From positions 31,466,430-31,530,429 of the forward strand of contig NC_090399.1 of the NCBI RefSeq assembly GCF_036365525.1: a stretch of 64,000 nt of DNA. Reading direction: 5' to 3'. The notes beneath the pieces were generated by a model that had not been told where the DNA came from, did no database searches, and saw only the letters and a program-made list of their open reading frames with translations. Below, piece after piece: positions 1 through 64,000 of this stretch (positions are counted from its first letter, which is position 1; each line of letters opens with the position of its first letter). Made by a program: the position numbers and the translations under genes. The stretch is from Heterodontus francisci. Its lineage: Eukaryota.

Positions 1-189
1 TGGAGTTAAGCTGTGTAGAAACTGTGGAGGGTATAGACTGTTATAATCTTCTTTGTCTTTAGAATCAATTCTTTTAATTCAACTGACAGTTTTTGATTCA
101 AATCTAGTTAATCTTCATTTTTAGCGCAAAGAATAGCTTTTGAATGTTAAGCTGTATCAAATAAGTGTCCCCACCATTTTACCACACTT

Positions 190-500
190 AAGCAATTATA
201 TCATCACATCTACCCCCAAGCCATCCCCTCCCTCCCATGCCATCCCCAACCCATGCCATTCCGTCCTTACCATGCCATCCCTCTCATGCCACCCCATCCC
301 ATTCCTTCCATCCCTCTCATACCATCCCTATCCCGCTCTTTCCACCCCCATCCCTCCCATTAATGTCATCCTATCCCTCACAGACACAAGCTCTCCAGCC
401 AGGGTATCATTGTTGATGTGCTCCCTTTACCATGCACTGTTTTTGTTCTCCACCAACGACCCCACCCCCAACCCGCCACTGCCAATGACAGCCACATGAT
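190..500. repeat. Low-complexity CCCAT/CCATCC-rich tract
   Basis: Repeated ccatccc motifs; these explain the Pro/His-rich ORF 140..499. Confidence 0.6.
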
Positions 501-598
501 CATCTGTGCTCCAGTCCTCCCGGTGCCCTATGTGCCTCACATCCCACCAAATAAACTGACCAACAGACGTGCCTCCTAAACTGACCAATGAAAACAGT

Positions 599-764
599 CT
601 AGACAGCCCAAGCGCTGAGTATTATTACTATAGATGTGGCTCTGATTAGGGTCAACTTCTGCCTTGGGACTACGTTGAGGTACATTGGACTTCTCGGAAC
701 ACCCAGTAATGTGTAAGTGCATGAGAAGGTTGATAAACCGTTTTTGCATGTGTCAGTAGAATAC
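599..764 (-). CDS. NCR3-like: Terminal exon YSTDTCKNGLSTFSCTYTLLGVPRSPMYLNVVPRQKLTLIRATSIVIILSAWAV*
   Basis: The phase-2 acceptor tcaaacag|G leads into ORF 599..820, which has two Tyr motifs. The polypyrimidine tract is weak. A possible ATTAAA poly(A) signal lies at 78-73. Confidence 0.6.
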
Positions 765-3700
765 CTGTTTGATCCACGGTTGAATGCAGAGCATAAAGCC
801 AAGTGATGTGAGATAACCACCAGGGCTTAATCTCAAATTGTTGCAATAGATTGGCATCGTGGTGCCAAGCTGTGTTTCGTTATGTTCAGTATATCCATTC
901 GACCCCCAATAACGCTTAATGTCACGAAATAGCGAATTCTGTCACTCTAACCTAAGTCTAAAGGTCAATTGCTAGTGCAACATGAAAGCCCATATACGTC
1001 TTTGTCACTGACCTCAATGCCACCCGTAACAACAGGATAAATCAGTTCTGCTGACTGCACATGGTACTCCACAGGCACTGGTGAGAGACTAATAGCTGCA
1101 AACTAACTGTAATTATAGTGCTTGGTGAATTGGAACGTACCTTTCCATAGGAGTGTCGATCGATTGCTCTTCTTGGTTTACATCCTTTGGAACACAAGTT
1201 AAGCTCAGTCAGTGATTACTTGCATAAACGTTTTATATAGCTAAACAAAATGGAACATAATTCCTTACCATGCATAGAGGATCCGATTCAAGTAGATTCC
1301 CATCTTGATTCTGCCACAAAATAAAATATTTATCTACTGAAATATATATTTATATAGAACAAGAAATCCTAATTTATTACAGGAAGGATTCCTCTACGAG
1401 CTACCACTAGAGAAATCATAACTGTCTAATCTTAGAGTTAAAAACATTTTTTTTCAATTAGCATTGTAGCGAACAACTGGAAACTTTCTTCTGGCTATTA
1501 AGAGATAACAGCACAGAAAATAAAACTGGATAGATGAATGTTTCAAGCACACCCTCCCCGCCCGCCCACCTCCCCCCCCCCCACCCCCCACCCCCCCCCC
1601 CCCCCCACCCCACACCACCTAGAATAATTTGACTTACATTATACATCAATGGAAATCTTCTCGCTATCTTTAACATGTCACGAGCACAGAGGGAATAAAG
1701 GAAATATTCCCACTATGTTTAACATATCACTAACACATAGGAGCAAACAAATCCCCTTGGACTCAATCTTTACCATATCACCGAAACATTGGGACCAAAG
1801 GAATGTTCCCATTATGTTTACCTCACATTGAGACCAGAGGAAACTGTCTTACTATTTTTCTGCTTATGCTGTTGTCAACATACAGCAATACAATTAAATC
1901 TTGCTTCATTGTAGTCACGCCCATGCAGATATACATTGCCACATTCAAATAAAATTTCTGCATATAACTGGAAATACCAGAAATATTTTGGATACAAGCC
2001 TTGGATCTTAGGGCTTAATCAATATACATCAGTGGAATTCAGGCTCTCAAGGTGTTCCTCAACACAGATTAAACACTCACACAGGAAGGACTGGTAATGC
2101 TTGGTTGATCTTGGATTGTGCTGAGCATCCTTGGAATTGTACTCAAGCAAGACTAAGCCTTACCCTCCCCATTTTCTGCCACTGGGGATGTGTTATGACC
2201 TTCCATTGGAAAGAAATGGAAATATTGTGGTTGATTTATGAAAAATTAAACGTGAAGGACAGGCATGTTCCCTATGCCTACTTGATATCAGTTGAGTAGG
2301 TACAAATATAATGGCTTAGATGTTGCAGGTGAAGGAATAGGGTTCACTGGTCACCTCGCTGATCGCTGCCCATAAAGCTTTTGTGGACTTTAGAGCACAG
2401 ACTTGTTCGAATACGCCATCTGATACATTGAGGCGCCATCTATAGGGGGGTTTAAGGCATCTGTGAGCAAGGCAGGGAACAGTGAAGCTCGTCAACCAGT
2501 AAGATTGAAGAAAACTTACTGAAAGATGCAGGGGTGGAAGTTCATCTTGAGCGGTGGCACAGAATGGGTGGTATCAGATTGGCTGCCAATTATAACAGCT
2601 CATGATATTTAATCCCATTGACTGCAATGGAACCAAATATCAGGTACTGTGTATAACCAGTGGTCAATCTTCTATCACCTGATTTACACCACATGAGATG
2701 AATTTCTACCCCAGAGTCTAAACCAGGATGTATAAAGCAAGGAGTGTAAATTCGTTTTAAATCATACACAGAAAGCAAAATACAGATTCTAAAATACAGA
2801 TGGGATAAACAGAGAGAGATAGAAAAAAGCCATGGAGAAAAAGTTAATATATATTATCTGAAGAGCAAATATTTGCAGAGCTACAGGTAAAAGGCTGGGG
2901 AGTGGGACTGGCATAAACACATGGGCTGAATGGCCACCTTCTGTACTGTAACCATTCTATGATTCCACGAATATTTTTATTTAAATCTGCTACACTACAT
3001 ATTTTTCAAGGGAATGAGACTTCACACTTGTAAAATTAATTTTTCAGGGTCAAAGAGGTTGTTTGGCTGTAATTATCACACAGTTAAAAAGTCATTTCCT
3101 TCTGAATGAAACAGTTCTAATTATTTTCCACCATTCTTAGTGGGGAACTAGTAGGCGATTACACCAAGTTCAAGCCATTGCATTGCAATCAGTGCCAAGA
3201 CTATTGGCAAGGACTGCAACAGCGCACCCTGTGGAGGAGTAGGCTATTTCTGACAGCAACATCCCAATTTCCACATTTAACTGCGCATGTGCAGACACCA
3301 ACATTTGCTGTCAGATTTACCCCATTATAACAGAGTGCTGTTAGCCTCACAGTTATTCTTATTGCAAAATTTGGCTTATTATACATTCCTGCTAGATAAT
3401 TCATATATGATATTCATTTCCAGTAGCAGGCCAGTTATTTCTATGACCTACTATATCATTTAAGAAATGTACAGTTGGGAATATGTAGTCCAAACTGTAC
3501 TCTGGGAATGTAAGTTTCAAGTGATGTGATTTGCCTTCTTGTTGGGTTACTTACCAGATCTTGCATTCCTGCCAATTGAGACGAGTTTAAACTAGCTGCA
3601 AAATAAATCATGGGAATATAAATACAAAATATACTGGCAGGTCTCCCCGGCATTGCTCATGGCGAATAAGCGGGTGCACTGTTTTATAATAATGATAATC

Positions 3701-6700
3701 TGTGATCAAAAAAGACAGGTAAAATATTACGAGTATAGGTGTTGTTTACAGGAAGTGTATGTTATGTGTAAGATATTTACTATATTGCAAATATATCCAG
3801 GAAACATATAGCCATTCCAGCTTTGCTTAGTTGACAAAACTAAATGGTGAAAGTTGTGGATTCAAGCAACACTCCAGAACCTGAGTGCATAAACTCTCCC
3901 AGGCATTTCCGTCCAGTACTGAGGGAGTGCTGCACTGTCAAAGGTTCCTCATTCAGTGAGGTGTTAAAGAGAAATCACATCTGCCCGTTCCAGTAGACAA
4001 TAGGTCCCATTGCATCATTCAAAGAAGAGTAGGATGTTCTCCCAGTGTGCTGGTCAATATTCCTCCTATAAGCAACCCAACCAAGAAGCAGTTTAATGGT
4101 TATTACTCTCAGTTTGTGGCACTTTGCAGTGGGCAAATTGTCTGTCACTTAATCCATTGGTTGTCGAGTGCTCTGCGAGTCCCCAGTAATTATGTGTGGC
4201 AAATCAACTGACTGCATTTTAAAAGAAACAAACGCCATAATACATTTCAACAAAGTCAATTGAAACAATTATATTTTTAACCTAACCCACCCATCAGAAA
4301 TCTGATGAGATTGGGTGGAACATTGGTTTTACACCCGACGCAATATTACACTTCGTTGAAATCGGGAGAGTAATATTGAGTGTGGGGTGGCGGGTAGGGG
4401 GGAAAGGGGTGAAAGGGACATTGCGCCCGATCCTGTGGGATCCCTGCACCTCCAATGTCTCTTAGAACATCAGACAACGGAATGTCTCAGGTATTCATAC
4501 ACAAATATCACAAATAGATCAGAATCATTGAATAGAACAGTGCAGCACAGAAGGAAGCCATGCTGCCTGATGAGTCTGTGTGGGCCCTTTCACAAAGCAT
4601 CCAGTTAGTCCTCACTTCCTCACTCTTTCCCCATATCCTGGCAATTTTCCCCATTCTTCAAGAATGTATCCATTTCCCTGGAATTGTAAATTTGCTTTCT
4701 CTACACAACTTTGAGCTTTGCCCCTCTGCATTACTACATACAGACCCTTTGGATTAGAGACCTATTGAGGGATGAAATTGTAATTATCTATAGTGATGTT
4801 ATTTTTGTTAAATGGGACAGAAAAAAAGCAGTGAATATATGAATAGGAAGGGAATAGAGGGATATGGGCCCCGGAAGTGCAGAAGGTGTTAGTTTAGGCA
4901 GGCATCAAGATCGGCGCAGGCTTGGAGGGCCGAATGGCCTGTTCCTGTGCTGTACTGTTCTTTGTTCTTTGTTCAGTGGTGCCTTATGATAAATCAGATC
5001 CCAGAGACTGAGGATATGGATTCTTGTACAAATGTAACAAACTTTTCTAAAGAGATGAATATGAACACTTTTTAAGAATACAAAATATTTTCATGCTGGC
5101 AATTTGTGATCTTGATAAGTTTTGTTTAAAACAAAGCCATTAAATGATCTATGACAACTGTAAGGGTACATTTTGAAAAGCCTGATTTTAGGCATTTCCC
5201 TGAACCATAACCTGGGTATCAAATTGTTAGCTTTTAATCTAGTTTTAAAGCTTTGGATAGTAATTGCTTCTGTTCTAATATCCCCATGGAAGCTTATAGT
5301 GTTTGTCCATGGATTAAAAAACAACTTTTCTTACCCGCCGTGGAAGTGTTTTCTGGAATATCTGTTTCTTCTCTGCAAAGCAAGTAGATGATACAAGTCA
5401 ACTGCATGTTCTCATACCACAACAATTATGACTTATATTTATATAGCAACTTTAACATAATGAAACATTGCAAGTCACTTCACGGGAGCATTATAAAACA
5501 AAATACGGCACTGAGTCACATAAGGCTATATTAGGTCAGATGACCAAAAGCTGAGACAAAGAGTTAGGTTTAAAGGAGTGTCTGAAAGGAAGAAAATGAG
5601 GTAGAGAGGCGGAGAAATGTAGCGAGAGTATTCCACAGTTTTGTAGCATAGAAACATAGAAAAGCTTAAGGCATAGAAGTAGGCTGTTCTGCCCATCATG
5701 TCTGTGCGAGTCAAAAAAGAGTTATCCAGCCTAATCCTTCCAGATCACGTTCTGTAGCTCTGCAAATTACAGAATTTCAAGAATTTTTTTTTTTAATGCG
5801 ATGAGGTTTTCTGCCTCTACTGCCCTTTCTGGCAATGTGTTCCAGACCCCCAGCACCCTCTAAATGAAAACATTACTGCTCAACTCTCCTTTAATCCTTT
5901 GACCAATTGCTCTGTGTATTTCGTATATGAATGTATATTTATAACTTACTCACCTTTGCACCTGTTGAACATCTAATGAAAAGGGATATACAAAAGAAAA
6001 GTGGATTAGAAAATACATTTCTTATTACTTCACTCTTATTTCTTATCACCACCAGTTCTGCACATGGAGCAACACTGACTTCAAAATAATTAATTGTGGG
6101 AAGTGATTCTATATGTATGAGAGACATGATAAAGCCACTGTATGAATTTAAATTGTTTCATTTTTAAGGAATTTTACCTTAAAATGCATCTCTAGAATAA
6201 AATAGGCTGAGGGCTGGCCTAAGAAAAGTCATTAAAGTTCTGAAAAGGTTTGATGGGGTAGACTTAAAGATGGTGTTCCTTCTTGTGGGGAGAGTTCAAA
6301 ACTTGTGGTCATAAATATAAGATAGTCACTAATAAATGCAGTAAAGAATTAAGGAGGACCTCTAGCGGGACATATTGAGAGATTTGTTAGCAAAGCTTAT
6401 GGGATCTTAGGCTTCATAAATAGAGGTATTGAGTACAAAAGCTGGGAAGTTATGCTGAACCTTTATAAAGCTCTGGTTAGGCCCCAACTATGGTATTGTG
6501 TCCATTTCTGGTCACCACACTTTAGGATGGAAATGAGAGGGTGCAGAGCAGATTTACAAGAATGGTTCCCAGGGATGGACAATTTTAGTTCTAAGGTGAG
6601 ATTGGAAAAGCTGGTATTGTTCTCCCTGAAGCAAAGAAGCTTGAGGGGGGTAAAAACAGAAATTGCTAGAAATACTCAACAGGTCATGCAGTGGTGTGAT

Positions 6701-9700
6701 ACAAGTGAGTGGCAGTTAAGAGTCAACCACGTTGCTATATGTCTGGACTCAAATGTAGGCCAGACCAGGTAAGGACGGCAGATTTCCTCCCCTGAAAGAC
6801 ATTAGCTGGAGTGGTGAGATTTGAACTCATGTCTCTGGAATATTAATCCAGGCCTCTGGATTGCTAGCCTTGTAATATTACCACTATGCTGCCATCCCCT
6901 CTCATAATGTCCCCCATTTTGCATTAACACCCATCATAAATTCCTACCCCACTTCACAAAAATAACATCCCATTTATTTTTATTCTTCTACAGGTGCTGG
7001 AAGGTGGGATTAGAATGGTGGCTATTTTTTTCAGCCAGCACAGACATGATGGGCTGAATGGCCTGTTTCTGTGCCGTAACTTTTCTATGGTTCTAACATT
7101 GCGTTACTTTGATTCCAAAGGTCACAATACTGGATCTCAGGATTCACATCCATGATTTTTTGATTTGTTCATATAGGTAACCTTTCTAATCCATCCTTAA
7201 TTTCCATGAAAAGGTGTTGGTGGGTTTCTTCTTGAAGCAGCTTCTCTTATAACTAAGTATCTCGTACTTGAGAGAGCATCATGAGTCAAATGAAGTTACT
7301 TGCAGGTCCAAGTATGATGATATATTCCCTGCTGAGATTTTCCAAAGTTCTGTAACTTTCATAGCCATCCCCCCATTGTCAAATTATCGTATTCATTAGA
7401 TTTAACTTCACAGCTAACTAGAGTATGGTTTTAACTGACGACCACTGTGTTGTTCGCCCTGTACCATCGCTACTACATCACTGTACCCATCTGCCAATGT
7501 ACTCCTAGGACTGCCAATTGAATACCTCAGTGTTACGACCAGGTAAGAAAGGGGTCTAGGGATCCCTCTCAGCCTTCACCTGGTCTTACCATAACAGGGT
7601 TTAATTATCTTTATTTTAGCTTTTGTCATAAACCTTCTGAAGAAGGGTCACTGACCCGAAACTTTAACTCTGCTTCTCTTTCCACAGATGCTGCCAGACC
7701 TGCTGAGTGGTTCCAGCATTTCTTGTTTTTATTTCAGATTTCCAGCATCCGCAGTATTTTGCTTTTAGGTTAGTCATGTGACTAGCTGGTCTGACCACGT
7801 CTTGGCTCTATGGATTGTATCATCATAGCAGGATTTGGAAAACACTTCCCTGCCTTCAAAGTCTGGTGCTCAAAGTCCATTGTGGGTCAAATAGATAAGG
7901 CAAGTAATGTCACTTGTTCCTATTGGTATATAAATGTCGTCCAGCCAAGTGTCTGGCAGCCCTTATAACAGGCCTTCTCTTCTTCCCAGCAACAATTTGA
8001 AATTTAATGTCCATATGGAAACATTAATATGCCTCATTCTTGGCAGGTGGGGGTCTAGCATGACACTCGGGCTTAATTATTCAGATGTAAATCTTCCCAC
8101 CAGAATATTTCAAAACCTTAGCACTTGTCAAACAGCAAAGAATTTGCATCCTCACCTTTCTTTCTGCGTAACTGCACATAGCGGAGTGCAACGATTAGAA
8201 ATATGCCGATTTCCCCTGCTGCACTGATGAACAGGATTAACAGTACAGTCGTGATAGATTTTGTTTTCTCTATGGAGAAGAGAGCAAGTCAGATATAAGC
8301 ATAGGGACATAGGAACAGAAGGGGGCCATTCAACCCCTCCAGTCTGTTCCATCATTCAATTAGATCATTCTTGATCTCAATCTTAATTCAGCTACCATCT
8401 TCGATTTATATCCCTTACTACCATTGCCTAAAGAAATCCATCAATCTCAATTTTCCTGCCCTCGATAGCTTTCTGGGGAGAGCTCCAGATTTCCACCACC
8501 CTATGTGTGAAGAACTATCTTCTGAATTCACTGTTGAATAGCCTAGCTCTAATTTTAAGGTTATGCCCGCCCCCCCCCCCCCCCCACCCCCCCCCCCCCC
8601 CCCCACCCCGCTCTTGTTCTTGACTGTCCCATCAGAAGGAATAATTTATCTCCATGTAAATACCAAATCCTTTACTCATCTTGAACACCACATCCCGAGC
8701 ATTATTCTGGTATGTATTGAACCTCCAAGGTTAGCATATCCTTCCTGTGATGCCAAGAACTGAATGCAATAGTCCAGATGCAGTCCAAACAGATCTTGAA
8801 GTGACTGTACAATAACTTTCCCACTTTTGTAATCCAGCCTATCGATGGGATAAAAACTAACATTCCATTTGCTCTTATGTTTAGGTTTTGTACTTGTCCT
8901 CTAGCTGTTAGAATAATCAGCTCAGATGACTTCCAAAGTGACTACCAGACTCTTTTGTAAGTTCCAGGAGCACGATTTTCTTTTGATAAGCTCTTACTAA
9001 CTGAAACAGCAGGCACTCGGGATGGTGGTGGAATGGTGATGGAAGCACTTATGGTAAAAGCTACACAGCTATTTTAACATTGCAACTATCCCACTTACAA
9101 CAGGCAGAACAAATTAAAATCCACTCCACCCAGTCCCAGAGGGGCAAAGGGCAGTGTCTGACCCACTGCAACACCCAGCCCCAGAAGGGGAAAGGACAGT
9201 GTCTGACCTATTGCCCCACCCAGTCCCAGAGTGGGAAAGGACCGTGTCTGACCCATTGCCCCACCCAGTCCCAGAGTGGGAAAGGACAGTGTCTGACCCA
9301 TTGTCCCACCCAGTCCCAGAGTGGGAAAGGACAGTGTCTGACCCATTGTCCCACCCAGTCCTAAAGTATATGGATAATTGCAATTTCAGTTTGATGATAT
9401 TGCAGACAAGAGAATGACTGACCTATCACAGTGAGATATGTTCCTGTTCCATATTTCTTGTCGAGTCCTCTCATTTTCACGCTGCAGTAATACATCCCGA
9501 AATCGTTCACCCTCACCTCCTTTATTCCAATGGAAGCGTTGAAAAAATCCTCTTTTTTGGGCCAAAAGATCCGTCCTCTGTACTCTGCTTCTCTATTAGA
9601 AACTTCTGTTCCATTTCTGGCATTCTTGTACCAGTTATAACTCTCCTTCCCAAGAGACACATAGGCTGTGTGGGTGCAGGGGATGAGCACTGACTCCCCT

Positions 9701-12700
9701 TCCACCGCCTGAATACTCGGCAACTTCTGAATAACTCTGAAGTCGGCGCTAATTCCTAGAAACCAAATAAATTTAAAATTGTTACATTATGATTGGGAGT
9801 TGGAGCTTCCTTGGACAGCCGTGCAGGAGCGGATATGTAGGGCCGATTTTCAAAGTCGACTTGCTTGTGCCAGCACATCCCCTTTTTATATATGTAACCA
9901 ACCAACAAGTTTGCTTTCCAACGTATAATGTTTTTAATATAGACGTTCCTCCGCTATTTACACACAATTTGAATAAAAAGGTGGAAGGGAGTTTCTCAAA
10001 ATGGAGACGTGTGACCAGTGGTGTTCCACAGGGATCCGTGCTGGGACCACTGTTTGTGATATACATAAATGATTTGGAGGAAAGTATAGGTGGTCTGATT
10101 AGCAAGTTTGCAGACGACACTAAGATTGGTGGAGCAGCAGATAGTGAAGGGGACTGTCAGAGAATACAGCAGAATATAGATAGATTGGAGAGTTGGGCAG
10201 AGAAATGGCAGATGGAGTTCAATCCGGGCAAATGCGAGGTGATGCATTTTGGAAGATCCAATTCAACAGTGAACTATACAATAAATGGAAAAGTCCTGGG
10301 GAAAATTGATGTACAGAGAGATTTGGGTGTTCAGGTCCATTGTTCCCTGAAGGTGGCAACGCAGGTCAATAGAAGGCATACGGCATGCTTTCCTTCATCG
10401 GACGGGGTATTGAGTACAAGAGTTGGCAGGCCATGTTACAGTTGTATAAGACTTTGGTTCGGCCACATTTGGAATACTGCGTGCAGTTCTGGTCGCCACA
10501 TTACCAAAAGGATGTGGATGCTTTGGAGAGGGTGCAGAGGAGGTTCACCAGGATGTTGCCTGGTGTGGAGGGCGCTAGCTATGAAGAGAGGTTGAGTAGA
10601 TTAGGATTATTTTCATTAGAAAGACGGAGGTTGAGGGGGGACCTGATTGAGGTGTACAAAATCATGAGAGGTATAGACAGGTTGGATAGCAAGAAGCTTT
10701 TTCCCAGAGTGGGGGATTCAATTACTAGGGGTCACGAGTTCAAAGTGAGAGGGGAAAAGTTTAGGGGGGATATGCGTGGAAAGTTCTTTCCGCAGAGGGT
10801 GGTGGGTGCCTGGAACACGTTGCCAGCGGAGGTGGTAGACGCGGGCATGATAGCGACTTTTAAGATGCATCTAGACAGATACATGAATGGGCAGGAAGCA
10901 AAGAGATACAGACCCTTAGAAAATAGGCGACAGGTTTTGATAAAGGATCTGGATCGGCGCAGGCCTGGAGGGCCGAAGGGCCTGTTCCTGTGCTGTAATT
11001 TTCTTTGTTCTTTGTATTACATACATTGCCCCATATTCAATTCCACTCACTTCGGGAGCACCGAATATCACAGGTGTGGCATAAAAGGCAGTAAAAGTCA
11101 TCGCGCCTGTTTTGCGTCCCCATCTGTGTCTAATTTCACCCCCAGTCTGTAACTGCTTATGTATAATGGTTAAATAGTCTCCTCTCTGTAGCTAAGGCTG
11201 ATTCTTTCTTGGGAGTCCACCGCAGCGCAGCCATTGTGACAGATGCGCCAATTGAAGATAGGGCCCCACATTGTTCAGCTGATTCTCCCCCACCCCCATT
11301 GCTCATTTGATATTGCAGACAGCAAAATGACTGACCTCTGACGGTGAGATTTGTTCCTGTTCCATATTCCTCGCCCAGTTGCAGTATTGTCACTTTGCAG
11401 TAATACACCCCGGAATCGTTCACTCTCACGTCCTTTATTTGTATGGACGATTCTCCAGTATGAAAGAAATCCTCTTTGTCTCCGTAGATCCGTCCTGTGT
11501 ACTCTGCTGTCCCATTGGAAACTTCGATGCCATTCCTGTACCAGCTATAATACCCTATTACATTGGAGGCGTTGGCTGTGTATGTACAGTGGAGGAAGAC
11601 TGTCTGTCCTTCCACTGCCAGAATCCTGGGCTCCTTTTGAATAACTGTGAACTTCTCAGCGTTACTTCCTGGAAATCAGAAAAAAAAGTCTCTGCTATCT
11701 GATTGGAAGTTGGAACTTTGAGAGACAATCGTGCAGGTTGATGCAGAGGGATGGGAACAGGCACGGTGGAGTGTAAATACCGGGATGGAACGGTTGGGCC
11801 GAATGGCCTTTTTTGTGCCGGACATTCTATGTAATTATGCAGTAAGGCAAAAGCTGATTGACGTGTGTCCATCACTGGATAATGACAGCAACTTATATTT
11901 ATCTAATGTCTTTAATAATAACGAAATGTCCTGAGGCACATCACAGGAGGATTAAAAAACATTTGACAGCAAGCCACATATAATCGGAACAGGAGTAGGC
12001 CATTCAGCCCATTGAGCCGACAGGAGAATGACTGACCTCTCACAGTGAGACTTGTTCCTGCTCCATATTTCTCGCCCAGTTGCATCAATTGCACTTGGCA
12101 GTAATACACACCCGAATCGTTCACTCTCACGTCCTTCATTAGTATGGACGCATCTCCAGTATGAAAAAAATCCTCGCTGTGTCTGTAGATCCGTCCTCTG
12201 TACTCTGCTGTCTCATTGGAAACTTTTATGCCATTTCTGCCATCTTTGTACCAGCTATAAGATCCGATCATGGAGACGCTGGCTGTGCAGGTGCAGGGGA
12301 GGAAAACTGTTTGTCCTGCCTCTGCCAGAGTCCTGGACAACTTTTGAATAACTGTGAACCTCTCAGCCTTACATCCTGGAAATCAGAAAAAGAAGATTGG
12401 ACGTTGGAACTTTGAGAAAATGATTAAGGCAAACAGCCAAAAGCTTGGTCAAAGAGGTTGGTTTAAGGAATGTCTTAAAGGAAGAAAATGAGGTGGAGAT
12501 GTTTAGGGAGGAAATTCCAGAGCTTAGGGCCTTGGCCATGGAAGACACGGCCACCAATGGTGGAGCCATTAAAGTCGGGGATGCTCAAGAGACCGGAAAT
12601 AGAGGAGCACAGATATGTCAGAGGATTGTGGGACTGCGGGAGATGACAGTAAGGAAGGTGTGAGGCCATGACGGCATTGAAAACCACGATAAGATTTTTT

Positions 12701-14418
12701 AAATCGAAGCATTGCTTAATCAGGGGCCAGTGTAGGTCATTGAACACAGTGGGAGATAGGAGAACGGGACAGGGTGCGAGTAAGAATACAGGCACCAGGA
12801 TTTTGGATGACCTTATGCTTAGAGAGTAGAATGTTGGAGACCAGCTAGGAGTGCATTGGAATAGTCAAGTCTAGAGGTAACAAAGGAATGGATGAAGGTT
12901 TCAGCAGCAGATGATCTGACATGGTGTATGTAAAAACAAGAAATGCTGGAAATACTCAACAGGTCTGGCAGCATCTGTGGAGAGAGAAGCAGAGTTAACA
13001 TTTCAGGTCAGTGATCCTTCTTCAGAACTGGCAAATATTAGAAATGTCAAAGGTTATAAGCAAGTAAAGCGGCAGTGGGGCAAGAGATAACAAAAGAGAA
13101 GGTGTAGCTAGGACTAGGTCACAGAATAGCTGACCAGAAGGTCATGGAGCAAAGGCAAACAATATGTTAATGGTGTGTTGAAAGACAAAGCATTAGTACA
13201 GATAGCGTCATCGTCATACAGCACTGAAACAGGCCCTTCAGCCCACCAGGTCTGTGCCAACCAACATCCACCCATTTATACTAATCCTACATTAATCCCA
13301 TATTCCCTACCATCTACTTGCACGAGGGGCAATTTACAATGGCCAATTTACCTATCAACCCTCAAGTCTTTGGCTGTGGGAGGAAACTGGAGTACCTGGC
13401 AGAAACCCACACAGTCACAGGGAGAGCTTGCAAACTCAGCACAGGCAGCACCCAGAAGTGAACCCAAGTCTCTGGAGCTGTGAGGTGGCAGTGCTAACCA
13501 CTGCACCACTGTACCAGGTGTTAACAGACTGAAAATTGAACAGCAGCAATTACAAACATGAAAAAACAATGGGTAAGGAAACTGAACAAACTAAGATGAA
13601 ATAAAATAAACACACAAAAATATATAAAAAAGAAAAAATAACTAAAAATCAAAGTAAAATGGGGTGCCCGTCATGCTCTGAAATTACTGAACTCGATGTT
13701 CAGTCCAGCAGGCTGTAGTGTGCCTAATTGGCAAATGAGATGTTGTTCCTCGAGCTTGCATTGATGTTCACTGGAACACTGCAGCAATCCCAGGACAGAG
13801 ATGTGAGCATGAGAGCAGGGGAGAGTGCTGAAATGGCAAGCAACCGGAAGCTTGGGGTCCTGCTTGCGGACTGAGCGGAGATGTTCCGCAAAGTGACATG
13901 GTGTATAGTTTGGCAATGTTATGGGGATGAAAATAGGTGGTCTTAGTAATGCAGTGGATATGTAGTCAGAAGCTCATCGCAGGGTTACATGTGACACCAA
14001 GGTTATGAGTAGTCTGGTTCAGCCTCAGATACTTGCCGGGGAGAGGGATGGTGTCAGTAGCTAGGGAACAGAATTTGTAGTTGGGACTGAAGGCAATGGC
14101 TTTGTTCTTCACAATATTTAACTAGAGGAAATTTCTGCTCATTCAGTACCGAAAGTCTGACTAACAGCAACAGTGGAGGAGTCGAGAGAGGTGATGGTGA
14201 GGTTGAATAAATAACATCTTGGGCAATATAGCAAAAAGGCTGATAGTAATTGAGCAGTGCATTTGCACTGTGCCCACCTCGCTTTTGTATTGCCCATTCA
14301 GTATTGCCCTTTTTTGCACAGTCACCCAAGACAAACCTATACCCCTTAAGAAACAATGCAATGTCCACTTACCCAAGAGGGCAGCCAATATCCATAGGAT
14401 CCATAGGATGGGGCTCAT
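599..14418 (-). CDS. NCR3-like: NKp30/NCR3-family type I receptor with three VJ-type Ig domains; spliced model join(14373..14418,12037..12375,11336..11668,9423..9755,8156..8269,5954..5972,5335..5372,3555..3595,1269..1310,1141..1184,599..764), 1515 nt, 504 aa
   Basis: All introns are GT-AG and the phases chain without a stop (1,1,1,1,1,2,1,0,0,2). The V domains align by eye with human NKp30 (EVRNGTPEFRGRL vs EVSNGTAEYTGRI; IRDVRGHD vs IKDVRVND; CRVEVLGLGVGTGNGTRLVV vs CKVTILQLGEEYGTGTNLTV). The ectodomain and TM are more certain than the tail. Confidence 0.85.
1141..1184 (-). CDS. NCR3-like: 44-nt cytoplasmic micro-exon DVNQEEQSIDTPME(R)
   Basis: Acceptor ttgtgttccaaag after an 84-nt intron, donor AAG|gtacgt, phase 0 to 2. 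Confidence 0.7.
1269..1310 (-). CDS. NCR3-like: 42-nt cytoplasmic micro-exon NQDGNLLESDPLCM
   Basis: Acceptor ttattttgtggcag, donor ATG|gtaagg, phase 0-0. Confidence 0.7.
1638..1667 (-). CDS. Possible optional 30-nt exon IARRFPLMYN
   Basis: Donor AAT|gtaagt, weaker acceptor catgttaaag. Phase 0-0 fits between the 3555 and 1310 exons but is not required. Confidence 0.3.
3555..3595 (-). CDS. NCR3-like: 41-nt cytoplasmic micro-exon (A)SLNSSQLAGMQDL
   Basis: Acceptor tttattttgcag, donor CTG|gtaagt. Only the phase-1 frame is open; ends in phase 0. Confidence 0.75.
3850..4170 (+). mobile_element. Degenerate DeuSINE (SacSINE1-like)
   Basis: gtactgagggagtgctgcactgtc...gaagagtaggatgttctcccagtgtgctggtcaatatt, shared with the copies at 45.5, 54.1 and 62.1 kb. 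Confidence 0.55.
5335..5372 (-). CDS. NCR3-like: 38-nt cytoplasmic micro-exon EETDIPENTSTA
   Basis: Acceptor cttgctttgcag, donor CGG|gtaaga, phase 2 to 1. Confidence 0.75.
5954..5972 (-). CDS. NCR3-like: 19-nt cytoplasmic micro-exon (D)VQQVQ(R)
   Basis: Acceptor cccttttcattag, donor AAG|gtgagt. Phase 1 to 2 is corrected exactly by the next 38-nt exon. Confidence 0.72.
7531..8065 (-). mobile_element. Internally deleted solo LTR (related to the 25945 and 58389 LTRs), with a Penelope terminal fragment at about 7615-7768
   Basis: TG...CA termini, flanks ctcag/ctcgg (5 bp, 1 mismatch). The ends match the reverse complement of the other LTR ends (cccccacctgccaaga; cacctggtcgtaaca). Confidence 0.75.
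8156..8269 (-). CDS. NCR3-like: Transmembrane exon EKTKSITTVLLILFISAAGEIGIFLIVALRYVQLRRKK
   Basis: Acceptor ctctcttctccatag, donor AAG|gtgagg, 114 nt, phase 1-1. About 24 hydrophobic residues followed by a basic stop-transfer RRKK. Not in the ORF track. Confidence 0.88.
9126..9361. repeat. 45-bp minisatellite, about 5 copies
   Basis: The unit CCCACCCAGTCCCAGAGTGGGAAAGGACAGTGTCTGACCCATTG(T/C) is repeated head-to-tail. Confidence 0.93.
9423..9755 (-). CDS. NCR3-like: Ig V domain 3 (VJ in one exon): GISADFRVIQ...LIPC...YNWY...DFGMYYC...YGTGTYLTVI
   Basis: Acceptor ttggtttctag, donor G|gtcagt, 333 nt, phase 1-1. Overlaps ORF 9361..9723. Confidence 0.93.
9980..11013 (+). mobile_element. 5'-truncated CR1 LINE, antisense in the V2-V3 intron
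   Basis: RT motifs GVPQGSVLGP, KFADD, LEYCVQFWSP; (ttctttg)n tail. Confidence 0.93.
11336..11668 (-). CDS. NCR3-like: Ig V domain 2 (VJ in one exon): GSNAEKFTVIQ...FLHC...YSWY...DSGVYYC...YGTGTNLTVR
   Basis: Acceptor tttctgatttccag, donor G|gtcagt, 333 nt, phase 1-1. Lies within ORF 11157..11615. Confidence 0.93.
12037..12375 (-). CDS. NCR3-like: Ig V domain 1 (VJ in one exon): GCKAERFTVIQ...FLPC...YSWY...DSGVYYC...YGAGTSLTVR
   Basis: Acceptor tttctgatttccag, donor G|gtcagt, 339 nt, phase 1-1. Canonical Cys, Trp, DxGxYxC and J-like GxGT motifs. Confidence 0.93.
12930..13893 (-). mobile_element. 5'-truncated Penelope-like element (GIY-YIG C-terminus, 3'UTR and terminal repeat)
   Basis: ORF 13671..13916 (HFAEHLRSV...PVACHF...LGTLQPAGLN). 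13-bp TSD tgacatggtgtat at 12917-12929 and 13894-13906. Confidence 0.85.
13205..13515 (-). mobile_element. tRNA-derived V-SINE (HE1-like) inside the Penelope element
   Basis: Reverse strand reads cagtggtgcagtggttagcac...gagtttgcaagctctccctgtg...ttcctcccac. Confidence 0.8.
14373..14418 (-). CDS. NCR3-like: Leader exon MSPILWILWILAALL(G)
   Basis: ATG at 14418 and a hydrophobic 15-mer. Phase-1 donor G|gtaagt at 14372. Acceptor ccttccactgcag just upstream (exon starts 14422). Confidence 0.88.
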
Positions 14419-15853
14419 TTCCCTGCAGTGGAAGGACGGATAAATCAGACAAGACATGAAGTTAACAGTCGAAGTTAGGAAATGAAAATACCTCACTGCA
14501 ATTGGGATGGTGAAGGTCATTGAAGATGAGAACTGAGGGTCTTGTGTTTCCTCCTTGTGCAAGCCCCCAGAAATTGCACCCGGAATTGCGGCCAATGTTG
14601 CACTCAATCTGCCGTTGTTCAAGTTACACCCAGTATTCACGCAATCCTCACTAGAATATGCCCGAATTTAAAATGGTTTAGAATCAACATAGATTTTTTG
14701 GACCAAAGAAACTCCTGAACCCAAAGCAGAATACTTCATATTTATGTCTTAAAATTGCAGTTTCAACTTATTAAACCATATCCGCCCACATCAAGCGCAC
14801 AACTTTATAAAGGACCTGCTGATCGGGGAAGCTTTTCAACTTCTAATGTGACATTAATTCGCCATAAAAATGCATTAAAAGAAAGTCAAACTACAATGCC
14901 AATCTCACTGGGGACACTTATTTTTTTTTAAAGTTGAAATGCAATTTAAAAACTAACACAAAATGATTGCTTCCTGGTCTGCCTGAAAATCTGGGCCAAC
15001 CAGTTCAAATGGAGGATGTTTGGTCAGAATTGACAGTCTGGATGTAGCCACTTTTGCGGGGAGCATCTGGTTGGAAGGGAAGGTTTGCTTGAGTATAAAG
15101 GATGGAGGAGAATTGTGCATGTTGTAGCTACAGTCGTAACTCACTTACGCCCAAATTTCCACGATGGTTTGAACCACACAATTGGCGTGTGTCCAGAATA
15201 CATGTGCATCTGGGCGCAAATGTGACGGAAATTCTTTCTCTCTGTTTAGACATTTGCTACCTTTTCTGTGTTTGAGTAATCTGAGCAGCCATGCTGAATG
15301 GGACGGATTGAGAAATTATGTTGGGTGTGATGGATATATCCTGAGGTTCTACTGTTGTGTTCACTAGCACCGTCACTGGACGCTGAGTTCCCCGTCTCAC
15401 CAGCCTCTCTGCTGTAGTTCGTGCAGGACTGGTTGTACTCACCCATTTTGGGGGGCCAGACGCAGAGACAAGTAAACAGGGGTTTAAAAAGAACTTTCAT
15501 GTTGATTAGAAATAAGCCATGAGGAGTTGAAAATACTCTCAAATTAAAATTTGCAATATGTCAGACACGCATAATATACAATAAATCAAGCCACTTTTTA
15601 AGCTTCTTTCCAACCCCTTAACTGTGAGAAAAACACAAATGGTTGGTTGTGACATTGTTCACCTGATATGTAACGGTGAAACTTTCCTCTGCCCTTAATT
15701 TTCGCAGAAATCGCAACCAGATTAGATTGAAATGGTTACATTAGGTTAAGGGACAACCGAAGATGATGCTACTGAGGACAACTTTCCTCGCTAGATTAAA
15801 GACAGAAATATAAAATAAGATTGAGGCCAAAGTAATAAGATTGAGGCCATTAC

Positions 15854-15934
15854 CTGTATAACGTAACTTTTAAAATGACAGCCAGCTCTTCTGCCAACAC
15901 CGGTTGACTTCATGAAAATAAACACAGGGAATAT
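15854..15934 (-). other. Putative 5'UTR exon of the NCR3-like gene
   Basis: Acceptor tgttttaatttcag and donor CAG|gtaatg enclose 81 nt of unique sequence upstream of the leader exon. Confidence 0.45.
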
Positions 15935-16216
15935 CTGAAATTAAAACAGAAACTGCACAAAGTGCCCAGTAGCCCAGTCAGTCAAACTAAAGTCGAACTC
16001 CTTCCCCCGGATAAAGATAAAATCCATCAGCGTTATGAATATTTCTCGAACCCCGAGTCCCGAGCAATCATTCAGTTCTGCTCATCCCCAAACCAGCTTC
16101 CTTCCCTCACAATCTGTTCTACCTTCCTAGTATATGCTGGGGTAAAGACAGTTATTTCTGAACTCTACTTTTGCTGAAGGCTGTTGATTTTTGCACATAA
16201 ATCGTATAATTATTAC

Positions 16217-16580
16217 CTGAAAACTTAAATCCACAGACTGTCTTCCCGGGAGATGTAAAGCTTGTTCGCAGGAGACCCCGCCTCTCTTGGACGCTGATCA
16301 ACCCAGCTCGTTTGCAGGCGTTTAATTTCACAAACTTTGCAATGAGCTCGGCTTCTGAACCCGACACATTTACATTCCTGCAACTTCGAGCAGCCCCGTT
16401 TCCATGCTTATTTTCGCCGTGTCCACAAATAAACGCGCCTGTTCTGCTTCGAACGCGGTTTGAATGACCGATGACAGGCGAATCACTCGTTCTATTTTAA
16501 TCCATCAAGCGGTCGGCTTGACACAAGCACAAAACCCATATCTACTTCACCACACTCACACTGCGGCGGAGATATTCACG
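16217..16580 (-). promoter_or_regulatory. CpG-enriched putative promoter and first exon of the NCR3-like gene
   Basis: Non-repeat segment with visibly more CpG than its flanks, ending in donor CAG|gtaata at 16216. TE-dense DNA begins just beyond. Confidence 0.4.
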
Positions 16581-16764
16581 CTGATAGACACACACACTGT
16601 GCCAGAGATATTCACTCAGATACAAAGGTATTAATATAGAAAAATTCATATTGGTTCAAACAAATGTTGTTACACTGACAGTGTGAAATTCACACACATG
16701 CATACACAGGCAAGCATTCAGAGATACACAAAAACACACTCAGACAAATGTAACACCTATATTC

Positions 16765-18140
16765 ATGAAGGAAATTTTTTAAAAAGAGCAAACTATAGGC
16801 TAGTGAACCTAACATCTATGATAGGGATGTTGCTACAACCCATTATTAAGGAGGTAATAGCAGGACATTTAGAAAATCATTATCCAATCAGGCAGTGTCA
16901 AAATGGTTTTGTGAAAGGGAAATTATGTTGACCAATTTATTAGAGTTACTTGAGGACGAAACTACCAGGGTGGATAGTGCACAACAAGGATATGTAGTTG
17001 GGTTTCCAAAAGACGCCACATAAGGTGCCACATAAGGTGCCACATAAAAGGTTACTACACAAGATATGAGCTCATGGTGTTGGGGGTAACATATTAGTAT
17101 GGATAGAGGATTGGTTAACTAACAGGAAAATGGGTCATTTTTTGGTTGGCAAATTGAAAGGAGTGGAGTCCCACAGGGATCAGTGCTGGGGCCTCAACTA
17201 GTTATAATCTATATTAATGACTTGGAGTGTATGGTTGCTGAATTTGCTGATGACACAAAGATATATAGCAAAGCAAGTTGTGACAAAGCCACAGTGTGTC
17301 TGCAAAGGGATATAGATAGGTTAAGTGAGTGGGCAAAACTTTGGCCAATGGAGTATAATGTGCAGAAATATGAGATTGCCTACTTTGGCAGGAAGAATAG
17401 AAAACAGAATTTTATTTAAATGGAGAGAGACTGCAGAAATCTGTGGCATGGAGGGATCTGGGTGTCCTTGTGTATGAATCACAAAAAGCTAGCATGTAGG
17501 TACATCAACTGATGGAAGGCAAATGGAATGTTGGAATTTGTTGCAAGAGGAATAGAATATCAAAGTAAGGCAGAGTCGCTACAGTTGTACAGTGCCTTAG
17601 GAGACCACATCTGGAGTATCGTATACAGTTTTAGTCTCCTTACTTAAGAAAGGATATAATTGCATTGTAAGCAGTTCAGAGAAGATTCACTCGTCTGATT
17701 CCTGGGATTAAGGGGTTGTTTTATAAGTAAAGGTTGAGCAGGTTAGGCATATATCCACTGGAGTTTACAAGAATGAGAGGTGATCTTATTGAAACACATA
17801 AGATTCTGAAGGGTCTTGACAGGGTGGATGCCGGAAGGATGTTTTCCCTCAATGGGGAATCTGGAACTAGGGGGCACAGTTTAAAAACAAGGGATTTTCC
17901 ACTGAAGATGGAACTAAAGAGGATTTTATTTTCTCTCAGCAGGTCATTAGATTTGAGAATTATCTTCCTTAGAGTGCAGTGGAGGCTGGCTCATTGAATA
18001 TATTCAAAGCTGAATTAGACATATTTTTGATCTACAAGTGAATCAAGGGTTATGGGGAGCAGGCAGGAAGGTGAAGTTATTGGATGGGGAATCAGGCTCA
18101 AGGTCCAGAGTAGCCTACTCCTGCTCCTATTTCTTATGAT
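16765..18140 (+). mobile_element. Degenerate CR1 LINE (RT region to 3' end)
   Basis: NYRLVNLTS, EFADDTK and RGDLIET fragments, with stops and frameshifts. Confidence 0.88.
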
Positions 18141-18212
18141 CTTAGACTCAAATATAAAGGCAGACACACTCACGCAGACACACTCACTGAGGCACACAAT
18201 TCAGATACACAC

Positions 18213-18820
18213 TGTACAAGAATAGAGAAGTCTTGCTATAATTGTACAAGGTTTTGGTGAGACCACATCTGGAATACTGTAAGCAGTTTTGGTCTCCACA
18301 TTTAAGAAAGGATATACTTGCATTGGAGGCAGTGCAGTGAAGGTTCATTAGATTGGTCCCTGGGATGAGGGGGTTGTCCTTTGGTGAGAGACTAAGTAAA
18401 TTGGGCCTGTCTTCTCTGGAGTTTAGAAGAATGAGAGGTAACCACATTGAAACATGTAAGATTCTAAAGGGACTAGATAGGGTAGACACAAAGAGGTTAT
18501 TTCTGCTGGTTGGGAAATCTAAAACACGGGAGCACAATCTCAGGATAGGTGAACAATCATTTAGGACTGAGATGAGGAGAAATTACTCCACTCAAAGGAT
18601 TGTGAATCTTTGGAATTCTCTACCCCAGAGGGTTGTGGATGCTCCATCGTTGACTACATTTAAGGCTGGGATAAACAGATTTTTGGTCTTATCGAGGGAT
18701 ATGGCGAGCGGGTGGGAAAGTGGAGTTGAATCCTAAGATCAGCCACGATCATTTTGAATGGTGGAGCAGGCTCGATGGACCATTTGGTCTACTCCTGATC
18801 CTATTTCTTGTGTTCTTGTG
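18213..18820 (+). mobile_element. CR1 3' fragment inserted in a CA-rich repeat
   Basis: ORF 18353..18736 (CR1 ORF2 C-terminus) and a (ttcttgtg) tail. Confidence 0.85.
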
Positions 18821-19515
18821 CACAATACAGATACACACTCACACTCTCACTGAGGTACACAATACAGATACAGACTCACACTGACACTCTCACTGAGGTG
18901 CATAATACAGATACAGACTCACACAGATACTTTCACTGAGGTACACAATACAGGTGCACACTCACACAGACAGACTGACTGAGGTACATAATAGATACAC
19001 ACTCACACAGACAGTTTCACTGAGGTACACAATGCAGATACAGACTCACACAGACACTTTCACTGAGGTACACAATACAGGTGCACACTCACACAGACAC
19101 ACTGACTGAGGTACATGATACAGATACACACTCACGTGGACACACTCACGCACACACTTACAGAGACACACACACTGCTACACAATACAGATAGACACTC
19201 AGACAGACACACTCACACACACTCACATGGACACACTCACACAGACACACTCACATTGGTAGACAACACAAATACACACTCACAAAGACCCACTCATACT
19301 GGTACATAACACAGGTACACACTCACACTAATACACAACACAGGTGCACATTCACACAGACACACACTGACACAGACACAGACACACATACACACACTAG
19401 TACACAGCACAGGTACATGCTCACACAGACACACACTCACACAGACACACAACAGAGATAAACACTCACACAGACACATTTGCACAGGTACATACACAAA
19501 CACTCACATATGCAC
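18821..19515. repeat. Degenerate CA-rich minisatellite (cactgaggtacacaatacagatacacactcacacaga-like units)
   Basis: Units of about 35-40 bp decay into (CA)-rich sequence. Confidence 0.85.
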
Positions 19516-19779
19516 AACATCGGCACAGAAATTCACCCATGGAAGTATTCTAGTTATTGTTGATGTGTAACCACTCACTAATATAGACATAGAATCATTC
19601 AATCAAACAAATTGACATAGCCTCAACACAGAAGATCCAGATGACAAGCACAGCAGTGTTCAAAATGATGAGAGGTTTTGATAGAACAATTAAGGCAAAT
19701 TTATTTCCAGTGATAGAAGGTTTGGTAACCAGATAACAGTGATTTACAATAATTTGCAAAAGAACCAGAGAGCAAGAAA

Positions 19780-20675
19780 AGATTTCCACCCCACCAGCCT
19801 CCACATCCAAAGGATCATCCTCTGCCATTTCCACCACCTCCAGTGTGATGCCACCACCAGACATATCTTCCCTTCCCCTGCCCTGTCAGCATTTCAAAGG
19901 GATTGTTCCCTCTGCAGCACCCTGGTCCACTCCTCCATCACCCCCGACACCTCGTCCCCTTCCCATGGCACTTTCCCATGCAATTGCAGGAGGTGTAATA
20001 CCTGCCCTTTTACCTTCTCTCTCCTCACCATCCAAGGCCCCAAACATTCCTTCCAGGTGAAGCAGCAATTTACTTGTATTTCCTTCAATTGAGTATACTA
20101 TATTCGCTGCTCACAATGTGCTTGTTTCTATGTTGGGGGAGACCAAATGCAGATTGGGTGAGAACTTTGTAGTCCAAAAGCACGACCCTGACCTTCCGGC
20201 CACTTGCCATTTCAACATCCACCACCACCACCCCTTACCCCCCGCCCCCACCACATCCACCCCCCCCCCTACCCCGCCCCCGCCCATCCCCTCCCCTGCT
20301 ATCATGCCAACATTTCTGTCTTTGGCCTGCTCTAGTGTTCCAATGAACATCAACACAAGCTTGAAGAGCAGCACCTGATCTTTCAATTCGCCACTCTACA
20401 GCCTTGTGGACTGAACATTAAGTTCAATAACTTCAGTGCATGACTGGCCTTTTTTATATTTTCATTTTATTTTATTTTATTTCATTTCTAACTATGTTCC
20501 TGCTTTTCATGTCGACAGAGCTACTCATTATTCTACTATTACTTTCTCTGGACTAATGCTTTGTCTTCCACCACAAGCATTAACACACGCTTTGCCTTTG
20601 TCTGATGACAGCCTTGTTATTTAATTTGTCCTGCCCTCTTCCCTATCAGACACCTTCCTTTTTTGTTCTCTTCCC
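19780..20675 (+). mobile_element. Penelope-like element fragment (GIY-YIG endonuclease region and 3'UTR)
   Basis: PSHGTFPCNCRRCNTC...GPKHSFQVKQQFTC; GETKCRLGENF...PATCHFN. Homologous to 13671-13893. Confidence 0.82.
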
Positions 20676-20864
20676 CGCTACGCAGGGAGATGGTTACAGA
20701 GTAGTAATGTCACTGCACTAGTATTTCAGAGGCCTAAGCCAAATCCCTGAGGACATAGGTTCAAATCTCACCAAGGCAGCTGGTGGAATTTAAATTCAAT
20801 TAATTGATAAGTTAAAATAATTAATTAAAATAATCGGGAATTTAAAACTAGTTCTATAATATTG

Positions 20865-21556
20865 AGAAATGTAGAGGAAGTGAGGGACCTTGGAGTGAAT
20901 GTCTACAGATCCCTGAAGATAGCAGGACAGGTCGATAAGGTGGTTAAGAGGAATATAGAATCCTTTCTTTTATTAGCTGAGGTATAGGATACATGAGCAG
21001 GGAGGTTATGCTGTATAACTTGAGTACTGCGTGCAGTTCTGGTCACCTCATCACAGAAAGGATGTAATTGCACGAGAGAGGGTACAGAGGAGATTTACGA
21101 GGATGTTGCCAGGACTGGAAAAATGCAGCTAGGAGGAAAGATTGAATAGGCTGGGATTGTTCTCCTTGGAATAGAGAAGGCTGTAGGGAGATCTGATTGA
21201 AATGTACAAAATTTTGAGGGGTCTGGATAGAGTGGAAGCAAAAGGTCTATTCACCTTAGCAGAGAGGTCAGTGACAAGGGGGTATAAATTTAAACTGATT
21301 GGTAGAATAGTTAAAGGGGAGATGAGGAAAACCTTTTTCACCCAGAGATTGGTGGGGGTCTAGAAATCACTGCCTGAAAGGGTAGTTGAGGCAGAAACCC
21401 TCAACTCATTCAAAAGGAGTCTGGATATGCACCTCAAGTGTTGTAATCTGCAGGGCTACGGATCAAATATTGGAAGGTATTAGAATGGATGGATCGTTTT
21501 CCAGATGACACAGACATGATGGGCCTCTTTCTGTGCCTTAAGCTTTATATGATTGT
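20865..21556 (+). mobile_element. CR1 3' fragment
   Basis: Near-colinear with 46530-46920 plus 48450-48785. Confidence 0.85.
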
Positions 21557-23504
21557 ATACCACCCACCACCACCCCTCCCCGCCCCACCCCATTCGCTTG
21601 CTTAAAACCTAATTCTTTTCTAACCTTTGCCAGCTCTGATGAAAGATCATATTTTCCACTTGGGAAAACCGCTACATTTGCAGAATTTTCTATTTTCGTT
21701 TCAACAATGTTACCATTATTTTCAAGATTTGGGCTTTGGAATTATCCCGTCCCAATGCTACAGACCTGAAACGGCATTTCTGCTTCTCTCTTCACAGAAG
21801 CTGTCTGACCTGTCGAGTATTTCCAGCACTTTCTGTTTTTATTTCAGATTTCCAGCCTTTGCAGCATTTTGCTTTAATATTAGCATGAAGAGATTTTTTT
21901 TAACCCAGTGAGTTGTAGCGATCTGGAATATGTTGTCGGAAAGGGTAGTGGAAGCAGACTTAATAGTAACTTTCAAAGGAACTGGATAAACACCTGAAAA
22001 GGGAAAATTTGAAAGGTGTTTTTACAAAGATCCGACATAGACATGATGGGCTGAATGGCCTCCTTTTGTGCTGCAGGATTTTATAATAACCTACTTTAAA
22101 CAGATGTATGAACAACCTATTAAAATACCGTGCGAAGTCATTTCATCATTACATGAAGTGAGAAAAATAAATTGCAGGAGTGCAGGGAAAAGGCAGGAGA
22201 GTGGGGCGAGGTGAGTTGCTCTTGAAGAGAGCCGGCGCGGACATGACGGGCCGAAAGGCCTCCTCCTGCGCTCGAACCACTCGATGATTCTATAGCATTG
22301 GGAAGGGATGAATCCAAAGCTCAACTGTTTAAAATAATGGCAACATTGTTGAAATGAAAAATAGAAAATTCTGCAAATGCACAGCAGGTTTTTCAAGTGG
22401 AAAATCTGACCAGACTTTTTGTGTTTCAAATTAGCACCATGCTTTTTTCCTTCTTAGCATCTCCTGATAATGTGCATCGATTATTAAAGGATGAACTTTT
22501 CAGAGACATGATGTGAAACACAACTGTGCGAACACATCCCCTGTTTATTGTTAAAAGGGTCTTTTGCCAGACACCCCCCACTCCCCACCCCTGCCATACC
22601 ATGTTAGCTAAAGCTCACGCAGCCTGATGTGTCTCAGCCCCAGGTCAATCTCCATTACCTTGAACAAGTGGTGAAATTAGGTTGCCTCAAAAGCTCCTGC
22701 TATCCAATGACGGCTTGCATCCGCCTCCTGGCTTGACGAGAATGGATTACCCTGCACCGTTCTGGGAGTAGATTCAGCTGCGCTTTGAAAAATTACTTCC
22801 TTGCCCTCTTGCAATAGGCGTTGCAGGTTTAAAACCTGGAGGGGAGGAGCAACCTCACATCTTCAGACCAACACCCCAGCTGTCGGCTGCAAGGATGGGA
22901 AGTAGCCCAGAAATTTCGTTGGTCACCCCCACTGTCGAAACTGGCCGGATGAACCTGGGATGCAGGATGGGGACTCTGGGAGTTCAGGTACACATCAACC
23001 AGGATCTAGTTGAATGGCAGAATAGGCTCGAGGGGCTGAATGGCCTCCTGCTGTCCCTCTGCTCCTGTGAGTAAGCACAGATCTAGATGGTGCAATGACC
23101 TGTGGAGCATGTCAGTTCCTCGTCTGCTGGGAATATTGTTGAAATGAAAACTGAAAATTCTGCCAACGCAAGTGTTTTTATGTTTTAAACAGAAAGTGCT
23201 GGCAATACTCAGCAGGTCTGACGGCACCTGTGGAGAGAGAAAGAATAAACGCTTTATCATCAGCACTGCAAGGTCAAAGAAACAAACGGAAATCCCATCG
23301 GGGAGAAAAACAGAACTTCTTCAGGGTAGGCATCCCTGAAGAGAAGTGGCAGTGAATTAAACACTAAAATAAAAGCAAAATATTGCGGATACTGGAAATC
23401 TGAAATAAAAACAGAAATACTCAGCAATTCTGGCAGCATCTGTGGAGAGAGAAACAGAATAAACAGAGATAGGTCTGTGACCTTCCATCAGAACTGTTTT
23501 ATGA

Positions 23505-23790
23505 TGTGTGTGGTGAGACAGGGACACCAGCAGCTGGAGATGGGGGCGGGGATGGGTGGTGGGGGTTGGTGGAGGGGGACTGAATGCAGTGTGAAAGGGA
23601 CACCAGCAGATGGAGAAGGTGAGAGGATTAACTCGGTGCAAGGAGATAGGAACACCAGCAGAAGGAGATGGTGATAGGGGGTAATTGAGTACAGTGAGAC
23701 AGAGACACCAGCAGATGGTGATAAAAAGAGGGGGTGACTGCAGTGAGACAGGGACACCAGCAGATGGAGATAGTGTGGGAGATGAGTGCA
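23505..23790. repeat. Degenerate tandem repeat with core gagacagggacaccagcagatggaga
   Basis: About 5 recurrences of acaccagcag at roughly 50-80 bp spacing. Confidence 0.65.
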
Positions 23791-23900
23791 GTTTCAAAAT
23801 TTGCAGGTGGCACAAAACTTGGAAGTATTGTAAACAGTGAGGAGGATAGTGATAGACTTCAAGAGGATATAGTGAGGCTGTTGAAATTGGGCAGACAAGT

Positions 23901-25487
23901 TTTCTTCTCCTTTGGCCTCCTTGTCTCGAGAGACAATGGGTAAGCACCTAGAAGTGGTCAGTGGTTTGTGAAGCAGCACCTGGTGTGGCTAAAAAGGCCA
24001 ATTCTAGAGTGACAGACTCTTCCACTGGTGCTGCAGATAAAATTGGTTGTCGGGGCTGTTACACAGTTGGCTCTCTCCTTGCGCTTCTGTCTTTTTTCCT
24101 GCCAACTGCTAAGTCTCTTCAACTCCCCACTCTTTAGCCCTGCCTTTATGGCTGTCCACCAGCTCTGCCAATCACTGGCAACTGACTCCCACGACTTGTG
24201 GTTAATGTCACAGGACTTCATGTTGCATTTGCAGACGTCTTTAGAGTGGAGACAGGGATTGCCGGTGGGTCTGATACCAGTGACAAGCTCGCTGTACAAT
24301 GCGTCATTGGGGATCCTGCCATCTTCCATGCGGCTCACATGGCCAAGCCATCTCAAGCGCCGCTGGCTCAATAGGGTGTATATGCTAGGGATGTTGGCTG
24401 CCTTGAGGACTTCTGTGTTGGAGATATGGTCCTGCCACCTGATGCCAAGGATTCTCCGGAGGCAGCGAAGATGGAATGAGTTGAGACGTTGCTCTTGGCT
24501 GACATACGTTGTCCAGGCCTTGCTGCCATAGAGCAAGGTACTGAGGACACAGGCTTGAAACACTCGGACTTTTGTGTTCCGTGTCAGTGTGACATTTTCC
24601 CACACTCTCTTGGCCAGTATGGACATAGCAGCAGTCGCTTTTCCTATGAGCTTGATGATTTCTGCATCGAGAGACAGGTTACTGGTGATAGTTGAGCCTA
24701 GGTAGGTGAACTCTTGAACCACTTCCAGAGCGTGGTCACAGATATTGATGGATGGAGCATTTCTGACATCCTGTCCTATGATGTTCGTTTTCTTGAGGCT
24801 GATGGTTAGGCCAAATTCGTTGCAGGCAGCTGCAATCCTGTCAATGAGTCTCTGCAGACACTGTTCTGTGTGGGATGTTAATACAGCATCGTCAGCAATG
24901 AGGAGTTCCCTGATGAGGACCTTCCGTACTTTGGTCTTCGCTCGAAGATGGGCAAGGTTGAACAACCTACCATCTGATCTTGTGTGGAGGAAAATTCCTT
25001 CTTCTGAAGACTTGAACGCATGTGAGAGCAGCAGTGAAAAGAAGATCCCAAACAGTGTAGGTGAGAGAACACAGCCCTGTTTCACGCCACTCAGGATAAG
25101 AAAGGGGTCTGATGAGGCACCGTTATGCTGAATTGTGCCTTTCATATTGTCATGGAATGAGGTGATGATGCTTAGTAGCTTTGGTGGACATCCAATCTTT
25201 GCCAGTAGTCTGAAGAGACCACATCTGCTGATGAGGTCAAAGGCTTTGGTGAGACCTATGAAAGCAATGTAGAGGGGCATCTGTTGTTCGCAGCATTTCT
25301 CCTGTAGCTGGTGAAGGGAGAACAGCATGTCAATGGTGGATCTCTCTTCTCGTAAGCCACACTGTGCCTCAGGGTAGACACGCTCAGCCAGCTTCTGGAG
25401 TCTGTTTAAAACAACTCGAGCGAAGACTTTCCCCACTATGCTGAGCAGGGAGATTCCACAGTAGTTGTTGCAATCACACAGTAGTTG
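23901..25487 (-). mobile_element. 5'-truncated RTE-clade LINE with an open 513-aa RT-to-C-terminus frame, inserted antisense in a CR1 fragment
   Basis: ORF 23958..25499 (GVKQGCVLSPTLF, LIADD, FTYLGS, RRLRWLGHV). TSD ttgggc(a/g)gacaagt at 23887-23900 and 25488-25501. Confidence 0.93.
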
Positions 25488-25944
25488 TTGGGCGGACAAG
25501 TGGTAGATGAAATTTAATGCAGAGAAGTGTGAAGTGGTTCATTTTGGTAGCAAGAACAAGGAGAGGTTCTCCCACTGTAGTATATCGGGGAGCTGGAAAC
25601 TGTGTAAAACCCCTCGGGCTGCATGTACCAGAGAATGTTTATGGTGTGTAATGCAAATATACATGTCCTGGAAGTGATTAGCAAATTCTGCTACCTTGGG
25701 TCCACAGTGACAGACAATCTGTCCCTTGATGCTGAGCTTGATACAGGTGTAGGGAAAGCAGCTACCAGCTTTGGCCAACTTGTGGAATGTGGATAGGATA
25801 GCACCAGACTGACCCTTAGGACCAACCTGATGGTTTATAGGGCATGGGTTCTCAGTGGGTTCTTGCTGTATGGCTGTGAGACATGGGCGACTTACAGCAA
25901 CCAGGAAAAAAAGCTCAATAAATTCCATCTTTGCTGTCTGCAAT

Positions 25945-28900
25945 TGTCAAGCAAGCCCCCCACTTGTCAAGACTGAGGCACACATTATTTTGCCACATGA
26001 ACATTAAAAATTAAAAATTGCAAGTCCCGGACTGGAAAGATATTTGCATAGTACCAGTTAGTGGTGGAACAAAGGGAACCAGTCCTTGCCCCAACACACA
26101 GAAAAGACCTGGTCAAACCATTCGGTCACGTGACCTGCTGGTCAACTAGGGGAGTTGTAAACTGGAAAAACAGATTTTGAAACCAGAAAGCTCCTGTCTC
26201 CTGGTTTGAGAAGAACTGTCCTCTCCTGCCTGCTCATCTCTCAGGGAGTCATTCAATGAGGAAGATGTGGAAGTGTTTTTTTGTGTCTTTTGAGAAACTG
26301 GCAAGGCAGCTAAAATGGCCAGCTGAGACGTGGTCTCTTTTACTGCAAAGCAAACTAACCAGAAAAGCCCATGAGGTTTATTCCCTGTTGCCAGATGAGA
26401 GTTCATCAGATTATGAACTGACCAAAAATGCTATCCTCGAGGCATATGAATTAATACCCGAAGCCTAACGCCAAAAGTTTAGAACCCTCAAAAAGCAAGC
26501 CAATCAAACTTATCTGGAGTTTGAAAGAAGTAAGCAGCTGGCTTTTGACCAGTGGCTGAAGGATTTCAAAATGCAGCTCAGCTATGAGACTCTCCGAGAA
26601 GTAATCCTGTTATAGGAATTTTAAAACTCACTCCCATTCTCAATAAAAAACCCATGTAGAGGAGCAACAGGTTCAGGGAGCCCGGCAAGCAGCCATTCTG
26701 GCTGATGAGTTTGCTTTATTTTATAAGTCGGTTTCCCAGGGGAAAACCTTTCCTGATCATCCCCACCAATCCGAAAAGGACAAATGGTGGGAAGGTGATA
26801 GAAGCGCAGGCAGTCCTGAAGAGAAAGGAAAGCAGGAAACACAGGGGGCTCTCCTCCAGCCAAAAAGGAAGGTGCTGTGAGCAGGAGTGAGATCCATAGA
26901 CCTGTATGCTTTCATTGTAATAAAGCAGGGCATTTAAAAGCTGACTGCTGGAAACTAAAGGGGAAACTGGTATGGTTAATCAGGGCACACCTGCTCAGTG
27001 AAGACAGGACTCTGACAAAAACACAGAACAAGCTGTGGCTTTAACTGCAGTAATGGTGCAACCCAGGAAGCTTACTATGGCCAGTGCTGGAAAGGTTAAT
27101 AGGGTTTCTGAAGGTTAGCAGGGTTTTGTGTCTGAAGGGAAAGTAACCACATATCCCTCTAGTGGGGCAAGTAAGCCCACAGTAATTCTCAATGACACAG
27201 GGGCCACTAGATCCCTTTTACTGGGAAAAAGCCTGATGTTTCCCCCAGAGAGTGCAGTGAACACCAAAATGGTGGTGAATGATATTTCAGGACAGTGTAT
27301 GCCTGTACCTGTACACCGGGTGCAACTGGAATGTGACCTAGTTTCTGGACTGTTGACCGCAGGGATTGTCCCTCGTTTGCTTGTGGATGGGTTGACCTGT
27401 TCCTAGGTAATGATCTGCCAGGGGTGAAGGGGTTGCCGCCCCCACCCCCCCCCCCCCCCCCCACAGTAGTGAAAGAAGGACCGCAGGAGGTTAGAGAGAC
27501 AGGGCAGTGGCAGGAGACGGACCCCTGCAGTTTCCCTGAATGTGTAGTGGATCAGGCCATGATCAAACCTGCTCCCCCAGAGGAGACTGAATTAGCACTG
27601 CAGACAGATGACCATGAGGTCTGCCTGTCCGTGGCTTTCTTTGGAAAGTTAGGAGACCCAGGGAATGAATTAAATGGATTTTCTCTAGCTGAGGCTCAGC
27701 GAGCCAACCCAGTATTCCAAGAGTTAGCACAGGTGACCCAGTCTGAAAGTGAAGTAGAGGGAGTCCCTGTCTGCTACTATTTAAAGAATGAAGTACTGAT
27801 GAGGAAATAGAGTTCTCCTTACAGTCCTGAGGGCAAGGAGTGGACAGTAGTTCACCAGTTAGTGGTGCCACAGAGGTACTAGAGAGAAATATTAAGAAGG
27901 GCCCACGAGACTACAGTGGCTGTACATGCCAGTATACAAAAGTCCAAAGCCCGCATAAGACAGCAGTTTGACTGGGCAAAACTCCATCAAGATGTGGTGG
28001 AGTACTGCAAGAGTTGCCACATGTGCCAGGTTGAGGGGAAACCCCAACCTACAGTGAAACCTGCACCCCTAAATCCTGTACTGGTGTTAGGAGGCCCCTC
28101 TAGCAGAGGGCTGGTGAACTGTAAGGGATCCTCACCAAGAACAAAAGAGGACAGGCAGGCACATGGCTGGCAAAAATTTAGAAAGAGAAGGGGAAAAAGT
28201 GACCAAGAGGGCAGGTTAAACGAAGTCTGCAAAAAATCCAGGATGGAAACCCCTACTGGCTGGTCTACCAACCCCCGAAAAATATGAAAAGTTAGATCCC
28301 ACATCCTCCTATGCAAATGCAGACTCTAGAAGCACCCCACCAGAGTTGCTAACAGCATTTACTGGAACCTGCAGAGACAAAGAGAAACCTCTAGAGGGAA
28401 GAGAAACAATGAGGGTGATGCCTCACCTAGTTGGATTGTCATAGGAGAATGCAGTTAAGTTTAGTTTAGAGATACAGCACTGAAACAGGCTCTTCGGCCC
28501 ACCGTGTCTGTGCCGACTATCAACCACCCATTTATACTAATCCTATATTCCTACCACATCCCCACCTGTCCCTATATTTCCCTACCACCTACCTATACTA
28601 GGGACAATTTATAATGCCAATTTACCTACCAACCTGCAAGTCTTTTGGCTTGTGGGAGGAAACCGGAGCACCCGGAGAAAACCCATGCAGACACAGGGAG
28701 AACTTGCAAACTCCACACAGGCAGTACCCAGAATTGAACCCGGGTCGCTGGAGCTGTGAGGCTGCAGTGCTAACCACTGCGCCACTGTGCCACCCCCGTC
28801 TGCACAAATGCCTGCAGTTAGGAGTGTCCCAGAGAACAAAGGGGAGAGTAACAAAGACTCCTCCCCCACAGTCAGAGGAAAAGGGAACCACCCATCCATG

Positions 28901-30074
28901 AAGTCGAAAGTCTGCATGATCAGAGGTTTCAGGAACGATCCGCCCACTACTAACTCTCTTGAGAAAAAAAAAGGAAAAATTAAAACAGCCCAGACACCCA
29001 GAAAAGACCATTTTTACTGAGCTTTAAGATTGATAAATGAATGGAAATGAATGAGAGAAATACATGGTTTTCCTTGCTGTATCTTATATTTCTCTCAAAC
29101 TCTGTAATGAAATGCGTCATTTTTCTTCAAATCGCAATTCACTCCCCTGGATGTGGAGGTATCAAGCAAACCCCCCCCCCACCCACCTGCCAAGAGGCAC
29201 ACATTATTTTGCCATATGAACATTAAAAATTAAAAATTGCAAGCCCCTGACTGGAAAGACATTTGCATAGTACTAGATAGTGGTGAAACAAAGGGAACAA
29301 GTCCCTGCCCCAATACACAGAAAAGACCTGGTAAAACCAGTCAGTAATGTGACCACCTGCTGGCCAACTAGGAGAGTTTTAAACCAAAAAATCAGATTTT
29401 GAAATCAGAAAGCTCCTGGCTCTTGGTTTGAGAAGACCTCTCCTCTCCCGCTTGCTGATCTCTCAGGGAACTGAAACCATTCAAGACACATAAATACAAA
29501 GAGAGAAAAGTCTCCTATGAAAACAAGGTTTAAGAAGAATACTGGGCCCCAACGAAATGCAAGACCATATCTTCAATCAAGGACCACAGTGAGCTCAAAA
29601 AGCAGTAACAAGATATTGCCCCAAACTGTTCTACTTATCTTCTCTTCTGCCCTTTTCTGTCCCTATTTGCATGTGTGTATCACGTGTGCATACCAGCGTG
29701 GGCACGTCGTATATAGGTAGGTGTTAACCGTATTGGAGTTTAAGTTAATAAAAACAAGAAATGCTGGAATCACTCAGCAGGTCTGGCAGCATCTGTGGAA
29801 AGAGAAGCAGAGTTAACGTTTCGGGTCAGTGAGCCTTCATCGGAGCTTTTGTATTGGAGTTTAAGTTTAAGGTTTAATAAATTTCATCTTTCTTCTTTAA
29901 ACCAAAGAAAGCCTGTTTGTGCTTATTTCTTTGCCTTATAATTGGAAAGTTGCGAACAAGGATTCACAAAGGGGGAGCTCAAAGCACAGTGTGTTTCAAA
30001 TTAGACCCTGTTACAATAAGACCAGGTGAAGATAGTAACAGACCCCGAGACACCTTTCTCACCTGGTCGTGACA
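25945..30074 (+). mobile_element. Defective Gypsy (Gmr1-like) LTR retrotransposon: truncated 5'LTR 25945 to about 26245, gag, CCHC, protease and integrase Zn-finger remnants, 3'LTR 29160-30074
   Basis: TGTCA...TGACA termini and 5-bp TSD gcaat (25940-44, 30075-79). Gag FEKLARQLKWPAETW; CFHCNKAGHLKADC at about 26905; ILNDTGATRSLL; H...CKSCHMC. No RT/RNaseH seen. Confidence 0.9.
28455..28792 (-). mobile_element. V-SINE (HE1-like) inserted in the Gypsy element
   Basis: tRNA-like head, V-domain and (ctaaa)n tail; near-identical to the 49363 and 59895 copies. Confidence 0.88.
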
Positions 30075-31289
30075 GCAATGCATTATGGATATATCCTGGC
30101 AGGACAAAATCATAAATGCATCAGTCCTCTCAAAGGCAGAGCTTCCAAGTGCATTGACAATAATCAAACCGAGGTGGCTTCGGTGAATTGGACATGCCCA
30201 CAGAATGGAAAGCGGTTGTATACCCAAGGACCTTTTGTATGATGATGGAGCTGGGGCCAGACGACCAGTGGGGCACTCAAAGCTCCGCTTCAAGGATGCT
30301 TGCAAGCGTGACATGAAGGCCCTAAATGTCGACTATCGCACCGGGGAGTCACTAGCTGGTGAAAGAGGGAAATGGCGACACATCCTGTGGACTGGTGTGC
30401 ATTACCATGATTACCAGTTGCTACAGCAGCTTGGCAACAGATGCCACCATCAAAAACAACAGCTCACAGCATCACTTGGCAGCTTCACATGCAGCACCTA
30501 TTTCTGAACCTGTCTCTCAAGGATTGGCCTTCACAGCCATCAGCAAAGATGCACCAGGAGAAGACAGCCCACCTAAATGGATTGTTTGCTGTGTGTCCAT
30601 CATCTTCCGTAGATGGATGGATGCCAACAATTGTAAATATAACCTGAAATGGCAAGTGTAGTGAGGCACCTCATGTACTGTATTGAAAGAAACTGATCTA
30701 TATTGCACTTTATGTAATGTTAAATTTGAATTATATAACGTATTTTTATAAATTTTATGAATAATGTCTTTTTGGAAAAAAAAAAGTTTGCAGACTCCTT
30801 GAGCCTTTGACATGTTGGGCTGTCTCTCAACCTGCTCCCTAGGAGGCCTGTCCATTGCTATGTTAATCACAGGACAGCAATCATTTCAGCCATTTCTTGG
30901 TTAATTTTAAACCTTTAACACTTGCTGTTGTTGGGAATGTTGAAAATATCAAACACTGATCCAACACTCACCCTCAAAACACTCACATTAAACCCCCAAC
31001 ACATGACTGGGCAGAGAATGGGGATTGTTACTGAGGTTCTGTTTGTGGATTTTTACTGATGTTAGTGTGGATTGTACAGTCTGTGTGTGTGTGTCTGCCT
31101 GAATATTACTGGTCCCATAATGTAACCCCAGGATCCCCTCATACCCTGTCTCCTCTTCTTCCTGCTCCTGCACGGCCTGGTGAAGACAATTATTGAACTA
31201 GAGATAAACAGAACCTCATTTTCTCCCCCACTCCATTTTAAACATGGATAAGGATGGCAAGTCCTCTCTCTTAAGGTGTTGTCCTTCTG

Positions 31290-32096
31290 TTCTGTAAATC
31301 TGCAGTCATTACCCCTCTCAAAACAACACCCTTGACTCCACCATCATTGCAAATTACTGTCCCATCTCCAACCTCACTTTCCTCTCCAAAGCCTTTGAGC
31401 ATGTTGTTGCCTCCAAAATCCATGTCCATCTTTCCTGGAATTCTATGTTGAATTCCTCCAATCAGATTTCCACCTCTGCCACAAAGTCACAAATGACATC
31501 CTATGTGAATGTGACAAAGGTAAACTTTCCCTCCTCATTCTCAACCTGTCTACAGCCTTTGACACGGTTGACCACACCATCCTCCTCCAACTCCTCTGAC
31601 TGTCGTCCAGTTGGGTGGGACTGCTTTCACCTGGTTCCATGCTTATCTATCTAATCATCGTCAGAGAATCACTTGCAATGGCTTCTTTTCCTGCTCCCAC
31701 ATTGTTCTATCCTTGGTTCCCTCGTATTTCTTATCTACATGCATCCCTTCAGCAACATCATTTGAAAGCACAGCATTAGTTTTCACATGTATGCTGACGA
31801 CACTCAGCTCTACCTCATCACCACCTCTCTCAACTCCTCCACTGTTGCTAAATTACCAGACTGCTTATCTGACATCCAATACTGGATGAGCAGAAATTTC
31901 CTCCATTTAAATATTGGGAAGACTGAAGCCATTGTTTTCGGTCCCAGCTCATAACTCCATCCTTCTCCTGAGCACTGTCTGATACTAAACCAGACTGTTT
32001 GCAACCTTGGTGTCACATTTGTTGCTGAGATGAGCCTCTGACCACATATTTGTGCCATCAATGAGACTGGCTTTTTCCACCTCCATAATATCGCCC
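31290..32096 (+). mobile_element. L2-clade LINE remnant, continuing at 40218-40370
   Basis: Degenerate PISNL, AFDTVDHTILL, MYADDTQL and LNIGKTE motifs. Confidence 0.75.
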
Positions 32097-32194
32097 AAGA
32101 TGGAGAGAGAGAACAGAAAAGAGAGCGATAGGCATGGAGGAAGTGGTAGAGAGCTAGTCTTGCTGAAATTTTTCTTCATTTCTATCTCCCTCCT

Positions 32195-35100
32195 TTCATT
32201 TTGTTTGCACTGGAGTGCTGACTTGGGGCTGCATTAGAGTGCTAAAGTGGGAGTTTTGTGACTGAGTGAGTTAGGTGAGGAAGGAGTGAGGAGCTCCTTT
32301 CATTTCCTACCTGTCCTCAAAGAGCGTGAGGGGAGCCAAGAGTTTCCAAAGAGCACAGCTGACTGGTGAGTAAGTCCTGGTGGGTATTTTTCAAACTGGA
32401 TTGAATTGTAAGTCATTGTTTTAGCAAGACTTAGATTTTTTTTTTATTATAATAGTCTTCTAAAGTTTTAAATTTAAAGGGTTTTGTCATGGCAGGAGAG
32501 CTTAAAGCCGTGGTTTGCTCCTCTTGCTGCATGGGGGAATCCAGGAACATTTCCAGTCCCCGGGACCAGCATGTGTGCAGGAAGTGTGTCCAGCTGCAGC
32601 TCCTGGAAGATCAGGTTTCAGAGCTGGAATGGTGACTGGAAACACTCTACAGCATCCGTGAGTCTGAGAGCATCGTGGATAGCACGTTTAGAGAGGTGGT
32701 CACACCGCAGCTGAAGGGACTTGAGGAAGGAAGGAAATGGGTGACCACCAGGCAGTCCAAGAGAAACAGGCAGGTAGTTCAGGAGTCCCCTGCTTTTAAA
32801 TCGGTATTCTATTTTGGAGGCTGATGAGGCTGCTTCCTCCTGGGAGTGCTGACAGAGCCAAGCTTCTGGCACCACAAGCAGCCTGTCTGCACAGGAAGGG
32901 AGAAAGTGAGGAATAGTAATAGGGGATTCTATAATCAGGGCAACAGATAGACGCTACTGTGGCCATCAACGTGACTCCAGAATGGTGTGTTGCCTCCCTG
33001 GTGCCAGGGTCCAGGATGTCACTGAACGGCTGCAGGGCATCCTGAAAGGGGAGGGTGATAAGGCAGAGGTCATGGCACATGTTGGTACCAATGACATAGG
33101 TAGAAAGAGGGATGAGGACTTGCATCAAGAATTCAGGGAGTTAGGCAGAAGACTAAAAAACAGGACATCTCGGGTTGTAATCTCTGGATTACTCCCAGTG
33201 CCACGTGCGAGCGAGTATAGAAATAGGAGAATAGCACAGATGAATGCGTGGCTTAAGAGTTGGTGCAGGAGGGAGGGTTTTAGATTCCTGGACCACTAGG
33301 ACCGTTTCTGGGGAAGGTGGGACCTGTACAAGCGGGATGGTCTCCATCTGAACCAGAGGGGGACGAACATCCTTGCTGGCGGGTTTGCTAGTGCAGTTGG
33401 GAGGAGTTTAAACTAATCTGGCAGGGGGAGGGGACGCAGACACCTAGCAGAATAGGGACACAGCTAAACAGAGGAAAGCAAACAAGTCAGAGGGAATACA
33501 GCGGAAGTAAGTTTCAAGGGAGTAAGACCAGGATGGATGGCCTCTACTTTAATGCCAGGACTATGACAGGCAAAACGGATGAGTTAAGGGAAAGGATTGA
33601 CACGTGGAATTGTGATATAGTAGCCATCACAGAGACATGGTTGAGGGAGGGGCAGGATTGGCAGCTCAATATCCCGGGATATAGAATCTTCAGGCGAGAC
33701 AGAGGAAGGGTTAAAGAGGAGGGGGCATTGCAATATTAGTTAAGGAGTCAGTTACTGCAGTAAGGAGAGATGATATCTTGGAGGGGGCATCAAAGGAAGC
33801 TTTATGCGTAGAGTGTAGGAATAAAAAAGGGAAGTCAAATTGCTCGGTGTTTATTATAGACCCCCAGATAGTCAGCGGGAAATTGAGGAGCAAATATGTG
33901 CGCAATTCACAGAGGTGTGTAAAAATAATAATAGGGTCATGATATTAGGTGATTTCAACTTTCCCAACATTAATTGGGATAGTTATCATGTTAAGGGCTT
34001 AGATGGAGTGGAGTGCTTAAAATGTATACAGGAGAACCTTTTAGCTCAATATGTAGAGGATCCAACAAGGGAGGGTGCAGTGCTGGACCTAATTCTGGGG
34101 AAGGAAGCCGGACAGGTGGTTGATGTGTTGGTGAGGGAGTATTTTGGTGATAGCGACCACAATATGGTACAGTTTAAGCTTGTTATGGAGAAAGAAATAG
34201 ACAAGTTGCAAAAAAAGGTTTTGGATTGGGGGAGAGCGAATTTTAGTAAAATAAGGAAGGATCTGGCCAAGGTAGACTGGAAAGAGTTACTTGTCAGCAA
34301 ATCTACAGAAGATCAGTGGGGAGCATTCAAAAAGGAAATGGGGAGGGTACAGGCCCAACATGTTCTCTCTAGGGTAATAGGTAGGAGCAACAAGACCAGA
34401 GAACCATGGATGACCAGAAACATTCAGGGAACGATGAGAAGGTAAAGAGAGGCTTTTAGCAAATACCAGGAAAGCAAATCAACGGAAGCATTAGTGGAGT
34501 ACAGAAAGTGTAGGATGGAGCTTAAGAAAGCAATTAGGAGAGCAAAGAGGGGATATGAGAAAGCTCTGGCTGGTAAAAGTAGGGAAAATCCCAAGATATT
34601 CTATAAGTATATCAATGGGAAGAGGATAACCAGGGAAAGAATAGGACCTAGGGAAGGGAGTGTAGATAGTCTCAGTCATCTCATTATCAAAAAGGAGGAG
34701 GTGTTGGGTGTCTTGCAAAGCATTAATGTAGATAAGTCCCCAGGGCCTGATGGGATCAACCCCAGAATACTGAGGGAGGCAAAGGAAGAAATTGCTGGGG
34801 CCTTGACAGAATTCTTTGCATACTCATTGGCTACAGGTGAGGTCCCAGAGGACTGGAGAATAGCCAATGTTGTTCCTTTGTTTAAGAAGGGTAGCAAGGA
34901 TAATCCAGGAAATTATAAGCCGGTGAGCCTTACGTCAGTGGTAGGGAAATTATTAGAGAGGATTCTTATGGACAGGATTTACTCCCATTTGGAAACAAAT
35001 GGACTTATTAGCGAGAAGCAGCATGGTTTTGTGAAGGGGAGGTCGTGTCTCACTAATTTGATTGAGTTTTTTGAGGAAGTGACAAAGATGATCGATGAAG

Positions 35101-38098
35101 GAAGGGCAGTGGATGTTATCTAAATGGACTTCAGTAAAGCCTTTAACAAGGTCCCTCATGGCAGACTGATACAAAAGGTGAGGTCACATGTGATCAGAGG
35201 GGAGCTGGCAAGATGGATACAGAACTGGCTCGGTCATAGTAGACAGAGGGTAGCAGTGGAAGGGTGCTTTTCTGAATGGAGGGATGTGACTAGTGGTGTT
35301 CCGCAGGGATCAGTGCTGGGACCTTTGCTGTTTGTAGTATATATAAATGATTTGGAGGAAAATGTAGCTGGTCTGATTAGTAAGTTTGCGGACAACACAA
35401 AGGTTGGTGGAGTTGCGGACAGTGATGAGGATTGTCAGAGGATACAGCAGGATATAGATCAGTTGGAGACTTGGGTGGAGAAATGGCAGATGGAGTTTAA
35501 TTCGAACAAATATGAGGTAATGCATTTTGGAAGGTCTAATGCAGGTGGGAAGTATACAGTAAATGGCAGAACCCTTAGGGGTATTGACAGGCAGAGAGAT
35601 CTGGGCGTACAGGTCCACAGGTCACTGAAAGAGGCAATGCAGGTGGATAAGGTAGTCAAGAAGGCATACAGCATGCTTGCCTTCATCGGTCTGGGCATAG
35701 AGTATAAAAATAGGCAAGTCATGCTGCAGCTGTACAGAACTTTAGTTAGGCCACACTTAGAATATTGCGTGCAATTCTGGTCGCCACACTACCAGAAGGA
35801 TGTGGAGGCTTTGGAGAGGGTACAGAAGAGGTTTACCAGGATTTTGCCTGGTCTGGAGGGCATTAGCTATGAGGAGAGGTTGGATAAACTCGTATTGTTT
35901 TCACTGGAACGACGGAGGTGGAGGGGCAACATGATAGAGGTTTACAAAGTTATAGGCGGCATGGACAGAGTGGATAGTCAGAAGTTTTTTCCCAGGGTGG
36001 AAGAGTCAGTTACTAGGGGACATAGGTTTAAGGTGCAAGGGGCAAAGTTTAGAGGGGATGTGCGAGGCACGTTCTTTACACAGAGGGTGGTGAATGTCTG
36101 GAACTTGTTGCCGGGGGTGGTAGGTGCCGTAGGTGGAAGCAGGTACCATAGAGACGTTTAAGAGGCATCTTGACAAATACATGAATAGGATGGGAATAGA
36201 GGGATATGGACGCCGGAAGTGCAGATGGTTTTAGTTTAGGTAGGCATCAAGATCGGCGCAGGCTTGGAGGGCTGAATGACCTGTTCCTGTGCTGTACTGT
36301 TCTTTGTTCTTTGACCCATTAGGGACCAAGGGGGAAATATGTGGGTGGAGCCAGAGGACATTGGTAGGGTGTTGAATGAACACTTCATATCTGTCTTCAC
36401 CCAAGAGAATGAGGATGTAGATATGGAACTCAGAGAGAGAGACTGTGAGGTTCTTGAGCAAATTGTCATAGGGAGTGACAAGATATTGGAGGTTTTGGCA
36501 GGCTTAAAAGTGGACAAACCTCCAGGTCCGGATAATTTGTGTCCCTGGATGCTGTGGGAGGTGAGGGTGGAGATTGCAGGGGCTCTGACCCAAATTTTTA
36601 ACTCCTCTCTGGCCACGGGGGAGGTGCCAGAGGACTGGAGAACAGCTAATGTGGTCCCACTATTTAAGAAAGGTTGTAGAGAGATAAGCCACGGAACTAC
36701 AGACCAGTGAGTCTCACGTCAGTGGTAGGGAAACTATTGGAGAAAATTCTGAAGGAGAGAATCTATCTCCACTTGGAGAGGCAAAATTTGATTAGGAATA
36801 GTCAGCATGGCTTTGTCAAAGGGAGGTCATGCCTAACAAATGTGATTGAATTTTTTGAGCATGTGACCAGGCGTATAGATGAGGGTAGTGCAGTTGATGT
36901 AGTTTACATGGATTTCAGCAAAGCCTTTGACAAGGTCCCACATGGGAGACTTATCAAGAAAGCAAATGCACATGGGATACAAGGTAACTTGATAAGGTGG
37001 ATTCAAAATGGGCTTAGCTGTAGGAGACAGAGAGTGATGACAGATGGCTGTTTTAGTGACTGGAAGCCAGTGTCCAGTGATGTACCACAGGGATCTGTGC
37101 TGGGTTCCCTATTGTTTGTCATTTATATAAACGACATAGATGACTATGTGGGGGGTAGGATCAGTAAGTTCGCGGATGACATAAAGATTGGCCAAGTGGT
37201 TAACAGTGAGGTTGAGTGTCTTGGGTTACAGGAAGATATAGATGGGATGGTCAAATGGGCAGAAAAGTGGCAGATGGAACTTAACCCTGAAAAGTGTGAG
37301 GTGATACACTTTGGAAGGAGTAATGTGACACCGAAGTATTCAATGAATGGCCTGACACTGGGAAGTTCCGAGGAACAAAGGGACCTTGGTGTGTTTGTCC
37401 ATAGATCTCTGAAGGCAGAAGGGCAGGTTAATAGGGTGGTGAAAAAGGCATATGGGACACTTGCCTTTATCAATCGAGGCATAGATTACAAAAGCAGGGA
37501 GGTCATGTTGGAGTTGTACAGAACTTTGGTAAGGCCACAGCTGGAGTACTGTGTGCAATTCTGGTCGCCACATTATAGGAAGGATGTGATTGCACTGGAG
37601 GGGGTGCAGAGGCGAATCACCAGGTTGTTGCCTGGGATGGAACATTTAAGCTATGAAGAGAGGTTGGATAGGCTTGGGTTGTTTTCGCTGGAGCAGAGAA
37701 GACTGAGGGGTGACCTGATCGAGGTGTATAAGATTATGAGGGGCATGGACAGGGTGGATAGGGAGCAGCTGTTCCCCTTAGTTGAAGGGTAAGTTACTAG
37801 GGGACACAAGTTTAAGGTGAGCGGCAGGAGGTTTACGGGGGATTTGAGGAAGAACTTTTTTACCCAGAGGGTGGTGACGGTCTGGAATGCCCTGCCTGGG
37901 AGGGTGGTAGAGGCGGGTTGCCTCACATCCTTTAAAAAGTACCTGGATGAGCATTTGGCACATCATAACATTCAAGGCTATTGGCCACGTGCTGGCAAAT
38001 GGGATTAGGTAGACAGGTCAGGTGTCTTTAGTGCATTGGTGCAGACTCAATGGGCCGAAGGGCTTCTTGTGCACTGTATTATTCTGTGATTCTGTGAT
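32195..38098 (+). mobile_element. Near full-length but mutated CR1 LINE (5'UTR, ORF1 Zn-finger and SGNH esterase, ORF2 APE-RT), interrupted by a second CR1
   Basis: ORF1 CRKCVQLQ and HVGTNDIGRK; APE ITETWL, GDFNFP, SDH; RT 36707..37792; (attctgtg)n tail. In-frame stops are present. Confidence 0.92.
34649..36312 (+). mobile_element. 5'-truncated CR1 inserted co-directionally into the host CR1
   Basis: Has its own (ttctttg)n tail. gacc is duplicated at 34645-48 and 36313-16, and removing the insert restores ...aataggacccattagggacc... Confidence 0.8.
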
Positions 38099-38209
38099 TT
38101 CCCCATTTCTCTATCACTATTTCTCCCCAGAGCGGAGTGGATTTTGGGATTGAGACTGGGATCTTCCTACCCAAGATATATTCTGAGTGAGCTGGTTGCA
38201 AACTCCACC

Positions 38210-39000
38210 ATGTAACCAAAGCCGTATACATTTCCTTACTCATACTCCAATCCTCTTGCAGTAAATGCCAACATACCATTTGCCTTCCAAATTGCTGGCT
38301 GCCCCTGCATGTTAACGGTTGGTGATTTGTGTATGAGGACACCCAAATCCCTTTGAACACCAACATTTAATATAAAAGGAAAATACTGCTGATGCTGGGA
38401 ATCCGAAATAAAAACAGAAAATAGTGGAAATACTCAACAGATAAGGCAGCATCTGTCGAGAGTTAACATTTCAAGTCTGTCACCTTTCATCAGAACCAAT
38501 TCTCTGTTCCTCTCTCCACAGATGTCGCCTGACCTACTGAATATTATCAATATTTAATAGTTTCACACCACTTAAAAATATTCTCGTTTCTATTCTTCCT
38601 GTCAAAGTGAGTAACCTCATTTCTCCATGGTAAATTTCCAGCTGCTACTTTCTTGCCCATTCACTTAAACCGTTCATATCTCTTTCCAACCTCTCTGTGT
38701 CCTCCTCACTTTTCCCACCTAACTTTATATCATTGCCAAACTTGGATACATCACATTCAATCCTTCATCTAAGTTATTGATATAGACTGTACATATCTGC
38801 GGCTCTAATACTGATCCATGTCGCACCCACTTGTACCAGTCTGCCAACTTGAAAATGGCCCATTTATTCCTACTCTCGCTTTTCTGCCCTTTCACCAATC
38901 CTCCATTCAAACTAATATATTATCTCTGACCCCAGGAGCCTTTATTTTGTGCTACAATGTTTCATGAGGCACCTTACTGAATGCCTTTTGAAAATCCAAA
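38210..39000 (-). mobile_element. Degenerate CR1 RT fragment with a Penelope terminal fragment at about 38370-38550
   Basis: The reverse strand shows ggatcagtattagag and tatccaagtttggcaatgat, CR1 RT-like. Confidence 0.7.
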
Positions 39001-39584
39001 TATCCTTCTGTCACTCCCTGTCTCTCGGTCACCCTCTCAATTGTGATCAGATGCTGCAAATGTTGTTACACTCAGTACACACGGTAACTTAATGTTACAA
39101 TAAGATGCTATAATCTCTATTCAGATAACTGTCATCCCACAGGGGCAAAGTTTCACTGGGTTAACATTCTCACCAAACACTCAAGCATTCAAGCATTCCA
39201 CAATGCGAGATTCACAAATTCAACACAAGTTTCCTTTTAACTATCGCTGTGGTCTGTTTGGACTCTCTGATCGATTACTGGTGCTTATCCTCCACATGAG
39301 CAGTTGTCCTTATCCCATGTGCCTGTACCTGCTCCCACACGCAGCATCCGATTACAATAAGGCAAGTAACACAGGAGCGTCTCAGTGACTGAGGCAGGTG
39401 AGCCTTGAACTTGACCTGGGTGTGTGAGTGTCCCGGGTTAATCCAACACTCCCAAGTTGAGTTTCTCCCCCGAACTTTCCATGTCCTGCCTGACTGTTCC
39501 CAGTGAGTTTCTAATCCTCCCAAATCAATAGTGAGAAATGTGAGGGTGAATCCATTTTGCCTGGGAAATGGAGTCAGGCTGTAA

Positions 39585-39955
39585 GTTTTTTTTTTCCAAA
39601 AATATACTTTATTCATAAAAATGTATTCATAAAAATACATTACATAAGAGTTCAAAATTTGACATTACATAAAGTACAATACAGATCAGTTTCTTTCAAT
39701 ACAGTACATGAGGTGTCTCACTACACTTTGTCATTACAGATTATATTTGCAATGCACATTTACATTTCATATCGAACATTCTCTGGTACATGCAGCCCAA
39801 GGGTTTTTACATGGGTTCCAGCCCCTCGGTTCACTATGGTGGGAGGAACGTACACAATGGCCTTTCCCCATTGAGCCTTGCGGTGGCTGCCCCAAGCTTT
39901 AGTGAGTCCCTCAGCATGTAATCCTGGACCTTGGAATGTGACAGTCTGCAAGTGG
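39585..39955 (-). mobile_element. Tx1/L1-clade LINE 3' end; related copies at about 43540-43905(-), 54385-54860(-) and 30650-30785(+)
   Basis: The reverse strand ends aataaagtatatttttggaaaaaaa. The ORF end resembles CRLAHSKVQD...LKLGAA..KAQWGKA. Confidence 0.65.
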
Positions 39956-40371
39956 GTGGGGTTAGGCAGCTGCAAAGCACCCTTCCTATCCACATTTTAA
40001 ATTGCAGCCCCGGTAAAGGTAGCAGGAGACATACTACACATTAAACTAGTTTTTAAGATTATTTACTTATCTGGTTTTGGCTGCAAGATTAACAAGTAAG
40101 CAACTTAACTGGCACCAAGGTTCCTGCACCTATCTGAGCTAATTTCACAGATTATCCAATTCAGAAGATAACACCTCCTGCTAAGAGCCCTTCTCCCCAT
40201 TCACCTACTTTCACTTTCATAATATCGCCCGACTTCATCACTTTCTCAGTTCATCCATGCAGTTGTTACGTCTAGACTCGACTATTCCAATGCTCTCCTG
40301 GCTGGCCTCCCACATTCTACCCTCCATAAACCTGAGCTCATAAACTCTGCTGCTTCAACCCTTACTCACAC

Positions 40372-41355
40372 TGATAAGTGGCAAGTAACATTTGCGTCAC
40401 ACAAGTGTCAGGCAATGACCATCTCCAAAATCAGATCAGCCATCTAATCATCTCCCCTTGACTTTCAATGGCATTACCATTTCTGAATCCCCCACCATCA
40501 ACATCATGGGGGTTACCATTGACCAGAAATTGAACTGGAAGAGCCATATAAATACCATGGCTACAAGAGCAGGTCAGAGGCTGGGAATCCTGTGGCCAGT
40601 AACTCACCTCCTGACTCCCCAAAGCCTGTCCACCATCTACAAGGCACAAGTCAGGAGTGTGATGGAATACTCTCCACTTGCCTGGATGGGTGCAGCTCCA
40701 ACAACACTCAAGAAGCTCAACACCATCCCGGACAAAGCAGCCCGCTTGATTGGCACCCCATCTACAAATATTCACTCACTTCACCCCTGATGCACAGTGG
40801 CAGCAGTGCGTACCATCTACAGGATGCACTGCAGCAAATCACCAAGGCTCCTTCGACAGCACCTTCCAAACCTGTGACCTCTATCACCTAGAAGGACCGG
40901 GCAGCAAATGCATAGGAACACCACCACCTGCAAGTTCCCTTGCCAGTCACATTTAAGATCATATGATCATAAGAAATAGGAGCAGGAGTAGGCCATTTGA
41001 CCCTCGAGCCTGCTCTGCCATTCAATAAGATCGTGGCTGATCTAATAGTGGCCTCAATTCCATTTCCTGCTGGCCTACCATAACCCTTTACTCCCTTGTA
41101 GATCAAAAATCTGTCTAACTCAGCCTTGAATATATTCAATGACCCAGCCTCCACTGGTCTCTGAGGAAGAGAATTCCAAAGAACTTGGAACTATATTGCT
41201 GTTCCTTCACTGTTGCTGGATCAAAATCCTGGAACTCCCTTCCTCACAGGTTCAAGAAGGCAGCTCACCACCACCTTCTCAAGGGCAATTAGGGATGGAC
41301 AACAAATGCTGACCTAGCCAGCGAGGCCCACATCCCATGAAGAAATAAAAATAAA
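40372..41355 (+). mobile_element. CR1/L2-group LINE 3' part (distinct family) with an antisense CR1 3' end at about 40955-41182
   Basis: ORF 40458..40790 (GVTIDQKLNW...TIYKAQVRSVMEYS). Confidence 0.75.
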
Positions 41356-42214
41356 CCCTTGCTGATATATACCAACTCCGGTTAAGACTTGTGCAGCTCT
41401 GTGTCAAATTTTGTCTGATAACCTTCCTGTGAGGCCTTGAGATGTTTTATTATGATAAAGGCGCCATATAAATGCAAGATATTTTTGAGTGGAGTGTGTG
41501 AAGGTGGCTATGGAGTGCACATTGTCTCATTGACCCTGCTATCTCAGTGGGTAGCAGTAAACTCTGTGACTTCCCCCATTCTCAGTACAGCTTTCACACT
41601 CTCTGCCAGCTGTAAACAGGATGCTCGGAGGAATCTGAAGTTCAACTCTGTGACTTCCTTCAAACTCAGCACCTCAGTCTCGCAACACAAAAATCAACGG
41701 CTGGCCCAAAGACACGGAGCGGATCACACTGGGACTCCGGTGCGACACTAAAGAACAAGTCCCTCTTTTATAGGTGTCTTATTACATTGGGCTTATCAAA
41801 GGTAATTTAAAGTGATAAGTTTATCTTCCAGTGATCTGGATAACGTGTGCAACACCCAGTTAAACTGGATTCATTCAATTTGATTTAAAGAGACACCACC
41901 TCTTCTGCTGAACTAGATTGAATACAATGCAAAAAGCAGAATACTGCAAATACTGGAAATCTGAAATAACAGAAATTGCTGGAAATGCTCAGCAGGTTTG
42001 GCAGCTTCAGAGGAGATAGGAACAGAGTTAATGTTTCAGGTTGATGACCTTTCATTAGAATATTTTTATTCATATTATACAACCCAATACATACAGCGAC
42101 CATGAAATTACTGGTACAGTCGAACACAAGATACCTATTCAGGGAGTGGTCAAAGCTAGACCAGGTCAAGTCCCACTGAGCTTTTGTGTGCTGTATCCTT
42201 TATAGTCTTAATAT

Positions 42215-43155
42215 TATTATATCTATTGTAAAGGATGTTGTAACTGGACACTTAGAAAATAATGACATGATTGGGCTGAGTCAACATGGATTTGTGAAAG
42301 GGAAATCACGTTTGACAAACCTGGTGGAGTTTTTTGAGGATATTACTTGTAGCATAGATAAAGCAGAACCAGTGGATGTGGTGTATTTGGATTTTCAGAA
42401 GTCTTTTGATAAGGTCCCACACAGGAAGTTAGTAAACAAAATTAGAGATACATGGGATTGGGGGGAATATACAGCAATGGATTGAGACTTGGTTAACAGA
42501 CAGAAAACGGAGAGTAGGAATAAAAGGGTCATTCTCAGGATGGCAGGTTGTTATTTATAAGGTACCACAGGATAAGTGCTTGGGCCACAGCTGTTTACAG
42601 TCTATATAAATTATTTGGATGTGGGGATCAAATGTAATTTCCAAATTTTCTGATGACACAAACTACTTGGGGATGTAAGTTGTGAGGAGGTTGCAAGGTG
42701 GCTTCAAGGGGACTTGGACAGGCTAATTGAGTGGGCAAGACCATGGCAGATGGAATATAATGCGAATAAGTGTGAAGTTATCCACTTTGGAAAAGAAAAG
42801 AAAGGCAGAGTATTAATTAAATGGTGAGAGGTTGGGAAGTGTTGATAACCAAAGGGACCTGGGTGTCCTTATTCATGAGTCGCTAAAAGATAACATGCAA
42901 GTGCAGCAAGCAATTAGGAAGGCAAATGGTATGTTAGCGTTCATCGCAAGGGGTTTTGAGGACAGAAGTAAAGAAGTCTTGCTACAATTGTATAGAGCCT
43001 TGGTGAGACTGCACAGGGAGTATTGTGTACAATTTTGATTTCCTTATCTAAGGAAGGATATACTTGCCATAGAGGAAGTGTAACGAAGGTTCACCAGACT
43101 AATCCCTGGGATGGCAGGACTGTCTTATGAGGAGAGATTGCAGGAACTAGGCCTG
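42215..43155 (+). mobile_element. Degenerate CR1 RT fragment
   Basis: QHGFVKGKS, YLDFQKSFDKVPH and RDLGVL motifs. Confidence 0.87.
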
Positions 43156-45727
43156 ACAGCAGCCCTGCCCATACTAACACTAGACATGCCTCCTCATCTT
43201 CCTTGGACTGTAAGGTGTTAGCTTTTGAGAAGTAGAAGACCAGCACCCTGGTCCCTGTTTCTCGTCCTTTATGTAATTGACAGATTCACGAATCTATGAC
43301 CTATCTGACGGATGTTTCTGAATGAATGACAGTACACTGAATACTATGTGCAGTTAACATGGCCATATACTCACCAGAAGGGGCACCATTGTGGAGGTTA
43401 CACTTGTCAGTTTTGAATCAATTTACTCTAATGATCACGCACATACAGCTACCTGGATGGACAATTTTTGAGTAGTATCAGATGATGCGCCTTGAACCCA
43501 TTAACATTAAGACTGCAGTCATATGATCACCTTGTGTAATTGTTTTTTCAAAAAATATACTTTATTCATAAAATTTTTGGAAGTACGTTAGATAAGAGCT
43601 CAACTTTGACTTTACATAAAGTGCAATACAGTTCACTTTCTTTCAGTACAGTATGTGGCAATCTGAGGTGCCTCACTGCACTTACAATTTGCTGTTTATA
43701 TTTACAATGTACCTTTATATTTCATGTCAAACATTCTCTGGTGCATACAGCCCAAGGGGTTTTACACAAGTTTCAACCCCTTGGTATACTATGGTGCCCT
43801 CCCTTAGATTGTGATCATTTGCAGCATCTGCCCTAAGCTTTCGCGCGTCCCTCAGTGTGTTGTCCTGAACCTTGGAATGTGCCAGTCTGCAACACTCGGT
43901 CATGTAATATGTTAGTGCACCAGCAGCTGGCAATGTTGTACCATATAATGCTTCATTCTGGCTGGAAGGTAGGTTTCATTCATTGCTTCCGAATGGCACG
44001 TGTGAAAACCTTGCACAATTGTTACAGTTCACTTATGTCTCAGGATATCAGCAATTTTAACCCAGACATGTTGTCTCCAAACTAGGCCATGATACACATG
44101 ATAAATGACAAGCAGGATACAACTAACTGGTCGATCAAACCTACCCTACAGCCATGCTGCCAGGAGCAGCTGCCCAAACACTTCCTAACACCAATCCCCC
44201 TTCCCACCCTGTTGCCAGCAGCCTGGGAGAGACAGAAATCCGGGGGAAATCCCAGGACCAATAAGGGGAAAAAGAAACATGGATAATTCCTTTCCAATCG
44301 CCTCAGCAGATCACATGGGCTATTGTGTTAACTGTTAAACCACTACCTTTTACATTACAAAGTTGCAAGGTATTAGCAAAGACGTGAAGGATTTGGTGAA
44401 TGGACAGAAGAGATTTACTAGAATGGGTCCAGCGATGAGGTTATCACAGTTACATGGATAGACTGGGGTTCTTCTCCTTCGAGCAGAGAAGCCTAAAAGG
44501 AGATTTGATGGAGGTGTTTAAATTTATGCAGGGTTTAGAAGGAGTAAATAAAGAGAAGCTTTTTCCAATGGCTGAAGGATCAATAACCAGAGGGCACAGA
44601 TTGAAGGTGATTGTCAAAAGAACCAGAGGCGACATGAGGAAAAAACATATTTGAGCGGTGAGTGCTCAGGATTTGAAATGCAATGCTTGATAGGGCGGTG
44701 GATACAGATTCAATAGTCACCTTCAAAATGGAATTGGATAATAAATGAATGAGAAAAAAATTGCAGGGATATGGAGAAAGATCAGGGAAGTGGTACTAAG
44801 GGTCTTCAAAAGAGTTAGCATTGACTTGATGGGCTGAAAGGCCTCTTACTGTGCTGTACTATTCCATGTACTATATTCCCCCTCTGAGACTAAACCAGAC
44901 TCTTTGCAGCCTTGATGTCATATTTGAGGAGCTTCCAACCATATATTTGTGCCATCACTGAGACTGTCTATTTCCATCTCTACAACATCGCCCGACTTTA
45001 CCCCTGTCTCAGCTCATCTGCTGCTGAAACCCTCATTCATTCCTTTGTTTGCTCTACATTTGACTATTCCAACACACTCCTGGCTGACCCCCCACATTCT
45101 ACCCTCCATTAACTTGTGACCATCAAAATTCTGCTGCCCATGTCCCAACTCGCACCAAGTCCCGTTCTCCTATCACCCACTGTGCTCGCTGACCTACATT
45201 GGCTCCCAGTGCAGCAATGCCTTGATTTTAAAATTCTCATCCTTGTTTTCAAATTTTTCCATGGCCTCGCTCTTTCCTATCTCTGTAATCTCCTCCAGAC
45301 CTACAACCCTCCAAGATATCTACGATAGTATTTCTAATTCTGGCCTCTTAAGTATCCCATGCCCAATTTTAATCACTCCACCATTGGTGGCCAGGCCTTC
45401 AGCTGCAAAGGCCCCAACCTCTGAAATTCCCTCCCTAAACTGCTCCACCTTTCTACTTTTCTTTCTTTAAGATGGTCCTTAAAAGTAACCTATTTGACCA
45501 GGCTTTTGGTCATCTGTTCTCCTATCTTAAGAGTCAGTCCTGTCTCTGAGTGGCAAAGTTCAAGTCCCACTCCAGGATTTTGAGCACAAAAATCTAACCT
45601 GACACTCCAGTACAATCCTGAGGGAGTGCTGCACTGTCGGAAGTGCCGTCTTTCAGATGAGATATTAAACCGAGGTCCCATCCTCCTGCTCCGGTGGATG
45701 TAAAAGATCCCACAGCCTTATTTCAAA

Positions 45728-48700
45728 CTGTTAAAAGAAGCAAGAGAGGAAATAGCGGAAGGTCTGACCATCATTTTCCAGTCCTCACTGGATACAGGTG
45801 TGGTGCCAGAAGATTGGAGAACTGTTAACGTTGTACCTCTGTTTAAAAAGGGAGTGAGGGATAGACCAAATAATTAAGGCCAGTCAGTCTAACCTCAGTA
45901 GTGGGAAAATTATTGGAATCTATTCTGAGGGACAGGATAAACTGTCACTTATAAAGGCACAGATTAATCAAGGATAGACAACATGGATTTGTTAAGAGAA
46001 GATCTTTGACCAACTTGATCAAATTTTTTAAAGAAATAACAAGGAAGATAAATGAGGGTAGTGCAATTGATGTGGTCTACATGGATTTTAGCAAGGCTTT
46101 TTACAAGGTCCCACATGGCAAACTAGTTAAAAAAATAAAATCCCATGGGATCCAGGGAAATGCAACAAGGTGGATACAAAATTGGCTCAGTAGATGGAAA
46201 CAAAGGGTAATTGTTGATAGCTGTTTTAGCGACTGGAGGGCTGTTTCTGGTGGCATTCCGCAGGGCTCAGTACTGGGTCCCGTGCTTTGTGTGGTATATA
46301 TTAACGAGTTGGACATAAATGTGAGGGGCATGATCAAGAAGTTTGCAGACGACACAAAGATTGGCAGTGTGGTAGATAGTGAAGAGAACAGCTGTAGGTT
46401 ACAGGAAGATATTGATGGTATGGTCAGATGGGCAGGAAAGTGGCAAATGGAATTCAACCCGAAGATGTGTTAGGTGATGCATTTGGGCAGGTCAAACAAG
46501 GCAAAGGAATACATGATTAATGGGAAAACACTGAGAAGTGTAGAGGAAGTGAGGGACCTTGGAGTGAATGTCCACAGATCCCTGAAGGTAGCAGGACAGG
46601 TCGATAAAGTGGTTAAGAAGGCATATGGAACCATTTCCTTTATTAGCCTAGGTATGGAATCTAAGAGCAGGGAGGTTATCCTGGAACTGTACAACTCATT
46701 GGTTAGGCCACAACTTGAGTACTGTGTACAGTTCTGGTCACCTCATTACAGAAAGGATGTAATTGCGCTAGAGAGGGTACAGAGGAGATTTATGAGGATG
46801 TTGCCAGGACTGGAAAAATGCAGCTATGAGGAAAGATTGGATAGGCTGGGGTTGTTCTCCTTGGAACAGAGAAGGCTGAGGGGCAATCTGATTGAAACAT
46901 TCAAAATTTTGAGGGGCCTGGATTCTTTTGGGCCTCCTTATCTCGAGAGACAATGGATACGCGCCTGGAGGTGGTCAGTGGTTTGTGAAGCAGCGCCTGG
47001 AGTGGCTATAAAGGCCAATTCTGGAGTGACAGGCTCTTCCACAGGTGCTGCAGAGAAATTTGTTTGTTGGGGCTGTTGCACAGTTGGCTCTCCCCTTGCG
47101 CCTCTGTCTTTTTTCCTGCCAACTACTAAGTCTCTTCGACTCGCCACAATTTAGCCCTGTCTTTATGGCTGCCCGCCAGCTCTGGCGAATGCTGGCAACT
47201 GACTCCCACGACTTGTGATCAATGTCACACGATTTCATGTCGCGTTTGCAGACGTCTTTATAACGGAGACATGGACGGCCGGTGGGTCTGATACCAGTGG
47301 CGAGCTCGCTGTACAATGTGTCTTTGGGGATCCTGCCATCTTCCATGCGGCTCACATGGCCAAGCCATCTCAAGCGCCGCTGACTCAGTAGTGTGTATAA
47401 GCTGGGGGTGTTGGCCGCTTCAAGGACTTCTGTGTTGGAGATATAGTCCTGCCACCTGATGCCAAGTATTCTCCGAAGGCAGCGAAGATGGAATGAATTG
47501 AGACGTCGCTCTTGGCTGGCATACGTTGTCCAGGCCTCGCTGCCGTAGAGCAAGGTACTGAGGACACAGGCCTGATACACTCGGACTTTTGTGTTCCGTG
47601 TCAGTGCGCCATTTTCCCACACTCTCTTGGCCAGTCTGGACATAGCAGTGGAAGCCTTACCCATGCGCTTGTTGATTTCTGCATCTAGAGACAGGTTACT
47701 GGTGATAGTTGAGCCTAGGTAGGTGAACTCTTGAACCACTTCCAGAGCGTCGTCGCCAATATTGATGGATGGAGCATTTCTGACATCCTGCCCCATGATG
47801 TTCGTTTTCTTGAGGCTGATGGTTAGGCCAAATTCATTGCAGGCAGACGCAAACCTGTCGATGAGACTCTGCAGGCATTCTTCAGTGTGAGATGTTAAAG
47901 CAGCATCGTCAGCAAAGAGGAGTTCTCTGATGAGGACTTTCCGTACTTTGGACTTCGCTCTTAGACGGGCAAGGTTGAACAACCTGCCCCCTGATCTTGT
48001 GTGGAGGAAAATTCCTTCTTCAGAGGATTTGAACGCATGTGAAAGCAGCAGGGAGAAGAAAATCCCAAAAAGTGTGGGTGCGAGAACACAGCCCTGTTTC
48101 ACACCACTCAGGATAGGAAAGGGCTCTGATGAGGAGCCACCATGTTGAATTGTGCCTTTCATATTGTCATGGAATGAGGTGATGATACTTAGTAGCTTTG
48201 GTGGACATCCGATCTTTTCTAGTAGTCTGAAGAGACCACGTCTGCTGACGAGGTCAAAGGCTTTGGTGAGATCAATGAAAGCAATGTAGAGGGGCATCTG
48301 TTGTTCACGGCATTTCTCCTGTATCTGACGAAGGGAGAACAGCATGTCAATAGTCGATCTCTCTGCACGAAAGCCACACTGTGCCTCAGGGTAGACGCGC
48401 TCGGCCAGCTTCTGGAGCCTGTTCAGAGCGACTCGAGCAAAGACTGGATAGAGTGGAGGTAAAGGGTCTATTCACCTTTGCAGAGAGGTTAGTGACGAAG
48501 GGGCATAGATTTAAAGTGATTGGTAGAAAAATTAGAGGGGAGATGAAGAAAAACTTGTTCACCCAGAGGGTGATGGGGGTCTAGAACTCACTGCCTGACA
48601 GGGTAATTGAGGCAGAAACCCACAACTCATTCAAAAGGAGTCTGGATATGCACCTCAAATGCCGTAATCTGTAGAGCTACGGACCAAATGCTGGGATTAG

Positions 48701-48785
48701 AATAAGTGGATCGTTTTTTGGCTGGCACAGACGCAATGGGCCAAGTGGCCTCTTTCAGTGCCTTAAGCATTGTATGATTCTATGA
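45728..48785 (+). mobile_element. 5'-truncated CR1 inside the SINE, itself split by an RTE
   Basis: ORFs 46006..46473 and 46474 onward; (tatgattc)n tail; ttcaaa duplicated at 45722-27 and 48786-91. Confidence 0.88.
46924..48443 (-). mobile_element. Young 5'-truncated RTE LINE with an uninterrupted RT and C-terminal Zn-finger frame
   Basis: ORF 46975..48345 (LFADD; CSTCGRACHSRIGLYSH). ctggat duplicated at 46918-23 and 48444-49. Many CpGs retained. Confidence 0.93.
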
Positions 48786-49362
48786 TTCAAAGAAGAGCAG
48801 GGGAGTTATCCCTGGTGTAATAAAAACAAGAAATGCTGGAAATACTCAGCAGGTCTGGCAGCATCTGTGGAGAGAGAAGCAGAGTTAACATTTCAGGTCA
48901 GTGACCCTTCATCAGAACGCTGGACAATATTTATCCCTCAATCAACATCACAAAAAAACTATATTATCTGACCGTTATCACATTGCTGTTTGGGGAGCTT
49001 GCTGTGTGTGAATTGGTTGCTGTGTTGCCTATATTGAGACAGTGACTGCACTTCAAAAGTACTTCATTGGCTGTAAAGCACTTTGAGACAGTGGATTGTT
49101 GTGAAAAGGGCACTAAAAATGCAAATCTTTGCTGATGTGGCTCGGTTCCTAATTTTGCAATGGAACGCTCTTGTGAAACACTTTGGGGGCCGTTTTATTG
49201 CTTTAAAGCCGCTATGTAAATTTAAGTTGTTGTTGTTGTTGAAGAGCAGCGCTGCCCATTGTAACAGTACAACCTTATATTTTAACACTTGTTAAAACAG
49301 TCCTTTCCGTTCTTGCACTCTATCAGGCGTGTTCAGCAGCTTATTGGTGCTTTGTGCACAAA

Positions 49363-49702
49363 CAGTGGCGCAGTGGTTAGCACCGCAGCCTTACAGCTCC
49401 AGCGACCTGGGTTCAATTCTGGGTACCTCCTGTGTGGAGTTTGCAAGTTCTCCCTGTGTCTGCGTGGGTTTTCTCCTGGTGCTCCGGTTTCCTCCCACAT
49501 GCCAAAGACTTGCAGGTTGCTAGGTAAATTGGCCATTATAAATTGCCCCTAGTATAGGTAGGTGGTAGGGAAACATAGGGACAGGTGGAGATGTGGTAGG
49601 AATATGGGATTAGTGTAGGATTAGTATAAATGGGTGGTTGATGGTCGGCACAGACTCGGTGGGCCGAAGAGCCTGTTTCAGTGCTGTATAACTAAACTAA
49701 AA
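49363..49702 (+). mobile_element. V-SINE (HE1-like)
   Basis: A-box tggcgcagtgg, B-box ggttcaattct, V-domain and (ctaaa)n tail. Confidence 0.9.
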
Positions 49703-49759
49703 CACACACGCACTCTATTCTGCAGTGTCCAATGCAAAGTGCGATCCAGTCCGGGCTTT

Positions 49760-50460
49760 AGCAGAAGCTGGTCAGTCCCATTCTCTCACTGAGCCTCAGT
49801 GAATATTGATTCAAGAAGGAGGAAGGACGGAGGATAAGCGGGCCAGCTGTAAATGCATGGAGCTGGAGCAAAGCAGAAGAGGAGGAGGAAGAGAAGAGTT
49901 GTGCAAAGTCAGCCAGAGGGGGAGAGCAGGCTGCAGCTGGGATGGGTGCCAGCTCAGACCGTGGGTTGTGTGATCCAGGGAACACGCTGAGCCGCATTGA
50001 TGCAAACCTGCAAAGGGACTGAAACGGCTGGGCAGTTGTGGAATTAAAGCAGCATTTTTCAAATGCAGTCTCCCCCCCTCCCCCTCCCTCCCTCCTGACT
50101 GACAGCCTGATTGAGACAGCTCCATCGAGATCTTTCAAGTATCTTAGCCGTCAGCTGGGATCGGAAAGGGGAGTTGACTCTGTCCTGCTCTCTCCACCCA
50201 CCTCAGTTCCAGCTGCCTTTTTCCTTTGCTGACTCTTTTGACAGCCCTGGGGTTTGCAGCGGGTGAGTCCTTCTCTTGTCTCTGCAACAACAAACAACAA
50301 CAAAAAAAGGCAGCTCCTCACCTTTCCGCAAACCTCCTCGCTGGGATCTTCCCGTTCTTTCCTGGGCAGGGTCATTCAATTCTGGTGGGGACTGCCACTG
50401 AATGGGGCACCGCGGATTTCATGCTTGGCAGTTAGCAGTTGGTTGTTCCCTGTGTTGCGT
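49760..50460 (+). promoter_or_regulatory. Probable promoter and non-coding first exon(s) of an unidentified plus-strand gene
   Basis: Unique GC-richer DNA with GA and CCCTCC tracts and TGACTGACAG at 50096. Donors CGG|gtgagt (50263) and GC|gtaagt (50459); strong acceptor tttctctcctcgtag (exon starts 51206). Confidence 0.5.
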
Positions 50461-50742
50461 AAGTATCTGGAGTGTGAACAAGCTGCAGATGGACACCATT
50501 GTATATGTGGAATGTAACTGTGAAAAAAAAAAGCTGCAGCCACTGTGCAATGCCAGATCACCTTGGAACCGGTGCAGCGTTCACTCATTGCCTGCACGCT
50601 GCATGAGCCCCTGATGGAAAATTTACCCCCAATCTCCCCTCCCTCACTCTCATTGCTAAAAGTGCCCTTTCCTTCTCGTACACACTTTTTACTTTTGGTT
50701 CTCTGAATCCTTCAAAGTGAAACAGCTTTCTGCATTTTCTTT

Positions 50743-50949
50743 CAGATTTCCAGCATCCGCAGTATTTTGCTTTTATTTTAGTGTTTAATTCACTGCCACT
50801 TCTCTTCCAGGAATGCCTACCTTGAAGAAGTTCTGCTCTTCTCTCCGACCAGTTCCGATGAAGGGTCGCTGACCCGAAACGTTAACTCTGCTTCTCTTTC
50901 CACAGATGCTGCCAGACCTGCTGAGTGGTTCCAGCATTTCTTGTTTTTA
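50743..50949 (+). mobile_element. 207-bp Penelope-derived insertion with a hammerhead-like core
   Basis: 16-bp TSD tttctgcattttcttt at 50727-42 and 50950-65. Confidence 0.8.
50851..50887 (+). ncRNA. Minimal type-I hammerhead-ribozyme-like motif (Penelope terminal repeat)
   Basis: AGTT-CCGATGA-A-GGGTC gct GACCC-GAAAC-GTT-AACT. Sibling copies have canonical CTGA(T/A)GA. Confidence 0.55.
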
Positions 50950-52274
50950 TTTCTGCATTTTCTTTTTGGACTGGCGAATGCTCAGTGCTGTCTGACTGCA
51001 GAGTGCCGCCTGTCTGCTCCTAGTTTATTTATCTGCCTGTCCATTGGAGGTGGGCAGATTGTAAGAGCTGGAGAGAAGGACATTAAAGGAAAGAATTGGG
51101 CAGTATTTTTGAAGGGGTATGTTTGATTTCTTGTCTTTTGTGAGTGAATATGTGAATTGCAATGAGTTAGTAAACTGTTCTATCTTTCTCTTTCTCTCCT
51201 CGTAGGACTCAACGCCATTTGAAGCTCAGTTTGACTCCAGGACTTTGAAGATAAATAGGTTTGATTCTGACTGGAGGTCAACTAATGCAGAACTACACAC
51301 ACTGTGGATAATGGGCTCCTGCATCTGCTGAAAGCGCAGGTCCTGACTGCTTGCTTCTGATATTTGCGTTGATAAGGAGGTGCCTGCTGTTGCCATGGGG
51401 ACTCGGCAACCTAGGCAGGGTTGACCGGTTAGTTGGCTTTTTCTCCTTTTGATCTGCAGGCCCCTGTGATTGTAATTGTGACCTGGTTCTTGGCTGGATC
51501 ACATCTATAAATCTCTCCCCAGAAAACAAAGCACAGGCTCAGGTTTCCTTGGCCGGTCGCTGGAGGGAAAACTGGAACAGTGTGGTCAGATCTGGAGATG
51601 TTCCCGAACTGGTGGGTGCCCAAGGACTGACTTCGCCATTCCATTGCGTGTTTTCTTTCTCCTGAAGCAGGTTTATTTTCCCCCAGTGTCGCAGTTTGGA
51701 TCGTTGGTGGAAACGGGGGAGGTTGTTGCACAGGACCCAGTCTTAACCATCTCCAGGAGGTCGCTCACTTTACCAGGGGCGTGGTGGCGACTTTGTCAGA
51801 GTCAATGAGGAAACTTCCCTTCTCGTCACAGTGAAGGACCTCACATCAGAAATTGTAGCTCATTGGGGCTGTATCCAGAAGAATCTTTCTCCCATCGTGT
51901 TACCCCCGCAACCGCGCCACGCCCCCCCCCCCCCCGCCCCCACCAACCACCATCTACCGTCCTCCAGGCTTGGTCTGAGCCGTAAGGCCCCAAAAATCCC
52001 TGCCGCCCTTCCTGTCACAGATGCTTCCAGGAAGGAGGAACTGTGATGCTTCCTCGGACAGTTCGTCATATCCTGGACGGAGTCAGGCTGGAACTTTCAG
52101 GAGAAGCTAATGTCATCCTAAGTGGCTACAGAGCCAAGGACCCAGATGTGGATTCGCCACTGGTAGGTCGAGATGTTCTCTATCATTATGTACTTTATTG
52201 GTCTTATTACTTCATACTATTGATGGGCCAGTCTGACCATTTTTCTCGAATCAGATTTACTCATTTCTGGCAAG

Positions 52275-53370
52275 GAGTAAGAATTGGTTAATGGACAGAA
52301 AATAGAGAGTAGGAATAAACGGGCCAATCTCAGGTTGGCAGGCTTTTACATGTGGGGTACGGCAAAGATCAGTGCTTGGGCCACCTCTGTTTCCAATCTC
52401 TATCAATAATTTGGATGTGGGGACCAAATGTATTATTTCCAAGTTTGCTGATGACACAAAACTAGTTGGGAATGTGAGTTCTGAGGAGGATGCAATGAGG
52501 CTTCAAGGGAATTTAGACAGACTAATTGAGTGGGCAAGAACATGGCAGATGGAATATAATGTGGAAAAAATGTGAAGTTATCCACTTTGGTAGGAGAAAC
52601 AGAAATGCAGAGTATTTCTTAAATGGTGAGAGATTGGGAAGTATTCATGTCCGAAGGGACCTGTGTGTCCTTGTTCATGAGTCACTGAAAGATAACATGT
52701 TGGTGCAGCTAGCAATTGGGAATGCAAATGGTCTGTTGGCCTTTATTGCAAGAGGATTCGAGTACAGGAGTAAAGATGTCTTGCTGCAATTGTATAGAGC
52801 CTTGGTGAGACTGCACCTGAAGTATTGCGTACAGTTTTGGTCTCCTTACCTAAGGAAGGATATTCTTGCCATAGAGGGAGAGCAATAAAGGTTCACCAGA
52901 CTGATCCCTGGGATGGTGGAATCACCTTATCAGAAGAGATTGAGGAAACTGGTTCTATATTCTCTAGAGTTCAAAAGAAGGAGAGGTGATCTCATTGAAA
53001 CCTACAAAATACTTATAGGGCTTGACAGAGTAAATACAGGAAGGATGTTTCCCCTGGCTGGGGAGTCAAGAACCAAAGGACACAGTCTCAGAATAAGAGG
53101 TAGGCTATTTAATACTGAGATGAAGAAGAACTTCTTCACTCAGAGGGTGGTGAATCTTTGGAATTCTCTACCCCAGATGGTTGTAGAGGCTCTGTCATTA
53201 AGCATGTTCAAGACAGAGATCGATAGGTTTCTGGATATTAAAGATATCAAGGGATATGGGGATAGTCCGGGAAAATGGCATTGAGATAGAAGATCAGCTG
53301 TGAGCTAGTTGAATGGCAGAGCCGGCTCAAGGGGCTGAATGGCCTCCTCCTGCTACTATTTCCTATGTTC
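52275..53370 (+). mobile_element. CR1 RT-to-3' fragment
   Basis: ISKFADDTKL, YCVQFWSP and FFTQRVVNLWNSLP motifs. Confidence 0.9.
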
Positions 53371-54049
53371 CTAACCCATATAGTGTGATTGAACGCCAAT
53401 GAACGATGGAATGATGTCGTCTTCTTTTAGTGTTAATGTGTGCACAGCCAACAGTAAGACTTATCAGTGAATTGCAGTGCCAATATTTCTGAAAATCAGC
53501 AGCAAACCTCTCCCCACCCACCACGCCCCCACCAGCCCGCTCTTGTTCTTTAGCCAAGTTAAATTGTTCTTTGTAAAACCCAATGGCCCCAATATGCCTG
53601 GGCTTGGGCACTGGGGTGGAAATCGATGTTGGGGGGGGTGGTGTTACCTCGGAATTTGAGACCCCGTTTTTATTAAACACCAGTGGGATCTAGGTGGGTG
53701 TGTCTTGCAGTGACACTACTCCCCTCTGCCCCCCCAGGTTCACCTCGAGAACTGTATGAGGGAGAAAGGAATAGAAGGCTATCTTGATAGAGTGTGATGT
53801 AAAGGGGTGGGAGGAGGCTCGTGTGGTGTGTGAATGCCAGCATGGACCAATTGGGCTGAATGGCCTGCTTCTGGGCTGTGAATTCATTTTAGTTCTGTTG
53901 TAAAATCATCAGCTTGCATTTATACAGGCCCTTTACTGCAGGAAAATGTCTCGAGCCACTCATGTTACAGTGGCTAATCCACAAAGTGGAAGGGGTGACT
54001 GAAAGCTTGTTCAAAGAGGTAGGTTTAAAGAAGGAAAGACTTGTATTTA

Positions 54050-54380
54050 TATAGCACCTTGCACAACCTCAGGTAGTCCCAAAGTGCTTGACAGCCACAT
54101 TTTCAGGGGTGCTTTCTCAGGCAGCTCGTCATCCTGTTGCAATGCAGCCACTTTGGGCACTGCAATGAGATAATGACTATTAGTTAATGATATTGATTGA
54201 GGGATAAATATTTGCCAGGGCACCAAGGAGAACTCCCCTGCTCGTCTGTGAAATAGTACCATGGGATGATTTACATCCACTTGAGAGAGCAGACAGGGCC
54301 TCGGTTTAACATCCCATCTGAATGACGGCATCTTTAACATTGCAGCATTTTCTCAGTACTGCAGTGGAGTATCAGCCTTT
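54050..54380 (-). mobile_element. DeuSINE (SacSINE1-like)
   Basis: Reverse strand cagatgggatgttaaaccgaggccctgtc...atcccatggtactatttc. Confidence 0.65.
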
Positions 54381-57300
54381 TCTTTTCCCCAAATATGCTT
54401 TATTCATAAAGTTTGTAAAAATACATTATATAATTCAAATTTGACATTACATGAAGTGCAATGCTGATCAGTTTCTTTCAATACAGTACATGAGGTGCCT
54501 CAGTAGAGTTTGCCATTTCAGGTTATATTTACAATATACATTTATATTCCATGTCAAACATTTTCTGTTGCATTCAGCCCGAAGGGTTTTACAGGGGTTC
54601 CAGATTCTCGGTGTACTATGGGAGGAGAGCCTTACACAGTGGCCTTTCCCCACTGATCCTTTGTGACAGCTGCCCCAAGCTTTAGTGCGTCCCTCAGCAC
54701 GTAGTCCTGGGCCTTGGAATGTGCCAGTCTGCAACACTCGGTCATTGACAGCTCTTTGCATTGGAAGATCAGCAAGTTTTGGGCAGACCAAGGAGTGTCT
54801 TTCACCGAGTTGATGGTCTTCCAGCAGCAGTTGATGTTTATCTTGGTGTATGTGTGTCTGGGAACAGCCTGTAGAGCCGAGGTTTTATGCTCAAGTCCCT
54901 GGGTTGGAGCTTGAACTCAGAATCTTGTGACTCAGAAGTGAGAGTGCTAACGACTGAAGCACATTAAAGGAGGGGAAGCAGGTCACGAGATGGGGGGTAT
55001 AGGGAGGGAATTGCAGAGTGTGAGCCCAGGTAGTTGAAGGCATGGCTTCAAACTGTGAGGCAAAGAGAGTGAGGGGGAAATACACTGGAGACCTGCACCA
55101 GAGAAACAGAGCATTGGGGAAGGGGCTTGTCGCACCTAGAATTAAGCATGGTGAGGCCATGGAGGGACTTCAGCACACCAGTGAGAATTTAAAATTTGAC
55201 ACTTTGTTGTTTGGGAGCCTAGGCAGTTCAGCAAAGGCCTGGGTAATGAGCGGGACAGACCTGATGTGGGACTGAAAACAGGCAGCAGCAGAGTTTTGGA
55301 TGAGCTGAAGATTGCTGAGGGTTGGGGGAGGGGAGGCCGACCAGGGAACCTGAACAGTTGAGTCTGGAGGTGGCAAAGGCGTGGTTGAGGGTTTCAGTGA
55401 CAGATGGGCTGAGGTAAGGGAAGAGGAAGAGGAGGAGGAGAAGGAGGACGATGTTATGTAGTCAATCTCAGTGATGGAGAGGCTGTGGGGAGCTGAGAGT
55501 CAGCTTGTGGTTGAATAGGACGCTGAGGTTGCAGACATGAGGGAGATGTGAGGTGACCAAGAATCCACAGAACAGATCGTGGAGAATGAAAAAGTCATGA
55601 AGGGAATATAATTAAAACAGAAAGTGCTGGAAATGCTCAGCAGGTCTGGCAGCATCTGTGGAGAGAGAAACAGAGTTAATGTTTCAGGTCTGTGATCTTT
55701 CATCAGGGAATATAATCAGTTAGACGTGGATTATATAATGTTAAAGTCAGTAACCAGAGGACACAGACTTAAGGTGATTTGCTAATGAACTGGCATGGGG
55801 GTGTGGTTGGGGGGGTGGTGCGGGTAGATGAGGAGAATTGTTTTACGCAGCGAGCTGTTGTGATCTGGAATGCACTGCCTGAAAGGTTGGTAAAAGCAGA
55901 TTGAAGAATAATTTTCAAAAGGGAATTGGATAAGTACTCGAGGGGGAAATGTTGCAGGGCTAATTAGATAACTCTTTCAAAGAGCCAGCACGATAATGGG
56001 CTGAATGGCCTCCTTCTGTGCTGCATCATTCTATGATTGTATCCCGATGTACACTTCCAGTGTGGAGCTTCACCTGCAGGAAGTACCTACTAGGTCGCAT
56101 TTATTAAAATTGGCAGATGCAAATCACAGCTTTGCATGTGCATTTTCCTGGCAGGCTGGGACCTGCATGCAAAATACACAAGCAGAAAATGAACCATTTA
56201 ATTTCCACTGGCAATCCACTGCACAGTGAGATCACTCCCTTAATGCATTGCTTTTAAACAGATTGCCAGCTGTTTTTAACTAGGGCAATGATTTGGGATG
56301 TCCTCCGGCTGCCCATCACAAAGGATGGAATTCCGCAAGCTTACCTGCGCCCGATGTGGAAGGTGATGTAGGGAGCTCGTGTGTCCTGCAGTGAACAGTG
56401 AGTAGTTTACTACCCTGGAAACAGTAACTCCAGGCCGTAACAGACAAATGACACTCCTGCAGATTGTGCATCCTCGGCTATAAATTGCACATCAGGTTTA
56501 CATTGAGGGGTAGAGTTAGCAGAAGGCAGAATTCAAAACTCTGAAGCTAAAGAAGGAATGCCACTGTGATTGTCACTTTGGATTATTGACTCAGATCTCT
56601 AGAAGCGGAACTTAAAATGACAGATTTCTGACTTTCTTTCCATATATAAGATTTTTCAATATATTATCGACAGATATCAAATAGCTTAGAAAATAGCACA
56701 CAAATATTTAACACACTTTTAGGGAAATTACATTGTCAGCTCTATGAAGTGTTAAATCATTTATTTTCAGACCACGAACATTTAGTGCAAATGCTTTTAA
56801 TTGTGCATCAAGTGATACCACACGCTGTCATTTCTAAGCAGCTGTGGTTTTATTTTTTAAAGGGAAGTTTAGGGGACAGGCACTTACTGTGTATGTACTT
56901 TTCTTTCAAAAAAAATAAATATTTACCTTACGTAAGGATTAATTCTGTTTAATGTCAAGAGGTGGTTCCTGGATGGTGCCACTTAATTTGTTGTGAGGAA
57001 ATAAGTATGAAATTATATAGCACGAAATTCACGCTGACAATCAGCCTTTTCTCTTTCAATGCTTTACCAGTTTCACCACATTGAAGATTCATGCTCACTT
57101 CACTATAACATGCATCTCTTCATGACTGCACCAAGAAAAATGGCACTTGCTATCGACATGAAATTAATTTTTAGTTGGTAAATAGTTATGTTGTATAAAA
57201 GCTGCTGACTCTAACAGGGAGATGATAATTGTGTGGGCATGTGTTCTCCTATAATTTCCTTCCCCTTTAAATTATAGGAACAGTGGAGGCCATTCAGCCC

Positions 57301-58388
57301 CACAAGCCTGTTCTGCCATTCAATTAGATTATAGCCAATCTGGTATCCCAATTCCATCTATCATTAATACCCTGGCCTAACAAAAATGTGTGGAGGTCGG
57401 TTGTGAAAATTGACTTCCTGAGCCTCAACAGCATTTTGGGGAAAATTTCCAGTACGCTCTGATTGGAAAAAAAATACTTCTTCATTTCACTCCGGTACGC
57501 CCGAGCTCTAATTCTCAGATTTAAACCTTGATCTGTGTCTGCCTTATCAAATACCTTTTATCATTTTATACACCTCAATTTGGTCATCCCTCAACCTTCA
57601 AAACTCAAAGGAATACAAGCCTTATCTATACAACTGGTCCTCATAAAGTAACCTGTGTAACCCCAGTATCATTCTGATGAATCCGTGTTGCACCCTCTGT
57701 CTATCCTTCCTAAGGTGCGGTGCCCAGAACTGACCACAATATCCAGATGGGATCTGAACAAGACTCTGCACAACTGAAGCTTCACTTCCTCCCCTTTGTA
57801 ATCCAGTTCCTTTGAGATTCTATTATTCTGTCCGCCTTTTTGATCAGTATTAGGCTTTAGTTATCCACTTATTACTCCTTGGACGGGAAACTCTGATTAC
57901 AAGCTCTCCTCGCAGAAATGACTTCTTATTTTTTAAAAGAACGTTCAGCCTCTCCTTGACATTGCTTCACGTTTGCTGAGTCTCAGTCCTTTTTCCTTCA
58001 TTCAGCATCGGATGACTAACAGTCTGTGGGAGGGAGAGGGAGGAGGGGAAGGGAGATGCCGTGCTGGATCCTGCAGCGAGGATTATGAGAGATTGCAAAC
58101 AAGTTCATCAACAGGATGAAGGCCCATTGGTTGATGGAGCTAATCGACTTGAGTTGTTTGTTTCTCCCAACGAGAAATGGCAGGGTCGTCAAGCGGCTAC
58201 TTAACCAATGAACACCAGTAACCTCCCAGTTCACCATGAGTGCACACAGAGTCAGAATCATGCGGTCTTGTGGCATAGGCAGAGGCTATTCCACCCATCA
58301 TGCCTGCACTGGCTCTTTGACAGAGCTACACAGTTAGTTCCACTCCTCTACTCTTCCCCCATAGTCCTGCAAATATTTCCTTTTCAAG

Positions 58389-59304
58389 TGTCATGAAAAC
58401 CCCACCTGCCAAGAATGAGGCATATTAATTTCAGCATATGGAACATTAATTTTAAACTGTTGCTGGACTGAAAAGATGACTTGTTTAAAGAGATCACAGC
58501 AGTGGCTGGGAACATTTGCATTATAAGACACAGTTGCCTGGAGGAGACAATGGAACTTTGCCTGATCCAATTAACCCAAATGGATTTTGCTCACTAGACA
58601 TTGAATGTGTAACAAGCCAGCTTTCCATCCCCCCACACTGAGGATGTCAGCTAAGATGGAGAATCCACAAAAACTGCAGGAGAGTTTGTTGAAAAAAACC
58701 TACTCACATGAGCAACCTGCTGGCCCAGGGGTTTTGAGTTGTATTCACAGAACAGTTTGAAGACAGAGACTGCAATTTGCAGACAACAGAGAAGGAAGGT
58801 CTCTCTCTCTCTCCCTCTCACGCAAACACGGGGACCCATGGAAGAAACTAAGCCAAGACAGGAAACCATCGAAACAAGTTCAAAAGTGTTCTGGGCCCCA
58901 ACGAGATGGCAAGATTTAACTGCAAGCAAAGACTTTACATTGAACTCAATAGACAGTAAATAAACTCCAGCGATTGCTTCAAACCTTTCCCCTTGATTCT
59001 TTCACCTTTTCTGTCTCTGCGCATGTGTGTTCATCGCGTATGCACGCAAGCGTGGTCGCGTTGCATATTTTTAGTAGTTTTAACCAAATGAGAGCTTTAA
59101 GGTTAATGAACCTACACCTTTCTTGTTTAAATCTAAGAAAACCTGTCTGGTTGATTTCTTTGCCTTACAATTGGAGAACAGTGAACAAGGATTCACTGAG
59201 GGGAAGCTAAAAACACAGTGTTTTTAAAATTAAACCCTGTTACGGTCAAACCAGGAAAAAGCTGAGAGGGAAGCCCCAGACCCCGTTCTCACCTGGTCAT
59301 AGCA
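58389..59304 (+). mobile_element. Solo LTR related to the Gypsy LTR at 29160-30074
   Basis: TG...CA termini and 4-bp TSD caag (58385-88, 59305-08). Colinear with the 3'LTR; interrupts an antisense CR1 3' end. Confidence 0.87.
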
Positions 59305-59569
59305 CAAGTATATATCCAATTCCATTTTTAAAGTTACTGTTGAATCTGCTTCCATCAGCCTTTCAGGCAGCGCATTCTAGGCCATTACAACTGGCTGCCG
59401 AAATGAATATCTCCTGCTCTCCCCTTTGATTCTGTCGCCAATTATCTTAAGTCTGTGTTCGCTGATTACTGACTGGAAGTAGGCTCTCCCTATCTATTCT
59501 GTCAAAACGCCTTCACCATTTCAATTACAAAGTTGTGGGGCTACATTCTTACAACCAATGAGATCAGTG

Positions 59570-61840
59570 ATGTCGTGAGAAACAATATAGGCACTGGAGA
59601 TCAAGACGTAGAATCAGTCTGAGTAGAAATAAGAAATAGCAAGGGAACGAAGTCCCTGGTGGGAGTGATCTATAGGTCCCCAAACAGTAGTTCGCAGTGG
59701 GGCACAGTATAAACCAGGAAATACTGGGGGCTTGTAAGAAAAGTATGGAAATAATCATGGGTGATTTTAATATGCATATGGACTGGATTAATCAAATTGG
59801 CAAAGGTAGCCTTGAGGGAGAGTTCATTGAATGTATTAGAGATTGTTTTTTGGAGCAATATGTTGTTGAACCAAACAGGGAGCAGGCTATTCTAGATTTA
59901 GATTAGATTAGATTAGATTAGAGATACAGCACTGAAACAGGCCCTTCGGCCCACCGAGTCTGTGCCGAACATCAACCACCCATTTATACTAATCCTACAC
60001 GAATCTCATATTCCTACCACATCCCCACCTGTCCCTATATTTCCCTACCACCTACCTATACTAGTGACAATTTATAATGGCCAATTTACCTATCAACCTG
60101 CAAGTCTTTTGGCTTATGGGAGGAAACCGGAGCACCCGGAGAAAACCCACGCAGACACAGGGAGAACTTGCAAACTCCACACAGGCAGTACCCGGAATCG
60201 AACCCGGGTCCCTGGAGCTGTGAGGCTGCGGTGCTAACCACTGCACCACTATGCCGCCCTAGTGTTGTGTAATGAGGTGGGATTAATTAATTATCTCATA
60301 GTTAAGGAACCTCTTGGGAAGAGTGATCATAGCATGCTAGAATTTCAAATTCAGTTTGAGGGCGAGAAACTGGAGTCCCACACTAGTGTTCTGGAGTTAA
60401 ACAAAGGTAATTACATAGGCATGAGGACAGATTTGGCCCTCGTGGACTGGGCAGGAAGACTAAAAGGTAGGACAGTTCATGAGCTGTGGCAGATGTTTAA
60501 GGAGATATTCAATTCCTCCCAACTAAAATATATTCCAGAGAGGAAGAAAGATTCTAAGAGGGGGAAAAATATCCATGGCCAAGCAAGGAAGTTAAGGATA
60601 ACATAAAGACAAAAACTAAGGCATACCATATTGCAAAGGCCAGTGGCAGGCTGGAAGATTGGGAAACTTTTAAAGATCAACAAAGGGTTACTAAAAAAGT
60701 ATAAAAAGAGCTAAGGTAAATTATGAAAGAAAACTAGTGCAAAATATAAAAACGGATCGCAAAATCTTCTATAAGTATATAAAAGGTAAGAGGGTAGCGA
60801 CAGTAAATGTTGGTCCCTTGGAGGATGAGACTTGGGAGTTAATAGAGGGGAACACAGAAATGGCGGAGACACTAAATCAGTATTTTGCCTCAGTTTTCAC
60901 AGTGGAGGACATTAGTACCATCCCAATAGTAACAGGTAATGCAGAGGTTATAGAAAGACAGGAACTTAGAAAAATCATCACCACCGGGGAAAAAGTACTG
61001 AACAAACTATTAGGATTGAAGGCAGACAAGTCCCCAGGGCTTGATGGCCTACTTCCTAGGGTCTTAAAGGAAGTGGCAGCGGAGATAGTGGATCCATTGG
61101 TTATAATATTCCAAAATTCCCTGGATGCGGGAAAGGTTCCAGTGGATTGGAAAAAATGCTAATATAAAGCCCTTATTCAAAAAGGGGGGGGGGGGGAGGC
61201 AGAAAGTAGGAAACTATAGATCAGTTAGTTTAACATCTGTAATTGGGAAATTGTTAGGCCGCACCTGGAGTATTGCGTACAGTTTTGGTCCCCATATGTG
61301 AGGAGGGATGTAGTTGCATTGGAGGCAGTTCAGAGGAGGTTCACTAGGTTGTTTCTAGAGATGAGGGGTTTGTCTTATGAAGAGAGATTGAGCAGTTTAG
61401 GCCTTTACTGTCTAGAGTTTAGAAGAATGAGAGGAGATCTAATTGAAGTACATAAGATGATAAAGGAGATTGACAAAGTAGACATAGAGAGGATGTTTCC
61501 ACTTGTGGGGCAATCTAGAACGAGAGGTCATAGTTTTAGGATAACAGGTAGTAGATTTAAAACAGAGTTGAGGAGAAATTACTTCTCTCAAAGGGTTGTG
61601 AGTCTGTGGAATTCACTACCCCAGATTGTGGTGGATGCCATGACATTGAATACATTTAAGAAGGAGATGGACAGAGTTTTAATTAGTAATGGGTTGCAGG
61701 GTTATGGAGAACAGGCAGGAAAGTGGAGTTGAGGCCGAGATGAGATCAACCATGATTGTATTGAATGGTAGAGCACGTTCGAGGGGCTGAATTGCCTCCT
61801 CCTGTTCCTAGTTCTCATGTTCTTATGTTATGTTCTTATG
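59570..61840 (+). mobile_element. CR1 ORF2 remnant with an internal deletion at about 61257 and a SINE insertion
   Basis: MGDFN, GKSDH and KSPGLDG motifs, then a jump to HLEYCVQFW; (ttcttatg) tail. Confidence 0.87.
59895..60258 (-). mobile_element. V-SINE (HE1-like) inserted in CR1
   Basis: tRNA head with ggttcgattcc B-box and (ctaat)n tail. Confidence 0.9.
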
Positions 61841-62029
61841 TAGATTTTCTGTTGTTTTCATAGCTCTTCAGTAGGTGCCGTTTCTGTCTGGTTCTACACA
61901 ATGGCTCAGTAACTGGTATCTGAAATTCTGTGGAGCAGGAAAGTCTCCTGTTCAATCACCGGTTTATGCTGCGTTCTCTGGTCTCGGGAGACATCAGGTG
62001 CTGCCGTCACCAGGCTAGCGACATGAAGA

Positions 62030-62465
62030 GCTTGCATTTCTAACACGCTTTCACCCACCTCAGGACGTCCCAAAGTGCTTTACAGCCAATGAACTACCTT
62101 TAAAGTGAAGTCACTGTCGGAAACGTGGCAACCAAATTGCGTACAGCAAGCTCTCACATCCAGCAATATGATAATGACCAGATGACATGTTTTTCCAATG
62201 ATGTTGATTGTGGGGTAGTATTCACAAGAACACCAGGGAGAACTCCTCTGCTACACTTCAAAATAGTGCTGCCGCATCTTTCACATCTGCCTGAGAAGGC
62301 AGGAGGGGCCTTGGTCTCATCTGAAATACGGGACCTCCAACAGTGCAGCGCTCCCTCAGTACCGCACTGAAGTGTCAGCCTGGAGTGTTGTGCTGTTACT
62401 CCTGGAGTGGGACTTAAACCCACGAACACGGACTCAGAAATAAGAGTGAGCCATGGCTGACACTC
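62030..62465 (-). mobile_element. DeuSINE (SacSINE1-like)
   Basis: Reverse strand tttaagtcccactccagga...gtactgagggagcgctgcactg. Confidence 0.65.
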
Positions 62466-64000
62466 TACATGAGAAAATAGCCATTGTTTCAACTGCTAGG
62501 TATCCCAGGGAAACCCAGCTGTAGAGAGCACATGTCTGCATGCCTGCTGAAGCTGATATTGGGTTCAGCTGCAATGCCTGTTGGAATAGGAGGCTGTTAC
62601 TCTTGCTGCTTAGCATTGTGCCATAGTGAGCACTGATTACCCATGGAGTTATGTCCCAACACAAACCAGCACCATCAGAAGAGGGATAATAGTATGTCTC
62701 TTGCATTGTACCATGACTCTGATCCATTGATTGTTTCTGAGAGTAAGTGAGTGGCTCCATTTGAACCCACACTTTCTAACCATTGTCATCTCTTCAAATC
62801 GTATCCACATGTAGTTTTTTGGTCAGGCTTTTTAGCGCTCATCAAACCATGTGAGGGTCACTGCCGTGGAATGGAAAGCTTTTCCGCTGTTATACTTTGC
62901 GACACTAAGCACTCTGCAGGTCCATTACAGCAGCCTTTTGGGGACAGGCTGGGAGGCGGGAAGGCGGTAGGTGGTGTGCCCATCATCGTCCTGTCGCCAT
63001 GCCATTTTGCCAGTAACAGGAAAGTTGGCAGACAGCCTGCCACCCGCCCGCATGGAGCCCAATTGAGCTACTTAAATGGCCAATTAAGGGCCTCTTCCCG
63101 ACTCCACTGACATTTTACCAGCTGCTGTTGGTTGGCCCTCTACCGTGTGAGGAGGCCATCCAGTGAAAACTGGCGGCCTGCTGGCAGGCTCCATGAACAG
63201 AGGGATGCCTACTTTTTTGGCACTCATTGGCCCACGGAGTGGGCCCCTGGAGGCTATGGCCACTGTCGCGGCAACTGCACCACCTGCCCTCCGTGACCCC
63301 CCCTTCATCCCACCCGGTGACCCCTGACCCTACTTACCTGACAGTGAGGTCACCCTCATCCAATAGGTGCATCCCCAGTGGCCTCCGCTAACAGTGGCAC
63401 TACTTAATTAATGCACTTAATTGGCTGCCACCAACAAAATGCGGCCCTGGGTGCAGTGCCCACCAAAGCGGAGTGCCCTCCCCCACCCCCTAAACAGCTG
63501 CTTTTGGTCGCAGTGGCGGGGCCCCTGCCACCTACAGAAATTTCTGATCACGGTTTCAGGGCAATGACCTCTCATCCTTTCAGATTTCCAGCATCCACAG
63601 TATTTTGCTCGGTTTAGTTATAGAGTGAATCCCCCTCTGCACTGTCCCATCAAAGACTCCCAGGGCAGGTACAGCACAGGTTAAATACAGAGTAAAGCTC
63701 CCTCTACACTGTCCCTGTCAAACAATACATCATATTTACATAGAATTTACAGCACAGAAACATTCGGCCCAACTGTTCTATGTTTATGCTCCACACAAGC
63801 CTCCTCTCACCCTTCTTCATTTCACCCATCAGCACATCCCTTCTCCCTCAGCTGCTTATCCCTGAAGTGCATCTATGCTGTTCACCTCAGGCACCCCATG
63901 TGCTTGTGAGTTCCACATTCTCACCACATTGCTGTATTATTGTGCAGAAACAAGCCAACTACATTGGCAATGCTATTGAAGGAGCTCAGTGCCAGACTGT

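Follow-up and report, generated by a model that had tools for sequence, protein, structure and literature searches.

The horn shark (Heterodontus francisci) carries a real and expressed gene for a cell-surface immune receptor with three V domains, ten exons of which lie on the minus strand within positions 1141-14418 of the 64-kb stretch of DNA that we analysed (the window). Our results show the anatomy, the expression and the family placement of this triple-V gene, which is probably an ITIM-less member of a paired-receptor branch of NCR3/NKp30-like proteins whose tail homologues are of the inhibitory type. What is new is a variant of the known NCR3/NKp30 family, the gene itself being already modelled in RefSeq (XP_067865770-775), where it is labelled "protein turtle-like" or "SIRP beta-2-like"; these names are misleading and are corrected here.

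The exons encode a leader, three single-exon VJ-type V domains, a transmembrane (TM) segment and, in five mini-exons, a cytoplasmic tail. Phases are consistent throughout, with GT..AG borders, and the ten-exon translation equals the RefSeq isoforms P0001, P0151 and P0152 at every residue up to ...DTPME, exon 1 being identical to residues 1-16 of all three. The features and the evidence for each are as follows.

14373..14418, minus strand: exon 1, start codon and signal peptide MSPILWILWILAALLG; ends in phase 1 at a GT donor.
12037..12375, minus strand: exon 2, V1, a VJ-type V-set domain (Cys...WY...DSGVYYC...YGAGTSLTV) in phase 1-1; Pfam V-set E 9.9e-12, tblastn against P0001.
11336..11668, minus strand: exon 3, V2, a VJ-type V-set domain in phase 1-1; Pfam V-set E 7.1e-14, alignment.
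9423..9755, minus strand: exon 4, V3, the membrane-proximal VJ-type V-set domain, in phase 1-1; Pfam V-set E 2.7e-11.
8156..8269, minus strand: exon 5, stalk EKTKS (5 residues), TM helix and basic stop-transfer RYVQLRRKK; residues 350-388 of P0001, 100%.
5954..5972, minus strand: exon 6, 19-nt cytoplasmic mini-exon, DVQQVQ; RNA joint 5372/5954, RefSeq models.
5335..5372, minus strand: exon 7, 38-nt mini-exon REETDIPENTSTA; RNA joints 5372/5954 and 3595/5335, tail alignment.
4204..4211, minus strand: alternative terminal exon of isoform X3, coding start (V-S-stop); fits the P0152 C-terminus.
3555..3595, minus strand: exon 8, 41-nt mini-exon ASLNSSQLAGMQDL; RNA joints 3595/5335 and 1310/3555, tblastn 100%.
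1269..1310, minus strand: exon 9, 42-nt mini-exon NQDGNLLESDPLCM; RNA joints 1310/3555 and 1184/1269, tblastn.
1141..1184, minus strand: exon 10, 44-nt mini-exon DVNQEEQSIDTPME, the last exon within the window; RNA joint 1184/1269, tail alignment.

The leader, the three V domains and the Glu-bearing TM segment are as the initial annotation had proposed, the exons matching the RefSeq isoforms and Pfam V-set being found three times. Ten exons of its eleven-exon model are right to the base and phase-consistent, but the eleventh, at 599-764, could not be confirmed (see below). RNA was examined in four runs. Spliced contigs from two of them (runs X1 and X2 for 5372/5954) contain the joints 5372/5954, 3595/5335, 1310/3555 and 1184/1269, all GT..AG on the minus strand and connecting the five tail mini-exons, so that mapped RNA bears out this part of the model; the leader-V1, V1-V2, V2-V3 and V3-TM joints have as their only basis the RefSeq models, which may be partly homology-driven. 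The X3 terminal exon, at the sole acceptor of the window below 5335 that yields ...TAVS-stop, showed no RNA depth in the four runs. The rest of the window is LINE debris, and no MHC markers were found in its 64 kb; the one hint of linkage to the MHC class III region, a trait of the NCR3/NKp30 family, is indirect and comes from Polypterus (see the last paragraph).

All three V exons clear the Pfam V-set threshold, with E from 1e-11 to 7e-14. By motif scan and alignment, V1, V2 and V3 all have both Cys, the Trp, D-x-G-x-Y-x-C and a J-like G-x-G-T-x-L-x-V strand, and each is a non-rearranging domain in a single exon; V2 and V3 are 72% and 56% identical to V1, respectively, and dN/dS among the three domains, all of them intact, is 0.43-0.69 (0.69 for V2 against V1). 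The best matches among solved structures (PDB) were four human NKp30 entries (E 8e-18 to 1e-17), followed by pIgR (1e-12) and by IgNAR V and SIRP (~1e-8), the level at which the next single-domain hits appear. Relatives retrieved with HMMER include the nurse-shark NCR3 proteins QTT61898 and QTT61904 and RefSeq 'NCR3-like' proteins of horn shark, lungfish and newt, while a word-index search of a shallow index with the P0151 tail and the P0005 V region returned horn-shark paralogues only. With NKp30 at the top of the PDB matches and NCR3 relatives in HMMER, the assignment to the NKp30/NCR3 family of a receptor with three VJ domains is upheld.

Of the NK receptors, NKp30 (NCR3) alone can be traced through the jawed vertebrates, and a kinship of its VJ domain with the precursor of the antigen receptors is under discussion. 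NKp30 consists of a single V domain on a stalk, a TM Arg and a short tail, and signals via CD3 zeta/FcR gamma; B7H6-type ligands are expected of members of the family. The shark gene and mammalian NKp30 have in common the non-rearranging one-exon V domain, the J-like strand and the blocks FLPC, IGS..W, EV.NGT.E(F/Y)RGR and DVR..D...Y.C, whereas the triple-V protein combines three V domains with a TM Glu, a ~130-aa tail and hardly any stalk.

In a V-domain tree built without Ig, TCR, SIRP or CD28 outgroups, the triple-V gene and the nurse-shark NCR3 proteins, which appear together in the HMMER results, fall within one chondrichthyan clade (support 96/95); the subfamily of the triple-V gene forms a clade of its own (95/89), apart from QTT61898 and QTT61904. 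These results place the gene in a branch of the NCR3/NKp30-like family that is specific to elasmobranchs. In the same tree V3 and domain 2 of P0003, a catshark protein with two V domains, are sisters (98/92), and V1 and V2 group among the horn-shark single-V paralogues: V3 is the old membrane-proximal domain, common with the catshark, and V1 and V2 are younger duplicates. Kinlein et al. (2021, Immunogenetics 73:333) reportedly distinguished eight subtypes in the shark NCR3 family and described it as highly divergent.

The TM exon reads ITTVLLILFISAAGEIGIFLIVAL, with a central Glu inside the helix and neither Arg nor any other basic residue. The initial annotation had taken this acidic residue as that of an adaptor. 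The Glu is real and there is no Arg, but across the subfamily alignment the column holds E/E/T/H/N/Q and is polar, and P0155, an ITIM-bearing single-V paralogue, has Glu at the same position. Because the column is polar throughout the subfamily and P0155 shares the Glu, this residue is no mark of an adaptor or signalling subunit. It may instead serve helix-helix association, either of the protein with itself or with a partner chain.

A long tail of its own together with the lack of a TM Arg had been predicted for this receptor, and both are found, the tail of X1 being ~130 aa long. In the tail alignment, exons 6 and 7 form a 19-aa unit that is present in 2-3 copies in paralogues. The tails of the subfamily (horn shark, bamboo shark, catshark and Mobula) carry S-I-Y-x-P-M, an ITIM and Y-[DE]-E-L; the ITIMs of paralogues and orthologues read IQYTEI, IQYATI, VQYATI, IQYAVI or IHYATL, and in relatives D-Y-G-Y-[DE]-E-L-N stands ~29 residues past the ITIM. 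In the triple-V gene, exon 10 encodes SIDTPM, with Asp for the Tyr of the family motif S-I-Y-x-P-M, and the ITIM segment is absent from all three annotated isoforms (tail alignment). In ITIM-bearing inhibitory receptors the motif, [ILVS]-x-Y-x-x-[ILV], lies in the distal tail, usually together with a second tyrosine motif 20-30 residues away; the triple-V protein offers a formal match to the pattern only in L-R-Y-V-Q-L, a juxtamembrane stretch directly next to the membrane and peculiar to this gene. Each of the three isoforms has a C-terminus of its own: X1 keeps in frame the distal exon with Y-E-E-L (RQDYEYEELN...) plus a conserved C-terminal stretch, X2 stops three codons into the next exon (S-E-I-stop), and X3 is nearly tail-less. 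Since tblastn and a regex search found no match to the X1 and X2 terminal exons in the window, these must lie outside it, past its start. The real terminal exon has a single conserved acidic motif, Y-E-E-L, followed after five residues by Y-D-P-Q, a second Tyr that is not kept in the paralogues.

The horn-shark single-V paralogues (XP_067865377/378 with isoforms P0153, P0006 and P0155; XP_067865388-391 with isoforms P0005 and P0154) resemble the triple-V gene closely. Their V domain is 70-73% identical to V1/V2 and their TM exon 66-73% identical, and they have the tail mini-exon repeat, the NQD.NL.E.DPLCM block and the terminal D-[YF]-[GE]-Y-E-E-L-N. Unlike the triple-V gene, they have one V domain and keep S-I-Y-x-P-M and the ITIM (IQYTEI or IQYATI).

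Asp in place of Tyr, annotated isoforms without the ITIM, and Y-E-E-L as the only motif left: this combination suggests to us that the triple-V gene is the ITIM-less partner within a family of paired receptors. The product is a type I membrane receptor whose ectodomain, a predicted ligand-binding array, consists of three germline-joined VJ domains, each encoded by one symmetrical phase 1-1 exon, with almost no stalk between V3 and the Glu-bearing helix. The mini-exon tail is a homologue of the inhibitory-type tail of the subfamily that has exchanged its first Tyr for Asp and, in the annotated isoforms, lacks the ITIM; the distal acidic Y-E-E-L is the sole remaining family tyrosine motif, and one isoform does almost without a tail. 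Signalling, if any, would depend on the one tyrosine of Y-E-E-L, on a partner associated through the TM helix, or on both, and we infer that its direction would be non-inhibitory, possibly activating or modulatory.

Loss of the Tyr and of the ITIM could equally mean functional decay. The gene may be a recent offshoot of the ITIM-bearing paralogues, an inhibitory receptor that is losing its tail and has no distinct signalling role, although we regard this as rather unlikely. Every loss with respect to the family consensus is visible in the tail alignment (Tyr to Asp, the lost or skipped ITIM segment), three isoforms with three C-termini, including the early stop of X2 and the near absence of a tail in X3, would fit such a course, and the dN/dS values given above are fairly high. 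On the other hand, neither the leader nor any of the three V exons nor the TM exon is damaged, transcripts are made and correctly spliced, X1 retains the distal Y-E-E-L exon in frame with its conserved C-terminal stretch, and paired-receptor families as a rule include ITIM-less partners.

It is also conceivable, but quite improbable, that the TM Glu has its partner in a basic TM residue of a second chain, for instance an Arg-TM, tail-less NCR3-like receptor, and that the two form a hetero-oligomeric NKp30-like receptor in which the triple-V protein supplies the cytoplasmic tyrosine. The Glu itself is confirmed; yet with T/H/N/Q in this column in relatives and E in an ITIM-bearing paralogue, a general polar contact fits better than a salt bridge, and the usual adaptors of Arg-TM receptors are CD3 zeta, FcR gamma or DAP12, which bear Asp. 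The full form of such an arrangement, in which Glu-Arg pairing with tail-less NCR3 paralogues would make the triple-V chain half of a hetero-oligomeric NKp30-type receptor with a hemITAM-like signal from Y-E-E-L, strikes us as a long shot; if true, it would be a complex of germline VJ receptors that follows the plan of an antigen receptor and includes a signalling chain of its own.

Finally, the gene had been proposed to end in 599-764, where YTLL-x7-YLNV would form a paired-tyrosine ITAM and, with the TM Glu, make the protein a self-signalling subunit of the CD3/CD79 kind, a reading that is now hardly credible. From an AG acceptor at 765/764 onwards the reading frame is open and continues the phase of exon 10, the motif does occur in the DNA, and an acidic TM residue is typical of CD3 and CD79a chains. 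Against this, the exon is used by none of the three RefSeq isoforms; RNA depth over 401-1000 is zero in all four runs, including the two that hold spliced upstream exons, and no joint at 764 (764/1141 included) was seen; tblastn of seven family proteins against 599-764 found no homologous segment; the final position of YTLL-x7-YLNV is a non-canonical Val; and the TM Glu also occurs in an ITIM-bearing paralogue. We therefore rule out 599-764 as the terminal exon, and the ITAM tail drawn from it, absent from isoforms, RNA and homologues alike, falls with it. No annotated or transcribed tail of the triple-V gene contains an ITAM (Y-x-x-[LI], 6-8 residues, Y-x-x-[LI]). Catshark P0003 does have a 'canonical ITAM' (YDEL-x6-YPQL), which we considered and rejected as a family trait, its second Tyr being missing in horn shark, bamboo shark and Mobula. 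CD3 and CD79 subunits resemble the triple-V protein in the acidic TM residue and a tail tyrosine, but they have an ITAM and a single small Ig domain where the shark protein has a three-V array, and its tail is homologous to those of ITIM-bearing receptors. Adaptor-like ITAM signalling, as initially suggested, is contradicted by this alignment with ITIM plus Y-[DE]-E-L tails, a layout of the inhibitory type and not of the CD3/CD79 type.

Since the ITAM claim fails, no new signalling principle is shown. The picture is one of an elasmobranch NCR3 branch in which duplicated exons build up tandem VJ domains, the old one membrane-proximal and the young ones distal, and whose tail (ITIM and distal Y-[DE]-E-L) is conserved across sharks and a ray while ITIM-less members also arise. 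Such a mixture of ITIM-bearing and ITIM-less members has the look of a paired inhibitory/non-inhibitory receptor system, and the triple-V locus provides concrete constructs for the study of shark NK/T-cell receptor signalling.

Tandem NCR3-type VJ domains are also found in other NCR3-like proteins: catshark XP_038671255 (2 V), Mobula XP_062903900 (2 V) and XP_062903898 (5 V), Bombina XP_053577099 (3 V), Leptodactylus KAM3931049 (3 V) and Polypterus XP_039626092 (2 V). Catshark domain 2 is orthologous to V3, and the catshark and Mobula tails carry the family motifs. These proteins, all of them predictions, differ from the triple-V gene in that their domain numbers vary and in that catshark and Mobula keep the ITIM. 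According to the V-domain tree, the V duplications among multi-V proteins are mostly lineage-specific. In one prediction, a relative from Polypterus is fused to PRRC2A, an MHC class III gene.

The gene is annotated and expressed. Ten of the eleven exons of the initial annotation, with their three V domains, are upheld by a motif scan, Pfam and tblastn of P0001 (RefSeq isoform X2 of this gene). They run on the minus strand from 14418 to 1141, with GT..AG borders and consistent phases:

14373-14418, minus, exon 1, leader (phase 1)
12037-12375, minus, exon 2, V1 (phase 1-1)
11336-11668, minus, exon 3, V2 (phase 1-1)
9423-9755, minus, exon 4, V3 (phase 1-1)
8156-8269, minus, exon 5, stalk, TM helix and stop-transfer sequence
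5954-5972, 5335-5372, 3555-3595, 1269-1310 and 1141-1184, minus, exons 6-10, cytoplasmic mini-exons

A six-frame scan of the 64 kb found exactly three Y-Y-C...G-x-G-T-x-L-x-V domains, which are the V exons, and each passes the Pfam V-set cut-off (E 1e-11 to 7e-14). All three are intact (pairwise dN/dS 0.43-0.69), with protein identities of 72% between V1 and V2 and 56% between V3 and V1. Exon 5 encodes a 5-residue stalk (EKTKS), a 24-residue helix with the Glu that had been proposed for the TM at position 15, and RYVQLRRKK. The juxtamembrane L-R-Y-V-Q-L at the 3' end of this exon (8156-8180) formally fits the ITIM pattern, yet abuts the membrane; its Tyr is unique to this gene, the paralogues reading L-R-C-V-Q-L. 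In the intron directly 3' of the V3 exon (gene strand), a 45-bp minisatellite (9126-9361, 5.2 copies, 91% match) accounts for several long ORFs on both strands.

A profile built from V1, V2 and V3 was searched against 1.84 billion proteins. The best match, P0001 (E 4e-183), is Heterodontus francisci XP_067865773, "protein turtle homolog B-like isoform X2", of 452 aa. The same cluster also holds "protein turtle-like" isoform X1 (P0151, 511 aa) and "signal-regulatory protein beta-2-like" isoform X3 (P0152, 409 aa). By tblastn, P0001 falls on the ten exons with 97-100% identity per exon-sized match, and mismatches occur only where a match overruns an exon end into the intron. We placed Logan contigs from four RNA runs of one sample on window 1-6000. 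Runs X1 and X2 (not to be confused with the isoforms) each gave one spliced contig with the joints 5372|5954, 3595|5335, 1310|3555 and 1184|1269, all as CT..AC on the plus strand, that is, GT..AG on the minus. The RNA thus joins the five mini-exons exactly as modelled; for the leader-V1-V2-V3-TM joints the basis is the three RefSeq models only. Contig pile-ups of depth up to ~1.6e5 cover short intron segments at 1201-1400, 3914-3944 and 4834-4974, where loose ends are numerous and an odd joint, 4974->1310 with 30 inserted letters, recurs; their probable source is expressed copies of a repeat or transcripts of paralogues sharing the exon 9 region, not this gene. Reads appear cut at 1550-1622, and poly-C/poly-G tracts of 40-60 nt lie in the gene's introns at 1552-1619 and 8566-8609.

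The eleventh exon, 599-764, which reads ...CTYTLLGVPRSPMYLNV... to a stop codon and had been taken to carry an ITAM, did not survive. It is used by none of the three RefSeq isoforms, RNA depth over 401-1000 is zero in all four runs (two of them with spliced upstream exons), no joint among their contigs reaches 764, and tblastn of seven family proteins found no similarity to this ORF. Contigs show presence, not absence, but as annotation and homology both stand against it, we take the "ITAM" ORF to have arisen by chance. The annotated C-termini are different. After ...DTPME, isoform X1 continues with RQDYEYEELNTTARYDPQ... and about 45 more residues, and isoform X2 with S-E-I-stop; these continuations are encoded nowhere in the window and therefore lie beyond its start. 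Isoform X3 departs after exon 7 and ends V-S-stop, which fits the sole suitable acceptor below 5335, at 4212/4211.

Judged by the PDB ranking and by named relatives, the gene is an NCR3 member. The best four PDB matches to the V profile are human NKp30 entries (9fww, 3noi, 3pv6 and 6yjp, E 8e-18 to 1e-17), followed by multi-domain pIgR (about 1e-12) and then by IgNAR and SIRP single V domains together with single-chain antibody fragments (1e-9 to 1e-7). Among the named HMMER relatives are two NCR3 proteins of nurse shark, QTT61898 and QTT61904, which presumably come from the published work on shark NCR3, and RefSeq "NCR3-like" proteins of horn shark, zebra shark, lungfish and newt. In a tree of 44 V domains, built with no outgroup and no named Ig, TCR, SIRP or CD28 sequences, the chondrichthyan sequences all group in a single clade (96/95), and V1, V2 and V3 fall within an elasmobranch subfamily (95/89) apart from the two clades to which the NCR3 sequences of nurse shark belong. 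The sister of V3 is domain 2 of P0003, a two-V protein of catshark (Scyliorhinus canicula XP_038671255; 98/92), so the distal-plus-proximal V layout is older than the split between horn shark and catshark; V1 and V2 lie among horn-shark single-V paralogues, which makes V2 a younger duplicate. Other multi-V NCR3-like proteins are predicted as well: with 2 V in sawshark, in Mobula (which also has one with at least 5 V) and in bichir, where a cluster-mate is fused to PRRC2A of MHC class III, and with 3 V in the frogs Bombina and Leptodactylus (in the latter named NCR3). Three V domains are thus a variation on a recurrent theme.

An alignment of post-J regions covered the three isoforms, their paralogues in horn shark, and proteins of bamboo shark, catshark and Mobula. 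It shows a conserved subfamily tail that consists, in order, of a 19-aa unit, DVQQ.Q.QE.DIPE.TST, in 1-3 copies split over the 19-nt and 38-nt exons; an NQD.NL.E.DPLCM block; S-I-Y-x-P-M; a ~60-aa stretch with a textbook ITIM (IQYTEI, IQYATI, VQYATI, IQYAVI or IHYATL); and, about 29 residues past the ITIM tyrosine, D-[YF]-[GE]-Y-[DE]-E-L-N. Receptors recruiting tandem-SH2 phosphatases are laid out in this way, with a second Y-x-x-L following an ITIM at such spacing, and by this layout the subfamily tail would be inhibitory-type. In this gene S-I-Y-x-P-M has become SIDTPM, with Asp replacing Tyr, and the ITIM stretch is missing from all three isoforms, since X1 goes from ...DTPME directly to a terminal exon with DYEYEELN. 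The P0003 tail carries, besides its ITIM VQYATI, a formal ITAM, YDEL-x6-YPQL, which we rejected as a family motif, its second Tyr not being conserved in the other species. P0003 is predicted without a TM segment, its V2 domain running directly into a cytoplasmic-type tail; annotation probably overlooked the exon for the TM.

The initial annotation had proposed that this gene may encode an adaptor-like chain bearing an ITAM of its own, a reading that is unsupported. The TM Glu recurs in the single-V paralogue P0155 (XP_067865377/378 group), which keeps the ITIM; this recurrence argues against taking the Glu as a CD3/CD79-like signature. The same column holds Thr in paralogue P0154 (XP_067865388-391 group), His or Asn in bamboo sharks and, approximately aligned, Gln in Mobula. 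A TM position that is polar throughout the subfamily is better explained by helix-helix contact, with itself or with a partner, than by a salt bridge of the adaptor type; the Glu may pair with Arg-TM NCR3 paralogues. The gene is best read as a triple-V member, lacking the ITIM, of an elasmobranch NCR3-like subfamily that is otherwise of inhibitory type. It has kept one conserved acidic Y-E-E-L tyrosine and the polar TM position, and it may activate, modulate or be in decay.

From 16000 to 64000 the window yielded no further V-J domain and no other host gene, and LINE remnants dominate:

23958-25499 and 46975-48345, minus, ORFs with Pfam RVT_1
35124-36161 and 36707-37792, plus, ORFs with Pfam RVT_1
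33840-34445, plus, endonuclease ORF

A LINE reverse-transcriptase fragment (9789-11152, plus; RVT_1 E 2e-12) also lies antisense in the V2-V3 intron, where its ORFs, still 255-268 aa long, indicate a probably fairly young insertion.

Follow-up and report, generated by a model that had tools for sequence, protein, structure and literature searches.

Paired activating and inhibitory immunoglobulin receptors are known from systems of the KIR, SIRP and CD300 type, and the NCR3 family of sharks has reportedly been treated by Kinlein et al. in 2021. According to passages of PMC12227049, shark NCR3 has been described as a multigene family, and NCR3 represents an NK-receptor lineage that can be traced back to sharks and is related, as a VJ gene without rearrangement, to the antigen receptors. 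In human NKp30, as described in parts of PMC7409301 and PMC13107469, Arg143 is located at the end of a 15-residue stalk and contacts the Asp of zeta. Excerpts of PMC13107469 further state that both carboxylates are required in acid-base assemblies, which E-to-Q or D-to-N replacement compromises and which mostly use a DxxxT/S motif, that CD16A and CD64 bind zeta or FcR-gamma through Asp or Asn within an FxxD/NT motif, and that a Glu of CD79A and a Gln of CD79B form a dyad in the interface of their dimer. As well, Q, E, D and N were described in part of PMC1190194 to promote oligomerisation of model membrane helices. Among the papers searched, no account was found of shark NCR3 with an acid in the membrane helix, although Kinlein et al. 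2021 and its supplements may contain one, nor any that joins NCR3, cartilaginous fish and ITIM. This does not imply that the residue is unpublished.

The window analyzed here, a stretch of 64,000 nucleotides from the horn shark Heterodontus francisci, carries on its minus strand a three-V-domain, MHC-linked gene of the NCR3/NKp30 family, which matches RefSeq models of this species. The window contains ten exons of this gene, namely, one leader, three V, one membrane and five short tail exons, all with open reading frames and AG/GT borders. Joined, they encode residues 1-449 of RefSeq model P0006, which is misnamed 'protein turtle-like', and three further tail exons of the same gene are located outside the window, past its start. 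The leader exon (14373..14418 from the ATG, with a GT donor), which is the start of P0006, is followed by IgV exon 1 (12037..12375; Pfam V-set, E 2.6e-13), IgV exon 2 (11336..11668; E 8.9e-14) and the NKp30-like IgV exon 3 (9423..9755; E 4.1e-11), all of which are single-exon, VJ-type IgV. The membrane exon (8156..8269, read from 8269 to 8156; 114 nt, phase 1-1) encodes KTKSITTVLLILFISAAGEIGIFLIVALRYVQLRRKK, which comprises a 5-residue stalk, a helix of about 21 residues and a basic stop-transfer RRKK, and its Glu codon GAA (8211..8213) specifies residue 370 of P0006. The cytoplasmic part of the gene in the window consists of mini-exons at 5954..5972, 5335..5372, 3555..3595 and 1269..1310 and a further exon at 1141..1184.

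Each of the V exons (starting at 12375, 11668 and 9755 on the minus strand) begins like the second half of a split leader, suggesting that the three-V ectodomain arose through exon duplication. The number of V domains varies from 1 to 5 across species, and the isoforms of Carcharodon differ in V content. At 9114-9360, the intron that separates V3 from the membrane exon contains a tandem repeat of about 40 bases, and long, reverse-transcriptase-like LINE open frames at 23958-25538 (-), 46975-48471 (-), 33825-37792 (+) and 9777-11152 (+) occupy, as judged by eye, the remainder of the window and one intron.

The membership of this gene in the NKp30 family, which had been proposed from the letters alone, was confirmed by a PDB search, in which human NKp30 provided the best 4 of 127 matches (E 4e-10); a search with the three-domain isoform at a threshold of E 1e-15 returned 0 matches. 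Among the MHC class I exon matches in the genome, 59 of 64 were found on the same contig (C29), the nearest being about 0.6 Mb away (32.07 Mb compared with 31.47 Mb), which places the gene in linkage with the MHC. Likewise, this contig carries 27 of the 28 related V exons, in two clusters. The closest of these V exons are followed by two classes of membrane exon, namely, four copies of the Glu-type exon and another exon, present in three copies, which bears an Arg in the upper helix and is found in the same cluster (L005 7151-7261, L007 6961-7071 and, on the plus strand, L008 about 6795-6884). The nearest Arg exon lies about 35 kb from the Glu-type gene. The V exon of the Arg-type loci is open in L008 and L005 and stop-broken in L007, and the L005 gene is arranged tail to tail with the Glu gene of the window. 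Moreover, whole short-tailed Arg-type models were found in Carcharodon and Cetorhinus, both of which also possess Glu-type models with Glu at the site.

The V domains of the two classes are intermixed in the tree. V3 of the Glu gene shares 82% identity with its sister in the tree (99/91), the V exon that precedes the nearest Arg exon, so that a linked activating sibling with a similar ectodomain is present. The combination expected of an activating NKp30, an upper-helix Arg and a short tail, was found in the three neighboring exons; the Glu gene has a tail of about 120 aa and neither Arg nor Lys in columns 9-29 of its membrane exon. The layout of the cluster is that of a paired-receptor family, and the Glu exon would be the membrane anchor of the long-tailed, inhibitory-type (ITIM-type) arm of a shark NKp30/NCR3 paired-receptor cluster, the inhibitory function being suggested by the motifs of the tail. 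A second cluster is located at C29 14.9-15.4 Mb (L013-L019), and further divergent NKp30-like V genes are found at L009-L012 and L015; among the candidate membrane exons of these genes are one that contains a Lys (L013) and uncharged exons.

The Glu codon itself was confirmed at 8211-8213 by contigs of four sequencing runs (X1, X3, X5 and X6), all from one sample, possibly the source animal of the assembly. The DNA runs (X1 and X3) yielded contigs that span 8039-8372 at a depth of about 4 and show 0 differences. The contigs of X5 and X6, runs that are guessed to be RNA, no run being recorded as such, cover 8156-8273, also with 0 differences, end at the edges of the exon and have no cover in the flanking intron bins. 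Their 4 extra letters are identical to the final 4 letters of V exon 3 and would fit a splice from V3 to the membrane exon. A second contig in X5 and X6 bears the differences of the Glu paralogue, and the Glu codon is unchanged there. In addition, Glu is present at the same ungapped column in Carcharodon (great white), Cetorhinus (basking shark), Stegostoma (zebra shark) and one horn-shark paralogue. A sequencing error or a private Glu, to which we attach practically no probability, is ruled out by the contigs and the conservation in orthologues, as the same codon occurs in DNA and exon-bounded contigs and Glu recurs in 4 other genes of 4 species. The loss of tail exons and of one tyrosine in this copy, together with stops in neighboring V exons, would suit a private mutation in a decaying gene, but the ten exons in the window all remain open, with AG/GT borders.

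The original prediction described the helix as a charge reversal, in which the position of the adaptor-binding Arg is taken by Leu. Its statement that no such Arg is present in the helix is correct; the reversal, however, had to be given up. The Arg exon belongs to separate genes (three here, with models in Carcharodon and Cetorhinus), and the exon-only coding similarity between Arg-type and Glu-type exons did not exceed that of shuffled sequences in any of the 12 pairs (27-410 of 500 shuffles scored at least as high). When 30-nt flanks, which contain shared splice signals, were included, 7 of the 12 pairs dropped to ≤8 of 500 shuffles. Direct descent from Arg to Glu or from Arg to Leu is not supported. 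Since the Arg-type exons are separate and show no similarity beyond shuffles, the residue-level mapping of Arg to Leu cannot be made, and the PDB alignments to NKp30 stop at the end of the V domain and never reach the stalk and the helix. The Glu gene is, on this comparison, the putative long-tailed partner of separate neighboring Arg genes, and not a charge-flipped activating receptor. The Arg-type exons fit the Arg143 arrangement of human NKp30, and a zeta/FcR-gamma-type exon with the usual Asp was found in the horn-shark genome, suggesting that an ordinary adaptor is available to the Arg type.

For comparison, 141 other proteins of the family search were examined, of which 44 passed the membrane filter. 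A basic core residue was present in 13 of these membrane cores and absent from 31, D/E/N/Q/H occurred in 0/44, and an uncharged membrane segment was combined with an ITIM-like tail in 13/44. Because long-tailed receptors normally lack Arg, as in these 13, the helix is ordinary in this respect, and its unusual part is, by this comparison, the Glu rather than the absence of Arg.

The polar site was followed in 14 distinct but related genes, 10 from 7 shark species and 4 from 3 ray species, the 4 ray genes being placed by ungapped register, which agrees with the alignment for its two rays. Redundant isoforms and the models without a membrane exon (Scyliorhinus P0003, Mobula P0024 and Stegostoma P0025) were left out. 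The Scyliorhinus model retains the tyrosine tail, which may reflect a skipped exon, an assembly gap or a soluble form. The residues at the site are E in five genes, Q in three, T in two, and H, N, S and G in one each. The conservation of the Glu is thus partial: Glu is found in 5/14 genes and the site is polar, but it is not always acidic (Q, T, H, N, S, G). D/E/N/Q/H occupy the site in 10/14 genes and any other column of 9-29 in at most 1/14, and a bulky hydrophobic residue occurs at the site in 0/14, with mostly bulky residues in the neighboring columns. The four horn-shark copies of the exon have Glu, Glu, Thr and Thr; in the Thr-bearing paralogues (L023 and L024), a stop-broken V3-like exon is retained, with the used V exon on one side of it and the membrane exon on the other. 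Heterodontiformes, Lamniformes and Orectolobiformes, each a supported clade in the tree, all include genes with Glu, suggesting that this residue is probably ancestral in these sharks.

The site is located 1-3 residues off the helix center in the Glu gene, and -2 to +4 over all genes, with the center set by a hydrophobicity scale. E370 is on the same face as S366, A367 and L363. The residue at i-4, on this face, is S or G in 10/10 shark genes, and that at i-3 is A/S/G in 10/10; i+1 is never Thr (14/14), and i+4 is F/L/V in 14/14, so that there is no support residue of the DxxxT/S type. No stalk Cys was found. The AAGxxG patch of small residues, within which the original prediction placed the Glu, is only in part a family feature, as its G19 is private to the horn-shark Glu gene (1/14), although columns 16, 17 and 22 are small in 12/14, 10/14 and 13/14, respectively. 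Column 31 (window about 8178-8180) contains a juxtamembrane Cys in 8/10 shark genes and Tyr in the Glu gene and Stegostoma. This Cys is a possible palmitoylation site.

We lean, with modest confidence, to the interpretation that the Glu pairs helices through hydrogen bonds, likely so that a receptor which signals by its own tail can associate with itself, and that the copy in the window is a disarmed or decoy version. Such a receptor would need no adaptor-binding Arg. The side chain of E, Q, N or H, together with the small residue one turn above, may form a helix-helix contact, which would stabilize dimers or small oligomers and shield the polar group, and the neighboring helix would most likely be a second copy of the same receptor. 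As the site tolerates Q, N and H, and E-to-Q or D-to-N replacement harms acid-base assembly, hydrogen bonding fits better than a salt bridge, and this tolerance, combined with the absence of DxxxT and FxxDT, makes helix pairing more likely than a salt bridge with an Arg chain. On the same basis, homodimerization, one of the two options in the original prediction, is the likeliest use of the Glu, and Q, N, H and T at the site in orthologues make the other, pairing with a basic partner, less likely. However, the site holds only T, T, S or G in four of the 14 genes, including horn-shark P0011 with its full ITIM tail, so that some copies can do without a strongly polar residue, and the partner may also be another chain.

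A quite improbable alternative is that the Glu chain acts like CD3 or DAP10, with an acidic helix pair which would bind the Arg of a neighboring short-tailed NCR3 paralogue and lend it a tyrosine tail. The two gene types do occur together in horn shark, and in Carcharodon and Cetorhinus alongside Glu, but a zeta/FcR-gamma-type gene with Asp is already available to the Arg type. Similarly, Glu and Arg are 19 and 18 codons upstream of the splice donor, but their depths do not match, since 14 apolar residues precede and 9 follow the Glu, as against 6 before and 14 after the Arg. Relatives of the gene carry YxxM, and DAP10 signals through a PI3K motif according to part of PMC13107469; yet the site is occupied by Q, N, H, T, S or G in 9/14 genes, when E-to-Q compromises such assemblies, i+4 is Ser or Thr in 0/14, and the stalk Cys is lacking. 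A complex prediction for two Glu helices and one Arg helix, run without alignments or controls, scored 0.02 against a mark of 0.34, which speaks neither for nor against this arrangement. If true, which we rate as correspondingly improbable, there would be a two-paralogue shark NKp30 receptor, with Glu long-tailed chains as Ig-domain signaling subunits for adjacent Arg chains, and a CD3/CD79-like arrangement would have arisen inside an MHC-linked VJ gene family thought to be near the antigen-receptor ancestor. In that case, the ITIM-less copy would turn the inhibition exerted by such complexes into silence or activation.

Slightly less probable still is a role like that in CD16A, CD64 or Fc-epsilon-RI alpha, in which the acid or amide would couple the receptor to zeta or FcR-gamma dimers and allow activation without Arg. 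The FxxD/NT motif is absent here, with A/S/G instead at i-3 in all shark genes and no Thr at i+1, and the relatives sharing the site retain an ITIM-like tail. The original prediction that acidic adaptors would not be recruited was too strong in general, as CD16A and CD64 use Asp or Asn (in the relevant part of PMC13107469), although the shark gene lacks their motif. Another explanation, which we consider unlikely but less so than the preceding two, is that the polar residue serves quality control or trafficking, by causing ER retention or the turnover of chains that remain unassembled, or that the site tolerates polar residues and has no specific partner. A lone charged residue in a helix typically leads to ER retention unless masked, according to parts of PMC5856207 and PMC13107469, and seven different residues occur at the site; nevertheless, none of the 14 shark and ray genes has L, I, V or F there, amid mostly bulky neighbors, and a small residue on the same face is conserved in sharks. 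Retention and assembly roles are not mutually exclusive.

Among the 14 other models whose tails were scanned, ITIM was present in 10 and YxxM, a PI3K-type motif, in 10, and YxxM, ITIM-like (I/V-x-Y-x-x-I/L) and acidic YxxL motifs occurred all together in 9, the rest being partial or divergent. In the copy of the window, the acidic YxxL (YEEL) alone remains, in one of the three exons past the window start, and a motif scan of its tail found no ITAM and no YxxM; the exon at 1141..1184 reads IDTPM, with the Tyr lost, where relatives have YxxM. Compared with two paralogues, three tail exons, the ITIM exon included, are missing from this copy in the assembly and in the RefSeq models built on it. 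Collinearity breaks at about G000:C29:31,462,851 (L020), 3.6 kb before the window start, and the deletion skips about 6.0 kb and about 3.9 kb relative to the two paralogues, with a junction which is clean in the assembly (a short shared ATGG and no N). The missing exons gave no blastn match in the fetched DNA of the gene and its flanks.

The window's copy would thus be a disarmed or decoy member of the inhibitory lineage, without ITIM. It may bind ligand and pair but signal weakly, having neither the ITIM exons nor the YxxM tyrosine, and might serve as a decoy or dampener, possibly of an ITIM-bearing paralogue via the shared Glu. Against an inhibitory arm as such, the tails of the family also bear YxxM and acidic YxxL, which could activate. 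A remnant of an optional tail exon, which is used by paralogue P0014, is present at 2081-2185 (-) of the window with an in-frame stop. A conserved acidic motif, D-Y-G/E-Y-D/E-E-L, was also observed at L020 5323-5356 (-) and in relatives, which we take to resemble a hemITAM; it shares tails with ITIM-like and YxxM motifs, making a mixed-signal tail.

E370 and its natural Q, N, H and T variants offer one mutable residue to probe the membrane assembly of early jawed-vertebrate immune receptors, the question at stake being hydrogen-bonded self-pairing versus acid-base pairing. As well, the presence of intact copies next to the one without ITIM allows paired-receptor turnover to be studied as a natural experiment. 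If self-pairing alone holds, the result is a modest one for comparative immunology.

Compared with known systems, the shark gene resembles CD16A, CD64 and Fc-epsilon-RI alpha in being a ligand-binding chain with an acid or amide in the helix, but lacks FxxD/NT. It shares an acidic helix residue with CD3, DAP10 and DAP12, and its relatives share YxxM, whereas DxxxT/S, the stalk Cys and ITAM are absent and the acid is not invariant (E in 5/14). Similar to CD79A and CD79B, it combines an Ig ectodomain, a Glu or Gln in the helix and cytoplasmic tyrosine motifs of its own; unlike them, it has NKp30-like V domains, a tail without ITAM and no evident disulfide partner. Single-exon VJ-type V domains and location on the MHC class I chromosome are shared with NKp30/NCR3, from which the shark gene differs in its three tandem V domains, a stalk of 5 residues rather than 15 (from part of PMC7409301), the lack of an Arg143 equivalent, a mid-helix Glu and a long multi-exon tail. 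Finally, as in pairs of the KIR, SIRP and CD300 type, adjacent genes with near-identical ectodomains bear either a basic helix and a short tail or a long ITIM-type tail; in contrast to those pairs, the window's copy is without ITIM, and the long-tailed arm in sharks has a conserved, strongly polar membrane residue.
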